Shown here: positions 1 through 64,000 of the stretch, piece by piece
How positions within the stretch are numbered: position 1 is the stretch's first letter
Layout: each line of letters starts with the position of its first letter
Assembly (NCBI GenBank): GCA_036443405.1
Contig: JAZFYD010000122.1
Location: 7,755-71,754, forward strand
Reading direction: 5' to 3'
DNA length: 64,000 bases
Origin: Planctomycetota bacterium
Lineage (GTDB): Bacteria > Planctomycetota > PLA2
The notes under the pieces: generated by a model
Database searches by the model: none
Told to the model about the DNA's origin: nothing
The model's input: the letters and a program-made list of their open reading frames with translations, nothing else
Translations under genes and position numbers: made by a program

Positions 1-268
1 CGACCTGGATCTGCTTGCGGAGTTGCTGCGCCTTCTTGCCCTTGGCCTTGCGGAGCGGTCCTTCCCAGCGCCCGATCTGCTTTTGCAGCCTGGCGGCCTG
101 GCCGAGCGGTCCGCCGATCGCGCGGTGGAACTCCTGGCGCTTGGGCTGTTCGTAACGCTTCGCAGAGAGCATTCCGACGGTGCTGTGGTCGAACGGCGCC
201 TGTTGGGCCGCTGCGGTCGCCGCGAGCACCAGGATCGCGGCAAGGGTTGAAACCGTGGTTCGAATCAT
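1..268 (-). CDS. Secreted hypothetical protein (3'-truncated by window edge)
   Basis: Manual translation from ATG at 268: MIRTTVSTLAAILVLAATAAAQQAPFDH..., with a signal peptide. The start overlaps the DUF1501 stop (ATGA) and the frame is open to position 1. Confidence 0.75.
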   Translation of the reverse strand, partial: MIRTTVSTLAAILVLAATAAAQQAPFDHSTVGMLSAKRYEQPKRQEFHRAIGGPLGQAARLQKQIGRWEGPLRKAKGKKAQQLRKQIQV

Positions 269-1434
269 GCGAACAGCTCCATCGGTTTGTGGTCGCCCAC
301 GATGCCCTTGGGCTCGATCTTCAGGAAGTCGCGCAGCAGTCCGGCGTAGACGCTGCGGAAGTCGGTCGTGTATCTGAAGTTGCCTCGGTCGAGGTCTTCG
401 AGCGACGGATACGCGCCGTGGAGGCCGGGCTTCACGCCGCCGCCGATCAGGAACGCGGGGTACGCTGAGCCGTGATCGGTGCCGCCCGACAGGTTCTCGG
501 TCGCGCGTCGGCCGAATTCGCTGAACACGAACGTCGCGACGCGGTCCGCGAGGCCTAGGCGGTCGAGTTCCGCCTGGAAGCCGCGAAGATTGTTGCCGAC
601 CTGGGCGAGCAGGCCATTGTGCGCGCCGCCCTGGTTGGCGTGTGTGTCGAAGCCGCCGAACGTCAGCTGGATCACCTCGAGGTCGAGATCGGAACGCAGC
701 AGCGCGACCACTTTCCTGAGGTCGTTGCCGAGCCTGCCGTACATCCCTCGCCCGGACGGGCTCAGGTTCGCGATCTTGCGCGCGACCTTGAGCGCCTCCA
801 GCGTCCGCACAGCGAGTTCGCGGCGCTCGCCGGAAAGCTCCTTGAATGACTCGTACATCGCGGCGGTGTCGTCCACGCCGTCGGGCAACCGGAACTGCTT
901 GAAGTCGGTGAACGTCACGACGCCGGGCGAACCGGAAACGAGCGACAGCGGTTTCTCCTTCGCGACGGCCATCGCACGCAGCGGCTTGTTGGACTTGCGC
1001 GCATCGAGGGCGCGGCCGAGCCAGCCGAGGTCGGGAGTCTTGTCCGGTTCCGCCGTGTAGTAGATTTCGGTTGCGCGGAAGTGGCTGTAGTTCGGGTTCG
1101 GGTATCCGACGCCGTTGATGATCGCGAGTTTGTCCTGTTTCCAGAGCTGTTCGAAACCCTGAAGCGCGGGGTGGAGGCCAATCTGGTCGTTGATCTTGCG
1201 GATGCGGCCGTCGTCGATGCCGAGGCCGGGCCGCAGCACGCGGTAGTTGCGATCGCGATGCGGGATCACCGTGTTGAGGCCGTCGTTGCCGCCGTTCAAG
1301 TGCAGCAGGATGAGTGTGCGCGCGCCGGGCTCTTTCCTGGCGCCCTGCGCCCACGCGAAACGCGGCAGCGCCAGCACTGACCCAAGGGCAAGGCCCCGTT
1401 TGAGGAATTCGCGACGTTCGAGAATCATCTGCAT
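265..1434 (-). CDS. DUF1501 family protein, Tat-exported
   Basis: RREFLK Tat motif; LNGGNDGLN, SHF, GGFDTH, SEFGRR and GTDHG motifs; directly downstream of a DUF1800 gene. Confidence 0.92.
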   Translation of the reverse strand: MQMILERREFLKRGLALGSVLALPRFAWAQGARKEPGARTLILLHLNGGNDGLNTVIPHRDRNYRVLRPGLGIDDGRIRKINDQIGLHPALQGFEQLWKQDKLAIINGVGYPNPNYSHFRATEIYYTAEPDKTPDLGWLGRALDARKSNKPLRAMAVAKEKPLSLVSGSPGVVTFTDFKQFRLPDGVDDTAAMYESFKELSGERRELAVRTLEALKVARKIANLSPSGRGMYGRLGNDLRKVVALLRSDLDLEVIQLTFGGFDTHANQGGAHNGLLAQVGNNLRGFQAELDRLGLADRVATFVFSEFGRRATENLSGGTDHGSAYPAFLIGGGVKPGLHGAYPSLEDLDRGNFRYTTDFRSVYAGLLRDFLKIEPKGIVGDHKPMELFA

Positions 1435-1440
1435 GTCTCC

Positions 1441-2640
1441 TTACGCGAGCTGGAACTCCGGGCTGGCGAGTGCGAGTGCGATCCGGTCGCGACCGCTCGC
1501 CTCGGCGAGTGTTTGCGCCAACGCTTGGGGAACCGAACCGTCAAACGCGGTGTCGAGAATCGAGTCCGCTGTCTCGGGCGCAGCCTCCTGCGCAAATCGC
1601 CGCGCGGCCTTGAACCGCTCGACGACGCCGGCGGCGCTCAGCCAACCGGTCCCGCTCGTCCAGCCCTTCACGGACGGCGGGCGGAACAGGATCTGGCCCA
1701 TGCGCTCGAGCGCGCCGTGACACCAGGGCGGGATTCCGGCGGCGCCGGTCGCGCGGCGGGCGCTGACGACGAACTCCACCGGACTCTTGATGAGGACGCG
1801 GTGGTGGGCGCCGGACAAAAACGCCGGCGAGTGGAACAACACGAACAGCGTCGAGCGGATGTCGCCGCCGGTTTTCTCGAGCACCTTCGCCAGGTCCGCG
1901 ATCTCGCCGTCGGTCGGGTTGGAGTGGGAGAAAAAACGCAGCAGCTTGCCCGCGATGAAACGATGGCACGCCGGCAGGGACGTGATGATCCTGATGACGT
2001 CGTCGCCGTCGAATTCTCCGGTTTGACCGTGCACGGTCTTTTCGCCGTCGTCGTGGAACTCGGGCGAATACACGAAGTCGTGGTGGCGGCAGCCGAACCC
2101 CGTGAACGCGCGCGCGATTTCGCGGATGTCCTTTTCCGTGTAGTTGCCGATGCCGAGGGTGAACAGCTCCTGCAGTTCGCGCCCGTAGTTCTCGTTCGCA
2201 ATACCCTTGCGGTTGGAGTTGCCATCGAGGAAGCGGATCATCGCGACATCGCGCGACACCTTCTCGACGAGCTGGCGGAATCTGCCGGCGCCGTGACTCC
2301 GAAACAAGCGATACTGCGACCACATGAGCTGCGCGTCCTGCACCTTCGCGTTCGAGTTCGCGAAGTGGCCGTGCCAGAACAGCGCCAGTTTTTCGGCGAG
2401 CATGGCTTGACCGGAGCGCATGCGGTCGAGCCAGAGTTGCTGGATCGCACCGGGTTCGTAAGGATCGAAACCGTCCGGATCCGCGGGCGTGGGGCGGTCG
2501 ATTTCGTCGAGCAGCTTTTGCACCGACTTGCGATAGCCCAGGCTCCGGTATTCGTCGAGGTCGCCGGGGGTTGCCCCAAAACCGGCGCGTCGCAGGAGGT
2601 GACCAACCGCCGTCGCGCCCTCCATTCGCTCGCCACTCAT
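1441..2640 (-). CDS. DUF1800 family protein
   Basis: HLLRRAGFG, EKLALFWHGHF, NENYGRELQELFTLG, PPSVKGW and the C-terminal SPEFQLA are typical of the family. Confidence 0.92.
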   Translation of the reverse strand: MSGERMEGATAVGHLLRRAGFGATPGDLDEYRSLGYRKSVQKLLDEIDRPTPADPDGFDPYEPGAIQQLWLDRMRSGQAMLAEKLALFWHGHFANSNAKVQDAQLMWSQYRLFRSHGAGRFRQLVEKVSRDVAMIRFLDGNSNRKGIANENYGRELQELFTLGIGNYTEKDIREIARAFTGFGCRHHDFVYSPEFHDDGEKTVHGQTGEFDGDDVIRIITSLPACHRFIAGKLLRFFSHSNPTDGEIADLAKVLEKTGGDIRSTLFVLFHSPAFLSGAHHRVLIKSPVEFVVSARRATGAAGIPPWCHGALERMGQILFRPPSVKGWTSGTGWLSAAGVVERFKAARRFAQEAAPETADSILDTAFDGSVPQALAQTLAEASGRDRIALALASPEFQLA

Positions 2641-2711
2641 CCGTGTATTCTGTCACATGGGCGCGGTCACCGGGACCTGCGCGGCTACGAATTCGAGGAT
2701 CCGGATCATCG

Positions 2712-3635
2712 ATGTTGTTGCGGCTCATCATCTTGCTGCTAACGCTGCCGGCGATCGCGCACGGCGACGCGGAAAACCGCGCCGTGCTGGAGCACGTAGA
2801 GGTCGAACTTGTCGTGGGCCACGAGTCGGTTAAGCCAGGATCAGAGAGCTTTGTCGGACTGCTCTTCAAGCTGGATCCGGGCTGGCATGTGTATTGGAAA
2901 AACCCCGGTGACTCCGGCGAACCGCCGTCCGTGAAGTGGTCCGTGCCGGGCGGAGTGTCGGTGGGCGAATTCCGCTGGCCGGCTCCCCACAAGATCCTGA
3001 TGGGGCCGATCGTGACGTTCGGTTACGAAAACGAGGTGCTATTGAGCGCGCCGCTCGTGATCGCGAGTGATTTCCAGGGCGACGCGATCGAGATCAAGGC
3101 GGCCGCGACGTGGCTCGTGTGTGCCGACGTGTGCCTGGGCCAAGAAGTGGAACTCGTGCTGTCGCTGCCGGTGCGGCCCGACGAAATGGTTCCGACCGCC
3201 GCGTCCGAGTCGCCCTCGCTTACACAGATTCCGAAACCGGCCAGCGCTGACGGCGGTGCGATCCTGCGAAAGGGCGGTCTGATCGAGCTGGCCCTCGATC
3301 CCGACGTGTTCCGGCCGGGCCCGAAGTACACGTTCTTCCCGGACGAGGACGTCGTCGAACTGGCGAAGCTCACCGAGCAGCGCATGCCGACGTTCACGGC
3401 CCCGCGTTCGCCGACGCGCACGGAACCGATCGAGCGGATTTCGGGCGTGATGGTCATGACCAACGCGGAGGGGCGCCACGCGTTTTGGTTCGACGTGCCG
3501 GTCCAGGACCACGAAAACCTGGTCACGACCACGTTCGGCAAGCGCTGGGAAGACTACTGGTGGATCGTGTTGCCGCTCGGGGCGCTCGCGATCCCGGCGA
3601 TTTTCCGGGCCACAAGATCCAAGAAACGTACCTAG
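2712..3635 (+). CDS. DsbD N-terminal (disulfide-bond corrector) domain protein with C-terminal membrane anchor
   Basis: GWHVYWKNPGDSG, FRWPAP, GYENE and WLVCADVC motifs; signal peptide from ATG 2712; upstream of a redoxin. Confidence 0.85.
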   Translation: MLLRLIILLLTLPAIAHGDAENRAVLEHVEVELVVGHESVKPGSESFVGLLFKLDPGWHVYWKNPGDSGEPPSVKWSVPGGVSVGEFRWPAPHKILMGPIVTFGYENEVLLSAPLVIASDFQGDAIEIKAAATWLVCADVCLGQEVELVLSLPVRPDEMVPTAASESPSLTQIPKPASADGGAILRKGGLIELALDPDVFRPGPKYTFFPDEDVVELAKLTEQRMPTFTAPRSPTRTEPIERISGVMVMTNAEGRHAFWFDVPVQDHENLVTTTFGKRWEDYWWIVLPLGALAIPAIFRATRSKKRT

Positions 3636-3724
3636 GAACAAAACCCGGTTTCGCGGGTTGAAAGCAAAAAGCGCGGCGCGGGTTTGCAGGCGGCGCGATA
3701 ATCCCGGCAAGGAGGACATGCGAA

Positions 3725-4366
3725 ATGCGCAAGACAATCAGGCTGGCTGCGATCGCGATCGTCGGTTTCACACTCTCCGGCGGGGTCTCCGCCGAGGAGA
3801 AGGCGCCCGCGGCCGAGAAGAAGGTCAACCCCGACCTCGCGCCGGCGTTCGTGCTCAAGGACCTCGCGGGCAAGGAGCGCTCGCTCAAGGAGTTCGCCGG
3901 CAAGTTCGTCGTGCTCGAGTGGTGCAACCACGGCTGTCCGTTCGTGAAGAAGCACTACCAAAAGGGCCACATGCAGAAGCTCCAGGAGAAATACACCAAG
4001 AAGGGTGTGATCTGGCTGACCATCTGCTCGTCTGCCGAGGCCAAACAGGGTTGGATGACGACCGATGGCTGGAAGGCGAAGAACGAAAAGAGCGGCGCGA
4101 AGCCGACTGCCGTGCTGATCGACACCAACGGCAAGGTCGGCAAGGCGTACGGTGCGAAGACAACGCCGCAGATCTGCATCATCAACAAGAAGGGCGTGCG
4201 CGTGTACGACGGCGCCATCGACGACAAGCGGTCGCGCCACACGGAGGACATCAAGACCTCCAAGAACTACGTGACGATCGTGCTCGACGCGGTGATGGCC
4301 GGCAAGCCGAGCCCGATACGCCGCACGCGTCCGTACGGTTGCTCGGTGAAGTACGCGGCCCCGTAG
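3725..4366 (+). CDS. Exported thioredoxin-like redoxin (AhpC/TSA family)
   Basis: Signal peptide; VVLEWCNHGCPFV, YGAKTTP, YDGAIDD and YGCSVKY; AAGGAGG RBS upstream. Confidence 0.9.
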   Translation: MRKTIRLAAIAIVGFTLSGGVSAEEKAPAAEKKVNPDLAPAFVLKDLAGKERSLKEFAGKFVVLEWCNHGCPFVKKHYQKGHMQKLQEKYTKKGVIWLTICSSAEAKQGWMTTDGWKAKNEKSGAKPTAVLIDTNGKVGKAYGAKTTPQICIINKKGVRVYDGAIDDKRSRHTEDIKTSKNYVTIVLDAVMAGKPSPIRRTRPYGCSVKYAAP

Positions 4367-4394
4367 GTCGCGCTGCGAGCTTCGAATCGACTAG

Positions 4395-4426
4395 AAGAGG
4401 CGTGGCCCGCGCGGTCGCGCCTCTTT
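4395..4426. terminator. Putative bidirectional terminator hairpin
   Basis: aagaggcgtggcc...ggtcgcgcctctt stem between convergent genes. Confidence 0.55.
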
Positions 4427-4433
4427 CTCATCC

Positions 4434-4901
4434 CTAGCGCATGCAGCAGTTCTTGAACTTCTTGCCGCTGCCGCACGGGCAGGGTGCGTTGCGCCCGATG
4501 CGCTCGCCCGGGTTGCGAACCGTCTTGGCGGAGTCCGCTGTTCGTTCGTCGTACGCGGCGCGCAAGGCGCGGACGTAACGTCCGAGCGAGTCGCCGTCGG
4601 CGAGTCGCCCTTGGCCTTGAAGCTCCGCCATCAGCGCAGCGCACAGATCGGGCGCCACGGCGCGCACCGAACCCGGAAGCGCAAGTGCACCCACACCGTC
4701 GAGCATCGCGTGCTTGATGTCGATCTCTTCGATCTCGCCGGGTTCGCGGTCGCGGTGTTCGCAGGCGTGCGTCAAGAACGCGGGCAGGATTTCGCCTGAG
4801 TACTCCTTGGCGGGGGCCGGTAGCGCGTGGAACGCAGACGTGTCCGCGAAGTCGCTCACCCAGTTCGCGATGGTCTGGGTGCGAAACGATTCAGGCATCA
4901 A
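4434..4901 (-). CDS. SEC-C metal-binding motif protein
   Basis: C-terminal [18 protein letters not shown]. Confidence 0.85.
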
Positions 4902-5202
4902 CCGGTATGAAGGGAACCTTCTGGCGGTCGACGATGTGGTCGCGAGTCGTGGAGTTCGTGAGACGCACCGCTTCCGCTTCGGCTTGAGCTTTGTACGCGA
5001 AGGGGAACGTCTTGACGATCGTTCGTGTGTGGTCCTTCACCGCCCAGACGATCTTGAGGCGCATCGGTTCCGCGGCTTTGCTCTTTCGCCGCGTCTTCTT
5101 GACCGGCGCGGCCGCGGCCTTCTCCTTTTTCGCGCGTACCGTCGCATCGGCTTCGGCTCGCATGCGATCGACCCGGGCCCGGTTCGACATTTTTCTCGCC
5201 AT
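4891..5202 (-). CDS. Small basic hypothetical protein
   Basis: Lys/Arg-rich [13 protein letters not shown]... with host-like codon usage; overlaps the start of the SEC-C gene. Confidence 0.7.
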
Positions 5203-5288
5203 GGCCACGGATTGTACGCCGATCACTTCGCGTGGGCACACATCCGTTTGTGCCAATGAAGATTCGAACCGCGTGCCGATCGGCGGAG

Positions 5289-6974
5289 CTACTCGGTCAG
5301 GATCAAGCGCACGTCGTACGGTTCGTTTTGGCCGACCGAAAGCGCGCGGATCCGGATGAGGTACGCGCCACCCTGCACGTCCTGGACCGAAACCGGCGAC
5401 ATGCCTGATGCGAGAACGTTGTTCCGCAGATCGAGAAGGTCGATCTCGAGATCCGCGCTCGTGTTCTCCAGGGAAATCGTAAAGTTGGCTGTCCGGACCA
5501 ACTGCACCTTGAAGTAGCGTTGCGCGTGGAAGGCGATGTCGAGGTCGATATCCGGCGTCGTCGTATCGATTGCGTCCGAGAGCACGGTGTCGTACGGCGC
5601 GTGGATCGCCGCGCCCGTGATCGACTCGTGCGGGAAAGGCGGCGGCCAGAGGGAGTCGTTCTCCTCGGTCGCGGGGTACGGGATCTCCTGGTTGTCCGGC
5701 GGCGTCAGCATGAGCATCCGCAGGGCGACCTCATCGATGCTCTGGTCGCTCACGTACGCGTCCAGCAGCGTCAGGAGATAGGGATAGTTGATTCCGGCAC
5801 TCGGTTGCCGAAGGAACTGCAGGGAGAGCGCGAGGGGGAACGCCGCCATCGGATCGTCATCGTCGAGGCCGCCGTCGTGGATGTCCCACAGGACCTCGGC
5901 GACGGAGAATCGCGAGCCGATGCCAACTACGTCGTCCGGCTGGTAGACGTTGGGGTCATCCGGTCCGAGCGAACCGAGCGTTTCGGAGAAATACGATTCG
6001 ATGTCGAAGTATCGAATGACGCGCCCGGCGGGGCCGATACCCTCGGTGTCCCAGTAGACCGGGGAGCCGCGGCCCATGCAGGCCCAGAAATCGAGAAAGC
6101 CCTCACGCCAAGCGAGCGTGGGAACCATGAGTTGATCGTTGGGCTCCCCGTCCGGCACGACGGCGAGAAAGAAGTAGTTCAGAAGGTACTCGCCGTGCAG
6201 ACGCATGAGCTTGGGCTCGTCCCAGACATCGCGGTTCGATGTCGGATCCCCGGTCACGCCGCCGGCGACTTTCAGGGTCGCGCGCGTGCTGCCAAACGAC
6301 GTGTATTCGGAGACCGCGCCGTTGCCCGGACGATAATGCACGTCCAGGTCCGGCATGGTTGTGCCCAGGATGCCGGACTTCGCGGCCATGAACCCCTCGT
6401 AAAGGACGTCGCAGATCATCCACGCGCCCGGAACACTGTCCTTCGGGACATCGAGGTTGATGTTCATCGTCTCGATCCCGATGAGATCGTTGGACGGACC
6501 CGGATCTCCGGACGGCGAGCCGGTGTACGAGTAGCTTTCAGTTGCGAACTCGTCGGGTAGGACACGAATGTCCGTTCCGAACGGAAGATGAACTTCGGCG
6601 CGCGTAGTCAGGACGATCTGAGTCGCGGGGCGCTGGCCGAAATTGACGATGAGCGAGAACGCGCCGAGGGCGTCGGTCTGGAGGATCGCATCGTTGCCGT
6701 CCAGGTCGACAAGCATTCGGCCATCCGAGTCGCGCAGTTCCACGACCACGCGCGGTGCCGGGAGCGGAAGCTGCGACTCGAAAAACTGGGACGAGGCCAG
6801 TCGGCCATCCGCATCGCGATCACTGAGCAGCGGGCCGGTTATCCAGAAACGAACCTGGCCGGTGACCGTCCGGGTGGTGTCGCGCGTCCCGGCCGTCACG
6901 ATCTCAGGTCCACCGGATCCACCGCATGCGATGCAAATCAGGGATATCAGAACCGCGAACCACGCTGCACGCAC
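5289..6974 (-). CDS. Lipoprotein with degenerate zinc-metallopeptidase-like core and C-terminal PPC-like domain
   Basis: Lipobox IAC; acidic 561-aa ORF; AWREGF and VLWDIHD motifs; C-terminal ADLEIDLLD...GAYLIRI beta domain. Confidence 0.65.
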   Translation of the reverse strand: MRAAWFAVLISLICIACGGSGGPEIVTAGTRDTTRTVTGQVRFWITGPLLSDRDADGRLASSQFFESQLPLPAPRVVVELRDSDGRMLVDLDGNDAILQTDALGAFSLIVNFGQRPATQIVLTTRAEVHLPFGTDIRVLPDEFATESYSYTGSPSGDPGPSNDLIGIETMNINLDVPKDSVPGAWMICDVLYEGFMAAKSGILGTTMPDLDVHYRPGNGAVSEYTSFGSTRATLKVAGGVTGDPTSNRDVWDEPKLMRLHGEYLLNYFFLAVVPDGEPNDQLMVPTLAWREGFLDFWACMGRGSPVYWDTEGIGPAGRVIRYFDIESYFSETLGSLGPDDPNVYQPDDVVGIGSRFSVAEVLWDIHDGGLDDDDPMAAFPLALSLQFLRQPSAGINYPYLLTLLDAYVSDQSIDEVALRMLMLTPPDNQEIPYPATEENDSLWPPPFPHESITGAAIHAPYDTVLSDAIDTTTPDIDLDIAFHAQRYFKVQLVRTANFTISLENTSADLEIDLLDLRNNVLASGMSPVSVQDVQGGAYLIRIRALSVGQNEPYDVRLILTE

Positions 6975-7056
6975 GATCGTCTCCTTGCCAACCTACTGGC
7001 GCCCACGGAGATTATAGGGCGTTTCGATGCGTCGTCAGACGGTTGCCGCGGGCGGC

Positions 7057-7743
7057 CTACCTGCAGCCGACTCGATTCAGGACCGAACGCGCCAATTGCG
7101 CGGATTCTCCGCCGCTAGCGGCGTCGAGATAGGCGGCGAGTTCAGCGGCGACGTCGAACGGAGTGCCCTGTTCGGAGTAGACGCCGGCCATCGCGAGCGC
7201 GCATCCAGCCGCGTCGTTCGCGGCCCGCGCGGCAGCGACGAGGCGCGCCAGATTCTCCGGCAGCTTCTCCACTACGGAAAACGTGCCGGACGCGACGGAA
7301 CCCATGCGCGATCCGTTCGCACTCAGGGCCTGGGTTTCGAACTCGTATGTCGCGCCACGGTCGAGATGCCCCGGGGCCTTCAGGACGTGATAGGAGCCGT
7401 CGACCACGATGGGGCCGAGCCACGTGCGGCCTTGCGTGCCGTTTCCAGCGACCTTGCGCACGATCAACTCGTAGCGCATCGCGCCGTCCTTTTTGGGCCA
7501 GAAGAACACGGGTCGGTCCGTGAGGATCTCGTCGACCGGGCCGGACTCCGCCGGAACGGGCTCGTAACGTTCCAGCCGCCGCTTCGCGAGGCCCTGGGAA
7601 AAGTCCGTCGGCGCGCCGTCGGTCACCGGGATCGCGAAGCCGATCACCAATCCCGCGAGGATCATGCCCGAAAACGCCCAGAGCGGCGGCAGTGAATCCA
7701 ACCGGGAACTCGTGTCGTTGGCGGGTGTGTTTTGGTCGCTCAT
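7057..7743 (-). CDS. Membrane-anchored hypothetical protein (possibly DUF928-like)
   Basis: N-terminal TM helix; LTDRPVFFW, LDRGATYEF and AGVYSEQG..FD resemble DUF928-type motifs (by eye). Confidence 0.6.
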   Translation of the reverse strand: MSDQNTPANDTSSRLDSLPPLWAFSGMILAGLVIGFAIPVTDGAPTDFSQGLAKRRLERYEPVPAESGPVDEILTDRPVFFWPKKDGAMRYELIVRKVAGNGTQGRTWLGPIVVDGSYHVLKAPGHLDRGATYEFETQALSANGSRMGSVASGTFSVVEKLPENLARLVAAARAANDAAGCALAMAGVYSEQGTPFDVAAELAAYLDAASGGESAQLARSVLNRVGCR

Positions 7744-7777
7744 GCTTTTTCTCCGCGCACCGCTCGTGCGCGGCCTT

Positions 7778-8224
7778 TTATGTACCGGTACCGTGGGCGG
7801 GGGGCAAGTTGACAAGGTCGAGGCGCAGGAGCACGGAGTGCATGTTCCCGGGCTCGAGGGAGTAGGAGCGGATCCTCGGGCCCCAGGCGGTCAGGATGCG
7901 TTCGAGCTGGGTGTCCGACAGACGGGGAATCGCTAGCGAGACCACGAAGCGTCCGTCCAGATCATCGATCTCGCAGGTTTCGGCGGCTGCGTCTCGGAGC
8001 AGCCGATGCAGCAGCGCCTCGAGCGAGGACGCCGGAACCGCGTTCGGCGGGATGCCGCGCACGTTGCGCAGGTGGACCCAAAACGCCCGTTGGCTGCCCG
8101 GATAATAGAGATGGGCGCTGCCACGCTGGTGATCCAGCAGGAGCGCTGCGCCGTCCCCGGTGCCCATCGCGTCGCGAAAAGACGGGGCCGGGACGACGAG
8201 CGAGCCGATCGGCGGGATTTCCAT
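7778..8224 (-). CDS. Hypothetical protein
   Basis: 148-aa ORF from MEIPPIG; divergent from the sigma54 activator gene. Confidence 0.6.
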   Translation of the reverse strand: MEIPPIGSLVVPAPSFRDAMGTGDGAALLLDHQRGSAHLYYPGSQRAFWVHLRNVRGIPPNAVPASSLEALLHRLLRDAAAETCEIDDLDGRFVVSLAIPRLSDTQLERILTAWGPRIRSYSLEPGNMHSVLLRLDLVNLPPAHGTGT

Positions 8225-8448
8225 GGAACACGTGCAATTGTACGTCTGTGGAATGCTTGTGGAATCGCGCCACAGGAGCGGATTTGCGCCCATGGCGTGG
8301 CGCGATTGGCGCGAACTTGGGGCGCGCGCCGCCGTGGCGGTTGCGGGGGCGCGACGTAAGCCGTTGTCGGTAAGGACGTTATCGCTGCGGCGTGACCGGT
8401 ATTGCGCTGGGTCGTGATCTTGCTATGCCAGTTGGCTGGAGGGTCGAC

Positions 8449-11400
8449 ATGGATCGGAACGCTCTGCGAGACCACGTTCAGGCTGCGGCGCGCCAATTGG
8501 CGCCACCGTTGGGCGAGGGCACGATCGAGTGGGACTACTCGCGGCTTTCGCGGGCGCTCGGGCTTGTTGGCAAACCGGGCCTGTCGGATCTTCCGCACGG
8601 CGGTGTTTCCGTCTTGGAGCTGGAGGCCAAGGAGTGGGATACGTCGGCGCGTGTTTATGAGGTTTGGGCCGCGGAGCTCGGTTGGGGCTTCACCCGGCTG
8701 AGTGCCCGGCCGACCGCAGTGGTTCCGGATCCGGTTGTGCACTCGCTCGGAGTAGCGTTTGCCGGGAGCGACAGCTTGATCTTCGCGAGGGCGTCGCGCG
8801 CGCGGCGGCCGCGCATCGGGGCCCGAAAGCGCAGCGCGGGTTGTTCGCTGCCGCTTGCGCCGGGGGAGCGTTGGCTGATCGCGTCGGATCGTGTGCGCCG
8901 GAAGTGTCGCGCCACGATCGCGCAGCGCGGGCAGATCGTCTTCATCGATAGCGCCGAGTGGTTGACCGGCGCGTCGGTGAGCAATCTTTCGTATCTGATC
9001 ACGGCGCATACGGCGTGGCGGAACCACATGCTCTCGAGCCCCGCCAAGTGCTACTTCGTGTTCGCCGCCCCGCCGGGTCGCGCGCGGCTCGTACATGCTG
9101 CGCTGGAGGGCTTCGGCATCACGGGCGACATCGGCGGAACGAAGCGGCCGTTCGCCGCGCGTTCGCGTGCAGGCATTTCCCATCGATCCCTGCGCGTCGA
9201 ATCCGAACATATCCTCTCGGCGCTCGAGGAGTCGCCGTTCGCGCTTGGCGCAAAGGACGTTGGCGCGTTGTTCGGCGCAAGCGGAGTACAGGTCTGCCGC
9301 GAGCTGGCGGATTCCGGGTTCGTGTTGCTGCGCACTGAGGCGGGCGAGGAGTGTTTCGTCCCGAATCCCGCGGCGACGGTCGATCTGCCCGAGGCGTCCG
9401 ACCGCGTGCGGCGGGCGTTGTTTCAGCACTATCGTGAGCGGCGCCGGCGGGCGCACGAGCATGTGACGATCGGGGCCCTGGTGTTGGCGCTGCGCATGAA
9501 TGACGCGCCGCGCGCGCAGGCCTGTCTTGGCCGGATCGGTTGCGCGGATGCCGCCTGCATGCCGCACGTACTTCTCGAGGAGATCGAGCAGGGCGTCAAG
9601 CGCATGGGTCTATCGCTGCGAACGGCGGATCACGCGGTGCTGTTCGCCGCGCGCGCACACCTGCGGGACTACGCGGCCGTGCGCGAGCGTGCGAACGAGA
9701 TCACGGCCACGCCGATTGCCAACCATGCCGATCTTGTGCGGTTCGTTCGGATCATGCTGAGTGTCGGCCGCGGCCATCTCGACGCGGCGATGCCGGAGGG
9801 GTTCTGGTCATCGATGACCGCGCCGTCGCTGGACCCGGCGCTGGCCGACAGCACGTTCATCCTCTGCGAGTTGTTCGCGCAGGCGCGCCTGATGACCATC
9901 GAGGAAATCGAAGCGCGTTTCGACGTCGCCAAACGAGCGCTCAAGAACCGGTCCAACGCCCGCGTCAATCGTGAACTGGCCGTGATGCTGAAGCTCGTTC
10001 AGCACCGCGTCGAAGCGGGAATTAGTGCGCGTCACGTTCGGCGCGTCGAGGTCGACGACTCGGACGTTAGCTTAGATCTTGCGCGAACGGTGATCGTCCC
10101 CGCCTACGTGACAACAACGGCGTTGTTCGCGGAACTCCAGGCTCGGGAGTACAGCCCCCGCAAGCCCCTGCCGCCTGAGGGTCGATTCGCCTGTTTGTCC
10201 CTGATGACGGCGGCGCCAGATCTAGCGAACCACATCGTGCAGTTGAGCAGCATGAGTAGGTCTCTCATTATTCGCGGGAGGCGATTCTTGCTTCGGGAAT
10301 TGGGTGACCATCTTGTGTTGTCTCACTTGCGATGCTTCAACCGCAGCGTAGCGAATGCGTTGCAGTTCTCGTTTCAATCGGCTGCCGGTGGGCGTTTGTG
10401 GTCTCGGAGCGCCCTCTCCTTGTTGTTCAATCAGCAGAGAGCCGCCAGATCTGACGGGTTAGAGGCCTCTACGCTCTCTCGCGCTCTACTCTGCGCTGGA
10501 GATATCCAGGGAGCACGTAGATTGCTCGAGAAGGCATGCGAGTCCCCTCGGTACGGTGGTATTTCCGCAGCGGAGGTAATTCAGACGGATGCGATTATCC
10601 AGCGGACAAGCCTCGACTGGGACCGCCTCCGAAGCGCGGCGCCCGTTCATGTCGGGAGGGTGGCGCCTGAGGCGGGCGGACTCTCAGCGAGCGTCGATCT
10701 CTTTCTGGCTGGATGCCGGGCGCTCGTAGCCAGAGAATTCTGCGATTCCGAGGATGCATTCCATCGCTCGGCCGGGATGCTGCGACCGATCGCACTCGGC
10801 GAGGTGCACGCTGTGCGAATGCTCGCGATCCAACACGCGGTCTTGGTGGGCCGACTCCGCCGAATCGTCGAAGGGCTAGGTCACGGTGGACGTCCCATCG
10901 ACTGGGTGCCTCTCGTGCGCAGGCTCTTACGGCCACCATATCTGCTCGAAGGGTCGGCCGATCCGCGGCGATGGTTTCTGGAAAAACTCGACTATCTACA
11001 CCTGTTGGCGGAAGAGCTCGCGCTCCGCTCCCGCTTGGACGAAAGGGGTGCCTTGGGCCTGGCCGCGTTGCTCTGGGAGGTATCAGGGACCGCCATCCAA
11101 GAGTCAGGCCGGGACCTGTTCGGCGTGTGGAAGAGTGTGGCCCCGGCGTTTCACTCGGCCGTGGCCCGCGCCCTCGACTCGACCGGGAAAAACACGGCTG
11201 GCATGATCTCGTATTCCGCATCGACTCTGCGAATTCTGAGCGAGGACCGTCTGTTGGATCCTTCGGCGTCACGCGGCCGCATGTTCGACTTGGTCCCGCA
11301 GATGTACCTGGTGCCGGGGGAGTCCGCTAGCCGGCGCGCGAGACGGCTCGACGAAACGTGGCCGGATGACGCCGTGTTGTTCGAACTCGCGCAGCGCGCG

Positions 11401-12534
11401 CAGCACGACCGGCTCCGTTCCCGGCGGCTGACGCTCGGAGGCCATCTCGGGACGCAGGTCGTGCATGGTGATGTGGAAGTGCGTCTCGATCCGCTCTCGG
11501 GCGATCGAGTGAAGATCGAGGTGCGGGAGTTGCGCCACGTTGCGCCCGCGCCAAGCTCCGCGGCGCGAGCGAGCCCGCGCCAAATCTGTGAATCCCCCGC
11601 GTATCTCGAGTTTCTGCGGGAGCTGCGAGTGGCCGCCCAGGTGGAAACAGCGGTTCTCTGCTCCGGTGAAACGGGTTCCGGGAAAGAGTACGCGGCGCGC
11701 ATGATCCACCGCATGTCGGCGAGAGCGGACGATCCGTTCGTACCCGTGGACTGTGGGTCCCTGGCCGAGTCGGTCGTCGAGGTGGAGTTGTTTGGGTGCA
11801 AGAGGGGCGCTTTCACCGGGGCGGAGGAAAGATCCGGGCTGATCGGTCAGGCCGATGGCGCGACGCTGTTTCTCGACCGCGTGGAGTCCATGTCGCCGCG
11901 TGTCCAGGTCATCCTGTTGCGGGTTTTGGAAAGCGGCGAGTACCGAAGAGTCGGAGGCGAGAAGGTCCGCCGGTCGGATTTTCGCGTCATCGCGGGCACG
12001 TCCGAAAAGCTCCATGAGCTCGTGGCCGACGGCCGGTTCCGTCTTGATCTGTACTACCGGCTCGGTGCGATGCATCTCCGTGTTCCGCCACTTCGCGAAC
12101 GTGAAAACGACGCGGCGGCCCTCGCGCGCCACTTTGCGGTCTCATCGGGCAAGCGCCTGACCGGCGAAGCGTGCCGGTTCATTTTGTCGCAACCGTGGCC
12201 GGGCAATGTGCGTCAGCTCAAGGGCTGCATCGAGGTGAGTGCCGCGCTCGCCGAAACCGGGTTGATCGGGCCCGACACGATCAAGGCGGCGCTTGACATG
12301 GGCGGACCCCGTTCGCGACCCGAAGACGCCAAACGGGATCCCGCGGAGTTGGCCTACCGCGCAGCCGCCGAGACGCTTGGTTCCGGCACCCTGTTCGAAA
12401 CGGCGGATTTCGCGCGTGTTGCGGAGGTCTCGCGACGTTCCGCGCAGCGGCACCTAAGGGCCCTGGCCCGGGCCGGCTTGGTGGTCCGCATCGGCGCGGG
12501 CCGGGGGACACGCTATCGCATCGCTACCGGGTGA
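8449..12534 (+). CDS. Giant sigma54-dependent enhancer-binding protein (AAA+ plus C-terminal winged HTH)
   Basis: GETGSGKE, ELFG, GAFTGA, TLFLDR, FRLDLYYRL, WPGNVRQL; C-terminal VSRRSAQRHLRALARAGLV..GAGRGTRY. Start chosen at ATG 8449 (GGAGG upstream); frame is open from 8392. Confidence 0.88.
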   Translation: MDRNALRDHVQAAARQLAPPLGEGTIEWDYSRLSRALGLVGKPGLSDLPHGGVSVLELEAKEWDTSARVYEVWAAELGWGFTRLSARPTAVVPDPVVHSLGVAFAGSDSLIFARASRARRPRIGARKRSAGCSLPLAPGERWLIASDRVRRKCRATIAQRGQIVFIDSAEWLTGASVSNLSYLITAHTAWRNHMLSSPAKCYFVFAAPPGRARLVHAALEGFGITGDIGGTKRPFAARSRAGISHRSLRVESEHILSALEESPFALGAKDVGALFGASGVQVCRELADSGFVLLRTEAGEECFVPNPAATVDLPEASDRVRRALFQHYRERRRRAHEHVTIGALVLALRMNDAPRAQACLGRIGCADAACMPHVLLEEIEQGVKRMGLSLRTADHAVLFAARAHLRDYAAVRERANEITATPIANHADLVRFVRIMLSVGRGHLDAAMPEGFWSSMTAPSLDPALADSTFILCELFAQARLMTIEEIEARFDVAKRALKNRSNARVNRELAVMLKLVQHRVEAGISARHVRRVEVDDSDVSLDLARTVIVPAYVTTTALFAELQAREYSPRKPLPPEGRFACLSLMTAAPDLANHIVQLSSMSRSLIIRGRRFLLRELGDHLVLSHLRCFNRSVANALQFSFQSAAGGRLWSRSALSLLFNQQRAARSDGLEASTLSRALLCAGDIQGARRLLEKACESPRYGGISAAEVIQTDAIIQRTSLDWDRLRSAAPVHVGRVAPEAGGLSASVDLFLAGCRALVAREFCDSEDAFHRSAGMLRPIALGEVHAVRMLAIQHAVLVGRLRRIVEGLGHGGRPIDWVPLVRRLLRPPYLLEGSADPRRWFLEKLDYLHLLAEELALRSRLDERGALGLAALLWEVSGTAIQESGRDLFGVWKSVAPAFHSAVARALDSTGKNTAGMISYSASTLRILSEDRLLDPSASRGRMFDLVPQMYLVPGESASRRARRLDETWPDDAVLFELAQRAQHDRLRSRRLTLGGHLGTQVVHGDVEVRLDPLSGDRVKIEVRELRHVAPAPSSAARASPRQICESPAYLEFLRELRVAAQVETAVLCSGETGSGKEYAARMIHRMSARADDPFVPVDCGSLAESVVEVELFGCKRGAFTGAEERSGLIGQADGATLFLDRVESMSPRVQVILLRVLESGEYRRVGGEKVRRSDFRVIAGTSEKLHELVADGRFRLDLYYRLGAMHLRVPPLRERENDAAALARHFAVSSGKRLTGEACRFILSQPWPGNVRQLKGCIEVSAALAETGLIGPDTIKAALDMGGPRSRPEDAKRDPAELAYRAAAETLGSGTLFETADFARVAEVSRRSAQRHLRALARAGLVVRIGAGRGTRYRIATG

Positions 12535-12604
12535 TGGGTCGACGTGGAGCGTGTTTGCGTCTCAAGCGGAGACGTGAGCCGAAGTGACGGAATCACTCAG
12601 TTGA

Positions 12605-15600
12605 ATGCCGCTAGATGTCGATACCGGGGCAGTGGATCCTAGGGAAAAAGGGGAATTCCGGTCGCTTCTGCCCCCTCGTTACGAGCTGACCAAGGTCCTG
12701 TCGTCGAGGCGCGGCGATGCGACGCTCCTCGTGTCGGATCAGGGTGTGCGCAGTTGCACCGCGGTTGTGAAATTGCAGCGGCTTCCACAATCGACGGGTG
12801 AGGACGAGATCTTCGCCTTCTCGCGTTTCGCGGAGCGTCTTTCTTCCATTCGAAATCCACACGTCGGGGTCCCGTACGCCTACGGCACCTGCCGGTCGTC
12901 CGATGGGGACGTCTACGGCTACACCGTCCGTGAGCACATTCGGGGCACCACGCTCGCCGCGCTGCCCGCCCCGGTCGACGACGACTCGCTCACAACGATC
13001 GCGCACCAGGTGTGCCGCGGTCTGGCGGCGATGCACGATGTCGGCATCTATCACTTTGATCTGAAACCTCAAAACGTCATCGCGCGCCGCTCGCGATCCG
13101 GTGTGGACCGTTTGAGTCAGTGCGTGATCATCGATGTCACGTATCGTCCGCAAGGGGTGGCGGAGGATGCGGCGCTCAACGACGTCACGCTTCAGTACAT
13201 CGCGCCCGAATTGGCCAGCGGCGGCGATGCGAGCCGGCGGTCGGATCTGTTCTCGCTGGGTGTCTTGCTATACACCGCCCTCTCGAGTCAAAAGCCCTTT
13301 CCGGGGTCCTCCGTATCCGAGGTCATCCGCCGACAAAAAGACCGCGCATACGTGCCTATCGCCGAGGTCGCGCCGCATGCCGACGACCAACTGCGGGCGC
13401 TCATCGAGCGCCTACTCGAACCCTATCCGGAGAACCGGCCCGGATCCGCGCAGGAAGTAATCGCGCATCTGTCCGAGCTGGGTCTGGAAGCGGCGCCGAT
13501 CTCCGGGGCCCCTTACCGCGCGCCGGTTCTTCTCGGCCGCTCGGAGGAACTCGCCGCGGTCACGCGCGATCTCGATGCCGGCAAGGCTCTCTTGGCGGTC
13601 ACGGCCCCGAGGCAGGGCGGCGTCACGGCGTTTCTGCGGGAGTTGCAGGATTCGGTCGAGAGTCACGGCCGAATCGTGCTCACCGCGGCTCCCGGCGCGA
13701 CAACGGGTCGGTCACTGCCGGAGCAACTGTATGCTCCCGTGCATGAACTCCTGCGGCGCCGTTCTTCCGAACTCGAGGCCGTCGGTTCCGCGAGTGCGCC
13801 GCGCCCGGCGCTCAGCACGACGGAGTTGCTCGATGATCTTCTCGCGGCCGCTCGCGACCACAGGATCGTTCTGTTCGTGGACGACATCGAGCTGTGCGAT
13901 GAACGCGAGGCGGCGTTCCTGAACCGTGTCGTCCGCCAGGCGCGGGCGACGAACTCGTCGGGGCAAGGGCACTGCCAGGTTGTGATCGGCGGGCGGACCG
14001 GCGCCGGAACCGCTCGGATCTGCGAACCCGACTCGGAAACAGGCCTGAAGCCGCTGACGGCCGACACTCTCTGCGCTCTGATCGTGCTCGAAAACACGAC
14101 ACTTCGGCGGAGCGAGGTCGAACTGGCCGCTTCGGAACTCGGTGGTCGGCCGGGTGCCGTGCTGGAGTTGGTCGCGCGTCTCGAAGGCATCGATCCTGCT
14201 GATCGCGTCGCCAAAATCCACGAGTTCGCGCGCAGCGGAAATCGGGACGCGGTCGCCTCGTACTTGGCGCCGGCGTCGCACAAGGAGTGGTCCGACGCCA
14301 TCATCGCGCTCGCGCTTTGGGGCGACAAACTGACGACCGACGAGTGGGGCTACCTCCGCACGCGCCTCGCTCCGCGCGCCGGCGAGGGGCCGCCGCCGGA
14401 CCGCGTCCGCGTGAGCGAGGATGGCGTGCGCGCATGCGGAGTGAACGTGCAGCGGGCCCTTGTGAAGGCGCTGCCCGACTGGCGGCGCAGCAAGATCGTC
14501 GAGGCTCTTCTGGATGCAGTCCGGCCCCGTTGGCGCATGCGTTCGCTGGAACGGTTGGCGCCGTTGGTCCGGTTTGTCGCCCAGCTGAACTCGATTCCCG
14601 ACCGGATCCGCTGGCCGCTTTGCCGCGCGATGTTTCTTCTCGCCGGTCAGAGGCGGTTTGCGGAGATACGCTCGGTGTGCGCCGGCGTGGGCGCGCGCGA
14701 TGGTGCGCCGTCTTGGGTAGCCGCCTTCGGCGCGTTCACCGACGACTCGGCGTCTGCGTCCGATGCCGGCCTTCCGGCCGGGGAGCCGTGGGGCATCTTC
14801 CGCGATTGGATCGTTGCGCGTCGCCACCGGCGCACGCGACACAATTCCGAGGCCATGCAGGCAGTGAGCCGGTCGGTCCGCAGCGATCTATCTCGTATCC
14901 CCAGCCGAGTCCTCGAGGAGTTTGGAACGCTGGCGGCGGATATGGGCGATTTGGATGACGCGAAGAGGGCGCTTCGCGCAATTCTGGAGCGGCTGGCGGC
15001 GTGGTCGAAGGCGGCAAACGTGCCAAGTCTTCGCGAGCTGCTTCGCGCGCCCGTGACCGTCGCGGGTCCGGTGGCGAGGACCCTGGCCCGCTACTACCGC
15101 GTCCGTGCTCGCGTGCAGGAGACACGTTCACGTTTTGGCTTGGCGGCCAAGTGCAGCCGTCGCGAGCGGCGCCTTCATTCCCTTCAGCGCAACCGGGCGG
15201 AGGAGGCGGCGTGTCTCAACAACGAGGCAATCGCATTGATCCGTGGCGGACGCTTTCATGACGCGGCTGGCGTCCTCACTACTTGTGTTCGGCTCCGCGA
15301 AGGCCTGGAGGACGAACGCGGGCTTGTCGCTGCGCTCAACAATCTTGCGTTCGCGTACTCGGAGGCTGCACAGTTGAGCGATGCCGCCAGTGCGCTCAAT
15401 CGCGCACGCGTGGTGGCGACCAGAAACGGTCTGCTGCGACATCGCAACACTTCGATGCTCCATCTAGGCTCGACATACATGCAGAGTGGCCGGCTACGAG
15501 ACGCGCGCCGCGTATTCTCGCGACTCGCGAAGATGTGTGTTGATCACGACGACGCGCGCGCTAGGGCCCTACTCAATTCGGCGCTTCTCGCGCTGGATGG

Positions 15601-17596
15601 TTGGCACCTCACCATCGCGGAGCGGCGTGTCGTCGCGCTCAAGGAGTTCTTGGGGAACGCATTAGGCATCGGCCCGGATGTCTGCGCGCACGCCGTGGAG
15701 GCAGAGATCGCGTATCGGACGGCCGATCGTGCGCGACTTCGTGACATCTTGGCAAGCGCGTCGCCGGACGACTCCAATCTGGACCACTACCGCGATTACC
15801 TTGGGGATACTGTCGTCAGCGCACGTGGATGGGACCGACTCGCCCGGGTGCGCCGCGCGGGCCGGAGGTCTCCGCATCGGACGGCGGCCTCGCTCGAGCG
15901 GCTCTTTTTCGTGGCGCGCGGGCGCGGCGTGCAACGCGCCGTCTTGGAGCGGGTTCTCGCTGCGCTTAAATCTGCCCGCACGATGACCGACGACGACGTT
16001 CGGGTCGCACTTGCGTGCATCGATCATCCGGAATTCAAGGACGGCCACGACGATCTCCATATTGGGATCCGTGCCCTCGTCGCCAAGACCCTGCTCCAGC
16101 AGGACAGGGCTCGCGAGGCGTGGGGCCTGCTCGAAGACGCGCTGCGGCGGTTCCGGCGGTTTGAAAAGAAGATCGACCGCTGGGGGGGAGACACCTGCGT
16201 TCTTCGCGATACGCACGCTCTTTTGGCCCAAGCGATCGGGAACACACCTGGCGACCGCAGCAAGTGGGGCGGCCGGAGCCTTCAGCTTCGCGCCGCGGCG
16301 TTTGATGCGATGGTCGCGAGCAGGGGCTCCGGCACGTCGGTGCGCCATCGTGAGCTTGGCCTCGTGGCGGGCATCAACGCGGCCCTGAGCGTGGTCGAGG
16401 ACTCGGAGGCGATGCGGGGCGCGCTCCTGCAGAGCGCAACCAAGTTTGTCGGTGCGCAGCGAGGCGTGCTCGTCGGTGTGGCCGAAGGCGAGCCCGTCGT
16501 CCGAGCAAGCTACGCGGTCGCCGATGTTAGTCACTCGGAAGGGATCAGCTGGTCCATCGTGAACCACGTTCTCGCTGCCGGAGAACGGGCGGTCTACAAC
16601 GACGCGCTCGCGTCCGAGGAGCTGGCGAGCCATCGGAGCATCGCGGCGCTTCATCTCCGATCCGTGATCTGCGTGCCGATTTTCCACGGCGAAGTGATTT
16701 CAGGTGCTCTCTACCTCGACCACCGCGGCATCGCGGGGTTGTTCGGGACCGGTGATGTGGAGCCTCTCGAGTGTGTGGCGAGGTTGCTCGCGCTCGAACT
16801 GGATCGAGCGTCCAAATGCAAGGACCACGAGGCGATCGAGCGGCAGCTCGAGGAGGCGCACCGGCATTTGCTCCGCACGGAGCGCAGCCGCGTCGTCGGC
16901 CAGGTCGCCGGTGGGGTCGTCCACGATCTCAAAAACCTCCTCGCGACGGTCATTGCGCGAGCCCAGATGGCGGCACAGGCCGAAAGCCAGGAACGAGTGC
17001 GGCACTCCCTTCGGGCCATCGAACAGGCCGCGCGGAACGGGGCCGACGTTTTGGCGAAACTTCAGGAGTGCTCCAGGGACCACTCCCGTGTTCCGAGCGC
17101 ACCCGTCGACATCGGGCAGATCGCCCGGGAAGCGGCGGAACTTCTCCGGCCGCAGGTCGCGACCGCGAAAGAGGAGGTGCGGCTCGAGCTCGAAACGGCG
17201 GATGACTGTGAAGTCACGGGCGTCTCCGGCGAGTATCGCGAGCTCTTCTTGAACCTGATGAACAACGCGCTCGATGCGATGACCGGTGGCGGAGTGTTGC
17301 GGGTCCAGGTCAAACGCGTCGGCGATGACGTGAGCATCGAGGTCGCGGATACCGGGGTTGGGATGAACGAACAGGAGCTCGCCCGCGTATTCGAGCCGTT
17401 TTATTCGACAAAGGGCGCTGGTGGCACCGGCCTCGGCCTCGCGATTGTGAGAAAAGTCGTTATTCGCGACGCGGGTACCATCGACGTCGATTCAAAGCCC
17501 GGTGTGGGTACGACATTCAGCATCCTGGTCCCCGCCTGTCGTGACCAAGAATCACGCCCCGCAGCAATTCCGCGGGGCGTGATTGAGCAGGGTTAG
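12605..17596 (+). CDS. Multidomain sensor: Ser/Thr kinase-like, STAND-type ATPase-like, TPR, GAF, histidine kinase
   Basis: HFDLKPQN, YIAPE, SDLFSLG; LLGRSEEL, LFVDD; TPR-like AACLNNEA and AALNNLA; GAF LRSVICVPI..GALYLD; VVHDLKNLL, NLMNNALDAM, DTGVGM, FEPFYSTK, GTGLGL. Confidence 0.9.
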   Translation: MPLDVDTGAVDPREKGEFRSLLPPRYELTKVLSSRRGDATLLVSDQGVRSCTAVVKLQRLPQSTGEDEIFAFSRFAERLSSIRNPHVGVPYAYGTCRSSDGDVYGYTVREHIRGTTLAALPAPVDDDSLTTIAHQVCRGLAAMHDVGIYHFDLKPQNVIARRSRSGVDRLSQCVIIDVTYRPQGVAEDAALNDVTLQYIAPELASGGDASRRSDLFSLGVLLYTALSSQKPFPGSSVSEVIRRQKDRAYVPIAEVAPHADDQLRALIERLLEPYPENRPGSAQEVIAHLSELGLEAAPISGAPYRAPVLLGRSEELAAVTRDLDAGKALLAVTAPRQGGVTAFLRELQDSVESHGRIVLTAAPGATTGRSLPEQLYAPVHELLRRRSSELEAVGSASAPRPALSTTELLDDLLAAARDHRIVLFVDDIELCDEREAAFLNRVVRQARATNSSGQGHCQVVIGGRTGAGTARICEPDSETGLKPLTADTLCALIVLENTTLRRSEVELAASELGGRPGAVLELVARLEGIDPADRVAKIHEFARSGNRDAVASYLAPASHKEWSDAIIALALWGDKLTTDEWGYLRTRLAPRAGEGPPPDRVRVSEDGVRACGVNVQRALVKALPDWRRSKIVEALLDAVRPRWRMRSLERLAPLVRFVAQLNSIPDRIRWPLCRAMFLLAGQRRFAEIRSVCAGVGARDGAPSWVAAFGAFTDDSASASDAGLPAGEPWGIFRDWIVARRHRRTRHNSEAMQAVSRSVRSDLSRIPSRVLEEFGTLAADMGDLDDAKRALRAILERLAAWSKAANVPSLRELLRAPVTVAGPVARTLARYYRVRARVQETRSRFGLAAKCSRRERRLHSLQRNRAEEAACLNNEAIALIRGGRFHDAAGVLTTCVRLREGLEDERGLVAALNNLAFAYSEAAQLSDAASALNRARVVATRNGLLRHRNTSMLHLGSTYMQSGRLRDARRVFSRLAKMCVDHDDARARALLNSALLALDGWHLTIAERRVVALKEFLGNALGIGPDVCAHAVEAEIAYRTADRARLRDILASASPDDSNLDHYRDYLGDTVVSARGWDRLARVRRAGRRSPHRTAASLERLFFVARGRGVQRAVLERVLAALKSARTMTDDDVRVALACIDHPEFKDGHDDLHIGIRALVAKTLLQQDRAREAWGLLEDALRRFRRFEKKIDRWGGDTCVLRDTHALLAQAIGNTPGDRSKWGGRSLQLRAAAFDAMVASRGSGTSVRHRELGLVAGINAALSVVEDSEAMRGALLQSATKFVGAQRGVLVGVAEGEPVVRASYAVADVSHSEGISWSIVNHVLAAGERAVYNDALASEELASHRSIAALHLRSVICVPIFHGEVISGALYLDHRGIAGLFGTGDVEPLECVARLLALELDRASKCKDHEAIERQLEEAHRHLLRTERSRVVGQVAGGVVHDLKNLLATVIARAQMAAQAESQERVRHSLRAIEQAARNGADVLAKLQECSRDHSRVPSAPVDIGQIAREAAELLRPQVATAKEEVRLELETADDCEVTGVSGEYRELFLNLMNNALDAMTGGGVLRVQVKRVGDDVSIEVADTGVGMNEQELARVFEPFYSTKGAGGTGLGLAIVRKVVIRDAGTIDVDSKPGVGTTFSILVPACRDQESRPAAIPRGVIEQG

Positions 17597-17614
17597 CGTG
17601 TGCCCGGCGAGCGG

Positions 17615-17956
17615 CTAGTCGTGCACTAATTCGCCGCCGAGGCCCATGCTCGCCAGCAGGTCACCGTTAGGCGAGACAACGTCGATGCGATCGAGCGAGG
17701 CGCCGGCCGGGAAAGAGATCCACGCGGTGCCGGTGATCGGATCGAGGAAGGCGACGTCGCAGTCGAACTCCTCGCCGTTGGCCACCGACACGGCGACGAC
17801 AGTCGAGCCCGCGGGGTGTCCCGGGCTCGAGACGTGGAAATAGGTTCCCGACTCGTCCGAGACCTTCTCCAGGACCTCGATCCCCGATGCGGCGTACACG
17901 GTGCCGGCGGTCAGAAACAAGCCAAGTGCGAGCAGCCTTGTCATCCTGTTCTTCAT
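17615..17956 (-). CDS. Small secreted protein (113 aa)
   Basis: AAGGAGAG RBS; Sec signal MKNRMTRLLALGLFLTAGTVYA; beta-rich mature region ending GLGGELVHD. Confidence 0.8.
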   Translation of the reverse strand: MKNRMTRLLALGLFLTAGTVYAASGIEVLEKVSDESGTYFHVSSPGHPAGSTVVAVSVANGEEFDCDVAFLDPITGTAWISFPAGASLDRIDVVSPNGDLLASMGLGGELVHD

Positions 17957-18425
17957 CTCATCTCTCCTTGTTCCGCGTCCCCCATGGATGTCTCCATGGA
18001 TGGTGGAGTGGGGGGCGCGTTTGATGGGATTCATTCCTGTTGCAACCATGCTGCTTCGGTTCGTCCATTGCCACAAGCTTCAGGCTGGGCTCGTATGGCG
18101 AATATCGAAGAAATTGCACATTCAGTAACACGTTGCTATGCAAGCGGTTAGGTATATCACGGTGCTAGATAGCGGCATATGCAGGAAAGTTTGTGCGCTC
18201 CGATGTTCGGACGATGAGACAAATCGAACGAATTGACTGCCGGTGAGCCATAAATGCGACTAATTGTTGGACTAGTTGGCTCACTTTGAGTCGCGACGCC
18301 TGGCGGGCGCCGTAATGCGTTTGCTTGGAGAGGCTTACGGCCACGGACGCGCGCGCGTCTTCGCGGATGGCAGCGCGAGCGCTATTCTCAGGAGAAAAGC
18401 GGCCGGCGTGCGTAGAAGAGGGTGA

Positions 18426-19103
18426 GTGGTGCCCAACGTGGAGTCGAGTCGAAACACGCCCGATGGAAGGATCTTCCGAGCGCGTTCGCAGGAACAGAGC
18501 CCGCGGCACGCAGCCGACCCGGACGCCGATATCGTTGAGCTGGCACGTTCGCCTGCCACCCGCCGCGTCGCGATCGGGGTCCTCTACGAGCGCTTCCAGC
18601 GCCGCGTTTACAACACATCGCTTCGGGTGGTCGGCGACGCGGACGAGGCGTCGGACATCCTCCAGGATGTTTTTGTGCTCCTGTTCCGCAAGATCCACAA
18701 GTTTCGGGCGCGCTCGACGTTTGCGTCGTGGGTGTACCGAATCACGGTAAACCTCTCCCTCGATCGCCTTCGTCAACGCAAACGCAATCCGCTCCTGGGT
18801 ATGGCGGGTAGCGCTCTCGACAGCCTCCAAGACGACATGGGCCGCGGCGCGCCCGAGCACGGTGCCGCGCTACAGGACTTGGAGGAGCACGTGCAGGCCG
18901 CCCTCGACGATCTGTCGCCCCGGCTTCGGATCGTAATCGTGCTCCGCTACCTCGAAGGCCTCTCCTATCAGGACATCGCCGCGATCCTGAGCTGCTCCCT
19001 GGGCACCGTGAAATCCCGGCTCAACAGGGCCCACGCCATCTTGCGCCGCACGCTTGCGCCGATGTACCAAGGCAAGTGGTTCTCCGACGCGCGCACGGCG
19101 TGA
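18426..19103 (+). CDS. ECF sigma factor (RpoE-like)
   Basis: Region 2 DILQDVF...FASWVYRITVNLSLD; region 4 LSYQDIAAILSCSLGTVKSRLNRA. Start uncertain. Confidence 0.9.
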   Translation: MVPNVESSRNTPDGRIFRARSQEQSPRHAADPDADIVELARSPATRRVAIGVLYERFQRRVYNTSLRVVGDADEASDILQDVFVLLFRKIHKFRARSTFASWVYRITVNLSLDRLRQRKRNPLLGMAGSALDSLQDDMGRGAPEHGAALQDLEEHVQAALDDLSPRLRIVIVLRYLEGLSYQDIAAILSCSLGTVKSRLNRAHAILRRTLAPMYQGKWFSDARTA

Positions 19104-19215
19104 TCGCGGCCGGGTCCAGGCGTTGGTCCGAACTTCAGACGTAGACCGCGCGTACAGAAGGGGCTTTTCGTCTACCCGTGCAAAAGCAACGCGCCCGCCT
19201 CGTGAATAACCCGGC

Positions 19216-22200
19216 CTAGCGCTTCGCCTTCTTCGTCGCTTTGGCGGTCGCTTTCTTGACCTGCTTTTTCAGAACAATGGGCACGCCGCTGGCGCCGCCG
19301 CTCGACGGCACCTTCGCCCACTGATAGCCGGCCATGTATACGCGGATCTCGAGCGCCCCTCCCGGCACCTTCAAGAGTTCGAAAGTGCCGTCGGGTTTGG
19401 CACGCGTCCCCGCGAACCACTGATTGTCGCGATAGGCCGTGAGTGACGGGGTCTGGTTGTTGGACACGATTGGCTGCCCCTGCTCGTCAAGCACGGTCCC
19501 GGTGATCTTGTAGGGCGATTCGAGGCGAATCGAAACCCGCGCTCCGTTCGTATTCGCCTGGACCGGCGCCGCTACCGATTCCTGCGACCACACCCTCAGC
19601 CAATACTCACCCGGAAACACGCCGCGGATGTGGATCTCACCCGTCTTGTCGGTCCGCGCGCCCTGATTCGCGCTCGACTGCATCACGCGCGTGCCGCCAC
19701 GGGATCGCCAATCCGCGAGCCGTTTCGACACCTCCGGATCCGACGAAGAGATCCAGACCCACAGATTCGGCGCCGGTGAACCATCGGGTTTTCGCACCTC
19801 GCCCCGGATGGACTCGCCTTTCGATAGGCGCAACTCGATGTCCTCGTCGTCGGCCATCGCCTTTGTCGTCGCCGGGAGAAACCCCGCCGCGCCCGCCAGA
19901 AACTCGACCCGCTCCTCGCCGAGCCCCTTCAACTTGAACTCGCCCCTCGTGTTCGTGATCGCCGTCGGTACCGACGGTTGTCTTGGCGCCTTCTTTTTCA
20001 AGAGCGCCGAGACCATCGCGCCCGCGACGGGCTTTCCGTCCGGCCCGACTACGCGGCCGCGCGCGATCGCGCCGCTCGAAACGGTGATGAGCAGTTCGTC
20101 CGTGCCCGTTGGGACAGGCCCGGCGTCCTTCTCCAGGAACGAGCCCGACTGGACCCCGCGCCCCTGACGCTGCGACTGGGGTTTCACCAAGATCGTGTAG
20201 GTGCCCCCCGCCAAGTGCCCGAGGCGAAAGTAGCCGGTCGCCGACGTGGTTGCCCCTGACCTTTGCTGCGGCTTTGCATCGCCCGTCATCGCGACGACCC
20301 GCGCGTTGGCAACCGGTGCGCCGTCCTCGTCCAGGACGAAACCGCTGATGAACTCCTTGCGCGTAATCTCCAGGCGAACCTGCTCGCCCGCCGCCAGATC
20401 GCGCTGCGATGCGCTCCCGTCGCTCCCGACGGCAGTTGCCGTCCACTTGCCCGGTCCCACACCTTTGATCTCGAACTTTCCGGCGCTGTCCGTTTTGCTC
20501 GAGCGTCTCTGGCGCACGTCGGTCTTGTCCCCCTTCTCCGTCTGCGGCGAAATGGACACCCAGCACTGGCCCGCCGGCGTGCCGTCATCGAACACCACCT
20601 GCCCCGAGATCGCGCCGCCCTTGATGAGCCGGACACGCACCTCTTTTGTTTCGCCCTTCGCGGGCAGCTTGATGTCCTTCACCAGCGTCGCGTCGTACTC
20701 CGCGTGCGCCGCGACGATGTAGGGCGGCGAGTTTGCGACCTGTGACCGAACCCACGACGGGATCGTGATCGAGAAACGGCCCTGGGCGTCCGTGACGCTC
20801 GCGTTCCACGTTTGGGACGCCAGATTGCGCGCCTGATTGAGCTGGTTGGCGGGCAACAGCCTCACGACCGCCGCGTGCAGCGGCTGATCGTTTTCGTCCT
20901 CGACCACACCGGTGAACCCGCCCTCGTCGTCGACTTCGACCACGACCTCGGTGACCTCGCCGATCGCGATCGCAAACTCCTTGGACTTCGCGGTCGGGTT
21001 GTACGTTTGCACATACGCCTCCTCCGCGTCGGTCGTCGGCGCGCCGCGATAGATAAGCTGCCCGAGCAGGTCGGCCTGCGCCCAGCCGATGTGCTGCGCG
21101 CCCACATACAGGTTGCCGCCGAGATTCGTCGGCGGAGGTCGATCGCCCAGAACGATGCGCGCGTGCACTTCCCCGGCGGGCGTGACCACCACGCGCTGCG
21201 ATTCGATCGCGCTGCCCTCTTCGGCGGTGAAGTCGAGGGTGATGCTGCGCTGGTTGTTCATGTAGCGGTTCAGCACGCGTGCCACTCCCGGCCCGATGGC
21301 CCCGATCGCGTAGCTGCCGTCGAGCACGTGTTCGAAGCGAAAGTGCCCGTCCGCGCCGCTGATTGTGTACCCGATCTCCTGGTGGCTGCTGTACTGGGCG
21401 TTCAGGCGGTTGAGAGTGAGGCGCACATCCGCGACCGGCGCGTCGGTCGATTCGTTCACGACTACGCCGGTCACGGTTTCGCCCATGGTGAGCGATGCGT
21501 CGACGGTCAGCGTCTCGCCGGCTTTGAGCAGTTCGGGCGGCAGCCGCAGGTCGCCGCGCGCCGTGGTCCGCTCGCCGTAGTCCGCGTGCTGAATCAACGC
21601 GGATCGGAGGTCGCCCGGCGCGAGATGGGGGATCACATAGGTGCCGTCGGCACTCGTTTCCGCTTCGCCCTTGCTCGTGGATTGTCCGGTACCGCTGGAG
21701 ATCGTGACCTTCGCGCCCGCGAGCGGTACGCCGCCCACTCCCGTTACGGTGCCACGCACGCTGCCACCCGGCGTCAGCTCGACGTTCAACGGGCCCGGCG
21801 CGGGAATCTGGGTCCACGAAGAGGACGACGCGTAGCCTTCCGCCGTAACCTCGATCCCGTGCATGCCCTTCGAGAGCATGTCGAACGAGAACTCGCCGGC
21901 CTCGCTCGTTTCGGTTTCGACAAACGCCGGCGGGACGCGCCAGTTGCCCCGAAGAATCGCGCGCACCTTCGCGGCCGCGATCGGCTCTGCCTTGTGGTTG
22001 GTAACGCGGCCCAGGAACTCGAACCCGGGCTCGAGGCGCAGCGTGATCTCCGCCGGGTTGGACTGGCCGGGGATGTAGATCAGGCCGCGCGTGACCGCGT
22101 ACCCGGGGGCGCGAGCTTCGATGGTGAGGCGTGTGCGGCGCGCGATCCTGATCTCGAACCGGCCATCACCGCTGGTCGTCGTCTCGCCGATCGGTGGAAA

Positions 22201-22566
22201 CGGATTCTCCGTGTATTCACGGGCCGCCGGGTTGTTCCAGGCGTTGGTCACAAAATCCGGAAACGCGCGGTGCGCCGTGACCGTGGCGCCGCCCAGCGGC
22301 TTGCCACTCGCCAGCACCAAGCCACGCAGCACGAGCGCCGGCCCCGGAATACGGTTCGGATCCCGGTCGGCGTTGCCGCGCGCATCGGCGGCTCCGGCGG
22401 CCGTTTTTACATCCGCGCTGTCGACATCCCCGGTGGCCCCGGCCCCACCGATCGCGTCGGAGCCTGTGCTCCGGTGGCCGCGAGCGACGTCATCCTCGCT
22501 GTTCAGAAGAAAGAAAATCGCCGCCAGGCAGACGAGCAGAATCGCGATAACCGCACCGTTACGCAT
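19216..22566 (-). CDS. Membrane-anchored carboxypeptidase-regulatory-like repeat protein
   Basis: GGAGG RBS; N-terminal anchor; many G.V.D..G.P...A.V / TD..G.F beta-sandwich repeats. Confidence 0.85.
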   Translation of the reverse strand: MRNGAVIAILLVCLAAIFFLLNSEDDVARGHRSTGSDAIGGAGATGDVDSADVKTAAGAADARGNADRDPNRIPGPALVLRGLVLASGKPLGGATVTAHRAFPDFVTNAWNNPAAREYTENPFPPIGETTTSGDGRFEIRIARRTRLTIEARAPGYAVTRGLIYIPGQSNPAEITLRLEPGFEFLGRVTNHKAEPIAAAKVRAILRGNWRVPPAFVETETSEAGEFSFDMLSKGMHGIEVTAEGYASSSSWTQIPAPGPLNVELTPGGSVRGTVTGVGGVPLAGAKVTISSGTGQSTSKGEAETSADGTYVIPHLAPGDLRSALIQHADYGERTTARGDLRLPPELLKAGETLTVDASLTMGETVTGVVVNESTDAPVADVRLTLNRLNAQYSSHQEIGYTISGADGHFRFEHVLDGSYAIGAIGPGVARVLNRYMNNQRSITLDFTAEEGSAIESQRVVVTPAGEVHARIVLGDRPPPTNLGGNLYVGAQHIGWAQADLLGQLIYRGAPTTDAEEAYVQTYNPTAKSKEFAIAIGEVTEVVVEVDDEGGFTGVVEDENDQPLHAAVVRLLPANQLNQARNLASQTWNASVTDAQGRFSITIPSWVRSQVANSPPYIVAAHAEYDATLVKDIKLPAKGETKEVRVRLIKGGAISGQVVFDDGTPAGQCWVSISPQTEKGDKTDVRQRRSSKTDSAGKFEIKGVGPGKWTATAVGSDGSASQRDLAAGEQVRLEITRKEFISGFVLDEDGAPVANARVVAMTGDAKPQQRSGATTSATGYFRLGHLAGGTYTILVKPQSQRQGRGVQSGSFLEKDAGPVPTGTDELLITVSSGAIARGRVVGPDGKPVAGAMVSALLKKKAPRQPSVPTAITNTRGEFKLKGLGEERVEFLAGAAGFLPATTKAMADDEDIELRLSKGESIRGEVRKPDGSPAPNLWVWISSSDPEVSKRLADWRSRGGTRVMQSSANQGARTDKTGEIHIRGVFPGEYWLRVWSQESVAAPVQANTNGARVSIRLESPYKITGTVLDEQGQPIVSNNQTPSLTAYRDNQWFAGTRAKPDGTFELLKVPGGALEIRVYMAGYQWAKVPSSGGASGVPIVLKKQVKKATAKATKKAKR

Positions 22567-22729
22567 CTTTCCTCCATGTGAACGCCCGGCAGCAAGCCGT
22601 TTTTGGCGTTTCAGCGAAGTTCCAACCGGTCGCGAACGGACCCCCCAACCCAATAACGCTCCGCAGACCCTTGCGCGCTATCAAAAAAGTAACGGAAATA
22701 AGCGGGTGAGGTTCGGCAAGAGAAGATCG

Positions 22730-24736
22730 GTGAACGAAGCCGACACAAATCTCTGGCAGGCGTGGACGCTCCGGCGGGACGAAGATGCGTTCGCGACGCT
22801 CGTGCGACCCCATCTGAGGTTCGCGTCGGATTTCGCGCGGCGGCTCGGGTGTGACACGGCGGACGCGGACGACCTCGTGCAGCAGGCGCTCGCGAAGCTC
22901 GCGTCGGAGCAAACGGATCGGCCGCTGCAGGTTGGCCTGCGACCGTGGCTGGGCCGGTTCCTGGTCCTGAATCACAAGATGCTGAGACGGTCCGGCGCTC
23001 GCCGCTCGCGCTACGAGACTTCGGCGCCGCAGCGTGGGCGCGATGCGCACGCGGACTTCGACCGCCGCGAGGCCGTCGAGGCGCTCTTGGCCAGCCTCCC
23101 CGAACCGCAGCGCGAGGCGATCGTGCTGCGCTATCTCCATGACATGGAGTACGAGGAGATCGCGCACGTCACCGGCGCCACGGTCAACGCGTGCCGCATC
23201 CGCGTGCACAAGGGCATCGAGAAGATGCGCGGGTCGGCTGGCGCCAAGATCGGCGCCATGGTCGCGGCGCTACCGCTGCTCGCCGGACAGAGCGAGGCCG
23301 CGATCGTGAAAGCGGCCTTGGCGCCGGGCGCCGCCGTGGTGGGTGTGGGAACAGTAGGAGCCATCCTCATGAAAAAGATCCTGGCCGTCGCAGCGCTCGT
23401 CGCCGCGGTGGGGACCTCGGTGGTGTTGTTGAACCAGAGCTCGGACGACGGCGGCGAAGGTGCCCCGCGTTTGGCGGACGCGGATTCGGGCTCGTCGGAA
23501 CGTGGCAAAGGCGTGCCCGTGAGGACGCCGAAGGTCCCGGATCCGGTGGGGGCCGCGCGCGAACCCGATCCGGAACCGAAGGTCGACCCCGCATGGCGCG
23601 AGAAGCTGATTCGCGCGGTGTTTGGCGCGGGTGGCTCCGTCGGCTTTTACGGAATCGACGAACGCGACACCAAGGAGTACAGCTCGGATGTGGATCTGCC
23701 CACGAGTCCGGTCACTGTCGTCCGCATGCCGCAACGCAACACCGGGGTCGCCGCGGTCTTGGCACTCCTCCGCGATGCGGGCGCGCTGCACTCGCTCCAC
23801 CTGCGCGGGTCGGGCGTCGGCGACTCGGACATGGAGGTGGTCGGTGATCTTGGCGGCCTGCGCAGGCTCGGCATCGCGGCCACGAACGTGACCGACGCCG
23901 GGATCGCGCACCTCTCTGGACTGTCGCTCAGCCAGTTGATCGCGTCGGATCTTCCGATCACCGACGAGGCGATGCGGGTCATCGGCCGCATGCATTCGCT
24001 CGTGTCGCTTTCCGTGCACGACAGCAAGATCACGGCCGCCGGGCTGAAACACATCGAGGGGCTGTCGCAGCTTCGCCACCTGCGCTTCGAAAACAAGCGC
24101 ATGTCCGACGAAGCGCTTGCGAGCGTGGCGAAACTCCCGAAGCTCGAGCAGCTGTGGGTGCCGGAGTTGCGCATCACGCGAACGGGCATGGCAAGCATCG
24201 CGAAGATGGCGCGGCTGCGCACGCTGCGGGTCGAGATGGTCACGCGCGATGGATTCGCGGGAATCGCGGCCGTTGCGCACCTCGAAGAGCTCAACATCTC
24301 CGACTCGCGCCTGCGCGGGAAGGATCTCGCGGCGATCCGGAACCTCAAGGGCCTGAAGAAACTCAACGTCGATGAATCCCAGGTGGACTCCGACGGCATG
24401 AAGTTCATCGGTGGGCTGACGGAACTCGTGGAGCTCTCGATGAAGGAAACGCGCCTCGACGACGAGAGTGTCGCGCACCTCGCCAACCTGCGCCGGCTCA
24501 AGAAGCTACGCTTGGACGGCGTCGGTATCACGGACGCCGGCGTCAAACATCTGGCGGGGTTGACCGGGCTCGAGAGCCTGCACCTCGACGAAAACGACAT
24601 CGGCGACGAGTCCATCGAAGTGCTCGCGGGCCTGAGCAACCTTCGCTACATCGACCTGAAGGACACGCGCATTTCGGAGGAGGGACTGAAGCGCCTGGCT
24701 GCGGCGCTCCCGAACTGCCGGATCCGCAAGCCCTGA
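22730..24736 (+). CDS. ECF sigma factor fused to TM segment and leucine-rich repeats
   Basis: DAFATLVRPH, ADDLVQQA, LRYLHDMEYEEIA; hydrophobic segment; repeated L..L..L.L....ITDAG..HL LRRs. GTG start inferred. Confidence 0.85.
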   Translation: MNEADTNLWQAWTLRRDEDAFATLVRPHLRFASDFARRLGCDTADADDLVQQALAKLASEQTDRPLQVGLRPWLGRFLVLNHKMLRRSGARRSRYETSAPQRGRDAHADFDRREAVEALLASLPEPQREAIVLRYLHDMEYEEIAHVTGATVNACRIRVHKGIEKMRGSAGAKIGAMVAALPLLAGQSEAAIVKAALAPGAAVVGVGTVGAILMKKILAVAALVAAVGTSVVLLNQSSDDGGEGAPRLADADSGSSERGKGVPVRTPKVPDPVGAAREPDPEPKVDPAWREKLIRAVFGAGGSVGFYGIDERDTKEYSSDVDLPTSPVTVVRMPQRNTGVAAVLALLRDAGALHSLHLRGSGVGDSDMEVVGDLGGLRRLGIAATNVTDAGIAHLSGLSLSQLIASDLPITDEAMRVIGRMHSLVSLSVHDSKITAAGLKHIEGLSQLRHLRFENKRMSDEALASVAKLPKLEQLWVPELRITRTGMASIAKMARLRTLRVEMVTRDGFAGIAAVAHLEELNISDSRLRGKDLAAIRNLKGLKKLNVDESQVDSDGMKFIGGLTELVELSMKETRLDDESVAHLANLRRLKKLRLDGVGITDAGVKHLAGLTGLESLHLDENDIGDESIEVLAGLSNLRYIDLKDTRISEEGLKRLAAALPNCRIRKP

Positions 24737-24807
24737 CCGGGTGACCGGCGTTTGGAATTCGCCAAGGGCCGAGCGGCTCGGAGCGTCCTTGTGTTAGGAA
24801 GACTCCC

Positions 24808-25347
24808 TTGGTCGATGAGACGCGGCTTGTTTCCCTGGCGCGCGGCGGTGATCGCGGTGCGGCCGGCGAATTGGTGCGCTTGCACGAGCGCGCAGTGTAC
24901 GCCGTTGCGCTGGCCCGGCTCCGCAACGAAACGGACGCGCGCGAGGTCGCACAGGAAGCGCTGGTCAAAGCGCTGCTGCGCCTCGACAAACTCCGCGACG
25001 ACACGAAGTTCGGCGCGTGGAGCGTACGCATCGCGATTCGTCTCGCGGCCGACCGGAAACGGCGCGCAAAGCGGCTGGCCAGCCTGACCGGCGAGAACGT
25101 CGATCCCGGAAAAGGGCCGATGGAGCGCCTGCTCGATCACGAGCGGCGTGAACGCCTGCTGGCGGAGTTGGGCCGGCTGCCCGAGGACGTGAGGCAGATC
25201 TTCCTGTTGCACTACGTGGATGGCGCGCGGTATGCCCGCATCGCCGAACTGCTCGGGGTCCCCGAAGGCACGATCGCATGGAAACTGCACCGAGCGCGGC
25301 GCAGTCTCCGCACGAGCCTGAGCGACCTCGTGGAGGAAGATCGATGA
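24808..25347 (+). CDS. ECF sigma factor
   Basis: AREVAQEALVKA, FGAW, YARIAELLGVPEGTIAWKLHRAR; stop overlaps the anti-sigma start (ATGA). Confidence 0.9.
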   Translation: MVDETRLVSLARGGDRGAAGELVRLHERAVYAVALARLRNETDAREVAQEALVKALLRLDKLRDDTKFGAWSVRIAIRLAADRKRRAKRLASLTGENVDPGKGPMERLLDHERRERLLAELGRLPEDVRQIFLLHYVDGARYARIAELLGVPEGTIAWKLHRARRSLRTSLSDLVEEDR

Positions 25348-27926
25348 ACTGTAGCGAAGCCCAGCTCTGTGCGATCCGTTTGGTGGACGGCGAACTGCCG
25401 GCGTCGACCGAAGGGGAGTTCCAAGCGCACATCGAAACGTGCGCGGATTGCCGTGAGTTCCTCGCGGCCGAGCGCGCGACGGCCAAGGATGCGAACAGGT
25501 GCGGCGAGGAGTTGCGTGCGAGCGCGCCAAGCCTGGAGACGTTGGTGCTTCAGGGCGTGGACGGTGCGCCGGCGGGGCGGCCGCGCCAGGTCTATTTCGC
25601 GATCGGCATGGCCGCGGTGTTGATGGTCGTGACCATGCTCGCGATCTCGATGCGGCAGGACGATCTTGCGAAGCGGCGTGAGACCGAGGTCACGGGAACC
25701 CGGCTCGTGGCGCTGGAGGGTGCGCCGCTGCGCATGCTGGGCGATGGCGAGTACGAGCCGGCGGCCGAGGGGAAGACGCGCATCGAGGTGAGCGGTCGAG
25801 CCGTTGTTTTGGCTGGCACCGGCCGTGTCGAACTCACAACCGGTGTCTATCGCATTCACGTGGACGCGAACAACATCGAAGTGCACGTCGAGAAGGGGAG
25901 CGCGCGGATCACGGGCGTCGACGGCATGAAGCTCGAACTCCAGGCCGGGTCCAACGCGAAGCTGCGCCGCAGGAAGAGAGAAACGAAAGTGCCCTTCCTG
26001 GGCGAAATGCCGGTGCTGGGGCAGGTTTTCGCGCAGCCGCGGAACGTGACCGGCGTGGTGGTCGACGACAAGGGGCGCGCGGTAGAGGGCGCGCAGCTCT
26101 TCGGGTACGCGAAGGTCGATGGGTCCGGCGGAACACTGCTCGCGAAGACGGACACGCACGGGCGTTTCGTCGCCGAGTTCAAGGGCGGCAGCGTTAGGTT
26201 CCTGGGTGCGATTGCGCAGGACTGGGCGCCGACGCAGCTGCGCGAACTCGATCCGGCGAAAACGTCGGCCGACTTGCGCCTCGGGTTTGTCGCTCCGGGG
26301 AGCTTGCTGAAAGGGACGGTTACGGATGCCGTCGGCAAGCCGGTGGCCGCGGCGCGCATCGAGGTCGGCGTGTTGCGAACCGGTGTGGAAGGGCGTTCCG
26401 AGGAAGGACTGCGGTTGCATCCCGCGCCGCCTCGGCGCCTGGTCGCGGACAAAGACGGCCGCTTCTACGCGGTGGGACTCCCGACGGAATGGCAGCCGCT
26501 GAAGGCGCAAGCCAAGGGGTATGCGCCGTATCACGCGCGCATCCGCCTGCCACCGCTCGGAAGCTCCACGATGCTCGCGAAGCTGACACGCGGTTCGGTG
26601 GTGAAGGGCACTGTGTGCGACGCGTCGGGCAACGCGGTGGCCGGCGTGCGGGTTACGTGGACTCAGCCGGAGTTTTCCGGGTTGCTTGCTCCCGCGGGGA
26701 CTGTGAGTGACGCCAACGGAAGGTTCAAGCTCGAGCATGTCCCGGCGGGGCGCGTCGCGTTTCATGTCGTGGGCAAGGGGACCGTCGTTCGTGTCGGGGT
26801 CGAGGGGGCCGTCACTGGCGTGAGCTGGGGCGACACCGTGCACTGGGCAGAAGTGAAGCCGAATGCGGAGACGGTGGTCAATCCGGTACTTCCGGCGCCG
26901 CTGTTCCTGAGTGGCCGGGTGGTGCTCAAAAGTGGCGCGCCCGCAGCGGGGTTCCAGCTTGCCCTCGTGCCCATGGATCGCGCTGCGAGTGGCAAGGCGC
27001 TCGAGACGAAGACCGACGCCACCGGGGCGTTCCGCCTCGACGGTCTTTCACCGAACAAGTACTGGTTGCGCGCGTGGTACCCGAACCACGAGGGCGCGGC
27101 GCCGCACTGCGAGTTCGAAATCAAGCCGCGCGCCGAGCCATACGAGTTCGTCGTTCCGGACGAGGGTCCGAAGCCGGCGTCTGTCCAGGGCGTTGTAACG
27201 AGCGCCGACGGTCCGGTTGTAGCGGCCCGTGTGCGTCTCTGGTCGGCGGCCGTGTCGCAGTTGATTTATGAGCGCCGCACCGACAAGAAAGGCGCGTTTG
27301 TAGTGAAGCCCCTGACGCCGGGACGGTATCAAATCGAGGTGCACGTCGATGGTCGGCCCACGCTGCATCTCGCGCGCTTGGACCTTGCGCCGGGCGCGAG
27401 CCAGAGGCTGAGCCTTCGGTTCCCGGAGCCCGCGCGTTTGGAACTGACGGCGCGGTTCGCTGAAGGGACTCCGGAGAAACTCCGCACGATTCGCCTCGTC
27501 AAGGACGATCGTGTGCTTCTGGAGACGCAGCGGCGGAAGGACGGCGTCTATGTCTCCGAAGCACTCGCCGCGGGTGAGTACCGGCTCGCGGTGTTGGGGC
27601 TCACCGGATTCGGGAGAAAGATCAAGTTCGCGGAGGGCGAGACGGTTGCGATGGTGCTCCCGATTCCGCGGCCGGTCGCGCTCACGTTGCGGTTCCGGTA
27701 CCCCGGTGGCGAACCCGCCAAGTGGTTGGTGTATGGCGTGGAGGCCGGGCCCGATACGGCGCCCGCGCGCGGGACGGCCCGTGACGTGACCTCGCACATC
27801 CTGCTGAACGTGGTTCCGGGTGTCTACAAAGTGCAAGTAACCGATGACCTCGGGCGGCGCGTGGAGCGCGAGATCGTCGTGCATCCGGATCCGGCGAAGC
27901 AGGAGATCGAGGTGGATGTGGAGTGA
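25344..27926 (+). CDS. Zinc-finger (zf-HC2/ZAS) anti-sigma factor with carboxypeptidase-regulatory-like repeats
   Basis: MNCSEA...DGEL...HIETCADC (HxxxCxxC), TM helix, FecR-like segment, then beta-sandwich repeats. Confidence 0.85.
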   Translation: MNCSEAQLCAIRLVDGELPASTEGEFQAHIETCADCREFLAAERATAKDANRCGEELRASAPSLETLVLQGVDGAPAGRPRQVYFAIGMAAVLMVVTMLAISMRQDDLAKRRETEVTGTRLVALEGAPLRMLGDGEYEPAAEGKTRIEVSGRAVVLAGTGRVELTTGVYRIHVDANNIEVHVEKGSARITGVDGMKLELQAGSNAKLRRRKRETKVPFLGEMPVLGQVFAQPRNVTGVVVDDKGRAVEGAQLFGYAKVDGSGGTLLAKTDTHGRFVAEFKGGSVRFLGAIAQDWAPTQLRELDPAKTSADLRLGFVAPGSLLKGTVTDAVGKPVAAARIEVGVLRTGVEGRSEEGLRLHPAPPRRLVADKDGRFYAVGLPTEWQPLKAQAKGYAPYHARIRLPPLGSSTMLAKLTRGSVVKGTVCDASGNAVAGVRVTWTQPEFSGLLAPAGTVSDANGRFKLEHVPAGRVAFHVVGKGTVVRVGVEGAVTGVSWGDTVHWAEVKPNAETVVNPVLPAPLFLSGRVVLKSGAPAAGFQLALVPMDRAASGKALETKTDATGAFRLDGLSPNKYWLRAWYPNHEGAAPHCEFEIKPRAEPYEFVVPDEGPKPASVQGVVTSADGPVVAARVRLWSAAVSQLIYERRTDKKGAFVVKPLTPGRYQIEVHVDGRPTLHLARLDLAPGASQRLSLRFPEPARLELTARFAEGTPEKLRTIRLVKDDRVLLETQRRKDGVYVSEALAAGEYRLAVLGLTGFGRKIKFAEGETVAMVLPIPRPVALTLRFRYPGGEPAKWLVYGVEAGPDTAPARGTARDVTSHILLNVVPGVYKVQVTDDLGRRVEREIVVHPDPAKQEIEVDVE

Positions 27927-27956
27927 GAGCGCGCGGAGTTTTCGTAAGATCCGCGC

Positions 27957-28160
27957 ATGAGTACCGAGATCCAGATCTTCGACAACGGTCCCATCTTCGT
28001 GCGCGGAGGTGAGGCGACGCTGAAGGACGCCGACGGCAAGGAGTTCAACCTCGAAGGCAAAGAAGCGATCGCGCTGTGCCGCTGCGGTGCGTCCGCGAAC
28101 AAACCGTTTTGCGACGGCTCGCACAAGGGTGGCTTCGAAGACGCTTGCCGCGCCGAGTAG
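27957..28160 (+). CDS. CDGSH iron-sulfur domain protein
   Basis: NGP...ALCRCGASANKPFCDGSH. Confidence 0.93.
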   Translation: MSTEIQIFDNGPIFVRGGEATLKDADGKEFNLEGKEAIALCRCGASANKPFCDGSHKGGFEDACRAE

Positions 28161-28167
28161 TCGGCAC

Positions 28168-28899
28168 CTAGAGCACCTGCGACAGGAACGCCTGCGTCCG
28201 CGGCTCTTTGGCGTTTTCGAAGATGTCGGTTGGGGTGCCCTCTTCGACGATGCGGCCTTCATCCATGAACAGCACGCGGTGCGCGACCTCTTTGGCGAAG
28301 CCCATCTCGTGGGTCGCGACCAGCATCGTCATGCCTTCCTCGGCGAGTTGTTTCATCGCGCCGAGGACCTCGCCGACCATCTCCGGGTCGAGCGCGCTTG
28401 TCGGCTCGTCGAACAGCATCGCTAGTGGCTCCATCGCCAGCGCCCGCGCGATCGCGACACGTTGTTTCTGGCCGCCGCTCAGCATGTCGGGGTACTGATC
28501 GCGCTTGTCCGCAACGCCGACGCGCTCGAGCAGCGCCATGGCGCGCGCTTCCGCTTCGGCCGAGGCCACACCGCGCACCAGCCGGGGCGCGAGCGTGACG
28601 TTCTTCAGCACGGTCAAATGCGGGAACAGGTTGAACTGCTGAAAGACCATGCCCGCTTCCGCGCGCTTGTCGTCGACGTCCTTGGCGTCCGCGCGCACGG
28701 GCTCGCCCTCGTGCAGCACCTTGCCCGCCTCGGGAATCTCGAGCGCGTTGACGCACCGCAGCAGTGTGCTCTTGCCGGACCCGCTGGGGCCGATCACAAC
28801 GACGACCTCGCCGGGCGCGACCGCGACGTTGATGTCCGATAGCGCGCGAAGCTCGCCGAAGTTCTTCGAGACGCCGCGCAACTCGATGCGTGCGGTCAC
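28168..28899 (-). CDS. glnQ: Polar amino-acid ABC transporter ATP-binding protein
   Basis: [44 protein letters not shown]. Confidence 0.93.
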
Positions 28900-29657
28900 A
28901 GGTGCGCCCCCAGTTGCTCGCTCTTGCCGAGTCTGCGTTCCAGCCTGCGGGCGACGAGCGAGAGCGGAATCGTCAGCGTGAGATAGAACGCCGCGACGAC
29001 GAGATACGCCTCGAAGTGTTTGTACGTGGCGGCGCCGATCTGGCGCGCGCCGGCCATCAGGTCCGTGAGCGCGATCACGTAGAGCAGCGACGACTCCTTG
29101 GTCAGCGCGATCAGCTCGCCCGTCAGCGGCGGGATCATTCGCCGAAACGCCTGCGGGAACACGATGTGGCGCAGCGTCTTTTGTCGCGAGAGGCCGAGCG
29201 AGCGGCCCGCCTCGAACTGACCGCGATCGATCGACTGAATCCCCGCGCGAAAGATCTCACCGATGTACGCCGCCGCGAACACGCCCAGCGCAAGCGTGCC
29301 GACGAAGAATTTGTTATCGACCTTGAGGATCGGAGCGATTCCGAAATACGCGATGCTGATCTGGACGATGAACGGTGTTCCGCGGATCAGTTCGACGTAG
29401 AGGTCGCCGAGGTGCCGAATGGGCAGCGACGGGCTCAGGCGCGCCAGCGCGACGGCGGTGCCGAGAACGATGCCGATCACATATGCGCACGCGGTGGCCC
29501 CGACGGTGATGCCGAGGCCGTTCCAGTAGAGCCGTTGGTAGCGCCACGCCGGCTCGAAGTTCCACTCGTAGCCGGAGAAGTAGAGCGCGAGTCCAAGCGT
29601 GCCAACCAACGCGAGGGTCAACCCCGCGCGGACCGGGAATTCGCTCCTACTTCTCAT
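28896..29657 (-). CDS. Polar amino-acid ABC transporter permease
   Basis: [36 protein letters not shown]. Confidence 0.93.
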
Positions 29658-30411
29658 CCGGAAGGTCGGGCATGTGCTTCTTGCGCAGCGCCTCGTAGCG
29701 CCCGTCGGCGCGGAACGCCTTCAGGAACTCGTTGATGCGCGCGACCCACTTCGTGTCGCCGAAGCGTGCGGCCATCGCGTAGGGCTCCGATGAGAGCGGA
29801 TCGAGCACCGCGCGTGTCGTCTTCGAGTTGGTCATCGCATGCCGGATGATCGAGTGTTGGTCGTACAGAAACGCGTCGGCCCGGCCGTGCACGACTTCCA
29901 ACGCGCAGGTACCTTCCTCCGGAAGCGTCGTGACCAGCTCTTCCTTGAAGTGCTTCGCGGCATAGATGGCGCCGGTTGTCCCGAGCTTGACCACGATGCG
30001 CTTGCCGTCGGCGTCCGCGGCGATTCTTATTCCCGAGTCCTTCCCTACGAGCATGCACAGCACCGTGTGGAAATACGGGTCGGAGAAGCTGCGGCTCTTG
30101 GCGCGCTCCTCGGTGGCCGTCATCCCGGAGATGATCAGGTCGATTCGGTCGCTGTCGAGCGCTCCGGGAAGCCCGGTGAACTCCATGCCCTCGATGCGCA
30201 GTCTGACGCCGAGATCTTTCGCAAGCTCGCGCGCCATGTCCATGTCGAAGCCGACGAACTCGTCGTTTTCGTTCTTGGATTCGAACGGCGGAAACTCGGG
30301 CTCCGTGCCGATCACGAGCTCGCCCGTGTCGAGCACCTTGTCGAGGGTGGAGTCGTACTTCTTGCAGGCGACTCCGAAGAGAAGTGCGAGGCACAAGAGC
30401 GTGAGGCGCAT
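29647..30411 (-). CDS. Polar amino-acid ABC transporter substrate-binding lipoprotein
   Basis: Lipobox VAC; FPPFE, GFDMDMA, SGMTATEER, FSDPY. Confidence 0.92.
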   Translation of the reverse strand: MRLTLLCLALLFGVACKKYDSTLDKVLDTGELVIGTEPEFPPFESKNENDEFVGFDMDMARELAKDLGVRLRIEGMEFTGLPGALDSDRIDLIISGMTATEERAKSRSFSDPYFHTVLCMLVGKDSGIRIAADADGKRIVVKLGTTGAIYAAKHFKEELVTTLPEEGTCALEVVHGRADAFLYDQHSIIRHAMTNSKTTRAVLDPLSSEPYAMAARFGDTKWVARINEFLKAFRADGRYEALRKKHMPDLPDEK

Positions 30412-30479
30412 GGCGGAAGACTATACCGCGCTCCGCTCCGGTGGGACACCGCCGCGCCGCGGGTGCGGTGGTCGCGGCG

Positions 30480-31997
30480 CTAGCCGCCCGCGGCGTCCTC
30501 GTCCTTGATCTTGGCCTTCTCCAGGTTGAACCAGACCTGGTGGTCGAGGGGATCGATCTCGAAGGCGAGCTTCATCAACCGGTAACCCTCTTCCTTGTCT
30601 CCGAGGCCGTGCTTAACCCATCCGAGCAGCGAAATCGCCTGCGAGTGCATCGGGTCGAGTTCGAGGGTCTTCTCCAGGTACTTGTGCGCGGTCTTGTTTT
30701 TGTTCTGGACGAGCTTCAGCCACGAGTAGCGGTAGTGCACCTGCGCGTCCGCCACACCCGCGTCGATGGCTCGCTTGAAGAACTTGCGCGCCTGCGGGTT
30801 CTCGCCGAGGACGTCCATCACGTGGCCCGCCTCGGACCAGTTCATGTCCTTGCGGTCGAGCCTAAGTTCGCGCTTGATGTAGGCGTGCCACTCCGCTTCC
30901 AACGTCTTGAGGTTCTTGACCTTGAGCATGCGGAGCAGCGCCTTGATCTGCTCGTCGGACGAGACGGTCTCCATCCCCGGGCCGGCGCGGGTGCGTTTGA
31001 TCGATCCGGACCGTGCGAGCGCGAGGAAGTACTTCTTGAAGCGCTTTTCGTACTTTTCGTTCGAGAGCAGGAAGTGGCAGAACGACCAGGACCAAGCGTA
31101 ACCCGCTACGCCCAAGCTCCTCCCCGATTCGATTAACGTCCGGAGCTTCAACCACCCGTCCTCTTGGATGCGAATCCACAGGTTTGCGAGCCGGCCGCTT
31201 TGAAGCAACCCGATCTCCATCGTCTCCGTTTCCGGGTCGTACTTGCTGGCTCCGAAGTACTCCGCCATGCCTTCGCCGATCCACCACGGGTAGCGGAACT
31301 TGCGATCCACCATGTGGGAGAGCATGTGGTTGCCCTCGTGGAACATGATGCTGATCGTCAGCCCGACACGCCGGCGGTCGTAATAGAAATGCAGCGTTCG
31401 CATCGGGAGGACGTAGAAACCGGCCACGCCACGCGGCCTGCCCGTCACCTGGTAGAAGTACTCCCTGTCGCGATAGATGTGGATGCGCGGCTTGCCGAAC
31501 TTCGTTGACGGTTTGATCTTCCAGTACTTCGTGAAGAACTTGTAGTACGTCTCGAAGAGCTTTTGCCACTCTTCGAAAATCTCGTCGGGCAGCGTGTGCT
31601 CGTAGTCGAACGTCTTCGTCTTGACTTTGGCGCGGTCGCGCCAGAAGTGGCGTGCTTTGGCCTGCTCGACCATCTCCTTTTTCTTGTCGATCTCCCGTTG
31701 TGCGAGCTTGCGCCAGTACGACTTGCTGATCCAGCGGCCCTTCCACGGGTAGCGGTTTTTTCCCGCCTGCTCTTTTTCCTTGAGCGTCGTGGGCGTGAAC
31801 TCGGGCGTTTCCCCGGCCTTGAAGAACCCGCGCAGAATGGCCTTCGGGACGACGATCTCGCCGTGTTCATACGTGAGCTTGTAGCCCTCTTCGGTGGCCT
31901 CGACCTTGTCGTGGTCCACGATCCGACCGTCGGCGAAAATCAGTGTGTCGGCAAAGAGCGGCCCAGCGCAAAGCGCGAAGATCAGCAGCAGTCGCAT
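30480..31997 (-). CDS. DUF1570-like secreted zinc metallopeptidase with C-terminal TPR
   Basis: Signal peptide; MFHEGNH, PWWIGEGMAEYF, YAWSWSFCHFL; TPR-like C-terminus. Confidence 0.8.
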   Translation of the reverse strand: MRLLLIFALCAGPLFADTLIFADGRIVDHDKVEATEEGYKLTYEHGEIVVPKAILRGFFKAGETPEFTPTTLKEKEQAGKNRYPWKGRWISKSYWRKLAQREIDKKKEMVEQAKARHFWRDRAKVKTKTFDYEHTLPDEIFEEWQKLFETYYKFFTKYWKIKPSTKFGKPRIHIYRDREYFYQVTGRPRGVAGFYVLPMRTLHFYYDRRRVGLTISIMFHEGNHMLSHMVDRKFRYPWWIGEGMAEYFGASKYDPETETMEIGLLQSGRLANLWIRIQEDGWLKLRTLIESGRSLGVAGYAWSWSFCHFLLSNEKYEKRFKKYFLALARSGSIKRTRAGPGMETVSSDEQIKALLRMLKVKNLKTLEAEWHAYIKRELRLDRKDMNWSEAGHVMDVLGENPQARKFFKRAIDAGVADAQVHYRYSWLKLVQNKNKTAHKYLEKTLELDPMHSQAISLLGWVKHGLGDKEEGYRLMKLAFEIDPLDHQVWFNLEKAKIKDEDAAGG

Positions 31998-32007
31998 CCC
32001 GGACAGC

Positions 32008-33711
32008 TTACTTGGCCCAGGCGTACCAGGCCCGATCGAGCCTGTCCCACTGCTTGTCCGTAATTTCGGAAAACGTGGCGTTGAAGCTGTCTTCGTAGAT
32101 CTTCTTGCTGCGTTTCTTGAACGCATCGATCATCGCTTGGGAGAACTCCTCCGCGGCGCTGGCTTCCTCGTCGCCGCCCTCTTCGTCCTCATCTTCGTCT
32201 TCGTCGGATTCGCCGGCCTCACCCGCCTTCGCCGCCTCCAGCTTTGCCAACTGCTTTTCGCGTTCGGCCTCCAGTTCGGCCTGGGCGGTCTCGATGGAGA
32301 CGATGAGGTTTTGTAGGTAGTTGCGCAGCGCACCCTTGAACGCGCCCCGGTTGCCTTTGGTGAGCAGGTACCAAACCACCGAGCCCGACTGCGTGTAGAC
32401 GTCCATGCCCTCGGTATCTCGCAGGAACATCTTCTTGATGGGGGCGGCCCTGCCGGATTTCAACAACGCTCGCAATCTGGTCCGGTCCCAGCCATCCAGC
32501 TTGAACTCGAGTTTCTTGCCCTTGGAGCGGCCCATGCGGAGGTACTGGGTGAGTCCGTAGCGCAGCCACGGCGGCATGGAGTTTGAGAGAGCAGTGTTTT
32601 TATACGACAACCACTGGCTTGTGATGCTGCTGCTCAACCCGTCGAATTCATAGCCGAAACTTCCGCCTTGGCGCTTCGCCACGAGGATCGGCGAGGCGCC
32701 GGACCAGAGGCTCTTTGACCCTTGGCTGTACGCGCGCTGTGCGTCGTAGTTTTGGAACACCCGCACGATGCCCGGCGGGACATAGTCGCTGCCGACTTCA
32801 CCGAGCTCCTTGGCCAGATACGCACGCACGGCTTCGCAGTGGTTGAGGATGCGCTTGGTGTACTTGCGCGTGGTGTTGGAAAACGCGACGTAGTTCTTGG
32901 ACCGGGCCATGTACCAGCCCTTACCGAGCACGTCCTTCTCGCGCGCGATGCGGCCTTCCATCTCTTCTTGCCGGGACTGCTTCTTCTCCTCCGTCGTCAT
33001 CCCGGTTTCGTCGTCTTTATCTTTGATCTTCCGGCCCGTCGTCTCGGCGCCGGGCAGCGCTCTCTTGCGCTTGATGCGCCGGAACGACTTGAGGCAGCCC
33101 TTGAAACCCTTCAGGTAGTTCTTGTAGTAGTCGTCGAGGATCCGGAACTGGACAGCGAAATCGATATCGTCGAAGTGATAGACCCAGGTCAGGATGCGCT
33201 TGGACGCTCGCGCGCCGGTCGGGTCCTCCATCAGCGCTTCGTAGATGGAGATCTTGCCCTCGGGTCCGTCGATCTCCTCCTCGCGCGTGAAGTGATAACC
33301 GCCACCCGCGATGCCCTCCTTTTTCATGAAGTCCTTGTAGTCGCGGTAGTTCTCTTTGGTGGTGAAGACCTTCTGCCCGTACTTGCCGTCTTTGATCTCG
33401 GCTTTGCGCTCGCCTTTGCGCGAGTGCGGGAAACCGATGATCCAGAAGTCGGGTTTCTGCTCCCAGTAGTAGGTATTACCGGCGTCCTTGGGCTTTAGGC
33501 CTTTGGACCCGACGAACTTCGACGCCACCCATTTCTCGTTCGCGCTCATCGCGGCGGTGAGCCACCCGTTCGGCGACTTGACCTTGAAGCCCCAGCGGTC
33601 GTTCTTGTGATAGGGACCCGGCGGGTCGCCGGCACGCACCGGGGTAGCAACCAAAGCGACCAGGATGATCGCGAGAGAGATCGTTACGCGCTTAGTCACC
33701 ACGCACCTCAC
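32008..33711 (-). CDS. Secreted DUF1570-like protein lacking HExxH
   Basis: Signal peptide; PPWLRYGLTQY and YTQSGSVVWYLL align with the neighbour's motifs; acidic linker. Start uncertain. Confidence 0.65.
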   Translation of the reverse strand: MRCVVTKRVTISLAIILVALVATPVRAGDPPGPYHKNDRWGFKVKSPNGWLTAAMSANEKWVASKFVGSKGLKPKDAGNTYYWEQKPDFWIIGFPHSRKGERKAEIKDGKYGQKVFTTKENYRDYKDFMKKEGIAGGGYHFTREEEIDGPEGKISIYEALMEDPTGARASKRILTWVYHFDDIDFAVQFRILDDYYKNYLKGFKGCLKSFRRIKRKRALPGAETTGRKIKDKDDETGMTTEEKKQSRQEEMEGRIAREKDVLGKGWYMARSKNYVAFSNTTRKYTKRILNHCEAVRAYLAKELGEVGSDYVPPGIVRVFQNYDAQRAYSQGSKSLWSGASPILVAKRQGGSFGYEFDGLSSSITSQWLSYKNTALSNSMPPWLRYGLTQYLRMGRSKGKKLEFKLDGWDRTRLRALLKSGRAAPIKKMFLRDTEGMDVYTQSGSVVWYLLTKGNRGAFKGALRNYLQNLIVSIETAQAELEAEREKQLAKLEAAKAGEAGESDEDEDEDEEGGDEEASAAEEFSQAMIDAFKKRSKKIYEDSFNATFSEITDKQWDRLDRAWYAWAK

Positions 33712-33910
33712 ACACCCAGGGGTTCATAGAGTCATCGAGGGTAGGCTCCGTGCACAGTCGCCGCGTCAAAAAGAAGTCCCAGTCCGGAGCCGCCATCCTT
33801 GTCTATGGATCTTAAACGCCGCCGACAGGGTCATCGGTTCAGATTGGCGTGAGATTTCCTGTTTCGAACCGGGGGGCTTGGGTCGTGTGTCTCGTGGATA
33901 ATCCGGGCCG

Positions 33911-34741
33911 ATGGGGCGGATCCACTACGGCACCTCGAGCTGGTCGGAGAAGAGCTGGGTCGGGCCGTTTTACCCAGATGGGGCGCGACCCGCCGAGTTC
34001 CTGACGCATTACGCTGAGCAGTTCGAGACCGTCGAGGCCGACAACACGTATTACGCCATCCCGCGCGATTCGGTGGTGGACGGCTGGGCCGCGAAGACGC
34101 CGGAACGTTTCACGATGGCGGCGAAGTTCCCGAGGTCGATCGTGCACGGTGGCGAGGGGCCGCGGCCGGACGGGGAGTCGGTGCTGTTACCGGAGCGCGT
34201 GTGGGGCGAAACCGAGGAGTTCCTGGCCGTGATGCGGCGGCTCGGCAAAAAGTGCGGACCGCTCGTGCTGCAGTTCCCGTACTTCAATCGCAGCGCGTTC
34301 GCGGGGCCCGAGCCGTTTCTGGAGCGGCTGGACGTGTATCTGGGCAAGCTGCCCGGCGACTTCCGGTATGCCGTCGAAGTCCGCAACAAGGGGTGGGTCA
34401 CGCCGGCGTTGACCGGCGTGCTGCGCCGCCACCGGGCCGCGTTGGTGCTCGTGGACATCGCGTACATGCCGCACCCGGCATCTCTTGCGAAGTCGATGGA
34501 CGTCGTCACCGCGGACTTCGTCTACTGCCGGCTCATCGGGGATCGCAAGGCCGTGGACGAAAAGACCAAGACGTTCGACCGCATCGTGCTCGATCAGGGG
34601 CGGCGGCTCGACCGATGGGCGGACCCGCTGCATCAGATCGCAGACGCGGCGCCCGAGATTTACGTCTATGCCAACAACCACTACGCCGGGCACGGGCCCG
34701 CCACGATCCGGGAGCTGCGCGACCGCATCGAGGGGGAGTAG
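33911..34741 (+). CDS. DUF72 family protein
   Basis: GTSSWS, W.G.FYP, ETVEADNTYY, LQFP, AVEVRN, YANNHYAG. Confidence 0.92.
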   Translation: MGRIHYGTSSWSEKSWVGPFYPDGARPAEFLTHYAEQFETVEADNTYYAIPRDSVVDGWAAKTPERFTMAAKFPRSIVHGGEGPRPDGESVLLPERVWGETEEFLAVMRRLGKKCGPLVLQFPYFNRSAFAGPEPFLERLDVYLGKLPGDFRYAVEVRNKGWVTPALTGVLRRHRAALVLVDIAYMPHPASLAKSMDVVTADFVYCRLIGDRKAVDEKTKTFDRIVLDQGRRLDRWADPLHQIADAAPEIYVYANNHYAGHGPATIRELRDRIEGE

Positions 34742-34750
34742 GCCGTCGCG

Positions 34751-36532
34751 CTAGCCCTTCTGCTTCAGGATCCAGAGATCGATGTTGGTTTCCAGCACCG
34801 GCAGCGGGATTGCGCCTTCGGCCAGCACGGCGTCGTGAAAGGCGCGGATGTCGAATTTTTCTCCGAGGTTCTTTTCGGCGCGTGCGCGTAGCTCTCGGAT
34901 CTTCAGTTCGCCGATCTTGTAGCCGGTGGCCTGGCCCGGCCACGCGATGTAGCGATCGACTTCCTTTCTGACGTTGACCTCGGTGAGCGCGCTGTTGTCG
35001 AGCATGTACTGCACCGCTTTTTCCGCCGGCCAACCTCTGGAGTGCAGTCCCGTGTCGACGACGAGCCTCATCGCGCGCCACATCTCGTATGTCAGGCGGC
35101 CGAAGTCATCGTACGGGTCCTCGTACATGCCGTGCTCGCCGCCGCCGATTTCGAGCCCCAACCGTTCGGAGTAAAGCGCCCAGCCCTCGACGAATGAGGT
35201 GTATCCCAGCAGCGTGCGCCACTCCGGAACGTCCTCCATCTCCTGCGCCAACGCGATTTGCAGATGGTGGCCGGGCACGGCTTCGTGAAGCGCGAGGGCG
35301 ATCATCTCGTACTTGGGCCGCTGGTCGAGTCGGTACGTATTGGCGACGAAGTAGCCGGGTCTACCGGTCTTGAGCGAACCGGAGTAGTAGCGCGCGGTCG
35401 TGTTCACCGGTGCGAGCCAGCGCGCCATCTCGCGCACGCCGTAAGTCAACCGTGGCAGCTTTCCAAACAGTTGCGGCAGCCCGGCGTCCGCGCGTTTGCA
35501 GATGTCGCGATAGCCGGCAAGCAGGGCCTCGGCAGTCTGGTGGTAGAACCGCGAGTCCGAGCGGAGGTACGTCACGAACGCCTTGAACAGCGCCTCGTCC
35601 TGCAGGGTCTTCTTGCCGGGGAAGTCCGAGCGCGCGATGACCTTCATCATCTCGCCGCGGATGCGCGCGACCTCGCCGAGGCCGATGTTGTGGATCTCAT
35701 CCGCCGTGAGCCCGGTCGTGGTGTGGCCGGCGAGCTCGAAGTTGTAAAACGCCTTCCCGTCGGGGAGATCGATCGCAGCCGTGGATTTGCGGCAGCCGGG
35801 GATGTACTCGTCGCGCAAGAAGATGCCGAGCTCGCGGTAGGCGGGCACGACACGCAACTTGATGATCTCTTTGGCTCGCGCTGCGAGCGGATCGTTCTCC
35901 GGTCGCTTCTTGAACGGTTTGAAGAGCGCGTGCTCTTCCGGCGTCTTCTCGTAGCGCTCTTCCGCGTGAAACAGCGCCTGCGGCGGCACGCCCGCCATCA
36001 CGCCCTGCGGCGGCGTCCGTCCGTCCACGAGCCCGGCCCGCATGTTCTTGATGTGCTGCTTGAAAAAGCCCGGGATCGCTTCGAGCCGAGCTACGTAGTC
36101 GAGGTAGTTCTTTTCGTTTCGGAAGCTGAGGTCGTCGGGGAGCTGCGCGATGTAGCTGTGCACGCCGTCCATCTGCGTGATCGGCGTCTGCCAGCGCTTG
36201 AAGCGCGCGCCGTCGATGCGGCGGCCCAGCTGGTACGCGAGCAGCCCCGCGTTGACGCGATCGGCGTCGGAGAGTTTCTCGTCGTCGATCTCTCTTAGCG
36301 CCGCGAGCCGCATCTTCGCGCTGGCGATCCACGCGTCGCGCGCCTTGGCGCTCGGGTCGCTCAAGAGGTGGTCGAACCGGTGGTCGCCGCGGCTGCTCGC
36401 CCAAGTGGGCGAACGTTGCATCTGCGCGTCGAGGTCCTCGGCGAGCAATCGGCGGACGGCCTCGCCAGGTTCCTCGGCGGGGGCCGATGTGACGAGGACG
36501 AGTAACGCGAGTAGCGGGTGGATTCGGCGCAT
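34751..36532 (-). CDS. DUF885 family protein
   Basis: HEAVPGHHLQ, EGWALYSE, RLVVDTGLH, EVDRYIAWPGQATGYKIG. Confidence 0.93.
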   Translation of the reverse strand: MRRIHPLLALLVLVTSAPAEEPGEAVRRLLAEDLDAQMQRSPTWASSRGDHRFDHLLSDPSAKARDAWIASAKMRLAALREIDDEKLSDADRVNAGLLAYQLGRRIDGARFKRWQTPITQMDGVHSYIAQLPDDLSFRNEKNYLDYVARLEAIPGFFKQHIKNMRAGLVDGRTPPQGVMAGVPPQALFHAEERYEKTPEEHALFKPFKKRPENDPLAARAKEIIKLRVVPAYRELGIFLRDEYIPGCRKSTAAIDLPDGKAFYNFELAGHTTTGLTADEIHNIGLGEVARIRGEMMKVIARSDFPGKKTLQDEALFKAFVTYLRSDSRFYHQTAEALLAGYRDICKRADAGLPQLFGKLPRLTYGVREMARWLAPVNTTARYYSGSLKTGRPGYFVANTYRLDQRPKYEMIALALHEAVPGHHLQIALAQEMEDVPEWRTLLGYTSFVEGWALYSERLGLEIGGGEHGMYEDPYDDFGRLTYEMWRAMRLVVDTGLHSRGWPAEKAVQYMLDNSALTEVNVRKEVDRYIAWPGQATGYKIGELKIRELRARAEKNLGEKFDIRAFHDAVLAEGAIPLPVLETNIDLWILKQKG

Positions 36533-36538
36533 GGGGCG

Positions 36539-38011
36539 CTAAGAATACTCTTTCGCGAGCTGCGCGGGCCGCTCGGCGAGCCACCAGTAGAGGACGAGCG
36601 CGGCGTACCCGGAGGCCGCGTACAGCGCGTAGGCGGCGGTCGCCCACGGTTGGTCGCCCATCATCAACACGGCGACTGTCGCCAGCGAGAACGCGGCCAT
36701 GATCTGCTCGGTGCGCGGGGCCGGCGTTCGGACTGCCGGCGCCCGTCCGCCCTGTTTCGGCGTGCGGACGAACGTGCGGATGGGGCTGAAGAGGCCGCGC
36801 GCGGCGGCGATGGCGTTGTTCATGCACGCGCCCAATCCAAGGATAGCGATGGAGAAGATGTCGCGCGCGCGGGTGCGGCCGCGCATGCGCTGGCCGAGGA
36901 TCGCGACACCGAGGGGGCCGAGACCGGCGGTCCACGCGGAGATCCAAAGCGGCCACCAGGCAGGGTGGTCGGCAAGCAGCGCCCAGTGGCCGATACCGAG
37001 CGGTAGCAGCAGGAGCAGCACGGACATCGCGGCGCAGACCCCGTACCCGAACAGGTGCGCCGTCGCCTCGGCTTTGATCCAGAACGGTTGCTTCGAACTC
37101 CAGAGCGGCCGGAGGAACTTGCGCACGCACTGCATGCTGCCGCAGGCCCAACGCTGCTGCTGGGTCTTGTAGCTCGCGAGCATCGGCGGTAGCTCGGCGC
37201 GGACCACGGTGTCGACATCGAGGGCGATGCGCCAATCGCGAAGCTGCGCCCGGTAGCTGAGGTCGAGGTCCTCGGTGAGCGTGTCGCCGCACCAGCCGCC
37301 CGCGTCGTCGATCGCCGCCCGACGCCAGACGCCGGCGGTGCCGTTGAAGTTCAAGAACGCGCCTGCGGATGCGCGCGCGAGTTGCTGTACAAGAAAGTGC
37401 GCATCGACCGCGACGGCTTGGGTGCGCGTGAGCCAGTTTTGCCGGCGATTGCGATGGCCCCAGCGCGACTGGACGCACGCGATGTCGGCACCGAGGTCGA
37501 AGAGCGGCAGGGTCCGCTTGAGGTAGTCCGGTTCGGGCACGAAGTCCGCGTCGAAGATCGCGACGAACTCGGCGGCGCTTGAGGCCTCGGAATCTCGCAG
37601 GCCCGCTGCGAGGGCGCCCGCCTTGAACCCGTCGCGGTCTTGCCGCCGCACGACTTCGATCGGCACACCACGCGCGCTCCAAATCGCGACGCGCGCACCC
37701 ACCAGCGCCACGGTTTCATCGCGGCTGTCGTCGAGGATCTGGATGAGCAGCCGGTCGCGCGGGTAGTCGAGCGTGGCGACCGCATCGATCACGTCCTCGA
37801 CGACCTCGGCTTCGTTGTAGGTCGGGACCTGGACGAGAACCGTCGGGAACGTGGTTTTGCCGACGGGGGACTCGCGCCGCGCGCGATCGATGGTCGATCG
37901 GTACGCGCTGCTCTTGCGCCGATGCCAGGACAGGAGCTTGTAGGCGTGAAATCCGTAGAGCACGAGCCCGACGGTTGAGAGCAGGTAGGCGATCAGCCAG
38001 ACGACGGTCAT
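36539..38011 (-). CDS. Processive GT2 glycosyltransferase (cellulose-synthase-like)
   Basis: QILDDS, GFKAGAL, FDADF, TEDLDL and QQQRW motifs; TM helices. Confidence 0.9.
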   Translation of the reverse strand: MTVVWLIAYLLSTVGLVLYGFHAYKLLSWHRRKSSAYRSTIDRARRESPVGKTTFPTVLVQVPTYNEAEVVEDVIDAVATLDYPRDRLLIQILDDSRDETVALVGARVAIWSARGVPIEVVRRQDRDGFKAGALAAGLRDSEASSAAEFVAIFDADFVPEPDYLKRTLPLFDLGADIACVQSRWGHRNRRQNWLTRTQAVAVDAHFLVQQLARASAGAFLNFNGTAGVWRRAAIDDAGGWCGDTLTEDLDLSYRAQLRDWRIALDVDTVVRAELPPMLASYKTQQQRWACGSMQCVRKFLRPLWSSKQPFWIKAEATAHLFGYGVCAAMSVLLLLLPLGIGHWALLADHPAWWPLWISAWTAGLGPLGVAILGQRMRGRTRARDIFSIAILGLGACMNNAIAAARGLFSPIRTFVRTPKQGGRAPAVRTPAPRTEQIMAAFSLATVAVLMMGDQPWATAAYALYAASGYAALVLYWWLAERPAQLAKEYS

Positions 38012-38183
38012 TGTGAGGAGCTAGCGGGCACACCAGGCAATTCGCAAATCACTTGCCGGGCCGTGCCGCGTCCGAGAGTGGATTTGTGCACGTGTTCGGC
38101 GCCGTTACCAGGATTGGTGCCCAGTATCGGGCACCCCTCGTCGTTCGCGGAGACGCCGCCGTGCCTCCGTGGTTCTCTTCTTC

Positions 38184-39155
38184 TTACGCATCGAGGACGT
38201 ACGCAAACACGAGCGGCGCCACGATCGTCGCGTCGGACTGAATCATGAACGTCGGCGAGTCCGTGTCGAGTTTGCCCCAGGTGATCTTCTCGTTCGGGAC
38301 GGCGCCGCTGTAGGAGCCGTACGACGTCGAGCTGTCGCCGATCTGCGCGAAGTACGACCAGTACGGGATGTCCTTTTCCTTCAGGTCCTGGATGAGCAGC
38401 GGCACGGCGCAGATCGCGAAGTCGCCCGCGATGCCCCCGCCGATCTGGAAGAACCCGACGCGCGTGCCCGCCTTACTGTGTTCGCGATACCAGTCCGCGA
38501 CCTCGACGAGCTGCTCGGTGCCCGACTTGATGATGTTGTGGGACGAGACGATCTCGCCCTTGACGACCTCGGCCGCGAAACCGCTGCCGAGGGTCGAATC
38601 CTCCCAACCCGGAACCCAGACCGGAATGTTCATCTCGTGCGCGGCGAGCACCCATGACTCTTCCGGCGGCACCTGGTAGTGCTCCTTCATCTCGCCGGCG
38701 TCGATCACCATCTTGATGATCTCCCACGGTGTGTGGCGCGTGCCCTCTTTCTCCGCGCGCGTCCAGTGCGGCTTGAAGAAGTCATCGAGCTGATAGAAGA
38801 CGTACTCCGGGATACAGACGTCGGTGACGCGGTTGAATCCGTTCTTGTAGAGATCCTCTTCCTGCTGCGGCGTGAGGTCGCGGTAGTTCGACACGCGCTT
38901 GTACTTCTCGCGCGCGAGCAGATTGAAGAGGTCCTCCTCGACGTTGGCGCCCGTCGTGGAGATGCCGTGCACCTTGCCCTCGCGGATCATGCGCGCCAGC
39001 GTCTTGCCGAGCTGCGCCGTGCTCATCGCGCCGGCGATGGACAGGAACATCTTGTCGCCACGTTCGATCAGGTCGACCCATGCTTGGGCCGCCTCACGGG
39101 TCTCCCGCGCGTTGAAGTGGCGGAAGTTGGTGTTCATGAATTCGCGCATGCTCAT
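38184..39155 (-). CDS. Deoxyhypusine synthase-like protein (possible homospermidine synthase)
   Basis: AGAMSTA, TGANVEED, IGGG, YGSYSGAVPNEKITWGK (catalytic-Lys position retained), SDATIVAPL. Confidence 0.9.
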   Translation of the reverse strand: MSMREFMNTNFRHFNARETREAAQAWVDLIERGDKMFLSIAGAMSTAQLGKTLARMIREGKVHGISTTGANVEEDLFNLLAREKYKRVSNYRDLTPQQEEDLYKNGFNRVTDVCIPEYVFYQLDDFFKPHWTRAEKEGTRHTPWEIIKMVIDAGEMKEHYQVPPEESWVLAAHEMNIPVWVPGWEDSTLGSGFAAEVVKGEIVSSHNIIKSGTEQLVEVADWYREHSKAGTRVGFFQIGGGIAGDFAICAVPLLIQDLKEKDIPYWSYFAQIGDSSTSYGSYSGAVPNEKITWGKLDTDSPTFMIQSDATIVAPLVFAYVLDA

Positions 39156-39279
39156 CGCTTGGCTCTCCGGACGTGTGCTTCGGTCTGCCGCCGTTGGGGA
39201 AACGGCGGACCCATCAACCTACGATTTGGCGCAAGGAAAAGCCCGCGAGGTCGCGATTCGCGGTGGTTGGGGGGGGGGC

Positions 39280-40071
39280 CTACGTGTCGCCGGCGGCGGT
39301 CAGCGCGTCCAGGTCGTCGAAATCGAATTCGAAGCCGTCGAGATCGAATTCGAACTCGAACCCGTTCAGGTACGCCCGCGCGGCCGATGTCCCGTCGAGA
39401 TCGATGTGGCCGGAGGATCTCGCGCCATCGACGTTGATGTCGAAGCGCACGTCCGCGACCGGATAGTCCTGGAGCAGGTCTGCGAGCGCGAGCGTGCCGA
39501 GGTCGAAATCGAAGGTGCACACGTCCGACGTGATCGAGCCGTCGCCGGAGACCGCGCTGACCATGCCGTCCGCAAACGCGACCGACATGACGCCGCTGCC
39601 GCTGATGCCGTCGTCCTCGTTCATCACCGTGTAGTTGATGCGTACGCTCTCGTCGTCATCGAGTTGCGCGAGCGCCTCTTCGAGGGTCGTCGGCAGGTTG
39701 GTCAGGTCGAACGGAATCGTCGCGTTTCCGTCCGCGTCGCGGAACGTGAGCAGGCCGCCGAGCGTCGAGTCGGTCTCGCCGTCCCCGTCGAGGTCGACCG
39801 GGTACTCGAAGTTGATGCCGCCGGCGAGGAGGTTGATCGAGATCGAGAGCTCTTCGGGCAGGGAGTCGGCTTGGGCGAGCTCTTCCAGAAGCTGGAGGAT
39901 CGCGGTGACCTGCTCGAGGTCGGGCGCGACACATCTCTGCAGTGCCTGCAGCGTCTCCTGAAACGTTACCGGCGTATCGTTTTGTTGCGCGGCCGGATCG
40001 CCGCCGCTGCTCCCGCATCCGAGCGAGGTGAGTGCGATGGCAAGAAGTCCAGCAATGAAGTTTCGACGCAT
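39280..40071 (-). CDS. Acidic lipoprotein, hypothetical
   Basis: MRRNFIAGLLAIALTSLGC lipobox; DLDGDGETD Ca-binding-like loop. Confidence 0.7.
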   Translation of the reverse strand: MRRNFIAGLLAIALTSLGCGSSGGDPAAQQNDTPVTFQETLQALQRCVAPDLEQVTAILQLLEELAQADSLPEELSISINLLAGGINFEYPVDLDGDGETDSTLGGLLTFRDADGNATIPFDLTNLPTTLEEALAQLDDDESVRINYTVMNEDDGISGSGVMSVAFADGMVSAVSGDGSITSDVCTFDFDLGTLALADLLQDYPVADVRFDINVDGARSSGHIDLDGTSAARAYLNGFEFEFDLDGFEFDFDDLDALTAAGDT

Positions 40072-40181
40072 CAAGGGCCTCCGAGGCGCCTGAGTATACG
40101 GGCGTGCGGCCCGTCGGTTGAGGACGCCGCGGGGCGCGGTAGAATCCGCCGCCTCATTCCGCGTCAAACCCGGCGCGGCGG

Positions 40182-40775
40182 GTGGATCGCACCATCGGAC
40201 TTCACGTCGTTTTCCTGCTCTCCGGCGTCGCGGCGCTTCTGTACCAGCTCGTCTGGCAGCGCGTGCTGTTCACGATCTACGGCATCGACACGACGTCCGT
40301 GACGATCGTGGTGACCGCGTTCATGCTCGGGCTTGGCGTCGGCAGCCTGGTCGGCGGCGAGTTGTCGCGCCGGTGCCCGAAGCGCGCGCTGCCGCTGTTC
40401 GCGGCGGTCGAGTTCGGCGCGGGCGCCTTCGGAATCGCCTCGCTGCCCCTGTTTGCCTGGGTTGCCGAGTTCACGCTCGGTTTGTCGCGCTTCTCGACCG
40501 GGCTCGTGACGTTTCTGCTCGTCCTCGTCCCGACGACGCTGATGGGCGCGACGCTGCCGCTACTCGTCGGCCACGCATCGCGAATCACCGGCAATGTCGG
40601 GCGCTCCGTCGGCTCGCTCTACTTCGTCAACACGCTCGGTGCCGCGGTCGGCAGCTTCGCAGCGGTCGGGGTTTTATTGGGTGCGTTCGGCCTGCAGACG
40701 ACGACGCTCGTGGCCGCCGCGATCAACATCGGCGTCGGTGTCGCGGTCCTCGTTCTGCGGAGGCGCGCGCTGTGA
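40182..40775 (+). CDS. Membrane protein, N-terminal half of fused MFS/spermidine-synthase-like family
   Basis: SGVAALLYQLVWQR, AFMLGLGVG, MGATLP, LYFVNTLGA. Confidence 0.85.
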   Translation: MDRTIGLHVVFLLSGVAALLYQLVWQRVLFTIYGIDTTSVTIVVTAFMLGLGVGSLVGGELSRRCPKRALPLFAAVEFGAGAFGIASLPLFAWVAEFTLGLSRFSTGLVTFLLVLVPTTLMGATLPLLVGHASRITGNVGRSVGSLYFVNTLGAAVGSFAAVGVLLGAFGLQTTTLVAAAINIGVGVAVLVLRRRAL

Positions 40776-40777
40776 GG

Positions 40778-42256
40778 ATGAAGCTCGCCATCTTCCTCGC
40801 GACGCTCGGCGGGTTCATCGGGCTCTCCTACGAGATCCTCTGGGTGCGCGTCTATACGTTCGTGTCCTGGGGCGCCGCCAACGCGTTCGGCATTCTGCTC
40901 GGCGCGTACCTCGCGGGGCTCGCGATCGGCGCGTTCGTCGCGCGCCGTTACTGCGCTCGCGAGGCCGAAAAATCGCAAGCGCTGCGCTGGCTCGCGTTCT
41001 ACTTCCTCGCGGCGTCGCTTGCGGGATACGCGCTCATACCGGCGGTGGCCGAGGCCGTGCGGCATGTCGGTTACGCGTGGACGCTGCCGGCGTTTGCGCT
41101 CGTGGCGACGCTGCTCGGCACCGCGTTGCCGCTGATCAGCCACTTCGGCATCCCCGCGGACGAACGCGCCGGCCAACGGTTGTCGCATCTTTACGTCGGC
41201 AACATCGCAGGCTCGGCGGCGGGCAGCATGCTGACCGGGTTCGTGCTCATGGACGCCTGGTCGATTCGCTCGATCTCGCTGTTCCTCGCGCTCGCGGGGT
41301 TCGCGCTTGCCGCGGGCATCCTGATCGCGGTGGACAAAAATGCGCGCCGGCGTTTGCTCGTCGGCGGTGCCATCGCGGCGAGCGCGCTCCTGTCCATCGC
41401 GGCCGCGGAGCCGTTGTTCGACGGCGTATACGAAAAGCTGCAGTTCAAGTCGGAGTACGAGAGCCACGTCCGTTTCGACCGCGTGATCGAGACGCGCAGT
41501 GGCGTCGTCACCGTGTTGGGCGACACCGTATACGGCGGCGGCGTGTACGACGGCAAGTTCAGCGTGGATCCGTTCGATGACGTCAACGGGATCCGCCGCG
41601 CCTACGCTCTCGCCGCGGTGCACCCGCATCCGCGCGAGATCCTTGTGATCGGGCTGGGTTCGGGCTCCTGGGCGCGTGTCGTCGCGGCGCACCCGGCCGC
41701 GACGCGCATCACCGTCCTCGAGATCAGCCATGGATACGTGGAGTTGATTCGGGGCATCGAAGGCGGCGCCGAGTTGCTGGACGATCCGCGGGTGGAAGTC
41801 GTCGTGGACGATGGCCGGCGCTGGCTGCTGCGCACCGACCGAAAGTTCGACGCGATCGTTCAGAACACGACCTATCACTATCGGTCGCACTCGACGAACC
41901 TGCTTGCCCGCGAGCACATGGAACTCTGCCGCGCGCATCTAAACGCCGGTGGCGTGCTGATCTTCAACACGACGTGGTCCGACCGCGCGCAGCGCACGGC
42001 GGCCACGGTGTTCCCGCACGCGCTGCGATATCAAAACTGCATGTACGTCAGCGACGCGCCGATGGGTCCGGACAAGTCACGCTGGGAAAACGTGATGCGC
42101 GCGTACTTCCCCAACCGTCCCGCCGCGTTCGTGGCCGCGTCGAAATGGGAAGCTCGCAGCGCAATCCTGAAACGCACCGCCGGCCTCGAGGTCATCACCG
42201 ACGACAACATGGCGTGCGAGTGGCTCGCGGATCCGCAGACGGCGAAGCCGCGCTAG
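40778..42256 (+). CDS. Membrane-bound spermidine-synthase-like class I methyltransferase/aminopropyltransferase
   Basis: TM block (LSYEILWVR...LYVGNIAGS), then ILVIGLGSG, VLEI, DDGRRWL, KFDAI. Confidence 0.85.
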   Translation: MKLAIFLATLGGFIGLSYEILWVRVYTFVSWGAANAFGILLGAYLAGLAIGAFVARRYCAREAEKSQALRWLAFYFLAASLAGYALIPAVAEAVRHVGYAWTLPAFALVATLLGTALPLISHFGIPADERAGQRLSHLYVGNIAGSAAGSMLTGFVLMDAWSIRSISLFLALAGFALAAGILIAVDKNARRRLLVGGAIAASALLSIAAAEPLFDGVYEKLQFKSEYESHVRFDRVIETRSGVVTVLGDTVYGGGVYDGKFSVDPFDDVNGIRRAYALAAVHPHPREILVIGLGSGSWARVVAAHPAATRITVLEISHGYVELIRGIEGGAELLDDPRVEVVVDDGRRWLLRTDRKFDAIVQNTTYHYRSHSTNLLAREHMELCRAHLNAGGVLIFNTTWSDRAQRTAATVFPHALRYQNCMYVSDAPMGPDKSRWENVMRAYFPNRPAAFVAASKWEARSAILKRTAGLEVITDDNMACEWLADPQTAKPR

Positions 42257-44193
42257 TTGCCACGGATGGCCGTCAAGGCGCGTCGGGCTGCGCGTGTCAC
42301 GAGGTAGTCGCGTCGCTCCTTCTCGACCTTCTCGAGCCATGGCAGCGCGGCCTTGGCTTCCGGGCCGATCTCGGTGAGCAGCAGGATCAGCGGGACTCGC
42401 TCCGTTTCGACGACGTGCTTCGGCGGTTTCAGGCAGTGCTTCACGACCTCTTCAACCGGCATCAGCTTGTTGACCCAGTGGTGCCGCAGCGCACCGGCCC
42501 AGACGTGTTCGTCGTGCGGGAAGGGCTGTTCGACGACGTTGCGCAGGATCGCGTCGACCTTCGCCGTGTGCACGCCGAGAAGAGCGAGCGTGGCCGCCGC
42601 GCGACGAGCGGTCACGAACGGTGGGGAGTGCGTGGGCCTTCGATGGCCGTCCAGCAGCCCTTCCAGCTTTTCGATCGCGGGTTCGGCGGCGGGCAGTCCG
42701 ATCGCGCCGGCGGCCGCGATCGCCTGGTTCTTCGTGCGACGCGCGGGCGAGTCGATCATCTTGATCACCCCGGCCGCGAGCGGCACGGCGTCGCGTCCGA
42801 TCCGCACTGCGAGATCGCAACCGCTCGGGATGCCCTGCTGCAGGTGGCTTCGGGCACGTTCGAACATCTCCTCGTTGCGCCCGGTTGCGAGGTACAGCGC
42901 CAGCGCGGCGTCCGGATCTTTGCTCGTGCCGAGTTCGTCAGCGGCAAAACGCGCTTCGGGTCCAATGGCAAGAGCGACCGGGATCGCCTGCCCGAGTCGG
43001 ACGAGCAGCTTCGGAGCATCGTGCTGGCCGGCACGCAGCAACAGCCAGAGGAGCTTGATGTATCGCGGGTGGTCCCTATTGCGCGCGAGTTCGAGAAGAT
43101 GGTTCGCGCGGCTCGTGCGTTTCTCGATGAGCTGTTTCACGGAGGCTCGCGCGGCCGCGGCCACGTCCTCGCGTTCGTCGTCGAGACAGAGGATCAGTCC
43201 TTCAAGCGGTGGATTCGTGGAACGCGCAGCGACATTGCACGCCAGCAATCGCAGCTTTCGGTTGGGGTGAGCGAACGCTTCGTCGATCAAGCCGACCGGT
43301 TCCTTCGCTGCCCACCACCGGCGTCTCACGAGCCACATCGCATCGCGGTTGACCCTGGCATCCTGATCCCCCACCAGCGAGAGGACGCGGCGGACCTCGT
43401 CGCGCGTCGGAGCCTTCAGGTTCTGTACGGCGCGCACGAACCCACGGCGGTGGATCGGCTCGTTGCTTCGGTAGGCGCGGAGCAAGATCGCCCGCGCGGC
43501 CTGCGAGTGGGGGGCGAGCGCGCCGAGCGTGGCGTACGCGCGAAGTGCAAGCAATTGCGAACCGTCGAGCAGTCCCTTGAGTCGCGGCACGATCACGTCC
43601 GCGTGGTTGGGATGTTTGCCGAGCGCGTACACGGCGTCGAGGCCGTCGAGCGATTCGTCCTTTCTGTCGACGCGATCAAACAGAACCTGCAGCACTCCTT
43701 GGCGGTGCTGGTCGCGAATACTAAGCAGGTACGCGGTGCGCAACCGCAGCGAGTCGTCGTCCGAGTTCAGCATTGAGTCCGCGGCGGACTGCCAACCTTC
43801 GGGAGGCGGAACGAGCAAGAGCCACGCCTCCAGCGCAACGATCTTCTCTTCGCTCCGGCCTGACCGGAGCACTTCGACGAGCCCGCTCTTGTCCTTCGTG
43901 CTGAGCGCGCGCGCGATGTACGCCAAGCTGTGCGAGTTGGGATCTGCCAGCTCCGCGCGTTCCGCGAACCATCGGCGGACGACAACCGGCACCGCCGGCG
44001 CGCCGATCGCCATGAGTGCCTCCTCCATTTCGGGGTCGTGCTCTCCGTTGGCCCGCAGGCTCTTCACGAGCCGGTCGACCCAGTGAGCAAGCGGCTGGCC
44101 CTTGTGGGAGGGCGCTCCGGCCGGTTGGTCGTTCTCCTCGGCGAATGTTGCGCTCGCAGCCAGGAGCGCGATGGCTATCCAGCGTTTTCCCAC
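42253..44193 (-). CDS. Secreted HEAT-repeat protein
   Basis: Signal peptide; HKGQPLAHW; repeated helical ALGAIG.PA..A.P.L motifs, e.g. IGPEAKAALPWL. Confidence 0.75.
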   Translation of the reverse strand: MGKRWIAIALLAASATFAEENDQPAGAPSHKGQPLAHWVDRLVKSLRANGEHDPEMEEALMAIGAPAVPVVVRRWFAERAELADPNSHSLAYIARALSTKDKSGLVEVLRSGRSEEKIVALEAWLLLVPPPEGWQSAADSMLNSDDDSLRLRTAYLLSIRDQHRQGVLQVLFDRVDRKDESLDGLDAVYALGKHPNHADVIVPRLKGLLDGSQLLALRAYATLGALAPHSQAARAILLRAYRSNEPIHRRGFVRAVQNLKAPTRDEVRRVLSLVGDQDARVNRDAMWLVRRRWWAAKEPVGLIDEAFAHPNRKLRLLACNVAARSTNPPLEGLILCLDDEREDVAAAARASVKQLIEKRTSRANHLLELARNRDHPRYIKLLWLLLRAGQHDAPKLLVRLGQAIPVALAIGPEARFAADELGTSKDPDAALALYLATGRNEEMFERARSHLQQGIPSGCDLAVRIGRDAVPLAAGVIKMIDSPARRTKNQAIAAAGAIGLPAAEPAIEKLEGLLDGHRRPTHSPPFVTARRAAATLALLGVHTAKVDAILRNVVEQPFPHDEHVWAGALRHHWVNKLMPVEEVVKHCLKPPKHVVETERVPLILLLTEIGPEAKAALPWLEKVEKERRDYLVTRAARRALTAIRGN

Positions 44194-44268
44194 GATGTTC
44201 TTTGCTACCCGGGCCCCGCGGCCCCGTTCGGACTGTAATGCCGTGTTGCGCGAACGTAAACCGCCGAA

Positions 44269-46440
44269 CTACTTAGCGGCGTCGGGGCGCTTGCGCAGCG
44301 TCGGTGTGATCGTGCGCGTTTCGCCCTCTTTGAGCTCGATCCGATGGATCTGCGGGACGAAACCCGTCGCGCCGATCAGGAGCGTGTGCGGTCCGGCTTC
44401 AAGGTGGGTGAGGACAACCTGCGTGTCGGCGCCGGCGCGGTCTTCGCGGCCGATCAGGACAATTTCGGCTTCTTCGTACGCGCTCAGGTCGATCTCCAAC
44501 TTGGCGGATCCGAGCTGGACGACGTAAGGTCCGTTGCCCTTGAGCTGCGCGTGTTGCGGCGCGCTGCCCCCGCCGTGGATCTTCACCCACGCGCCGTCCC
44601 GGAACAGCGCGCTGCGCGCTACGCCGTTGACGTTGTCGTCGTCGTTGGCCCAACCGTGACCCGGCGGCGAGATGTCATCACGGACGGAGAACCAGAAGTC
44701 CTTGACCGGTTTACCGGCGCCGCCCAGAACGCGTAGCTCGCGCTGCACGTTGGGTTGGAACTGCAGGTCGCGAATCAGAATGGGTTCCGCCCACTCCCAA
44801 GGAAGGTCCAGTTCCTTAATGGCGCGGCCCTTCTTGGGGTGTCTTACGACGAGCCAGCGGTTGCCGACGGCGACGGTCCATAGCGTTGGCGGCGTGTCCA
44901 CACGCGAGCCCAACGCAACTTCGAGGTCGGTGCCCGGCACAGTCAAGTCGAGTGCACCGACGTCGGTCGTGTCCCAGAGGATGTAGGCCGCGAACTCGCC
45001 TTCGAGTTCAGGGAAACGCAGCTGCTTCGCGCCGGGCAAATGGATGCGCGCTTCGCGCACGCCGTCTATCGGCTCGGCGATGTCGCACAGGTAGGTCTCT
45101 TCGCCGACTTCCGCGCGCAGCGTTGCGCGGCTATGCGCGGGCAGGTAGTTCGAGTTGTGTGCGTCCACGCCCCAGAAGCGGTCCGGAAGCTGAACGGTGA
45201 ACTTCACGTCCGGCGGCTGCGGCGGGGCGGCGCCGGCTCCCTGCACGCTCACGATGTTTAGGCGCGCATGCTCCTGGACCGTGACTTCGAGCGCGGTCGG
45301 CCCGGTGATCTCGACCGCCCGCGGGCTCCCGAAATAGCGGGAGCCCTGCTCACCTGCGGATACCTCGTAGCGGCCCGCCTCGACTTCGATCTCATAGGGC
45401 GCACCGTCGGCAGATGAAAATCGGCGGCCGTCCGACGGCCGGTCGAGATGGACTCGGCCCGCCTCCTCGATCTCGTGGCCTTTCGCGTCGTACACGCGCA
45501 CATCGACGCGGTGCCGAATGGGATCCGGTTGCTCGTTCGTATCCGCGTCGAGAACGATGATCGTAGTGCCGTTCGCCATGCGGTCGTCACCGGATGAGCC
45601 CGTCGTCTTGGTCTGGTCGCCGTCCCGCCAGAACACCAACAGCTCGGCATCGGGTACGGCGCCGCGCAGAATGAACCGTCCGCTTGCATCCGCACGCGTT
45701 CGCGGCGCGCGGTCGTATGTGCAGATCACCGCCCACTCGGGCGCCGTGCCGTCCGCCTTGACGACGCGCCCGCGAATCTCCGCGGTCGGCAGCATCCACA
45801 TCGTTGGCGGGTGCCAGCGAAGCGGCCGCTCGATATGCGTCCAGTACCGCTGCGAGAAAAAACGCGCGTCGTGAAACGTGAGATCCACTCCGTCGACTCG
45901 TTCGAAGACGAAGAAACCGTTCGTGTCGGTGACGGCTTCCGCGAGGTTGGGCGAGTGCGCGCAGCCGACTTTGCCGAGCATGCGCACACCGGCCGCGGGA
46001 CGACCGTTGGGGTGGCGGACGAAGCCGGCCGTTTCCCCGCCGCGGCTCAGCTCGATGTGAAAGGGGCCGACCGTCCCGTATTCCTCGGTGGGGGCGTACC
46101 CCCCGGCCGAGACCGCATAGTGACAAGGAAACGGATCCTTCTGCTGCGGGAGCGTTGCGAGGCCGTATTTGTCGGTGGTGGCTTCGGCCAGGCTTGGCGC
46201 CCAGTTACCGTCGTCGTCGAGCCAGTTCTCCGGGCACTGCGAGATGCGCGCGCCGGCGACGGCTTGCCCCGTTTCTTCGTCGACGACGCGGAACACGAGG
46301 AACCGTTCGGACTCCGTGCCGGGCACGATGCCTTCGTACTCGCCAACCCATTCGCCGCCCGGGTCGTCCTTCGGCGTTCCCGGTGCGCCGCCTGCGCACG
46401 CGAGGCAGGCAGCGATGACGACAGCGACTGCCGCTTTCAT
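44269..46440 (-). CDS. Lipoprotein with carboxypeptidase-regulatory-like domains
   Basis: MKAAVAVVIAACLAC lipobox; RVVDEETGQAVAGA, TDKYG and TDTNGFF repeats. Confidence 0.75.
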   Translation of the reverse strand: MKAAVAVVIAACLACAGGAPGTPKDDPGGEWVGEYEGIVPGTESERFLVFRVVDEETGQAVAGARISQCPENWLDDDGNWAPSLAEATTDKYGLATLPQQKDPFPCHYAVSAGGYAPTEEYGTVGPFHIELSRGGETAGFVRHPNGRPAAGVRMLGKVGCAHSPNLAEAVTDTNGFFVFERVDGVDLTFHDARFFSQRYWTHIERPLRWHPPTMWMLPTAEIRGRVVKADGTAPEWAVICTYDRAPRTRADASGRFILRGAVPDAELLVFWRDGDQTKTTGSSGDDRMANGTTIIVLDADTNEQPDPIRHRVDVRVYDAKGHEIEEAGRVHLDRPSDGRRFSSADGAPYEIEVEAGRYEVSAGEQGSRYFGSPRAVEITGPTALEVTVQEHARLNIVSVQGAGAAPPQPPDVKFTVQLPDRFWGVDAHNSNYLPAHSRATLRAEVGEETYLCDIAEPIDGVREARIHLPGAKQLRFPELEGEFAAYILWDTTDVGALDLTVPGTDLEVALGSRVDTPPTLWTVAVGNRWLVVRHPKKGRAIKELDLPWEWAEPILIRDLQFQPNVQRELRVLGGAGKPVKDFWFSVRDDISPPGHGWANDDDNVNGVARSALFRDGAWVKIHGGGSAPQHAQLKGNGPYVVQLGSAKLEIDLSAYEEAEIVLIGREDRAGADTQVVLTHLEAGPHTLLIGATGFVPQIHRIELKEGETRTITPTLRKRPDAAK

Positions 46441-46451
46441 GAGTGCCTGTT

Positions 46452-47687
46452 CTAACGCAACAGCCGTGGGATGCGCAGGGCGGCAGGCGGGTGGCTGTCG
46501 TAAAACGCCGAATGAACGGGATCGGGAGTCAGCGTGGCGGCGTTGTGGCGATAGATCGCGAGCAGCGCGGCAGCCAGCGAGCCGGGCTCGGAGTGGGCTT
46601 TGCCGTAGTCGTCGGCCTCGTACTCGTAGCGGCGCGAGAGCCACGAACCGATCGGCGCGGTGAAGAACAAAAACACCGGCACGACCCACAGGAACAGCAG
46701 CAGCGCGCCGTGGGACGACGGTTCGTTAAGGCCGAGGCCCTTGTAGAACCAGTCGTGTTGGCTGAGCCAGCCGAGGATCGCGAGACCGATCAGGCTTTGC
46801 GCGATGGACATCAGCGTCATCTTGAGGACGTGGCGCAACTTGGCGTGGCCGAGTTCGTGCGCGAGCACGGCTTCGATCTCCGGTTCGCCCATCTGTTCGA
46901 TCAAGGTGTCGTACAAGACGATGCGGCGCGAGGAGCCGAGCCCCGCGAAGAATGCGTTGGAGTGCGCGGAGCGCCGCGAGCCGTCCATCACGAATAACCC
47001 CTGGTTCGGAAACTCGACGCGCGCGAGCAGCGCGGTGAGCCGGTCCTTCAGCGTTCCGTCCCGAAGCGGCGTGAGCTTGTTGAAAATCGGCAGCAGATAC
47101 GTCGGCAGGATCCACGTGAGAAAAAGCGAGAACGCCGTCCACACGGCCCACACCCAGAGCCACCAGAGCGCGCCGGCGCTTTCCATCAGCCATAGCGCGG
47201 CCGCCATCAGCGGCGTGCCGAGCACGAGACCGAGCAGCACGGATTTGAGAAGGTCCTTCACGAACAGAGCCGGTGTCGTGCGGTTGAAGCCGAAGCGCTG
47301 TTCGATCTTGAAGGTGCGGTGGATCGAAAACGGCAGCGCGAGCAGGGCGGCGACGCCGAGCACGCTCCACAAGAACGCGATACCGCGCATGACCTCGCCG
47401 TCGATGCGGGTTTTCCAGAACGCGTCGAAGAACGCCAGGCCGCCGCCGAGGGTCCAGGTCAGGAGCAGCGCGACCGAGACGATCATGCGCACGCGGCCGG
47501 CGCGGCCCGCGGTGACGGTGTAGTCCGCCGCTTTTTGGTGCGTCGGGAGGTCGATCGCCTTCGCGAACTCCGCCGGGACAGCTCCACGATGCTGTTCGAC
47601 GTGTGCGAGTTGCCGCGTGTTGAGATAGAGCCGAGTCGCCAGGGAAGCGGCGAGCGCGAGGAGGAAAGCCAGCGTCAGGGGGAGCAC
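46452..47687 (-). CDS. M48 family (Ste24-like) zinc metalloprotease
   Basis: DGSRRSAHSNAFFAG, AVLAHELGH, EYEAD, SHP; TM helices. GTG start inferred. Confidence 0.92.
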   Translation of the reverse strand: MLPLTLAFLLALAASLATRLYLNTRQLAHVEQHRGAVPAEFAKAIDLPTHQKAADYTVTAGRAGRVRMIVSVALLLTWTLGGGLAFFDAFWKTRIDGEVMRGIAFLWSVLGVAALLALPFSIHRTFKIEQRFGFNRTTPALFVKDLLKSVLLGLVLGTPLMAAALWLMESAGALWWLWVWAVWTAFSLFLTWILPTYLLPIFNKLTPLRDGTLKDRLTALLARVEFPNQGLFVMDGSRRSAHSNAFFAGLGSSRRIVLYDTLIEQMGEPEIEAVLAHELGHAKLRHVLKMTLMSIAQSLIGLAILGWLSQHDWFYKGLGLNEPSSHGALLLFLWVVPVFLFFTAPIGSWLSRRYEYEADDYGKAHSEPGSLAAALLAIYRHNAATLTPDPVHSAFYDSHPPAALRIPRLLR

Positions 47688-47694
47688 GCCCCGA

Positions 47695-48267
47695 CTACGA
47701 GATCTCCGAGAGACTCGTGACGACCCGATCGCAGAGGCCGTAATCAACGGCTTCGTTGGCGCTCATCCAGTAGTCGCGGTTCAGATCCGTGCGGATGCGG
47801 TCGGCGTCCTGTTTGGTCTCTTCGACGTAGATCTCGATGAGGCGGTCGCGCAGCAGGAGGATCTGCTTGGCGCCGATCTCGATGTCCGAGGCCGCGCCCT
47901 GATAGGCGGACGACGGCTGGTGGATCATGAAGCGCGTGTTCGGCAGCGTGACCCGGTTCTTCTTCTCGGGCGGCGCGAGCATCAGGATCGTGCCCATGGA
48001 TGCGCTGATGCCCGTGCAGATCGTCGTGACCGGCGCCTTGATCATGCGCACGGCGTCGAACATCGCGAACCCGTCGCTGATCGAGCCGCCGGGCGTGTTC
48101 ACGTAGAAGTGAATCGGCGCCTTGTCGTCCTTGCCGTTCAAATAAAGCAGCTGCGCGACGAGGCGTTCCGCCGCCTCCGGCATGACCGGCTCGCAAAGGA
48201 GCACGATGCGCTGGTCGAGCAGCTTGTCGATGATCTGACGATTGGGTTGGCCGTTGTCCTCGGGCAT
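47695..48267 (-). CDS. clpP: ATP-dependent Clp protease proteolytic subunit
   Basis: YVNTPGGS, SASMG (Ser), MIHQP (His), RDYWMSA (Asp). Confidence 0.93.
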   Translation of the reverse strand: MPEDNGQPNRQIIDKLLDQRIVLLCEPVMPEAAERLVAQLLYLNGKDDKAPIHFYVNTPGGSISDGFAMFDAVRMIKAPVTTICTGISASMGTILMLAPPEKKNRVTLPNTRFMIHQPSSAYQGAASDIEIGAKQILLLRDRLIEIYVEETKQDADRIRTDLNRDYWMSANEAVDYGLCDRVVTSLSEIS

Positions 48268-48343
48268 GCGCGCAGTCTACCCCAGCGGTCCAAACGGTCA
48301 CGATCCGCGCGCGCCGCCGCCGTCGCGGTTGTCTCAGGCCGGC

Positions 48344-49456
48344 TCAGAGCAGCCCGATCAGGCCCATCAGCGCGCGCGCGGCGACATCTGCGGTGTCCTC
48401 CACGGGCTCCCCGCGCTCCATCTGCCGAAGGGCCGGACCGAGCGCCAAGAGGTCCGCCGCCAGGTCGTCGTCTTCGTGCACAAGCAGCCGCAGGAGATAC
48501 GCACCCTTGGGGACGCGCGCCCACTCGGGCCCGATGCGCCGGTCCGCGAGCTTCTCGATCGCGCGCGCCGCGTCCTCGGCGTTCCAACCCTCGGCCTTGG
48601 CCGCGACCGACTCCGGCCGGACGCCGCCGCGCTTGCCGGGTTTGCGCGGGTAGGTGCGCGCGCGCTGCGTCATGGCCGGCTCGCGAAATCTGGGCGCGAG
48701 GACCGCCGCCAGCGCCTCGTCCACCGCCTTCACGAGCAGGAAATCGCGCAGCGCCTCGTCGTTCGTGGCCTCGCGCATGTTCAGCGCCTTCTTGACCTCG
48801 GCGGGTTCGTTTTCGCTGCGCGGAATCTCCGCCGTGATCGCCTCGCCGCGGGTGTCCACGCTCTGATCACCGCCGGTGTAGGTAAGCTCGCCGTCCGCCG
48901 AGACGGAAAGTTCGAACGGCGTGCCCCACTCGTGGTCCAGCATCGCGCGGCGCAGCGCACGCACGACCGGATCGCGCAGCAGCACTGTCGTCGGCGCGGT
49001 GTGGATGTCGCCCGTGACATCGAAAAAGCGCTTGAACCGGTTGCGCTCGTGTTTGGCCAGCGCCGTGAGGTTGACCGCCTCGGGTGTCTCCTCCAGCCGC
49101 GACTCGGCCTTGAGCGCCGCCTGCACGAGGGTCTCAACCTTTTCCAAGTAGTCGCACTGCTCGTCGATGCGCTCCTTGGTTCGCGGCATCGTCTCCAGCA
49201 GCACCGCGAGCCGGCACGCGATCTCGAACTCGTCGGCGATGCGCCGCAGAGTCCGCATCTCCGGCGTGCTCTGCCCCTCGATTTCCACGAGCGTCGTTTT
49301 GGGCGACTCCGCCGCACGCTCGCATTTCTTAGCGTAGTTCGACAGGTCCACCACGCCGGTTTTCTCGGAGTCCGCCGAGAGACGTCGCCCCATGAGCAGA
49401 CCCCGCAGCGCGCGCGCGAAGTTGCGCAGCCGGTATTCCGGGTTAACCGAGCTCAT
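48344..49456 (-). CDS. Hypothetical helical protein
   Basis: 370-aa ORF with host-like codon usage; overlaps the HAD gene end; no motif recognised. Confidence 0.65.
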   Translation of the reverse strand: MSSVNPEYRLRNFARALRGLLMGRRLSADSEKTGVVDLSNYAKKCERAAESPKTTLVEIEGQSTPEMRTLRRIADEFEIACRLAVLLETMPRTKERIDEQCDYLEKVETLVQAALKAESRLEETPEAVNLTALAKHERNRFKRFFDVTGDIHTAPTTVLLRDPVVRALRRAMLDHEWGTPFELSVSADGELTYTGGDQSVDTRGEAITAEIPRSENEPAEVKKALNMREATNDEALRDFLLVKAVDEALAAVLAPRFREPAMTQRARTYPRKPGKRGGVRPESVAAKAEGWNAEDAARAIEKLADRRIGPEWARVPKGAYLLRLLVHEDDDLAADLLALGPALRQMERGEPVEDTADVAARALMGLIGLL

Positions 49457-50171
49457 CGAGACTCTTCAGGATGAAATCGGGGCGCACGTCGGGTGCGCGC
49501 GGATCGCCGGTCGGGCCCTCGAAGTGTTCGTGCGTCAGCGCGGTCTTGAACCCGGCGCGGTGGCCGCCGACCACGTCCGCGTAGAACTGATCGCCGATCA
49601 TCAGGGTGGCCTCGCGCGGCGTACCGAGGGCGGCGCTCACGGAGTCGAACAGGCTCGCGTGGGGTTTCATGAAACCGCTCGTCGCCGAGACCTCCACGGT
49701 TTCGAACAGCTCCCACACGCCCAGGGCGCGGACGACGCGCTCGATCGGATCGGTCAGGACGTAGTTCGACAGCACGGCGAGCTTGTAATTCCTCGCGAGC
49801 CGCTCGAGATGGCCCTTGACGCCCGGCGGGATGCGGCACGCCGCGACCATCGTTTCGTTCATCGTCCTATTGGCCCGCTCGTAGAGCGTCGGGGTGGCCC
49901 GATGGCCGCTGACCGCGTCCACGAACTCCTCGACGGTGATCTCGCGGCATTCGCCGTCCTCGCGCTCGCGCATCATCTCGTCGCGCACTCGGTTCGCGCG
50001 CATGAAGAAGTCCGGCTGTGGGCCTAGCTCGTCCTTGAACGCCTCCTCCAACTCTGAATAGAGGATCTTCACCTCGCGCGTGCCGAACGGAACGAGCGTG
50101 TTGCCGAGATCGAAGACGATCGCCTCGATTCCGTCGAGTGAAACACTCGATGAAGGGTGCGGAGCGGGCAT
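49443..50171 (-). CDS. HAD-superfamily hydrolase
   Basis: VFDLGNTL, VLSN, KPH, MIGDQFYADVVG. Start uncertain. Confidence 0.88.
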   Translation of the reverse strand: MPAPHPSSSVSLDGIEAIVFDLGNTLVPFGTREVKILYSELEEAFKDELGPQPDFFMRANRVRDEMMREREDGECREITVEEFVDAVSGHRATPTLYERANRTMNETMVAACRIPPGVKGHLERLARNYKLAVLSNYVLTDPIERVVRALGVWELFETVEVSATSGFMKPHASLFDSVSAALGTPREATLMIGDQFYADVVGGHRAGFKTALTHEHFEGPTGDPRAPDVRPDFILKSLDELG

Positions 50172-50197
50172 GGGGGTGCATGCTACGCTACCGCGCA

Positions 50198-52870
50198 ATG
50201 GCTGGCAGGCTCTTCCTGGTGGACGGGACGGCGCTCGCTTATCGCTCCCACTTCGCGTTCATTCAGAACCCGCTGACCACGTCGAAGGGCGAGCCGACGA
50301 GTGCCACATTCGGCTACTACATGGCGATTCAGCGCATCGTGCGCGAAGAGCGCCCGGACTCCATGGTCGTTGCGTTCGACCGCCGCGAGCCGACGTTTCG
50401 CAAGAAACGTTATCCCGCATACAAGGCGACGCGCGAGAAGGCGCCGGACGATTTGATCGGGCAACTTCCGGTCATCAAGAAGCTGACCGAGGCGCTCGGG
50501 ATACCGGTGCTCGAGCTTGCCGGGTTCGAGGCGGACGACATCATCGGGACGGCCGCGGTGCGCGGCGAGAAGGCCGGCTTCGAGGTCCTGATCGTTTCGG
50601 GCGACAAGGACATGATGCAGCTCGTGACCGAGAAGGTCCGCATCTACGACATCTCGAAGCAGGGCACCGATCCGGTGATTCTGGGCATCGACGGTGTGAA
50701 GGAGAAGTTCGGCGTCACGCCGGACAAGGTCGTCGACGTCCTCGGGTTGATGGGAGACACCTCCGACAACGTCCCGGGCGTGCCGCTCGTCGGTCCGAAA
50801 AAGGCGCTCGCGCTGATCGAGGAGCACGGTTCCCTGGAGCGCGTGCTGGAGACCGCGCCGGCCGCCAAGCCCAACAAGACCAACAAGAACCTCGTCGAGT
50901 TCGCGGAGCAGGCGCTGCTGTCCAAAGAGCTCGTGACGATCGACATGGAGGTGCCGATCGAAACGCCGTTCGACAAGCTGGAACCCGGTTCCCGCGACGT
51001 CGACGCGCTTGCCGACATCTTCGCGCGCATGGAGTTCACGGCGTTCTTGAACGAGGTGCGCCAGGAGCAGGCGTCGGAGAGCGTGGCGGCGGGTTATTCC
51101 ATCGTCGATGACGACGCCGGGATCGACGCGCTGCTATCCGATCTGCGGGCCAACGCTTCGTTTGTATTCGATACGGAGACGAGTGAGCTCGATCCGTACT
51201 CGGCCAGGATCGTCGGGTTGAGCTTTGCGCACACGGAAGGCGAAGCGGTGTACGTGCCGATCGCGGGGTGCGAGGGGCGGCTCGAGAAGTTCCGCGGCAT
51301 CTTCGAAGACGCTGGGCTCGCAAAAGCCGGCCAGAACATGAAGTACGACGTGCAGGTGCTGCGCACAAACGGCATCGAAGTGCAAAACCTCGCGTTCGAC
51401 ACCATGGTTGCGTCCTATCTGCTCGATCCCGGCCGCGGCCAGCACAACCTGGACGCGATGTCGCTCAAACATCTCGGCATCAAGAAGACCCCGACCGAAG
51501 ATCTGATCGGCAAAGGCAAGGGGCAGATCTCGATGCTTGAAGTGTCCGTGGAGGACATAAGCAAGTACGCGGCGGAGGATGCCGACTGCACGTTCCGGCT
51601 CATGAAGCTGTTTGAGCCGCGGTTGGAAGAAGAGGACTTGGTGCCGCTGTTCCGCGAGGTCGAGATGCCGCTCGTGCGCGTGCTGCTCGACATGGAGCGC
51701 GCGGGCGTGCGCATCGATTCGGACTACCTCTCGGGCATGAGCCTCGAGTTGGGGGAGTCCGCCGACCGTTTGACGGGCGAGATCCACGAGATGGCGGGCG
51801 AGGAGTTCAACATCAACTCGCCGAAGCAGCTCGGGCCGATCCTGTTCGAGCGGTTGGAGATCCAGAAGGGTTCGAAGAAACGCCTCAAGCGCACCAAGAC
51901 CGGCTACAGCACCGACGCGACGACGCTCGCCAACTACGCGGATCACCCGATCGTCGCGAAGCTGCTCGAGTATCGCGAGGTCGTGAAGCTGCGCTCGACG
52001 TATGTGGACGCGTTGCCGAAGCTCGTGCACAAAAAAACGGGCCGCATCCACTCGTCGTTCAACCAGACGGTCGCGGCGACCGGTCGCCTTTCGAGCCAGG
52101 ATCCGAACCTTCAGAACATCCCGATCCGAACGGAGCTGGGCAAGCGCATTCGCAAGGCGTTCGTCGCGGACGCAGGTTGCCGGCTGGTGTGCGCGGACTA
52201 CAACCAGATCGAGCTGCGGCTGATGGCGCACCTGTCCGACGACGCGTCGCTCTTGGACGTCTACGCCCGCGGCGGCGACGTGCACACGGAAACGGCGGCC
52301 CGCATGTTCGGCTGCGAGGTCGGAGATGTGACGCGCGAGCAGCGCGGCCGCGCCAAGGCGATCAACTTCGGGATTTTGTACGGCATGGGGCCCCAGCGCC
52401 TGGCGCGTGATCTGAAGATCAGTTTGAACGAGGGCAAAGAGTTCCTCCGCCGGTACTTCCAAGAGTTCCCGGGCGTGCGCGAGTTCCAGCGTGGCGCGAT
52501 CGAAAAGGCGCGCACCGAGGGATTCGTGACGACGCTGCTCGGGCGCCGGCGCGTGATCAGCGAGATCGAGAGTCCGATGCCCGGCGTGCGCGCGAACGCC
52601 GAGAACATGGCCATGAACACGCCGCTGCAGGGAACCGCGGCGGACCTGATCAAGATCGCGATGATCCGCGTGCATCAGAAGCTGCACGAGGGGGACTTCG
52701 CCGCACGCATGATCCTTCAGGTCCACGACGAACTGGTGTTCGAGGCGCCCGAGGACGAGTGCGACGCGCTCGCGACGATGGTGCGCCACGAGATGGAACA
52801 CGCGATGGAGTTGAAGGTTCCGATCGTTGTGGACGTCGGCATGGGCACCGACTGGCTCGAAGCCCATTAG
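50198..52870 (+). CDS. polA: DNA polymerase I
   Basis: 5'-3' exonuclease (LVDG..LAYR, EADD, GDTSDN), 3'-5' exonuclease (FDTET), polymerase motifs (DYNQIELR, AKAINFGILYG, QVHDEL). Confidence 0.97.
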   Translation: MAGRLFLVDGTALAYRSHFAFIQNPLTTSKGEPTSATFGYYMAIQRIVREERPDSMVVAFDRREPTFRKKRYPAYKATREKAPDDLIGQLPVIKKLTEALGIPVLELAGFEADDIIGTAAVRGEKAGFEVLIVSGDKDMMQLVTEKVRIYDISKQGTDPVILGIDGVKEKFGVTPDKVVDVLGLMGDTSDNVPGVPLVGPKKALALIEEHGSLERVLETAPAAKPNKTNKNLVEFAEQALLSKELVTIDMEVPIETPFDKLEPGSRDVDALADIFARMEFTAFLNEVRQEQASESVAAGYSIVDDDAGIDALLSDLRANASFVFDTETSELDPYSARIVGLSFAHTEGEAVYVPIAGCEGRLEKFRGIFEDAGLAKAGQNMKYDVQVLRTNGIEVQNLAFDTMVASYLLDPGRGQHNLDAMSLKHLGIKKTPTEDLIGKGKGQISMLEVSVEDISKYAAEDADCTFRLMKLFEPRLEEEDLVPLFREVEMPLVRVLLDMERAGVRIDSDYLSGMSLELGESADRLTGEIHEMAGEEFNINSPKQLGPILFERLEIQKGSKKRLKRTKTGYSTDATTLANYADHPIVAKLLEYREVVKLRSTYVDALPKLVHKKTGRIHSSFNQTVAATGRLSSQDPNLQNIPIRTELGKRIRKAFVADAGCRLVCADYNQIELRLMAHLSDDASLLDVYARGGDVHTETAARMFGCEVGDVTREQRGRAKAINFGILYGMGPQRLARDLKISLNEGKEFLRRYFQEFPGVREFQRGAIEKARTEGFVTTLLGRRRVISEIESPMPGVRANAENMAMNTPLQGTAADLIKIAMIRVHQKLHEGDFAARMILQVHDELVFEAPEDECDALATMVRHEMEHAMELKVPIVVDVGMGTDWLEAH

Positions 52871-52916
52871 CGAATCGTACGCGGGCCCTGCTGTTGTTTT
52901 TCGATACGCTAGGTGC

Positions 52917-54533
52917 GTGGCCCGCCTTGTTCTCTTGACGCTCCTGCTCGCGCTGCCGATGTCGGCGGCGCCGTCGGGCACTCGAATCGCGCTCCTGGAT
53001 CTGCGGCCGAGTTTCTTGAAGCCGGGCAATCAACCGCTGCTGCGCAACGGCACGCGCAGAAGGCCGGGGCTGTTCATCGCGGAAAAGCGTTATCGCGGTT
53101 TGAACGCACCGCTGCCGTCCAGGATCGGGTTCGACCTCGAGTTGACCTTTACGAGCTTCCGCGTGAAGGTCGGGTTGCTGGACGGTGCGCACAAATCGTC
53201 ACAAGCGGTGTTTCGGGTTTTGGGCGACGGCAAGGTGCTCGCCGCAACGCCGCCGCTGTTCCCGGGGCAGGAGCCGGTCGAGTTGGTCGCGGATGTGAGC
53301 AACGTGTTCCTGCTCGAGCTCGTGTGCAAGAAGATCGGCCGCGGACACGCCAACGTCGCGTGGATCGGCGGGCAGTTGATCTCGCGTGCGGGCGCCGATC
53401 TGTCGCGATTCCGTCCGTTCAACGCGCCGTTTTCGCCGCGCGCGTATCCGTCGAAGTTTCGCCGCAGCGTGAACGAGGCGATCGACGGTGGCGTGCGCGC
53501 GCTCCAGCGGGTGCAGCGGGCGGGGGGTGAATGGCCGCGCCGTGGCGACCCGCTCGGGCTGACTGCGCTCTGCACGCTCGCGATCTTGAAAGGCGGCGTG
53601 AAGGCGACGGATCCGTCGGTTGTTCGTGCGTTCGAATTCATGAAGACGCAACCGTTCGAGCGCGTCTACGACGTTTCCGTTTTGTTAATGGCGATCGAGG
53701 CGAGGTACTTCCCCGGCGGCGCAGACGAGAAGGACGCGTACAAGAACCGGCCGAGGCTCGCGCGGAAGGTCATCCCGGAGGAGGACCGCGAGTGGATCCG
53801 CCGCGCTGCGCGTTGGCTCGCCGATCAGCAGGGCATGGGTTTCAGGGATGCGTCGATGCGCGCGCTCAACCCGGTGTGGCGCTATCCGGGCGGCGGATAC
53901 GACCTGTCCAACACGCAGTACGCGCTGCTCGGATTGAGTGCGGCGCGCCGGTGCGCGGTGCCGAACTCAAAAGTGTGGCTGAAAGTGCTTCGGTTCCTCA
54001 TCGGGGCGCAGGAGAAAGACGGGCCGCGCGTGCAGGTGTCGCGCTATGAGCGGCGCAAGAACTTCATCTATCGCCGCTACGAGAACGCGCAAGCCCGCGG
54101 GTTCGCGTACACGTTGACGACCCCGACCCCGACCGGGTCGATGACGTCGGCGGGGGTTTGCGCGTTGATCCTCTGCCAGCAGGCGCTTTATCGAAACACG
54201 AAGTATCAACACGCATGGCGAGGCCGAACCCGCGCAGCGATTCGCGACGGGCTCGCGTGGATCGAGGAGTACTACACGGTCGAGGAGAACCCGTTCAAGT
54301 CGTCGTGGTGGACTTATTACCTGTTCAACCTCGAGCGCGCCGGCGTATTGCTGGACACGCGTTTCATCGGGACGCGCGATTGGTATCGCGAGGGCGCCGA
54401 GGCGCTCCTGAAACGCCGGCGCAAGGACGGTTCCTTCCTGGGCCCCGGCGGCGAATCGACCATCGACACGGCCTTCGCCGTGCTGTTCCTGAAACGCGCG
54501 ACCGTCCCCGCCCGCACGTCCCCTCTCGATTGA
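52917..54533 (+). CDS. Secreted NPCBM-like plus prenyltransferase/squalene-oxidase-repeat protein
   Basis: F...VGL.D...AVFRVLGDGK; DLSNTQYALLGL, GSMTSAG, YLFNLERAG, DWYREGA, DTAFAVLFL. Confidence 0.75.
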   Translation: MARLVLLTLLLALPMSAAPSGTRIALLDLRPSFLKPGNQPLLRNGTRRRPGLFIAEKRYRGLNAPLPSRIGFDLELTFTSFRVKVGLLDGAHKSSQAVFRVLGDGKVLAATPPLFPGQEPVELVADVSNVFLLELVCKKIGRGHANVAWIGGQLISRAGADLSRFRPFNAPFSPRAYPSKFRRSVNEAIDGGVRALQRVQRAGGEWPRRGDPLGLTALCTLAILKGGVKATDPSVVRAFEFMKTQPFERVYDVSVLLMAIEARYFPGGADEKDAYKNRPRLARKVIPEEDREWIRRAARWLADQQGMGFRDASMRALNPVWRYPGGGYDLSNTQYALLGLSAARRCAVPNSKVWLKVLRFLIGAQEKDGPRVQVSRYERRKNFIYRRYENAQARGFAYTLTTPTPTGSMTSAGVCALILCQQALYRNTKYQHAWRGRTRAAIRDGLAWIEEYYTVEENPFKSSWWTYYLFNLERAGVLLDTRFIGTRDWYREGAEALLKRRRKDGSFLGPGGESTIDTAFAVLFLKRATVPARTSPLD

Positions 54534-54569
54534 TTCGTTCGATTCGTACCCGGTACGGACCGAACGAAT
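54533..54569. terminator. Hairpin immediately after stop codon
   Basis: attcgttcg attcgtac...gtacgga ccgaacgaat inverted repeat. Confidence 0.45.
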
Positions 54570-54580
54570 GTGTCTCCGGC

Positions 54581-54729
54581 CCAACACCTGACGGTGTTGG
54601 AGCGTGCTTGCCCAACGGCTCACGCCGCCGTGTTGCTTGCCCAACGGCTTACGCCGTTGGAGCCCTCCGTTCGCACGGTCTGAGATGCGGCGCGGCCTTT
54701 TGGGTTTCTCTGCCCAACGGCTTACGCCG
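54581..54729. repeat. Cluster of REP-like palindromes (CCAACGGC-TNAC-GCCGTTGG family)
   Basis: Full copies at 54581-54600 and 54641-54660; truncated copies starting at 54612 and 54714. Confidence 0.85.
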
Positions 54730-54758
54730 GGTGGAAAACTCGCGGCGGACGGCTCGGT

Positions 54759-55838
54759 TCAGTTACCGCGGATCTGGTTGACGGTTTCGGTGTCCAGGCG
54801 TTTGCAGAGCGCGACGAGCAGTTGCAGCGTTGCGTCGTAATCGCGACGGTCGATGATCGAGCTGTGGCTGTGGATGTAGCGCGACGGCACGCAGATCGCC
54901 AGGCTGGGAATTCCCTCGCCAACGATGTGGAAGCGGTTCGCATCCGTGCCGCCCGCCATGATCGTCGTCGTGTGATAAGGGATCTTCTCCTCCTCCGCGA
55001 CATCGATGACAAACCGCGTCAGGCGCGGGTGCGACACGTGGCCGCGTTCGAGCAGCAAAATGCCGGCGCCGCCGCCGAGTTTTTCCTGCGCGCGGTCCGC
55101 CCCGGGGAACCCCGGCGTGTCGCGCGCGATGCCCACGTCCAGAGCGATCGCCAGATCCGGCTGGACCTTGGCCGCGCTCGTCGCCGCACCGCGCAGTCCG
55201 ATCTCCTCCTGCACCGTTGCGACGCCGTAGACCGTGTTCGGATGATCGGTGTCGCGCAACTCTTTGAGCAGGTCCACGACGAGTCCGCAGCCGACGCGGT
55301 TGTCCCACGCCTTCACCACGAACAGGTCCGGGTTGACCAGCGGCTCGAACGGCGCATGCGGAACAACGAAGTCGCCGCGGCGCACGCCGCTCGCTTCCAC
55401 CGCATCGAACCCGTCCGACACGCCGAGATCGATGAAGAGATCCTCGAGCTTCTGAACGTGTTTGCGCTCCTCGGCGTCGAGTTCGTGGGGGGGCTTGGAA
55501 CCGACAACACCCAGGAAGTCGCCCTTGCGGGTCCGAACGGTGACGCGCTGGCCCAGCAGGACGTGGGGCCACCAGCCGCCAAGGGCCCGGAAGCGCAAGT
55601 ACCCGCTCGGTTCGATGTCGGTGACCATGAACCCGACCTCGTCCATGTGGCCGGCGAACATCAGGAGCGGCCCGTCCCCGCTCCCGTTTTTCCGCGCGAT
55701 GAACGAACCGATGTTGTCCTTTGACGTCTCGCAGAAACCCTCGGTCTCGCGGCGCAGAATGGCGGCGACGTCATCTTCCAGCCCCGGCGGGCCAAAGGCC
55801 TCCGTGAGCTCCTTCAAAAACGCGTTGCGATCGTCCAT
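54759..55838 (-). CDS. M42 family aminopeptidase
   Basis: AGHMDEVGF, KAWDNRVG, QEEIGLRGA, ALDVG, GGTDA, RYIHS. Confidence 0.93.
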   Translation of the reverse strand: MDDRNAFLKELTEAFGPPGLEDDVAAILRRETEGFCETSKDNIGSFIARKNGSGDGPLLMFAGHMDEVGFMVTDIEPSGYLRFRALGGWWPHVLLGQRVTVRTRKGDFLGVVGSKPPHELDAEERKHVQKLEDLFIDLGVSDGFDAVEASGVRRGDFVVPHAPFEPLVNPDLFVVKAWDNRVGCGLVVDLLKELRDTDHPNTVYGVATVQEEIGLRGAATSAAKVQPDLAIALDVGIARDTPGFPGADRAQEKLGGGAGILLLERGHVSHPRLTRFVIDVAEEEKIPYHTTTIMAGGTDANRFHIVGEGIPSLAICVPSRYIHSHSSIIDRRDYDATLQLLVALCKRLDTETVNQIRGN

Positions 55839-55940
55839 GTCCGCTCCGTTCACTTAGCCAACATCGGGTCCCAATCAACCGGACCGGGAAGTGTAGCCCA
55901 TGGCCCACGGGATTGGAGCCGCGTGATAAAGTTCGTCCCG

Positions 55941-56183
55941 ATGGCAGACCGAAGCGATCTCCAGCGCCGCATCGTGATGGGTGTGGGCTTGGACGGTGAC
56001 GGGCACGCGCGCGTCACACGTGGCGAGGACTTTGTGATCCTCGGCGGATCCGAAGGCACGCACCATCACATGCAGGACGGCGTGCTGAAGTTCCAAGAGA
56101 CCCTTCGCAAGATGGGGACCGATCAGCACAGCGCTTCCAACGAGCAGATGGAAGAAGCGGCGCGCGAATCCGGATTGGCGTGA
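55941..56183 (+). CDS. Small conserved-looking hypothetical protein
   Basis: GVGLDGDGHARVTRGEDF.ILGGSEGTH..MQ; host-like codon usage. Confidence 0.7.
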   Translation: MADRSDLQRRIVMGVGLDGDGHARVTRGEDFVILGGSEGTHHHMQDGVLKFQETLRKMGTDQHSASNEQMEEAARESGLA

Positions 56184-56185
56184 CA

Positions 56186-56275
56186 GTGTTGCTTGCCCAA
56201 CGGCTGACGCCGTTGGAGCCCTACGTTCGAACGGTCTGAGATGCGGCGCGCCCAACCGTTGACGCTGTTGGAGCC
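56186..56275. repeat. REP-like cluster; 65-bp near-identical copy of 54630-54694
   Basis: 56186-56250 matches 54630-54694 with 3 mismatches; palindromes at 56197-56216 and 56252-56271. Confidence 0.85.
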
Positions 56276-56448
56276 ATGCAGGCGAAGCGTCTGATATGTG
56301 GCGCGGCTCTTGCCCCGCTCACCCAGCCGATACCGATACCGCCGATACGCCCGATACGGTGCCAGTTAACTTTTTGCGACTGTTCGTGGCGCGAGAACGG
56401 GGGATTGGCGCGAATTCGCAGGGTCGCTTGTTCGCAGGTTGGCGGCGC

Positions 56449-57372
56449 TCAGCGCCGCGGGCCTAGCACGCCCGCGACGGCGATCGCGGCGGCGAGGAGA
56501 ATCTCGCCGATCCACAGGCCCGCTGTCAGGCGCTTGTCGAGCATCACGATCTTGCCGCCCGGGCCGAGGCGCACAATCGGCGCCGTCGATCCGCGGAGTT
56601 TGGCGTAGGCGATGAGCGGTTGCCCGATGCCGGCCTGCTGGACCCAGAGGTAGTCTTCGATCTGCGGGTCAGTCAAGCCGCGCAGGCGCTCGGCCTCGCC
56701 GATGCGCTGGTCGAGCAGGATGCGTTCGCCTTTGTCGCGCGTTCCGTGTGTCATCTCGCGCTCGCGGACCAACTGTTCGACTCCCATGTCGAGATCCTGC
56801 CGTGTCACCTCGACACGCTCGGCGGTCGTGCGTTCGAACACCCAACCTCCGGCGATCATCGAGGTGAATCCGAGCACGACACACAGCACGGCGACCATGG
56901 TGGCGGCCACACGCGTCTGCGGGACCGAGCGGCCGCGGAACCCGTGGCGGCAGCCGGCCGCCGCCGCGAATCCGAGCACCAGTCCCGTGACTGCCGGGGC
57001 CGCGAAATCGAGCGCAGCCGTCACCGCGCCAAGCGCCGCGCCGAGCACGATGACGCCGATGCCGCCAAACACGAGTCCTTTGACTGCGCGTTCGCGCGTA
57101 ATGAATATCGGCGGCGGGCCCGAAACGTCAAACCGCGGAGGCGCCCCACCAAACTCGGAGTCGGCGTCGGAGTATTCGTAGCCGTCGAGCGCCGGGTCGT
57201 TGATGGGCGGCGGGGGAGCCGAATCCATATGCGAATCCGACGGTTCGATCGGCAACTGCATCCCACACTTGGGGCACTGCACCTGAACGACGCCGGCGAT
57301 GTCCGCGAGAAAGGAGTGGGCACAACGGGTGCACGCGGTCTTGACGAGCATGTCTGCCCGGTTATCGACCAT
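56449..57372 (-). CDS. Zinc-ribbon plus multi-TM membrane protein
   Basis: CTRC...CPKC N-terminus, Pro/acidic linker, about four TM helices. Alternative start at 57351. Confidence 0.75.
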   Translation of the reverse strand: MVDNRADMLVKTACTRCAHSFLADIAGVVQVQCPKCGMQLPIEPSDSHMDSAPPPPINDPALDGYEYSDADSEFGGAPPRFDVSGPPPIFITRERAVKGLVFGGIGVIVLGAALGAVTAALDFAAPAVTGLVLGFAAAAGCRHGFRGRSVPQTRVAATMVAVLCVVLGFTSMIAGGWVFERTTAERVEVTRQDLDMGVEQLVREREMTHGTRDKGERILLDQRIGEAERLRGLTDPQIEDYLWVQQAGIGQPLIAYAKLRGSTAPIVRLGPGGKIVMLDKRLTAGLWIGEILLAAAIAVAGVLGPRR

Positions 57373-57473
57373 CCGCGCTGGATGACTTGAGCGGGCCGTA
57401 GGCGCGCCCCGAGCCCGGATTTCCGGCTGATTGAGCCCGGATTTGGCGCCCGGAAATGCGTTAGAGTGCGGCC

Positions 57474-58265
57474 ATGAGCCCTGAACGCCCCAGCCTCCTC
57501 GAACTAGACGGCCCCGTGGCCGTCATCACGGTCAACCGCCCGGACAAGCTGAACGCGCTCAACGACAAGACCCTGGTCGATATCGCAGCCCAGTTTGTCT
57601 CCGCAAGAGACGACGAGACCGTGCGTTGCGTCATCCTGACCGGCGCGGAGGCCAAGCGCCCCTCGTTCGTGGCCGGCGCGGACATCCAGGAGATGGCCGA
57701 TCAGACGCCGCTTCAGGCGAAAGCGCGCTCGCGGCTCGGACAGGGCGTGTGCGATGTCATCGAAAACCTGGGAAAACCCGTGATCGCTGCGATCAACGGC
57801 TTCGCGTTCGGCGGCGGCCTCGAGCTCGCGCTCGCGTGTCACATCCGGCTCGCAAGCGCCGATGCCCGCCTCGGCCTACCCGAGGTGACGCTTGGCATCA
57901 TCCCGGGGTTTGGCGGCACCCAGCGTCTGCCGCGCATCATCGGTCTCGGTCCGGCGCTGGAACTCCTCACGACGGGGCGGCCTGTGCTGGCTGAGGAGGC
58001 CCACCGCCTCGGGCTCGTGAATCACGTGCACCCGGCTGATGAACTCATGCAAAAGGCCCGTGAAATGGCGGCCCAGATCGCGGCCAACGGGCCGATCGCG
58101 GTCCGGCTGGCGCTCGAGGCTGCGCTGCGCGGGCGGTCCCAGCCGCTCGACGACGGTCTGCGCCACGAGCAGAACCTGTTCGGCCTCGTGTCGGCGACGG
58201 AAGACATGCACAACGGGCTGCATGCGTTCCTGGAGAAGCGCAAACCGGACTATCTGGGGCGCTGA
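57474..58265 (+). CDS. Enoyl-CoA hydratase (crotonase family)
   Basis: NRPDKLNAL, FVAGADI, GGGLELALAC, PEVTLGIIPGFGGTQRL. Confidence 0.93.
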   Translation: MSPERPSLLELDGPVAVITVNRPDKLNALNDKTLVDIAAQFVSARDDETVRCVILTGAEAKRPSFVAGADIQEMADQTPLQAKARSRLGQGVCDVIENLGKPVIAAINGFAFGGGLELALACHIRLASADARLGLPEVTLGIIPGFGGTQRLPRIIGLGPALELLTTGRPVLAEEAHRLGLVNHVHPADELMQKAREMAAQIAANGPIAVRLALEAALRGRSQPLDDGLRHEQNLFGLVSATEDMHNGLHAFLEKRKPDYLGR

Positions 58266-58392
58266 TCGGAACCGGGCCGCGCGGATCCTCCCCGCGCGTC
58301 GCGCCGCGGCATCGTCGCGATGAATTTGCGGGACATGTCGAATAAACACGACGTGAGTTTTTGCGACGCGTACGTAAAAGGGCGGCTGTTGG

Positions 58393-58692
58393 ATGGCGCC
58401 TGAAACCATCGCTACGCATAATGCGTCCATGACGCTCGCATCGCGATTCCGTACGTGGATCGGAGAGGAAATCGGGAGCAACGCGGTCCCGGCGATCCGC
58501 GCCCATTTGGAGATGAACGGCTACCGACTATTCAGCTTCGTGGAGCACGACGGCCGCTGGCGCCGCGATGTCTATCACGCTGAACACGGGTTTTTCCAGG
58601 CGCACGGCGTCGAGGACGGGGAAGCGCTCCTGCGCATCCTCTGCCAGATCTGGTTGGTCGAGTCACTCGCGGCCGTGCCCGAGCAGGGCTAG
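58393..58692 (+). CDS. Small hypothetical protein
   Basis: 99-aa ORF with host-like codon usage; no motif recognised. Confidence 0.55.
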   Translation: MAPETIATHNASMTLASRFRTWIGEEIGSNAVPAIRAHLEMNGYRLFSFVEHDGRWRRDVYHAEHGFFQAHGVEDGEALLRILCQIWLVESLAAVPEQG

Positions 58693-58744
58693 ACGGACCC
58701 TAGTACCTGCGGCCGCCGCGCGCGCACTCGCGCCGGGCCAAGCT

Positions 58745-58947
58745 TAGGGTCTGTCTGAAAACTCCTCCTGGCTTCGATCGGCTGGGAGTACCGCCGGCTC
58801 AACGGCTGACGCCGTTGATGCGTTCCGTCAGGCGCCGTTCGCCTCCTCGCGGTAGCTTTCGATGGATACGGCGTCGTCGGCGAACGACGCCTGACGAACC
58901 TCCCAGCTCGATCTCTGGCCGACGGAGGAGTTCTCAGACAGACCCTA
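58745..58947. mobile_element. MITE-like non-autonomous element (203 bp) with 24-bp terminal inverted repeats
   Basis: Left end TAGGGTCTGTCTGAAAACTCCTCC versus reverse complement of right end TAGGGTCTGTCTGAGAACTCCTCC (23/24); terminal TA; no ORF; nested internal inverted repeats. Confidence 0.85.
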
Positions 58948-59003
58948 GGCGCCACTGCTATATTCGCCGATTCGCTTAAAGGCGCGTCGGGAGGACATTC
59001 TGC

Positions 59004-60077
59004 ATGCAAACCATCGGCGTGATCGCCGGAGACGGCATCGGTGAAGAGGTCGTAAACGAGGGCCTCCGGGTACTCGAGGCCGTGGCCGCTGTAACCGGAT
59101 TCCAATACAAACTCGAGCACTACCCCTACGGCGCGGAGCATTACCTGAAGACGGGGGAGGCCTTCCCGGATTCGGCATTGCGCGCGATTCGCGACCAAGA
59201 CGCCGTACTGCTGGGCGCCGTCGGCGACCCGCGTGTCGAGACCGGCTACCTCGAGCGCGAGATCATCATGGGCCTGCGCTTTGGCCTCGATCTCTATGTC
59301 AACCTGCGGCCGATCAAGCTCTACGCGGAGCACCTCTGCCCGCTCAAGGGTGTGACGCCGGCGCAGATCGACATGACGATCGTTCGCGAGAACACCGAGG
59401 GCGGTTACCTCGGCCTCGGCGGCCTGGTCAAGAAGGGCACGCCGGACGAGATCGCGATCTGCGACATGGTCTGGACGCGCAAGGGTGTTGAGCGCGTCAT
59501 CCGCTACTCGTTCGAACTCGCGCGGAGCCGCAACAAGAAAAAGCGCGTGACGCTGATCGACAAAGCGAACGCGATTCGCCCGCAGGACCTCTGGACGCGC
59601 ACGTTCGAGGAGGTCGGCGCGGAGTACCCCGACATCGAGCGCGACCACGCGTACATCGATGCCGCGTGCATGTGGATGGTGAAAAACCCCGAGTGGTTCG
59701 ACGTCGGCGTGACGACCAACCTCTTCGGCGACATCATCACCGACCTCGGCGCGATCCTGCAGGGCGGGCTCGGCGTGGCCGCTTCCGGCAACCTGCACCC
59801 GGGCAAGGTCTCCATGTTCGAGCCGATCCACGGATCGGCACCCAAGTACAAGGGCAAGAACGTTGCCTGTCCGGTCGCGACGATCGCCGCGGTCCAGATG
59901 ATGCTGGACTACCTCGGCGATTCCGACGGCGCTCAACTCATCGATGACGCCATCACCTCGGTGCTGCGCACGAAGAAGATCCCTTCGCTGAAGGCCGGCG
60001 CGATCCCGACGGACAAGGCCGGGGAGATCATCATCGACGAGATCAAGTCGGCGGCCGGGAAGGCCGGGGCGGGGCGA
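59004..60077 (+). CDS. leuB: 3-isopropylmalate dehydrogenase (isocitrate/isopropylmalate DH family); no stop, reads into rhomboid
   Basis: GDGIGEEV, LLGAVGDP, NLRPIK, RENTEG, DKAN, NLFGDIITD, FEPIHGSAP. Domain ends near 60077. Confidence 0.85.
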
Positions 60078-60089
60078 GCAGGAGGGATC

Positions 60090-61301
60090 GTGTTCCTCCC
60101 GATCGGCGACTACCCCACCCCGCGAGGGGTCACTCCGTGGGTCACACGGCTCCTGATTGGCCTCAACGTCCTGGCGTTCTTTGCCGTCAACATTTCGGGC
60201 AACCGTCTGCTCACCGACGAGGAGCGCCGGGATCCGGAGATCCGCGCGGCCGTGGACACGCTCTGGGAGATGGAGACGAAGCTCGCCCTGGCGCACGGCG
60301 AGGCGCCGCAGCCCCGCGCGTCGTTCGAGAACACCGTCTCCGCGACCGACGTGACGCTCTGGCGCTTCGGTTACAAGCCGGGCCAGGCGAGCCTGCTCAC
60401 GCTGCTTCTGTGCATCTTCTTGCACGGCGGATGGATGCACATCTTCGGCAACATGCTGTTCTTGTGGATCTACGGCGACAACGTCGAGGCACGGCTCGGG
60501 CACATCGGCTACCTCGTTGCGTATCTCGTTACGGGCGTCATCGCGACGCTGGCGTTCGCAGTTCGCAACTCCGATAGCCTCATCCCGTTGATCGGCGCTT
60601 CGGGTGCGATCTCCGGCGTGCTCGGCCTGTACCTGATCTGGTTTCCGCACAACCGGATCCGCATCCTCTACTTCTTCTTTTTCATCGGGACCCTCGACCT
60701 GCCGGCGTACGTCGTGTTGTTGTTCTACATCGTGCTCGAGAACCTTCTGCCGGAGTTCGCGGGCGCGGGTGGCAGCACCGCGTATCTCGCGCACATCGGC
60801 GGGTTCTTCGCGGGCGTTTTAGGCGCGGTCGCCATCAACATGATTACCGGCAAGCGTCCAGTACCGGTGCCGGACGTGCGCGGATGGCGCAACCGGCGCG
60901 TGCGCCGCAGCCCGATGTCCGAACTCCGGCGTAGTTCGGCGACCGAAGCTTTCACCGAAGCGATGCGTGGCGGGCGCATGGCGGAGGCCGCACACGCGTT
61001 TGCGCGGGTGGCGCGCGAGGGTGGAGCGACGCCCGCTGCCTCCGATGTGTTCCAGCTCGGCCAGTGGCTCTATGACTCGAGCTACGCGCGCGATGCGATC
61101 GCGGTGTTCCGTTATTACATGCGCCAATTCCCGCGCGGCCAGGACCTCGATCGCGTGCACCTCGGCGCCGGCATCCTGAAGGCGCGTGTGCTGAAACAGC
61201 CGCAATCCGCCCGCCAAGACTTCCTGACGGCGATCGATCTGGCGCGGGACAAGACCACGGCCGACCTCGCGCGGGCGGAGTTGGAGCGTTTGGGCGGTTA
61301 G
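60090..61301 (+). CDS. Rhomboid intramembrane serine protease with C-terminal TPR-like domain (in frame with leuB)
   Basis: GGAGG plus GTG start (MFLPIGD); HGGWMHIFGNMLFLWIYGDNVE, GASGAISG, AHIGGF. Confidence 0.85.
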   Translation: MFLPIGDYPTPRGVTPWVTRLLIGLNVLAFFAVNISGNRLLTDEERRDPEIRAAVDTLWEMETKLALAHGEAPQPRASFENTVSATDVTLWRFGYKPGQASLLTLLLCIFLHGGWMHIFGNMLFLWIYGDNVEARLGHIGYLVAYLVTGVIATLAFAVRNSDSLIPLIGASGAISGVLGLYLIWFPHNRIRILYFFFFIGTLDLPAYVVLLFYIVLENLLPEFAGAGGSTAYLAHIGGFFAGVLGAVAINMITGKRPVPVPDVRGWRNRRVRRSPMSELRRSSATEAFTEAMRGGRMAEAAHAFARVAREGGATPAASDVFQLGQWLYDSSYARDAIAVFRYYMRQFPRGQDLDRVHLGAGILKARVLKQPQSARQDFLTAIDLARDKTTADLARAELERLGG

Positions 61302-61427
61302 CGCCTCTGCCTTGGCCTGCGCCTCGGACTCTGCCTAGATCCTCCGCTTGGACCTCTACCTACGCATCCGTGAAGCAGGACGAGGGCCGAGGTTCAGGCC
61401 TGGGAGAAGGCCGAGGATGAGGCGCTA
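61299..61427. repeat. Hexamer-periodic imperfect inverted-repeat element between convergent stops
   Basis: tagcgcctc...gaggcgcta ends; left arm GCCTCT GCCTTG GCCTGC GCCTCG GACTCT GCCTAG; purine-rich right arm. Confidence 0.6.
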
Positions 61428-62603
61428 GGCGCCCACGAACTTCGCGAGGCGGGCGCAGCCCTCGCGGATGGCGTCGTCGATGCACGCGTAGCTCAGCCGG
61501 ATGCTCGTCGGGGCGCCGAAGGCCTCGCCGGGGACACACGCCACGAGGTGCTCGTCGAGCAGTCGGTTCGTGAACTCGAACGGCGTGTCGCCGGTCTTCT
61601 CGTTGAGCGCGCCCGAAATGTCGGGGAAGCAGTAGAACGCGCCCGTCGGCGGCACGAGTTCGAACCCCGGAATCTCCACGAGCAGTTGCGACATCAACAG
61701 CCGGCGCCGGTCGAAAGCGAGGCGCATCTCCTCGACGGCGTCCTGCGGGCCGGTCAGCGCGGCGACTGCCGCGGCCTGCGCGATGGCTGTGGGGTTGGAT
61801 GTCGTGTGCGATTGAAAACGCGTCATCGCACCGATGACGTCCTTGGGGCCGGTCGCGTAACCGATGCGCCAGCCGGTCATCGCGTACGACTTCGAGACGC
61901 CGTTGACGGTCACGATGCGATCGGCGAGTTCCGGACACGCCGCCGCGAACGACGAGAACTCGGTGTCGCCATAAACGAGGTGCTGATAGATCTCGTCGCT
62001 CAGTACCGCAACATCGGGTCGCGCTGCGAGCACCGGCGCGAGCGCGCGGATCTGTTCGCGGGTGTGCGTGACACCAGACGGGTTGCCGGGGCTGTTGAAG
62101 ATCAACAGCTTCGTCTTGTCCGTCATCGCCGCCGCGAGCCGTTCCGGCGTGAGGATGCAAGCGTCGGGACCGGTGTCCACAACAACCGTCCGGCCGCCGG
62201 CCGCGTCGACCATCGACGGGTAGCTGACCCAGTACGGCGCGGGCACGATGACTTCGTCGCCGTCGTCGACCAACACCTGGACCGCGTTGTAGAGCGAGTG
62301 CTTGGCGCCGCACGACGCGAGCACGTTGCCCGCGGCCGCGCCTTCGATGCCGCTTTTGCGAAACGCCGCCGCGATGGCTTCCCGCAGCGCGGGCGTGCCC
62401 GCGACCGGCGTGTAGCCGCCGATGCGCCCGTCGAGGCTTCTTCGCGCGGCCTCCTTGATCGGTTCAGGGGTATCGAAGTCCGGTTGCCCGACGCCGAACC
62501 CGAGGACACGCTTACCCTCTGCCGCCAGCGCCTTCGCTTTGGCGTCGATCGCGAGTGTGACGGATTCGCTCAGGCTGCCTGCGCGGCGGCTCAATCTCAG
62601 CAT
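61425..62603 (-). CDS. aspC: PLP-dependent class I aminotransferase (aspartate aminotransferase-like)
   Basis: GQPDFDTP, PYWVSY, NSPGNPSG, SDEIY, SKSYAMTGWRIG. Confidence 0.9.
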   Translation of the reverse strand: MLRLSRRAGSLSESVTLAIDAKAKALAAEGKRVLGFGVGQPDFDTPEPIKEAARRSLDGRIGGYTPVAGTPALREAIAAAFRKSGIEGAAAGNVLASCGAKHSLYNAVQVLVDDGDEVIVPAPYWVSYPSMVDAAGGRTVVVDTGPDACILTPERLAAAMTDKTKLLIFNSPGNPSGVTHTREQIRALAPVLAARPDVAVLSDEIYQHLVYGDTEFSSFAAACPELADRIVTVNGVSKSYAMTGWRIGYATGPKDVIGAMTRFQSHTTSNPTAIAQAAAVAALTGPQDAVEEMRLAFDRRRLLMSQLLVEIPGFELVPPTGAFYCFPDISGALNEKTGDTPFEFTNRLLDEHLVACVPGEAFGAPTSIRLSYACIDDAIREGCARLAKFVGA

Positions 62604-62687
62604 GGGGCGTAGTCTACCGAACGGTCCATGCCCTTTGCGGCGTCCAAGCGGGGCGGAACGCGCGGTGCGTGTTAAGTTGCGTTGCTC

Positions 62688-64000
62688 ATGCCTTGGCGTC
62701 GGATTCTCAAGTGGTTTCTCTACACCTCAGCGGCCCTGGCCCTGATTCTGCTCGTGTTTGTCTGGGCGGTCCTGGGCGTGAACCCGTTCGAGGGGGACGA
62801 GGACCAGCTCTACAAGTTGGTTTCCCACGAGGTTCAGGTGTTCATGCGCTTCCCCGGTGGGCGGCTGCTGGACCAGCCGCTCGTCAAGAACCTCGGCGGA
62901 TCCGCGGGTTATGAGGCGATCGAGGACCTGCGGGACCAGCTCGCGGACGCCGCGCTCCAGATCGCCGAGGACGTTAACCCGAACATCCCCGGCGGGATCA
63001 TCGAGATCGATCTTAAGCGCGATCTCCTCGACAAGGAGATGGCGATCGCGGGGTCGATCAGCGACTACACCCACCCGCGGTTCGACCACTTCATCGCGCT
63101 CGTGCGCATTCCGTTTTATGCGCGCTACCTTTCGGCGCTGAAGCGCGGGTTCGTCAGCTCGAACTTGCCGTCCGGCGCGGAGATCGAGGTCAAGAAGGGT
63201 CTCTATTTCAAGATGAGGCTGCCGCCGGCGACGGTGGATCAGCTGCGCCCGCTGCGCAGCGTGATGGCGCGCGAAGAGGATGACGTCCTCTACCTCGCGC
63301 GCATCAAGGACGTTCTGCTGATCAGCGACAACGAGTACTGGATTCAGCACGCGTTCCAATCGCGGCTCGGCGCGACGCTTCCCGCGGACTCGTTTTTCGA
63401 GACCGAGTTCATGGCGAGTTCCAAGGGCGGGCCGTGGGTGGAGACCTACCTGCGCGGAGATCTCGCGCGCGGTTTCTTCACCAAGCACAGCCGCGGCGTG
63501 CTGCGCCAGGTCAACGCGGTGTTGCCGTATCAGCTGGCCGGCGAGATGACGCTGCGCGCGTTCGCTCCGAACGGGAGGTCCGTCGAGCTGGATTGGACCA
63601 ACAGGCCGGGCGAGGACGCGTTTCAGAAGGCGGCGGATCACGTCAACTCGATTTTCGACAGTGAGAAGGCGGACGTTCACTACGACCTGAGCACCGAGGG
63701 GTTGGGCAAGTTCATTCCGCGCGATCGCGTCGTGGGGGCGATGGTCATGCGCATGTCGTCGCGCGATCTCGTCGAGACGTTGCTTGCAATGATGTCACGC
63801 GACGACATCCAGTTGGCGGACGAAGGTATTCGCGAAACGTCCCGCACAAGCGGCCTTCGCTACAGCACGCTGCGGGAGATGTTGAGCAAGCTCGCCACGA
63901 ACTTCGGCGACAGCCTGCTGTTCGTGGCGCATCGGCCCGCGGCATTTGACAGTGTGGACTACTCCCGACTGTTCGACGCCGACGACGCTGACGAGTTCAC
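62688..64000 (+). CDS. Membrane-anchored hypothetical protein (3'-truncated)
   Basis: Manual translation MPWRRILKWFLYTSAALALILLVFVWAVLGVNPFEG...; host-like codon usage; appears to run off the window edge. Confidence 0.75.
   Translation, partial: MPWRRILKWFLYTSAALALILLVFVWAVLGVNPFEGDEDQLYKLVSHEVQVFMRFPGGRLLDQPLVKNLGGSAGYEAIEDLRDQLADAALQIAEDVNPNIPGGIIEIDLKRDLLDKEMAIAGSISDYTHPRFDHFIALVRIPFYARYLSALKRGFVSSNLPSGAEIEVKKGLYFKMRLPPATVDQLRPLRSVMAREEDDVLYLARIKDVLLISDNEYWIQHAFQSRLGATLPADSFFETEFMASSKGGPWVETYLRGDLARGFFTKHSRGVLRQVNAVLPYQLAGEMTLRAFAPNGRSVELDWTNRPGEDAFQKAADHVNSIFDSEKADVHYDLSTEGLGKFIPRDRVVGAMVMRMSSRDLVETLLAMMSRDDIQLADEGIRETSRTSGLRYSTLREMLSKLATNFGDSLLFVAHRPAAFDSVDYSRLFDADDADEF

Follow-up and report, generated by a model that had tools for sequence, protein, structure and literature searches.

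A gene cluster restricted to one family of Planctomycetota encodes a sigma54 activator (bEBP) in which, according to structure prediction, the customary input domain (receiver, GAF or PAS) is replaced by a STAND-derived sensor whose P-loop has been lost. The explanation that we favor, a family-specific signaling cluster in which this receiver-less, STAND-gated activator is co-transcribed with a hybrid kinase from an autoregulated operon, is offered tentatively and has, as a whole, somewhat less than an even chance of being correct. The cluster is built from known kinds of parts, and the sensor of its activator is no member of STAND by the nucleotide-switch criterion.

Gene layout of the locus

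The DNA is from a Planctomycetota bacterium (GCA_036443405.1, JAZFYD010000122.1; genome of 4.17 Mb). The window, that is, the whole 64-kb stretch that was analyzed, lies on this contig (C122). The features discussed below, in window positions and with the evidence for each in brackets, are:

5289..6974, minus strand: up3, lipoprotein-like, 561 aa, left edge of the conserved block (conserved in the block)
7057..7815, minus strand: up2, single-pass membrane protein, start codon uncertain (conserved in the block)
7778..8224, minus strand: up1, cytoplasmic, 148 aa, divergent from the activator (present in 7/7 loci with upstream DNA)
8263..8307, no strand: inverted repeat AATCGCGCCA-N25-TGGCGCGATT, candidate enhancer (UAS) or operator (repeat counts)
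8409..8425, plus strand: candidate sigma54 (-24/-12) promoter of the activator-kinase operon, GGGTCGTGATCTTGCTA (conserved GG-N10-GC)
8449..12534, plus strand: sigma54 activator (bEBP), 1361 aa (Pfam, NCBIfam, AlphaFold, fold searches, ortholog alignments)
12605..17596, plus strand: hybrid kinase, 1663 aa, predicted cytoplasmic (Pfam, NCBIfam, six-sequence alignment)
17615..17956, minus strand: predicted exported Ig-like protein, 113 aa (translation, hydrophobic N-terminus, orthologs, AlphaFold, fold search)
18174..18183, no strand: palindrome of the TGYATATRCA type, here GGCATATGCA (kept across 8/8 loci)
18210..18285, no strand: AT-rich GACYAAW-type direct-repeat array, 5' of the small gene (kept across 8/8 loci)
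18426..19103, plus strand: ECF sigma factor, divergent from the small gene (Pfam Sigma70_r2, Sigma70_r4_2, Sigma70_ECF)

A sequence-only reading had described two giant tandem genes 70 bp apart, a convergent small gene and an AT-rich intergenic region of about 470 bp. The open reading frames bore this out, with 70 nt between the activator stop and the kinase start, 18 nt between the kinase stop and the convergent small gene, and a spacer (17957-18425, 469 nt) of GC content 0.56 compared with 0.63-0.69 in the flanking DNA. Rfam gave no matches on the whole 64-kb window, and the AT-rich spacer is therefore without a known RNA. The start that had been given as 8240 was corrected, as that position lies in the upstream intergenic region and not in a gene. 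The activator frame opens with GTG at 8392 (1380 aa), and the conserved start is the ATG at 8449, which is backed by a GGAGG Shine-Dalgarno sequence and by a database entry of 1361 aa. Activator residues are numbered from this ATG; the P0001 numbering, used for Pfam coordinates, is higher by 19.

Architecture of the activator

Pfam recognized (P0001 numbering) a Sigma54_activat domain (PF00158, 1066-1229, E 1.5e-53) with AAA_lid_14 and a C-terminal DIP2311-like/HTH_20 winged helix (1336-1377), and no domain in residues 1-1040. A PDB profile search matched sigma54 AAA+ domains only, and neither this search nor Pfam detected sequence similarity to STAND families. The AlphaFold model of the N-terminal part (pLDDT 77.6, pTM 0.75) predicts an alpha/beta, NOD-like AAA+ fold without a P-loop (1-237), a winged helix (244-315) and a TPR-like solenoid of helical repeats (318-930); a disordered linker (931-1021), the sigma54 AAA+ domain (about 1047-1210), its lid and the C-terminal winged HTH follow. 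The earlier description of about 1000 residues of unrecognized, probably helical sequence thus held for Pfam recognition and failed for an all-helical fold.

Residues 1-237 of the model matched the AAA+ domains of ORC, Cdc6 and Sir3 (Z 10-11, rmsd 3.0-3.3 A, 155-163 aligned residues). STAND chains matched with Z scores of 8.5-11.2, including 6mfv (Z 11.2 over 2-755), Apaf-1 (Z 9.1) and MalT (8bob, Z 8.8 over 1-387), and residues 244-315 resembled MarR-type winged helices (Z 8.4-8.9). For helical repeats, the matches to MalT domain III (458-880, Z 8.7) and to APC TPR subunits (about Z 10) have modest scores, and the match to RapI (466-647, Z 9.0) falls below the informative level. A Foldseek match to Avs3 had raised a defense-system reading, which was rejected after PADLOC yielded no more than generic matches to kinases and RtcR-type AAA+.

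The GxxxxGK motif (Walker A) is absent from the NOD-like fold in 6/6 orthologs, and strand 1 of the model passes directly into helix 1. Lacking a P-loop, the NOD cannot operate the ADP/ATP switch that defines STAND proteins. The predicted architecture is therefore STAND-like, with a NOD fold, a winged helix and a C-terminal repeat sensor (318-930), but the absence of Walker A makes the protein a non-member by the nucleotide-switch criterion.

In the output domain, the Walker A motif (GETGSGKE) and the GAFTGA loop typical of bEBPs are intact, but Walker B reads LFLDR, in which the catalytic Glu of the bEBP DE pair is replaced by Arg. Among 14 orthologs, Walker B has DE in eight, DD in two and other pairs in four. 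The Walker B Glu was found to be needed for ATP hydrolysis in work on PspF and NtrC1, and the DR pair therefore suggests that the activator in the window may not hydrolyze ATP.

Hybrid kinase and absence of a receiver

The kinase matched Pkinase (53-290, E 1.6e-21), AAA_16 (309-447), TPR (869-990), GAF (1273-1399), HisKA (1432-1488, a weak match, E 0.0015) and HATPase_c (1544-1644, E 3.2e-25) in Pfam, and its STAND NTPase module has a Walker A without the lysine. Judged from its residues, the Ser/Thr kinase domain appears to be of the Hanks type, with the catalytic Lys, HRD Asp, Asn and DFG Asp present; K56, D152, N157 and D177 are invariant in 6/6 orthologs, the Gly-rich loop is degenerate, and HFD and DVT stand in place of HRD and DFG. 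The H, N and G boxes, previously called intact, are so: H1440, N1550/N1554 and the G1/G2 glycines are invariant in 6/6 orthologs. The transmitter most closely resembles those of AtoS, ZraS and VirA, kinases that are normally paired with receiver-bearing activators. No membrane segment or signal peptide was predicted in the kinase or the activator.

A receiver had been reported as missing from the bEBP and from the window, and this was extended to the whole of contig C122, where PF00072 had no matches compared with 35 elsewhere in the 4.17-Mb genome. A cryptic receiver at the activator N-terminus, one of two outcomes named in that reading as refuting the proposed module, was sought as well; an AAA+/NOD-like fold was modeled there, and no CheY-like chain was among the 50 best of 48,161 chains in the fold search. 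The partner of the kinase may be a classical orphan among the 35 receivers found elsewhere. Profile-profile comparison detected no homology between the sensor regions of the activator and the kinase (hhalign probability 1.2%).

Distribution and conserved gene order

The activator sensor region had 37 matches in 1.84 billion representatives, all ortholog-like, and was found in 10/10 other genomes of the family and in 0/29 genomes of the sister family; no paralog of it was found in this genome. The kinase core was present in 6/10 family genomes, with two weak matches in the 29 sister-family genomes, and the small protein in 8/10, with two marginal matches in the 29. A first scan for related loci with a single-sequence query gave no match, and word-index protein searches returned only the query protein itself or close relatives.

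The activator is followed in tandem by the kinase in 5/5 loci, 6-94 nt apart, and this same-strand arrangement is kept across six genera at 30-40% protein identity. The small gene is convergent after the kinase in all seven genomes in which that DNA is assembled, the window included, and an ECF sigma gene adjoins the small gene in 8/9 genomes. The three-gene module postulated in the sequence-only reading therefore recurs, contrary to the second refuting outcome, homologs without a conserved neighborhood, but it is not limited to three genes: the conserved block runs from up3-up2-up1 through activator-kinase and the small gene to the ECF gene, and conservation does not extend to the genes left of up3. 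No Pfam, NCBIfam or Atlas family was found for up1, no family for up2, and no Pfam match or informative family for up3, which falls in a widespread hypothetical Atlas family whose look-alike clusters carry PPC in <40% of members. The resemblance of up3 to mycolysin (TM 0.52) is a lead only.

Candidate regulatory DNA elements

A GG-N10-GC element is located 32-59 nt upstream of the activator start codon in 8/8 orthologous loci and matches 7-10 of the 12 positions of the sigma54 consensus. The probability of such an element arising by chance in a 28-nt stretch is 0.001-0.08 per locus, and the loci are related by descent, so that agreement across them is not independent evidence. The element of the window, with GGGTCG at -24, is among the weakest (7/12; chance probability alone 0.08), and in loci L034 and L036 the element is the only site of at least 10/12 in the whole locus. 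The rpoN gene was found in 9/9 family relatives and, in this genome, as a fragment at a contig end. No terminator was predicted between the activator and the kinase in the window.

The inverted repeat consists of the half-sites AATCGCGCCA and TGGCGCGATT; no further exact copy was found in the 64-kb window, and nowhere else in the genome do two exact copies lie within 80 bp of each other. When up to two mismatches are allowed, half-sites occur in 8/8 loci and form an inverted pair in six of them. In the window, the repeat lies about 100-145 nt 5' of the promoter and about 40-85 nt from the up1 start; it could instead be an operator of up1. In locus L037, where 4 kb are inserted between up1 and the activator, the promoter and the inverted repeat remain with the activator. 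The conserved candidate sigma54-type promoter together with the genome-unique inverted repeat suggests that the activator-kinase operon is autoregulated.

The palindrome occurs once per locus in 8/8 loci, 192-234 nt from the start of the small gene (217 nt in the window). The GACYAAW-type array, with 2-5 copies of the strict pattern in 8/8 loci, starts about 50 nt beyond it, and the combination of palindrome and array is unique in this genome. No positionally conserved sigma54 promoter was found 5' of the small gene or the ECF gene. TGGCGCG half-sites, which are enriched overall in the spacer between these genes (2.1 compared with 0.57 per kb), are absent from the window and two other loci and were discarded as a candidate.

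The small exported protein

The small protein has one N-terminal hydrophobic segment (residues 8-26), and its AlphaFold model (pLDDT 80.9) is an Ig-like sandwich of seven strands, for which the best fold match was a generic Ig-like one (Z 8.8). The invariant pentapeptide GIEVL immediately follows the predicted signal-peptide cleavage site and forms the first mature strand (strand A) of the modeled sandwich. It is present in 8/9 orthologs, in 1-5 copies each, and is absent from the ortholog in genome G004; one genome has two further copies after the Ig-like domain. The five contiguous copies in genome G002 differ at synonymous sites only, which indicates that each GIEVL unit is under selection. 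A role of GIEVL as a general sorting tag was rejected, since its six six-frame occurrences in the genome are about chance level, and no relevant paper was found, judged by title, among the literature matches listed for the string.

It is topologically doubtful that the small protein is a direct ligand, because both regulators are without a membrane segment and re-import or a relay would be needed. For the small protein and the co-conserved ECF sigma factor, a role as envelope-side output or accessory is more likely than one as ligand of two cytoplasmic sensors.

Proposed mechanism and comparison with known systems

We infer binding partners, autoregulation and the direction of signal flow as follows. 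The activator and the kinase would be read as a two-gene operon from the sigma54-type promoter, with the dedicated inverted repeat upstream bound by the C-terminal winged HTH of the activator. The NOD/TPR module would restrain the sigma54 AAA+ ring until a cytoplasmic ligand or partner binds, a gating that may be likened to that of MalT- and AfsR-type STAND regulators and of negatively controlled activators such as NorR, and the operon would then amplify its own expression. The cytoplasmic kinase would act in the same pathway, probably feeding the activator by Ser/Thr phosphorylation or NOD/TPR contacts and not by His-Asp transfer, and its intact histidine-kinase core would signal to an unlinked response regulator. 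Coupling without His-Asp transfer is plausible by analogy with AfsK/AfsR: one report describes that AfsK, a nearby Ser/Thr kinase, phosphorylates the STAND activator AfsR at its NOD and its TPR domains (PMC10936776).

As modeled, the activator resembles MalT and AfsR in having a NOD (nucleotide-binding domain and winged helix) followed by a TPR/superhelical sensor that would gate a transcription-activating output, and 6mfv, MalT 8bob and 1hz4 are among its structure matches. It differs in its output, a sigma54 AAA+ domain and winged HTH in place of a LuxR or SARP DNA-binding domain, and in its NOD, which has no P-loop and no sequence similarity to any STAND family. The same building blocks occur in single-chain Pkinase-AAA_16-TPR-GAF-Sigma54 regulators, such as a 1735-aa paralog on contig C125, whereas here they are divided between two genes; the protein with the Ser/Thr kinase ends in HisKA-HATPase and not in a sigma54 domain, and the sigma54 protein has no GAF and carries a separate, unrelated NOD/TPR module without a P-loop. 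As in the NtrC-family pairs AtoS/AtoC and ZraS/ZraR, a histidine kinase gene with a similar transmitter adjoins a sigma54 activator gene, and according to a published account such operons are often autoregulated from sigma54 promoters (PMC12316311). In contrast to these pairs, the activator has no receiver and its gene precedes that of the kinase, the DNA-binding domain is a winged helix and not a Fis-type HTH, and the kinase is cytoplasmic with an additional Ser/Thr kinase and STAND module. The RRNPP systems (Rap/Phr, AimR/AimP) likewise place a cytoplasmic TPR sensor beside a small Sec-exported protein (export being predicted here) with a short conserved peptide; however, the small protein here is modeled as a folded Ig-like domain, the block contains no peptide importer, the organism is diderm, and the TPR similarity is generic. 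No description of STAND-type bEBP inputs or of this architecture was found in the literature covered, which lies outside subscription journals.

Alternative explanations

The two regulators may have separate jobs, with the hybrid kinase an orphan that signals to a distant response regulator, the activator sensing its own cytoplasmic ligand, and co-transcription coordinating their supply only. The 35 receiver domains encoded elsewhere are consistent with this, the intact and conserved histidine-kinase core argues that the kinase has a phosphoacceptor, the two sensor regions are without detectable homology, and the direct-repeat array 5' of the small gene is reminiscent of the tandem binding sites of response regulators. 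Set against these points, the tandem same-strand order with gaps of 6-94 nt has been kept across six genera at 30-40% identity, both genes are restricted to one family, and conservation does not reach beyond the block; we regard separate jobs as unlikely, while giving them appreciable weight. Another possibility is that the activator is ATPase-dead here and serves as a DNA-binding repressor, a scaffold or a mixed-ring partner of another bEBP, with no sigma54 activation on its own. The DR Walker B, the non-DE/DD variants in 4/14 orthologs, a GAFTGA loop that deviates in 6/14, the weak -24 element of the window and the 18 other sigma54 AAA+ genes in the genome as possible partners point in this direction, yet Walker A and the GAFTGA loop are intact in this protein, its reading frame is intact across 1361 codons, and most orthologs (8/14) keep DE. 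We consider this explanation as a whole unlikely.

A signaling role for GIEVL was also weighed, in which the exported small protein would be a carrier or precursor whose GIEVL unit is released or displayed and sensed, in an RRNPP/Phr-like manner, by the TPR modules of the activator, the kinase or both. The position of GIEVL immediately after the predicted cleavage site, its copy number in 8/9 orthologs with two more copies after the domain in one genome, the purely synonymous differences in G002, the co-conservation of the small gene with two TPR-bearing regulators and the RapI match would fit such a role. Re-import would be required for regulators without membrane segments or signal peptides, but no oligopeptide transporter is in the conserved block, GIEVL is strand A of a confidently predicted seven-strand sandwich rather than a free propeptide, the similarity to RapI is weaker than would be informative for helical repeats, and the G004 ortholog has no GIEVL, so that this role appears improbable. 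Its fullest form, which would amount to a new kind of signaling module, is about as improbable: GIEVL, in 1-5 displayed or released copies, would be read by two cytoplasmic STAND/TPR receptors, via uptake or the co-conserved membrane/lipoprotein pair, and one of the receptors would drive sigma54 transcription without a receiver or a nucleotide switch.

Significance

To our knowledge, signal transduction in Planctomycetota is almost unexplored. The switch of a sigma54 activator is usually a small domain of the receiver, GAF, PAS, V4R or a similar type, and under the preferred reading, that of a STAND-gated activator co-transcribed with its kinase, the 1000-residue STAND-like module, with no nucleotide binding via a P-loop, would be a new input class for these activators, one without detectable sequence relatives outside a single uncultured family. 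Also new are the conserved candidate sigma54-type promoter and inverted repeat upstream of the activator, the predicted Ig-like sandwich of the small protein with GIEVL as its first strand, and the conserved palindrome and direct-repeat array 5' of the small gene. For heterologous experiments, well-defined targets are available in the GIEVL protein and in the two regulatory DNA elements that are unique in the genome. The activator is conserved as the partner gene of a dual Ser/Thr and histidine kinase, which offers a concrete test case for wiring without phosphorelay, and if the module gates the AAA+ ring, NOD/TPR receptors and enhancer-dependent transcription would be joined in this family.

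Gene organization and domain content

All three genes described in the sequence-only reading, encoding a sigma54 activator (bEBP), a multidomain kinase and a small exported protein, were present in the window, arranged as follows.

8263-8307: perfect inverted repeat AATCGCGCCA-N25-TGGCGCGATT upstream of the activator gene
8449: conserved ATG start of the activator gene (1361 aa), preceded by GGAGG, in a frame that opens at 8392
12605-17596: kinase gene (1663 aa), 70 nt after the activator gene
17615-17956, minus strand: small gene (113 aa), convergent with the kinase gene and 18 nt from its stop

The ATG at 8449 is common to all orthologues and to the database entry. The AT-rich spacer, described earlier as about 470 bp, covers 469 nt beyond the small gene and has a G+C content of 0.56, compared with 0.63-0.69 around it.

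In the activator, Pfam analysis identified Sigma54_activat and an AAA lid, with a winged helix of the DIP2311-like/HTH_20 type at the C-terminus, and recognised no domain in residues 1-1040. The kinase matched Pkinase, AAA_16, TPR, GAF, HisKA (weakly) and HATPase_c, and its transmitter was nearest to the VirA-like, AtoS and ZraS kinases in NCBIfam. No membrane segment was predicted in the activator or the kinase (top 19-residue hydropathy 1.33 and 1.52), and a single hydrophobic segment, at the N-terminus, was predicted in the small protein. The lack of a receiver domain in the window was borne out, as the contig contained no match to PF00072; 35 receivers were found genome-wide.

The residues K56, D152, N157 and D177 of the Ser/Thr kinase module, as well as the H box (H1440) and the N, G1 and G2 boxes of the histidine kinase module, were invariant across six orthologues, and therefore both modules are under selection. 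[quoted passage not shown]

Two paralogues in the source genome share related building blocks with the activator and the kinase. The one on contig C125 (L053:635-5842, minus strand) encodes a single chain of 1735 aa with the order Pkinase-AAA_16-TPR-GAF-Sigma54. The other, on contig C83 (L054:944-6082, plus strand), is a 1712-aa sigma54 activator in which an N-terminal CBM9 carbohydrate-binding-like domain is followed by HAMP, GAF and Sigma54 domains; it has a DIP2311-like winged helix of the same type as that of the activator and may be a membrane-spanning bEBP.

Structure of the activator sensor

In an AlphaFold model of the activator sensor (pLDDT 77.6, pTM 0.75), with a 20-sequence alignment as input, residues 1-237 fold as a five-stranded alpha/beta domain and residues 244-315 as a winged helix; residues 318-930 form helical repeats, and a disordered linker takes up residues 931-1021. 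The region had been read as about 1000 aa of unrecognised, probably helical sequence, which holds for the absence of Pfam domains and for residues 318-930 but not for the alpha/beta and winged-helix portions.

The best Foldseek matches were to Avs3, at E 5.9e-6, and to the STAND-TPR protein 6mfv, at E 7.4e-4. Structural alignment was carried out twice, once in a manner that did not depend on Foldseek, and the two results were mutually consistent. Structural alignment with 6mfv extended across residues 2-755 (Z 11.2). The AAA+ domains of ORC/Cdc6 and Sir3 aligned over about 160 residues (Z 10-11, rmsd about 3 A), and Apaf-1, CED-4, plant NLRs and MalT gave Z 8.5-9.1. The winged helix matched MarR-type winged helices (Z 8.4-8.9), and the repeats matched MalT domain III and RapI with values that are modest for a helical part (Z 8.7-9.0). 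A search for a cryptic receiver in the activator, proposed as a check in the sequence-only reading, found no receiver-like chain among the best 50 of 48,161 chains.

The GxxxxGK motif was absent from the sensor in all six aligned orthologues, and strand 1 passes straight to helix 1, which argues that the modelled sensor is STAND-like in architecture, with a canonical nucleotide switch predicted to be unusable. Its most conserved motifs, EWDYSRxxRALGL and ERWLIAxDRVRRR, lie away from the P-loop site. The activator Walker B motif reads DR in the source genome versus DE in 8 of 14 orthologues, a substitution that, judged from the alignment, would count against a simple activator role in the source genome.

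Distribution and gene neighbourhood

The source genome assembly has 4.17 Mb in 249 contigs and is 86% complete. The activator sensor region (residues 1-1021) was found in all 10 other genomes of the same family, in none of the 29 genomes of the sister family, and in no paralogue within the source genome; among 1.84 billion representatives there were 37 matches, all of them N-terminally aligned orthologues or fragments. The central region of the kinase was detected in 6/10 family members, the four misses being fragmented assemblies, one of which (G004) yielded the kinase C-terminus (L050), and in 2/29 sister-family genomes as weak, TPR-only matches. A profile of the small protein matched 8/10 family members, the two misses being assemblies 77% and 82% complete, and gave marginal matches in 2/29 sister-family genomes. 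No description of the activator-kinase architecture or of the GIEVL motif of the small protein was found in the searchable literature.

The three-gene arrangement, whose recurrence the earlier reading had put forward for checking, is conserved in relatives. The activator and kinase genes were adjacent on the same strand in all five fetched loci (gaps of 6-94 nt), and the small gene was convergent on the kinase gene wherever the DNA was assembled (the window, G010, G002, G006, G007, G001 and G004). An ECF sigma factor gene lay beyond the small gene in 8/9 genomes. Upstream, three genes divergent from the activator gene, encoding a cytoplasmic protein (up1), a single-pass membrane protein (up2) and a lipoprotein-like protein (up3), were present in 7/7 loci. 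The next genes of the window past up3 (SEC-C, AhpC and DsbD_N) were found in none of these seven loci, and therefore the conserved block has edges and does not reflect mere genome collinearity. Proteins similar to up1 also occurred in 19/29 sister-family genomes, and up1 stood alone in the two matching loci examined. One relative has about 4 kb of extra DNA between up1 and the activator gene (L037, about 5970 to 10000).

Other genes in the window included one (22700-24736, plus strand) in which an ECF sigma domain, with both region 2 and region 4, apparently continues in a single frame into an extended stretch of leucine-rich repeats at the C-terminus, an unusual sigma-LRR fusion. Pfam also identified an 882-aa protein with a zf-HC2 anti-sigma N-terminus fused to CarboxypepD_reg repeats (25278-27926, plus strand) and a 1145-aa protein with nine matched CarboxypepD_reg stretches (19216-22653, minus strand); some relatives have homologues close to the cluster. 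Adjacent DUF1501 and DUF1800 genes (265-2640, minus strand) represent a pairing common in Planctomycetota.

The small exported protein

The small protein was modeled as a seven-strand Ig-like sandwich (pLDDT 80.9) with generic structural matches only (best Z 8.8) and no Foldseek match at E <= 0.001. GIEVL immediately follows the predicted cleavage site and forms strand A of the model. The motif occurs once in the window and in G003, twice in G001, G006 and G010, three times in G007, four times in G005 and as five perfect tandem copies in G002, and is missing from G004. The five contiguous copies in G002 differ only synonymously. In the G005 orthologue (L049:42-413, minus strand), two units precede the Ig-like domain and two follow it, an arrangement more suggestive of strand exchange or of display than of a plain strand at the N-terminus. 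Elsewhere in the source genome, GIEVL occurs in frame within a long ORF only once, on contig C46 (about 1418, minus strand), where the sequence is SGIEVLKGSSQILYGP, which we take to resemble the plug-domain motif of TonB-dependent receptors; this resemblance is probably a coincidence.

Regulatory DNA

The main addition of the present study concerns regulatory DNA. Located 32-59 nt ahead of the activator start codon in 8/8 loci is a GG-N10-GC element, nGGCnCG-N4-TTGCTA, whose TTGC occupies 8421-8424 in the window. This element fits 7-10 of the 12 positions of the sigma54 promoter consensus, which is commonly given as TGGCACG-N4-TTGCW, and is the sole site scoring at least 10 of 12 in two loci. 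The probability of chance occurrence in a 28-nt window was 0.001-0.08 per locus, values that do not multiply cleanly because the loci are homologous.

Farther out, 110-190 nt ahead of the activator start codon, are TGGCGCGATT half-sites. With at most two mismatches allowed, half-sites of the inverted repeat were found in 8/8 loci, and 6/8 had them arranged as an inverted pair. The source genome has 16 exact half-sites, yet only one pair within 80 bp, that at 8263-8307. Both the sigma54-type element and the inverted repeat remain with the activator gene in L037 despite the 4-kb insertion. The rpoN gene was found in 9/9 relatives of the family; in the source genome it is represented by a fragment located where a contig ends. 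As candidate sites recognised by sequence, the two elements are arranged as in a sigma54 operon under autoregulation.

No conserved sigma54 element was found upstream of the small gene. A palindrome, TGYATATRCA, is located 192-234 nt ahead of its start in 8/8 loci, with 2-5 direct repeats of GACYAAW after it, a combination unique within the source genome; in the window, palindrome and repeat array lie at 18174-18285.

Proposed pathway

Coupling of the kinase to the activator in a manner that bypasses His-Asp transfer is plausible because there is no receiver, the pairing is conserved, and AfsK and AfsR offer a precedent: AfsK is described as phosphorylating AfsR in its NOD and TPR domains (PMC10936776). 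That the small protein is a secreted ligand of this system, as the sequence-only reading had it, meets a topological problem; in view of the very strong conservation of the GIEVL unit, it is retained as an alternative of low probability. The best-supported interpretation is a lineage-specific pathway, the core of which is a sigma54-dependent operon, probably self-activating, that encodes a dual kinase together with an activator gated by NOD/TPR.
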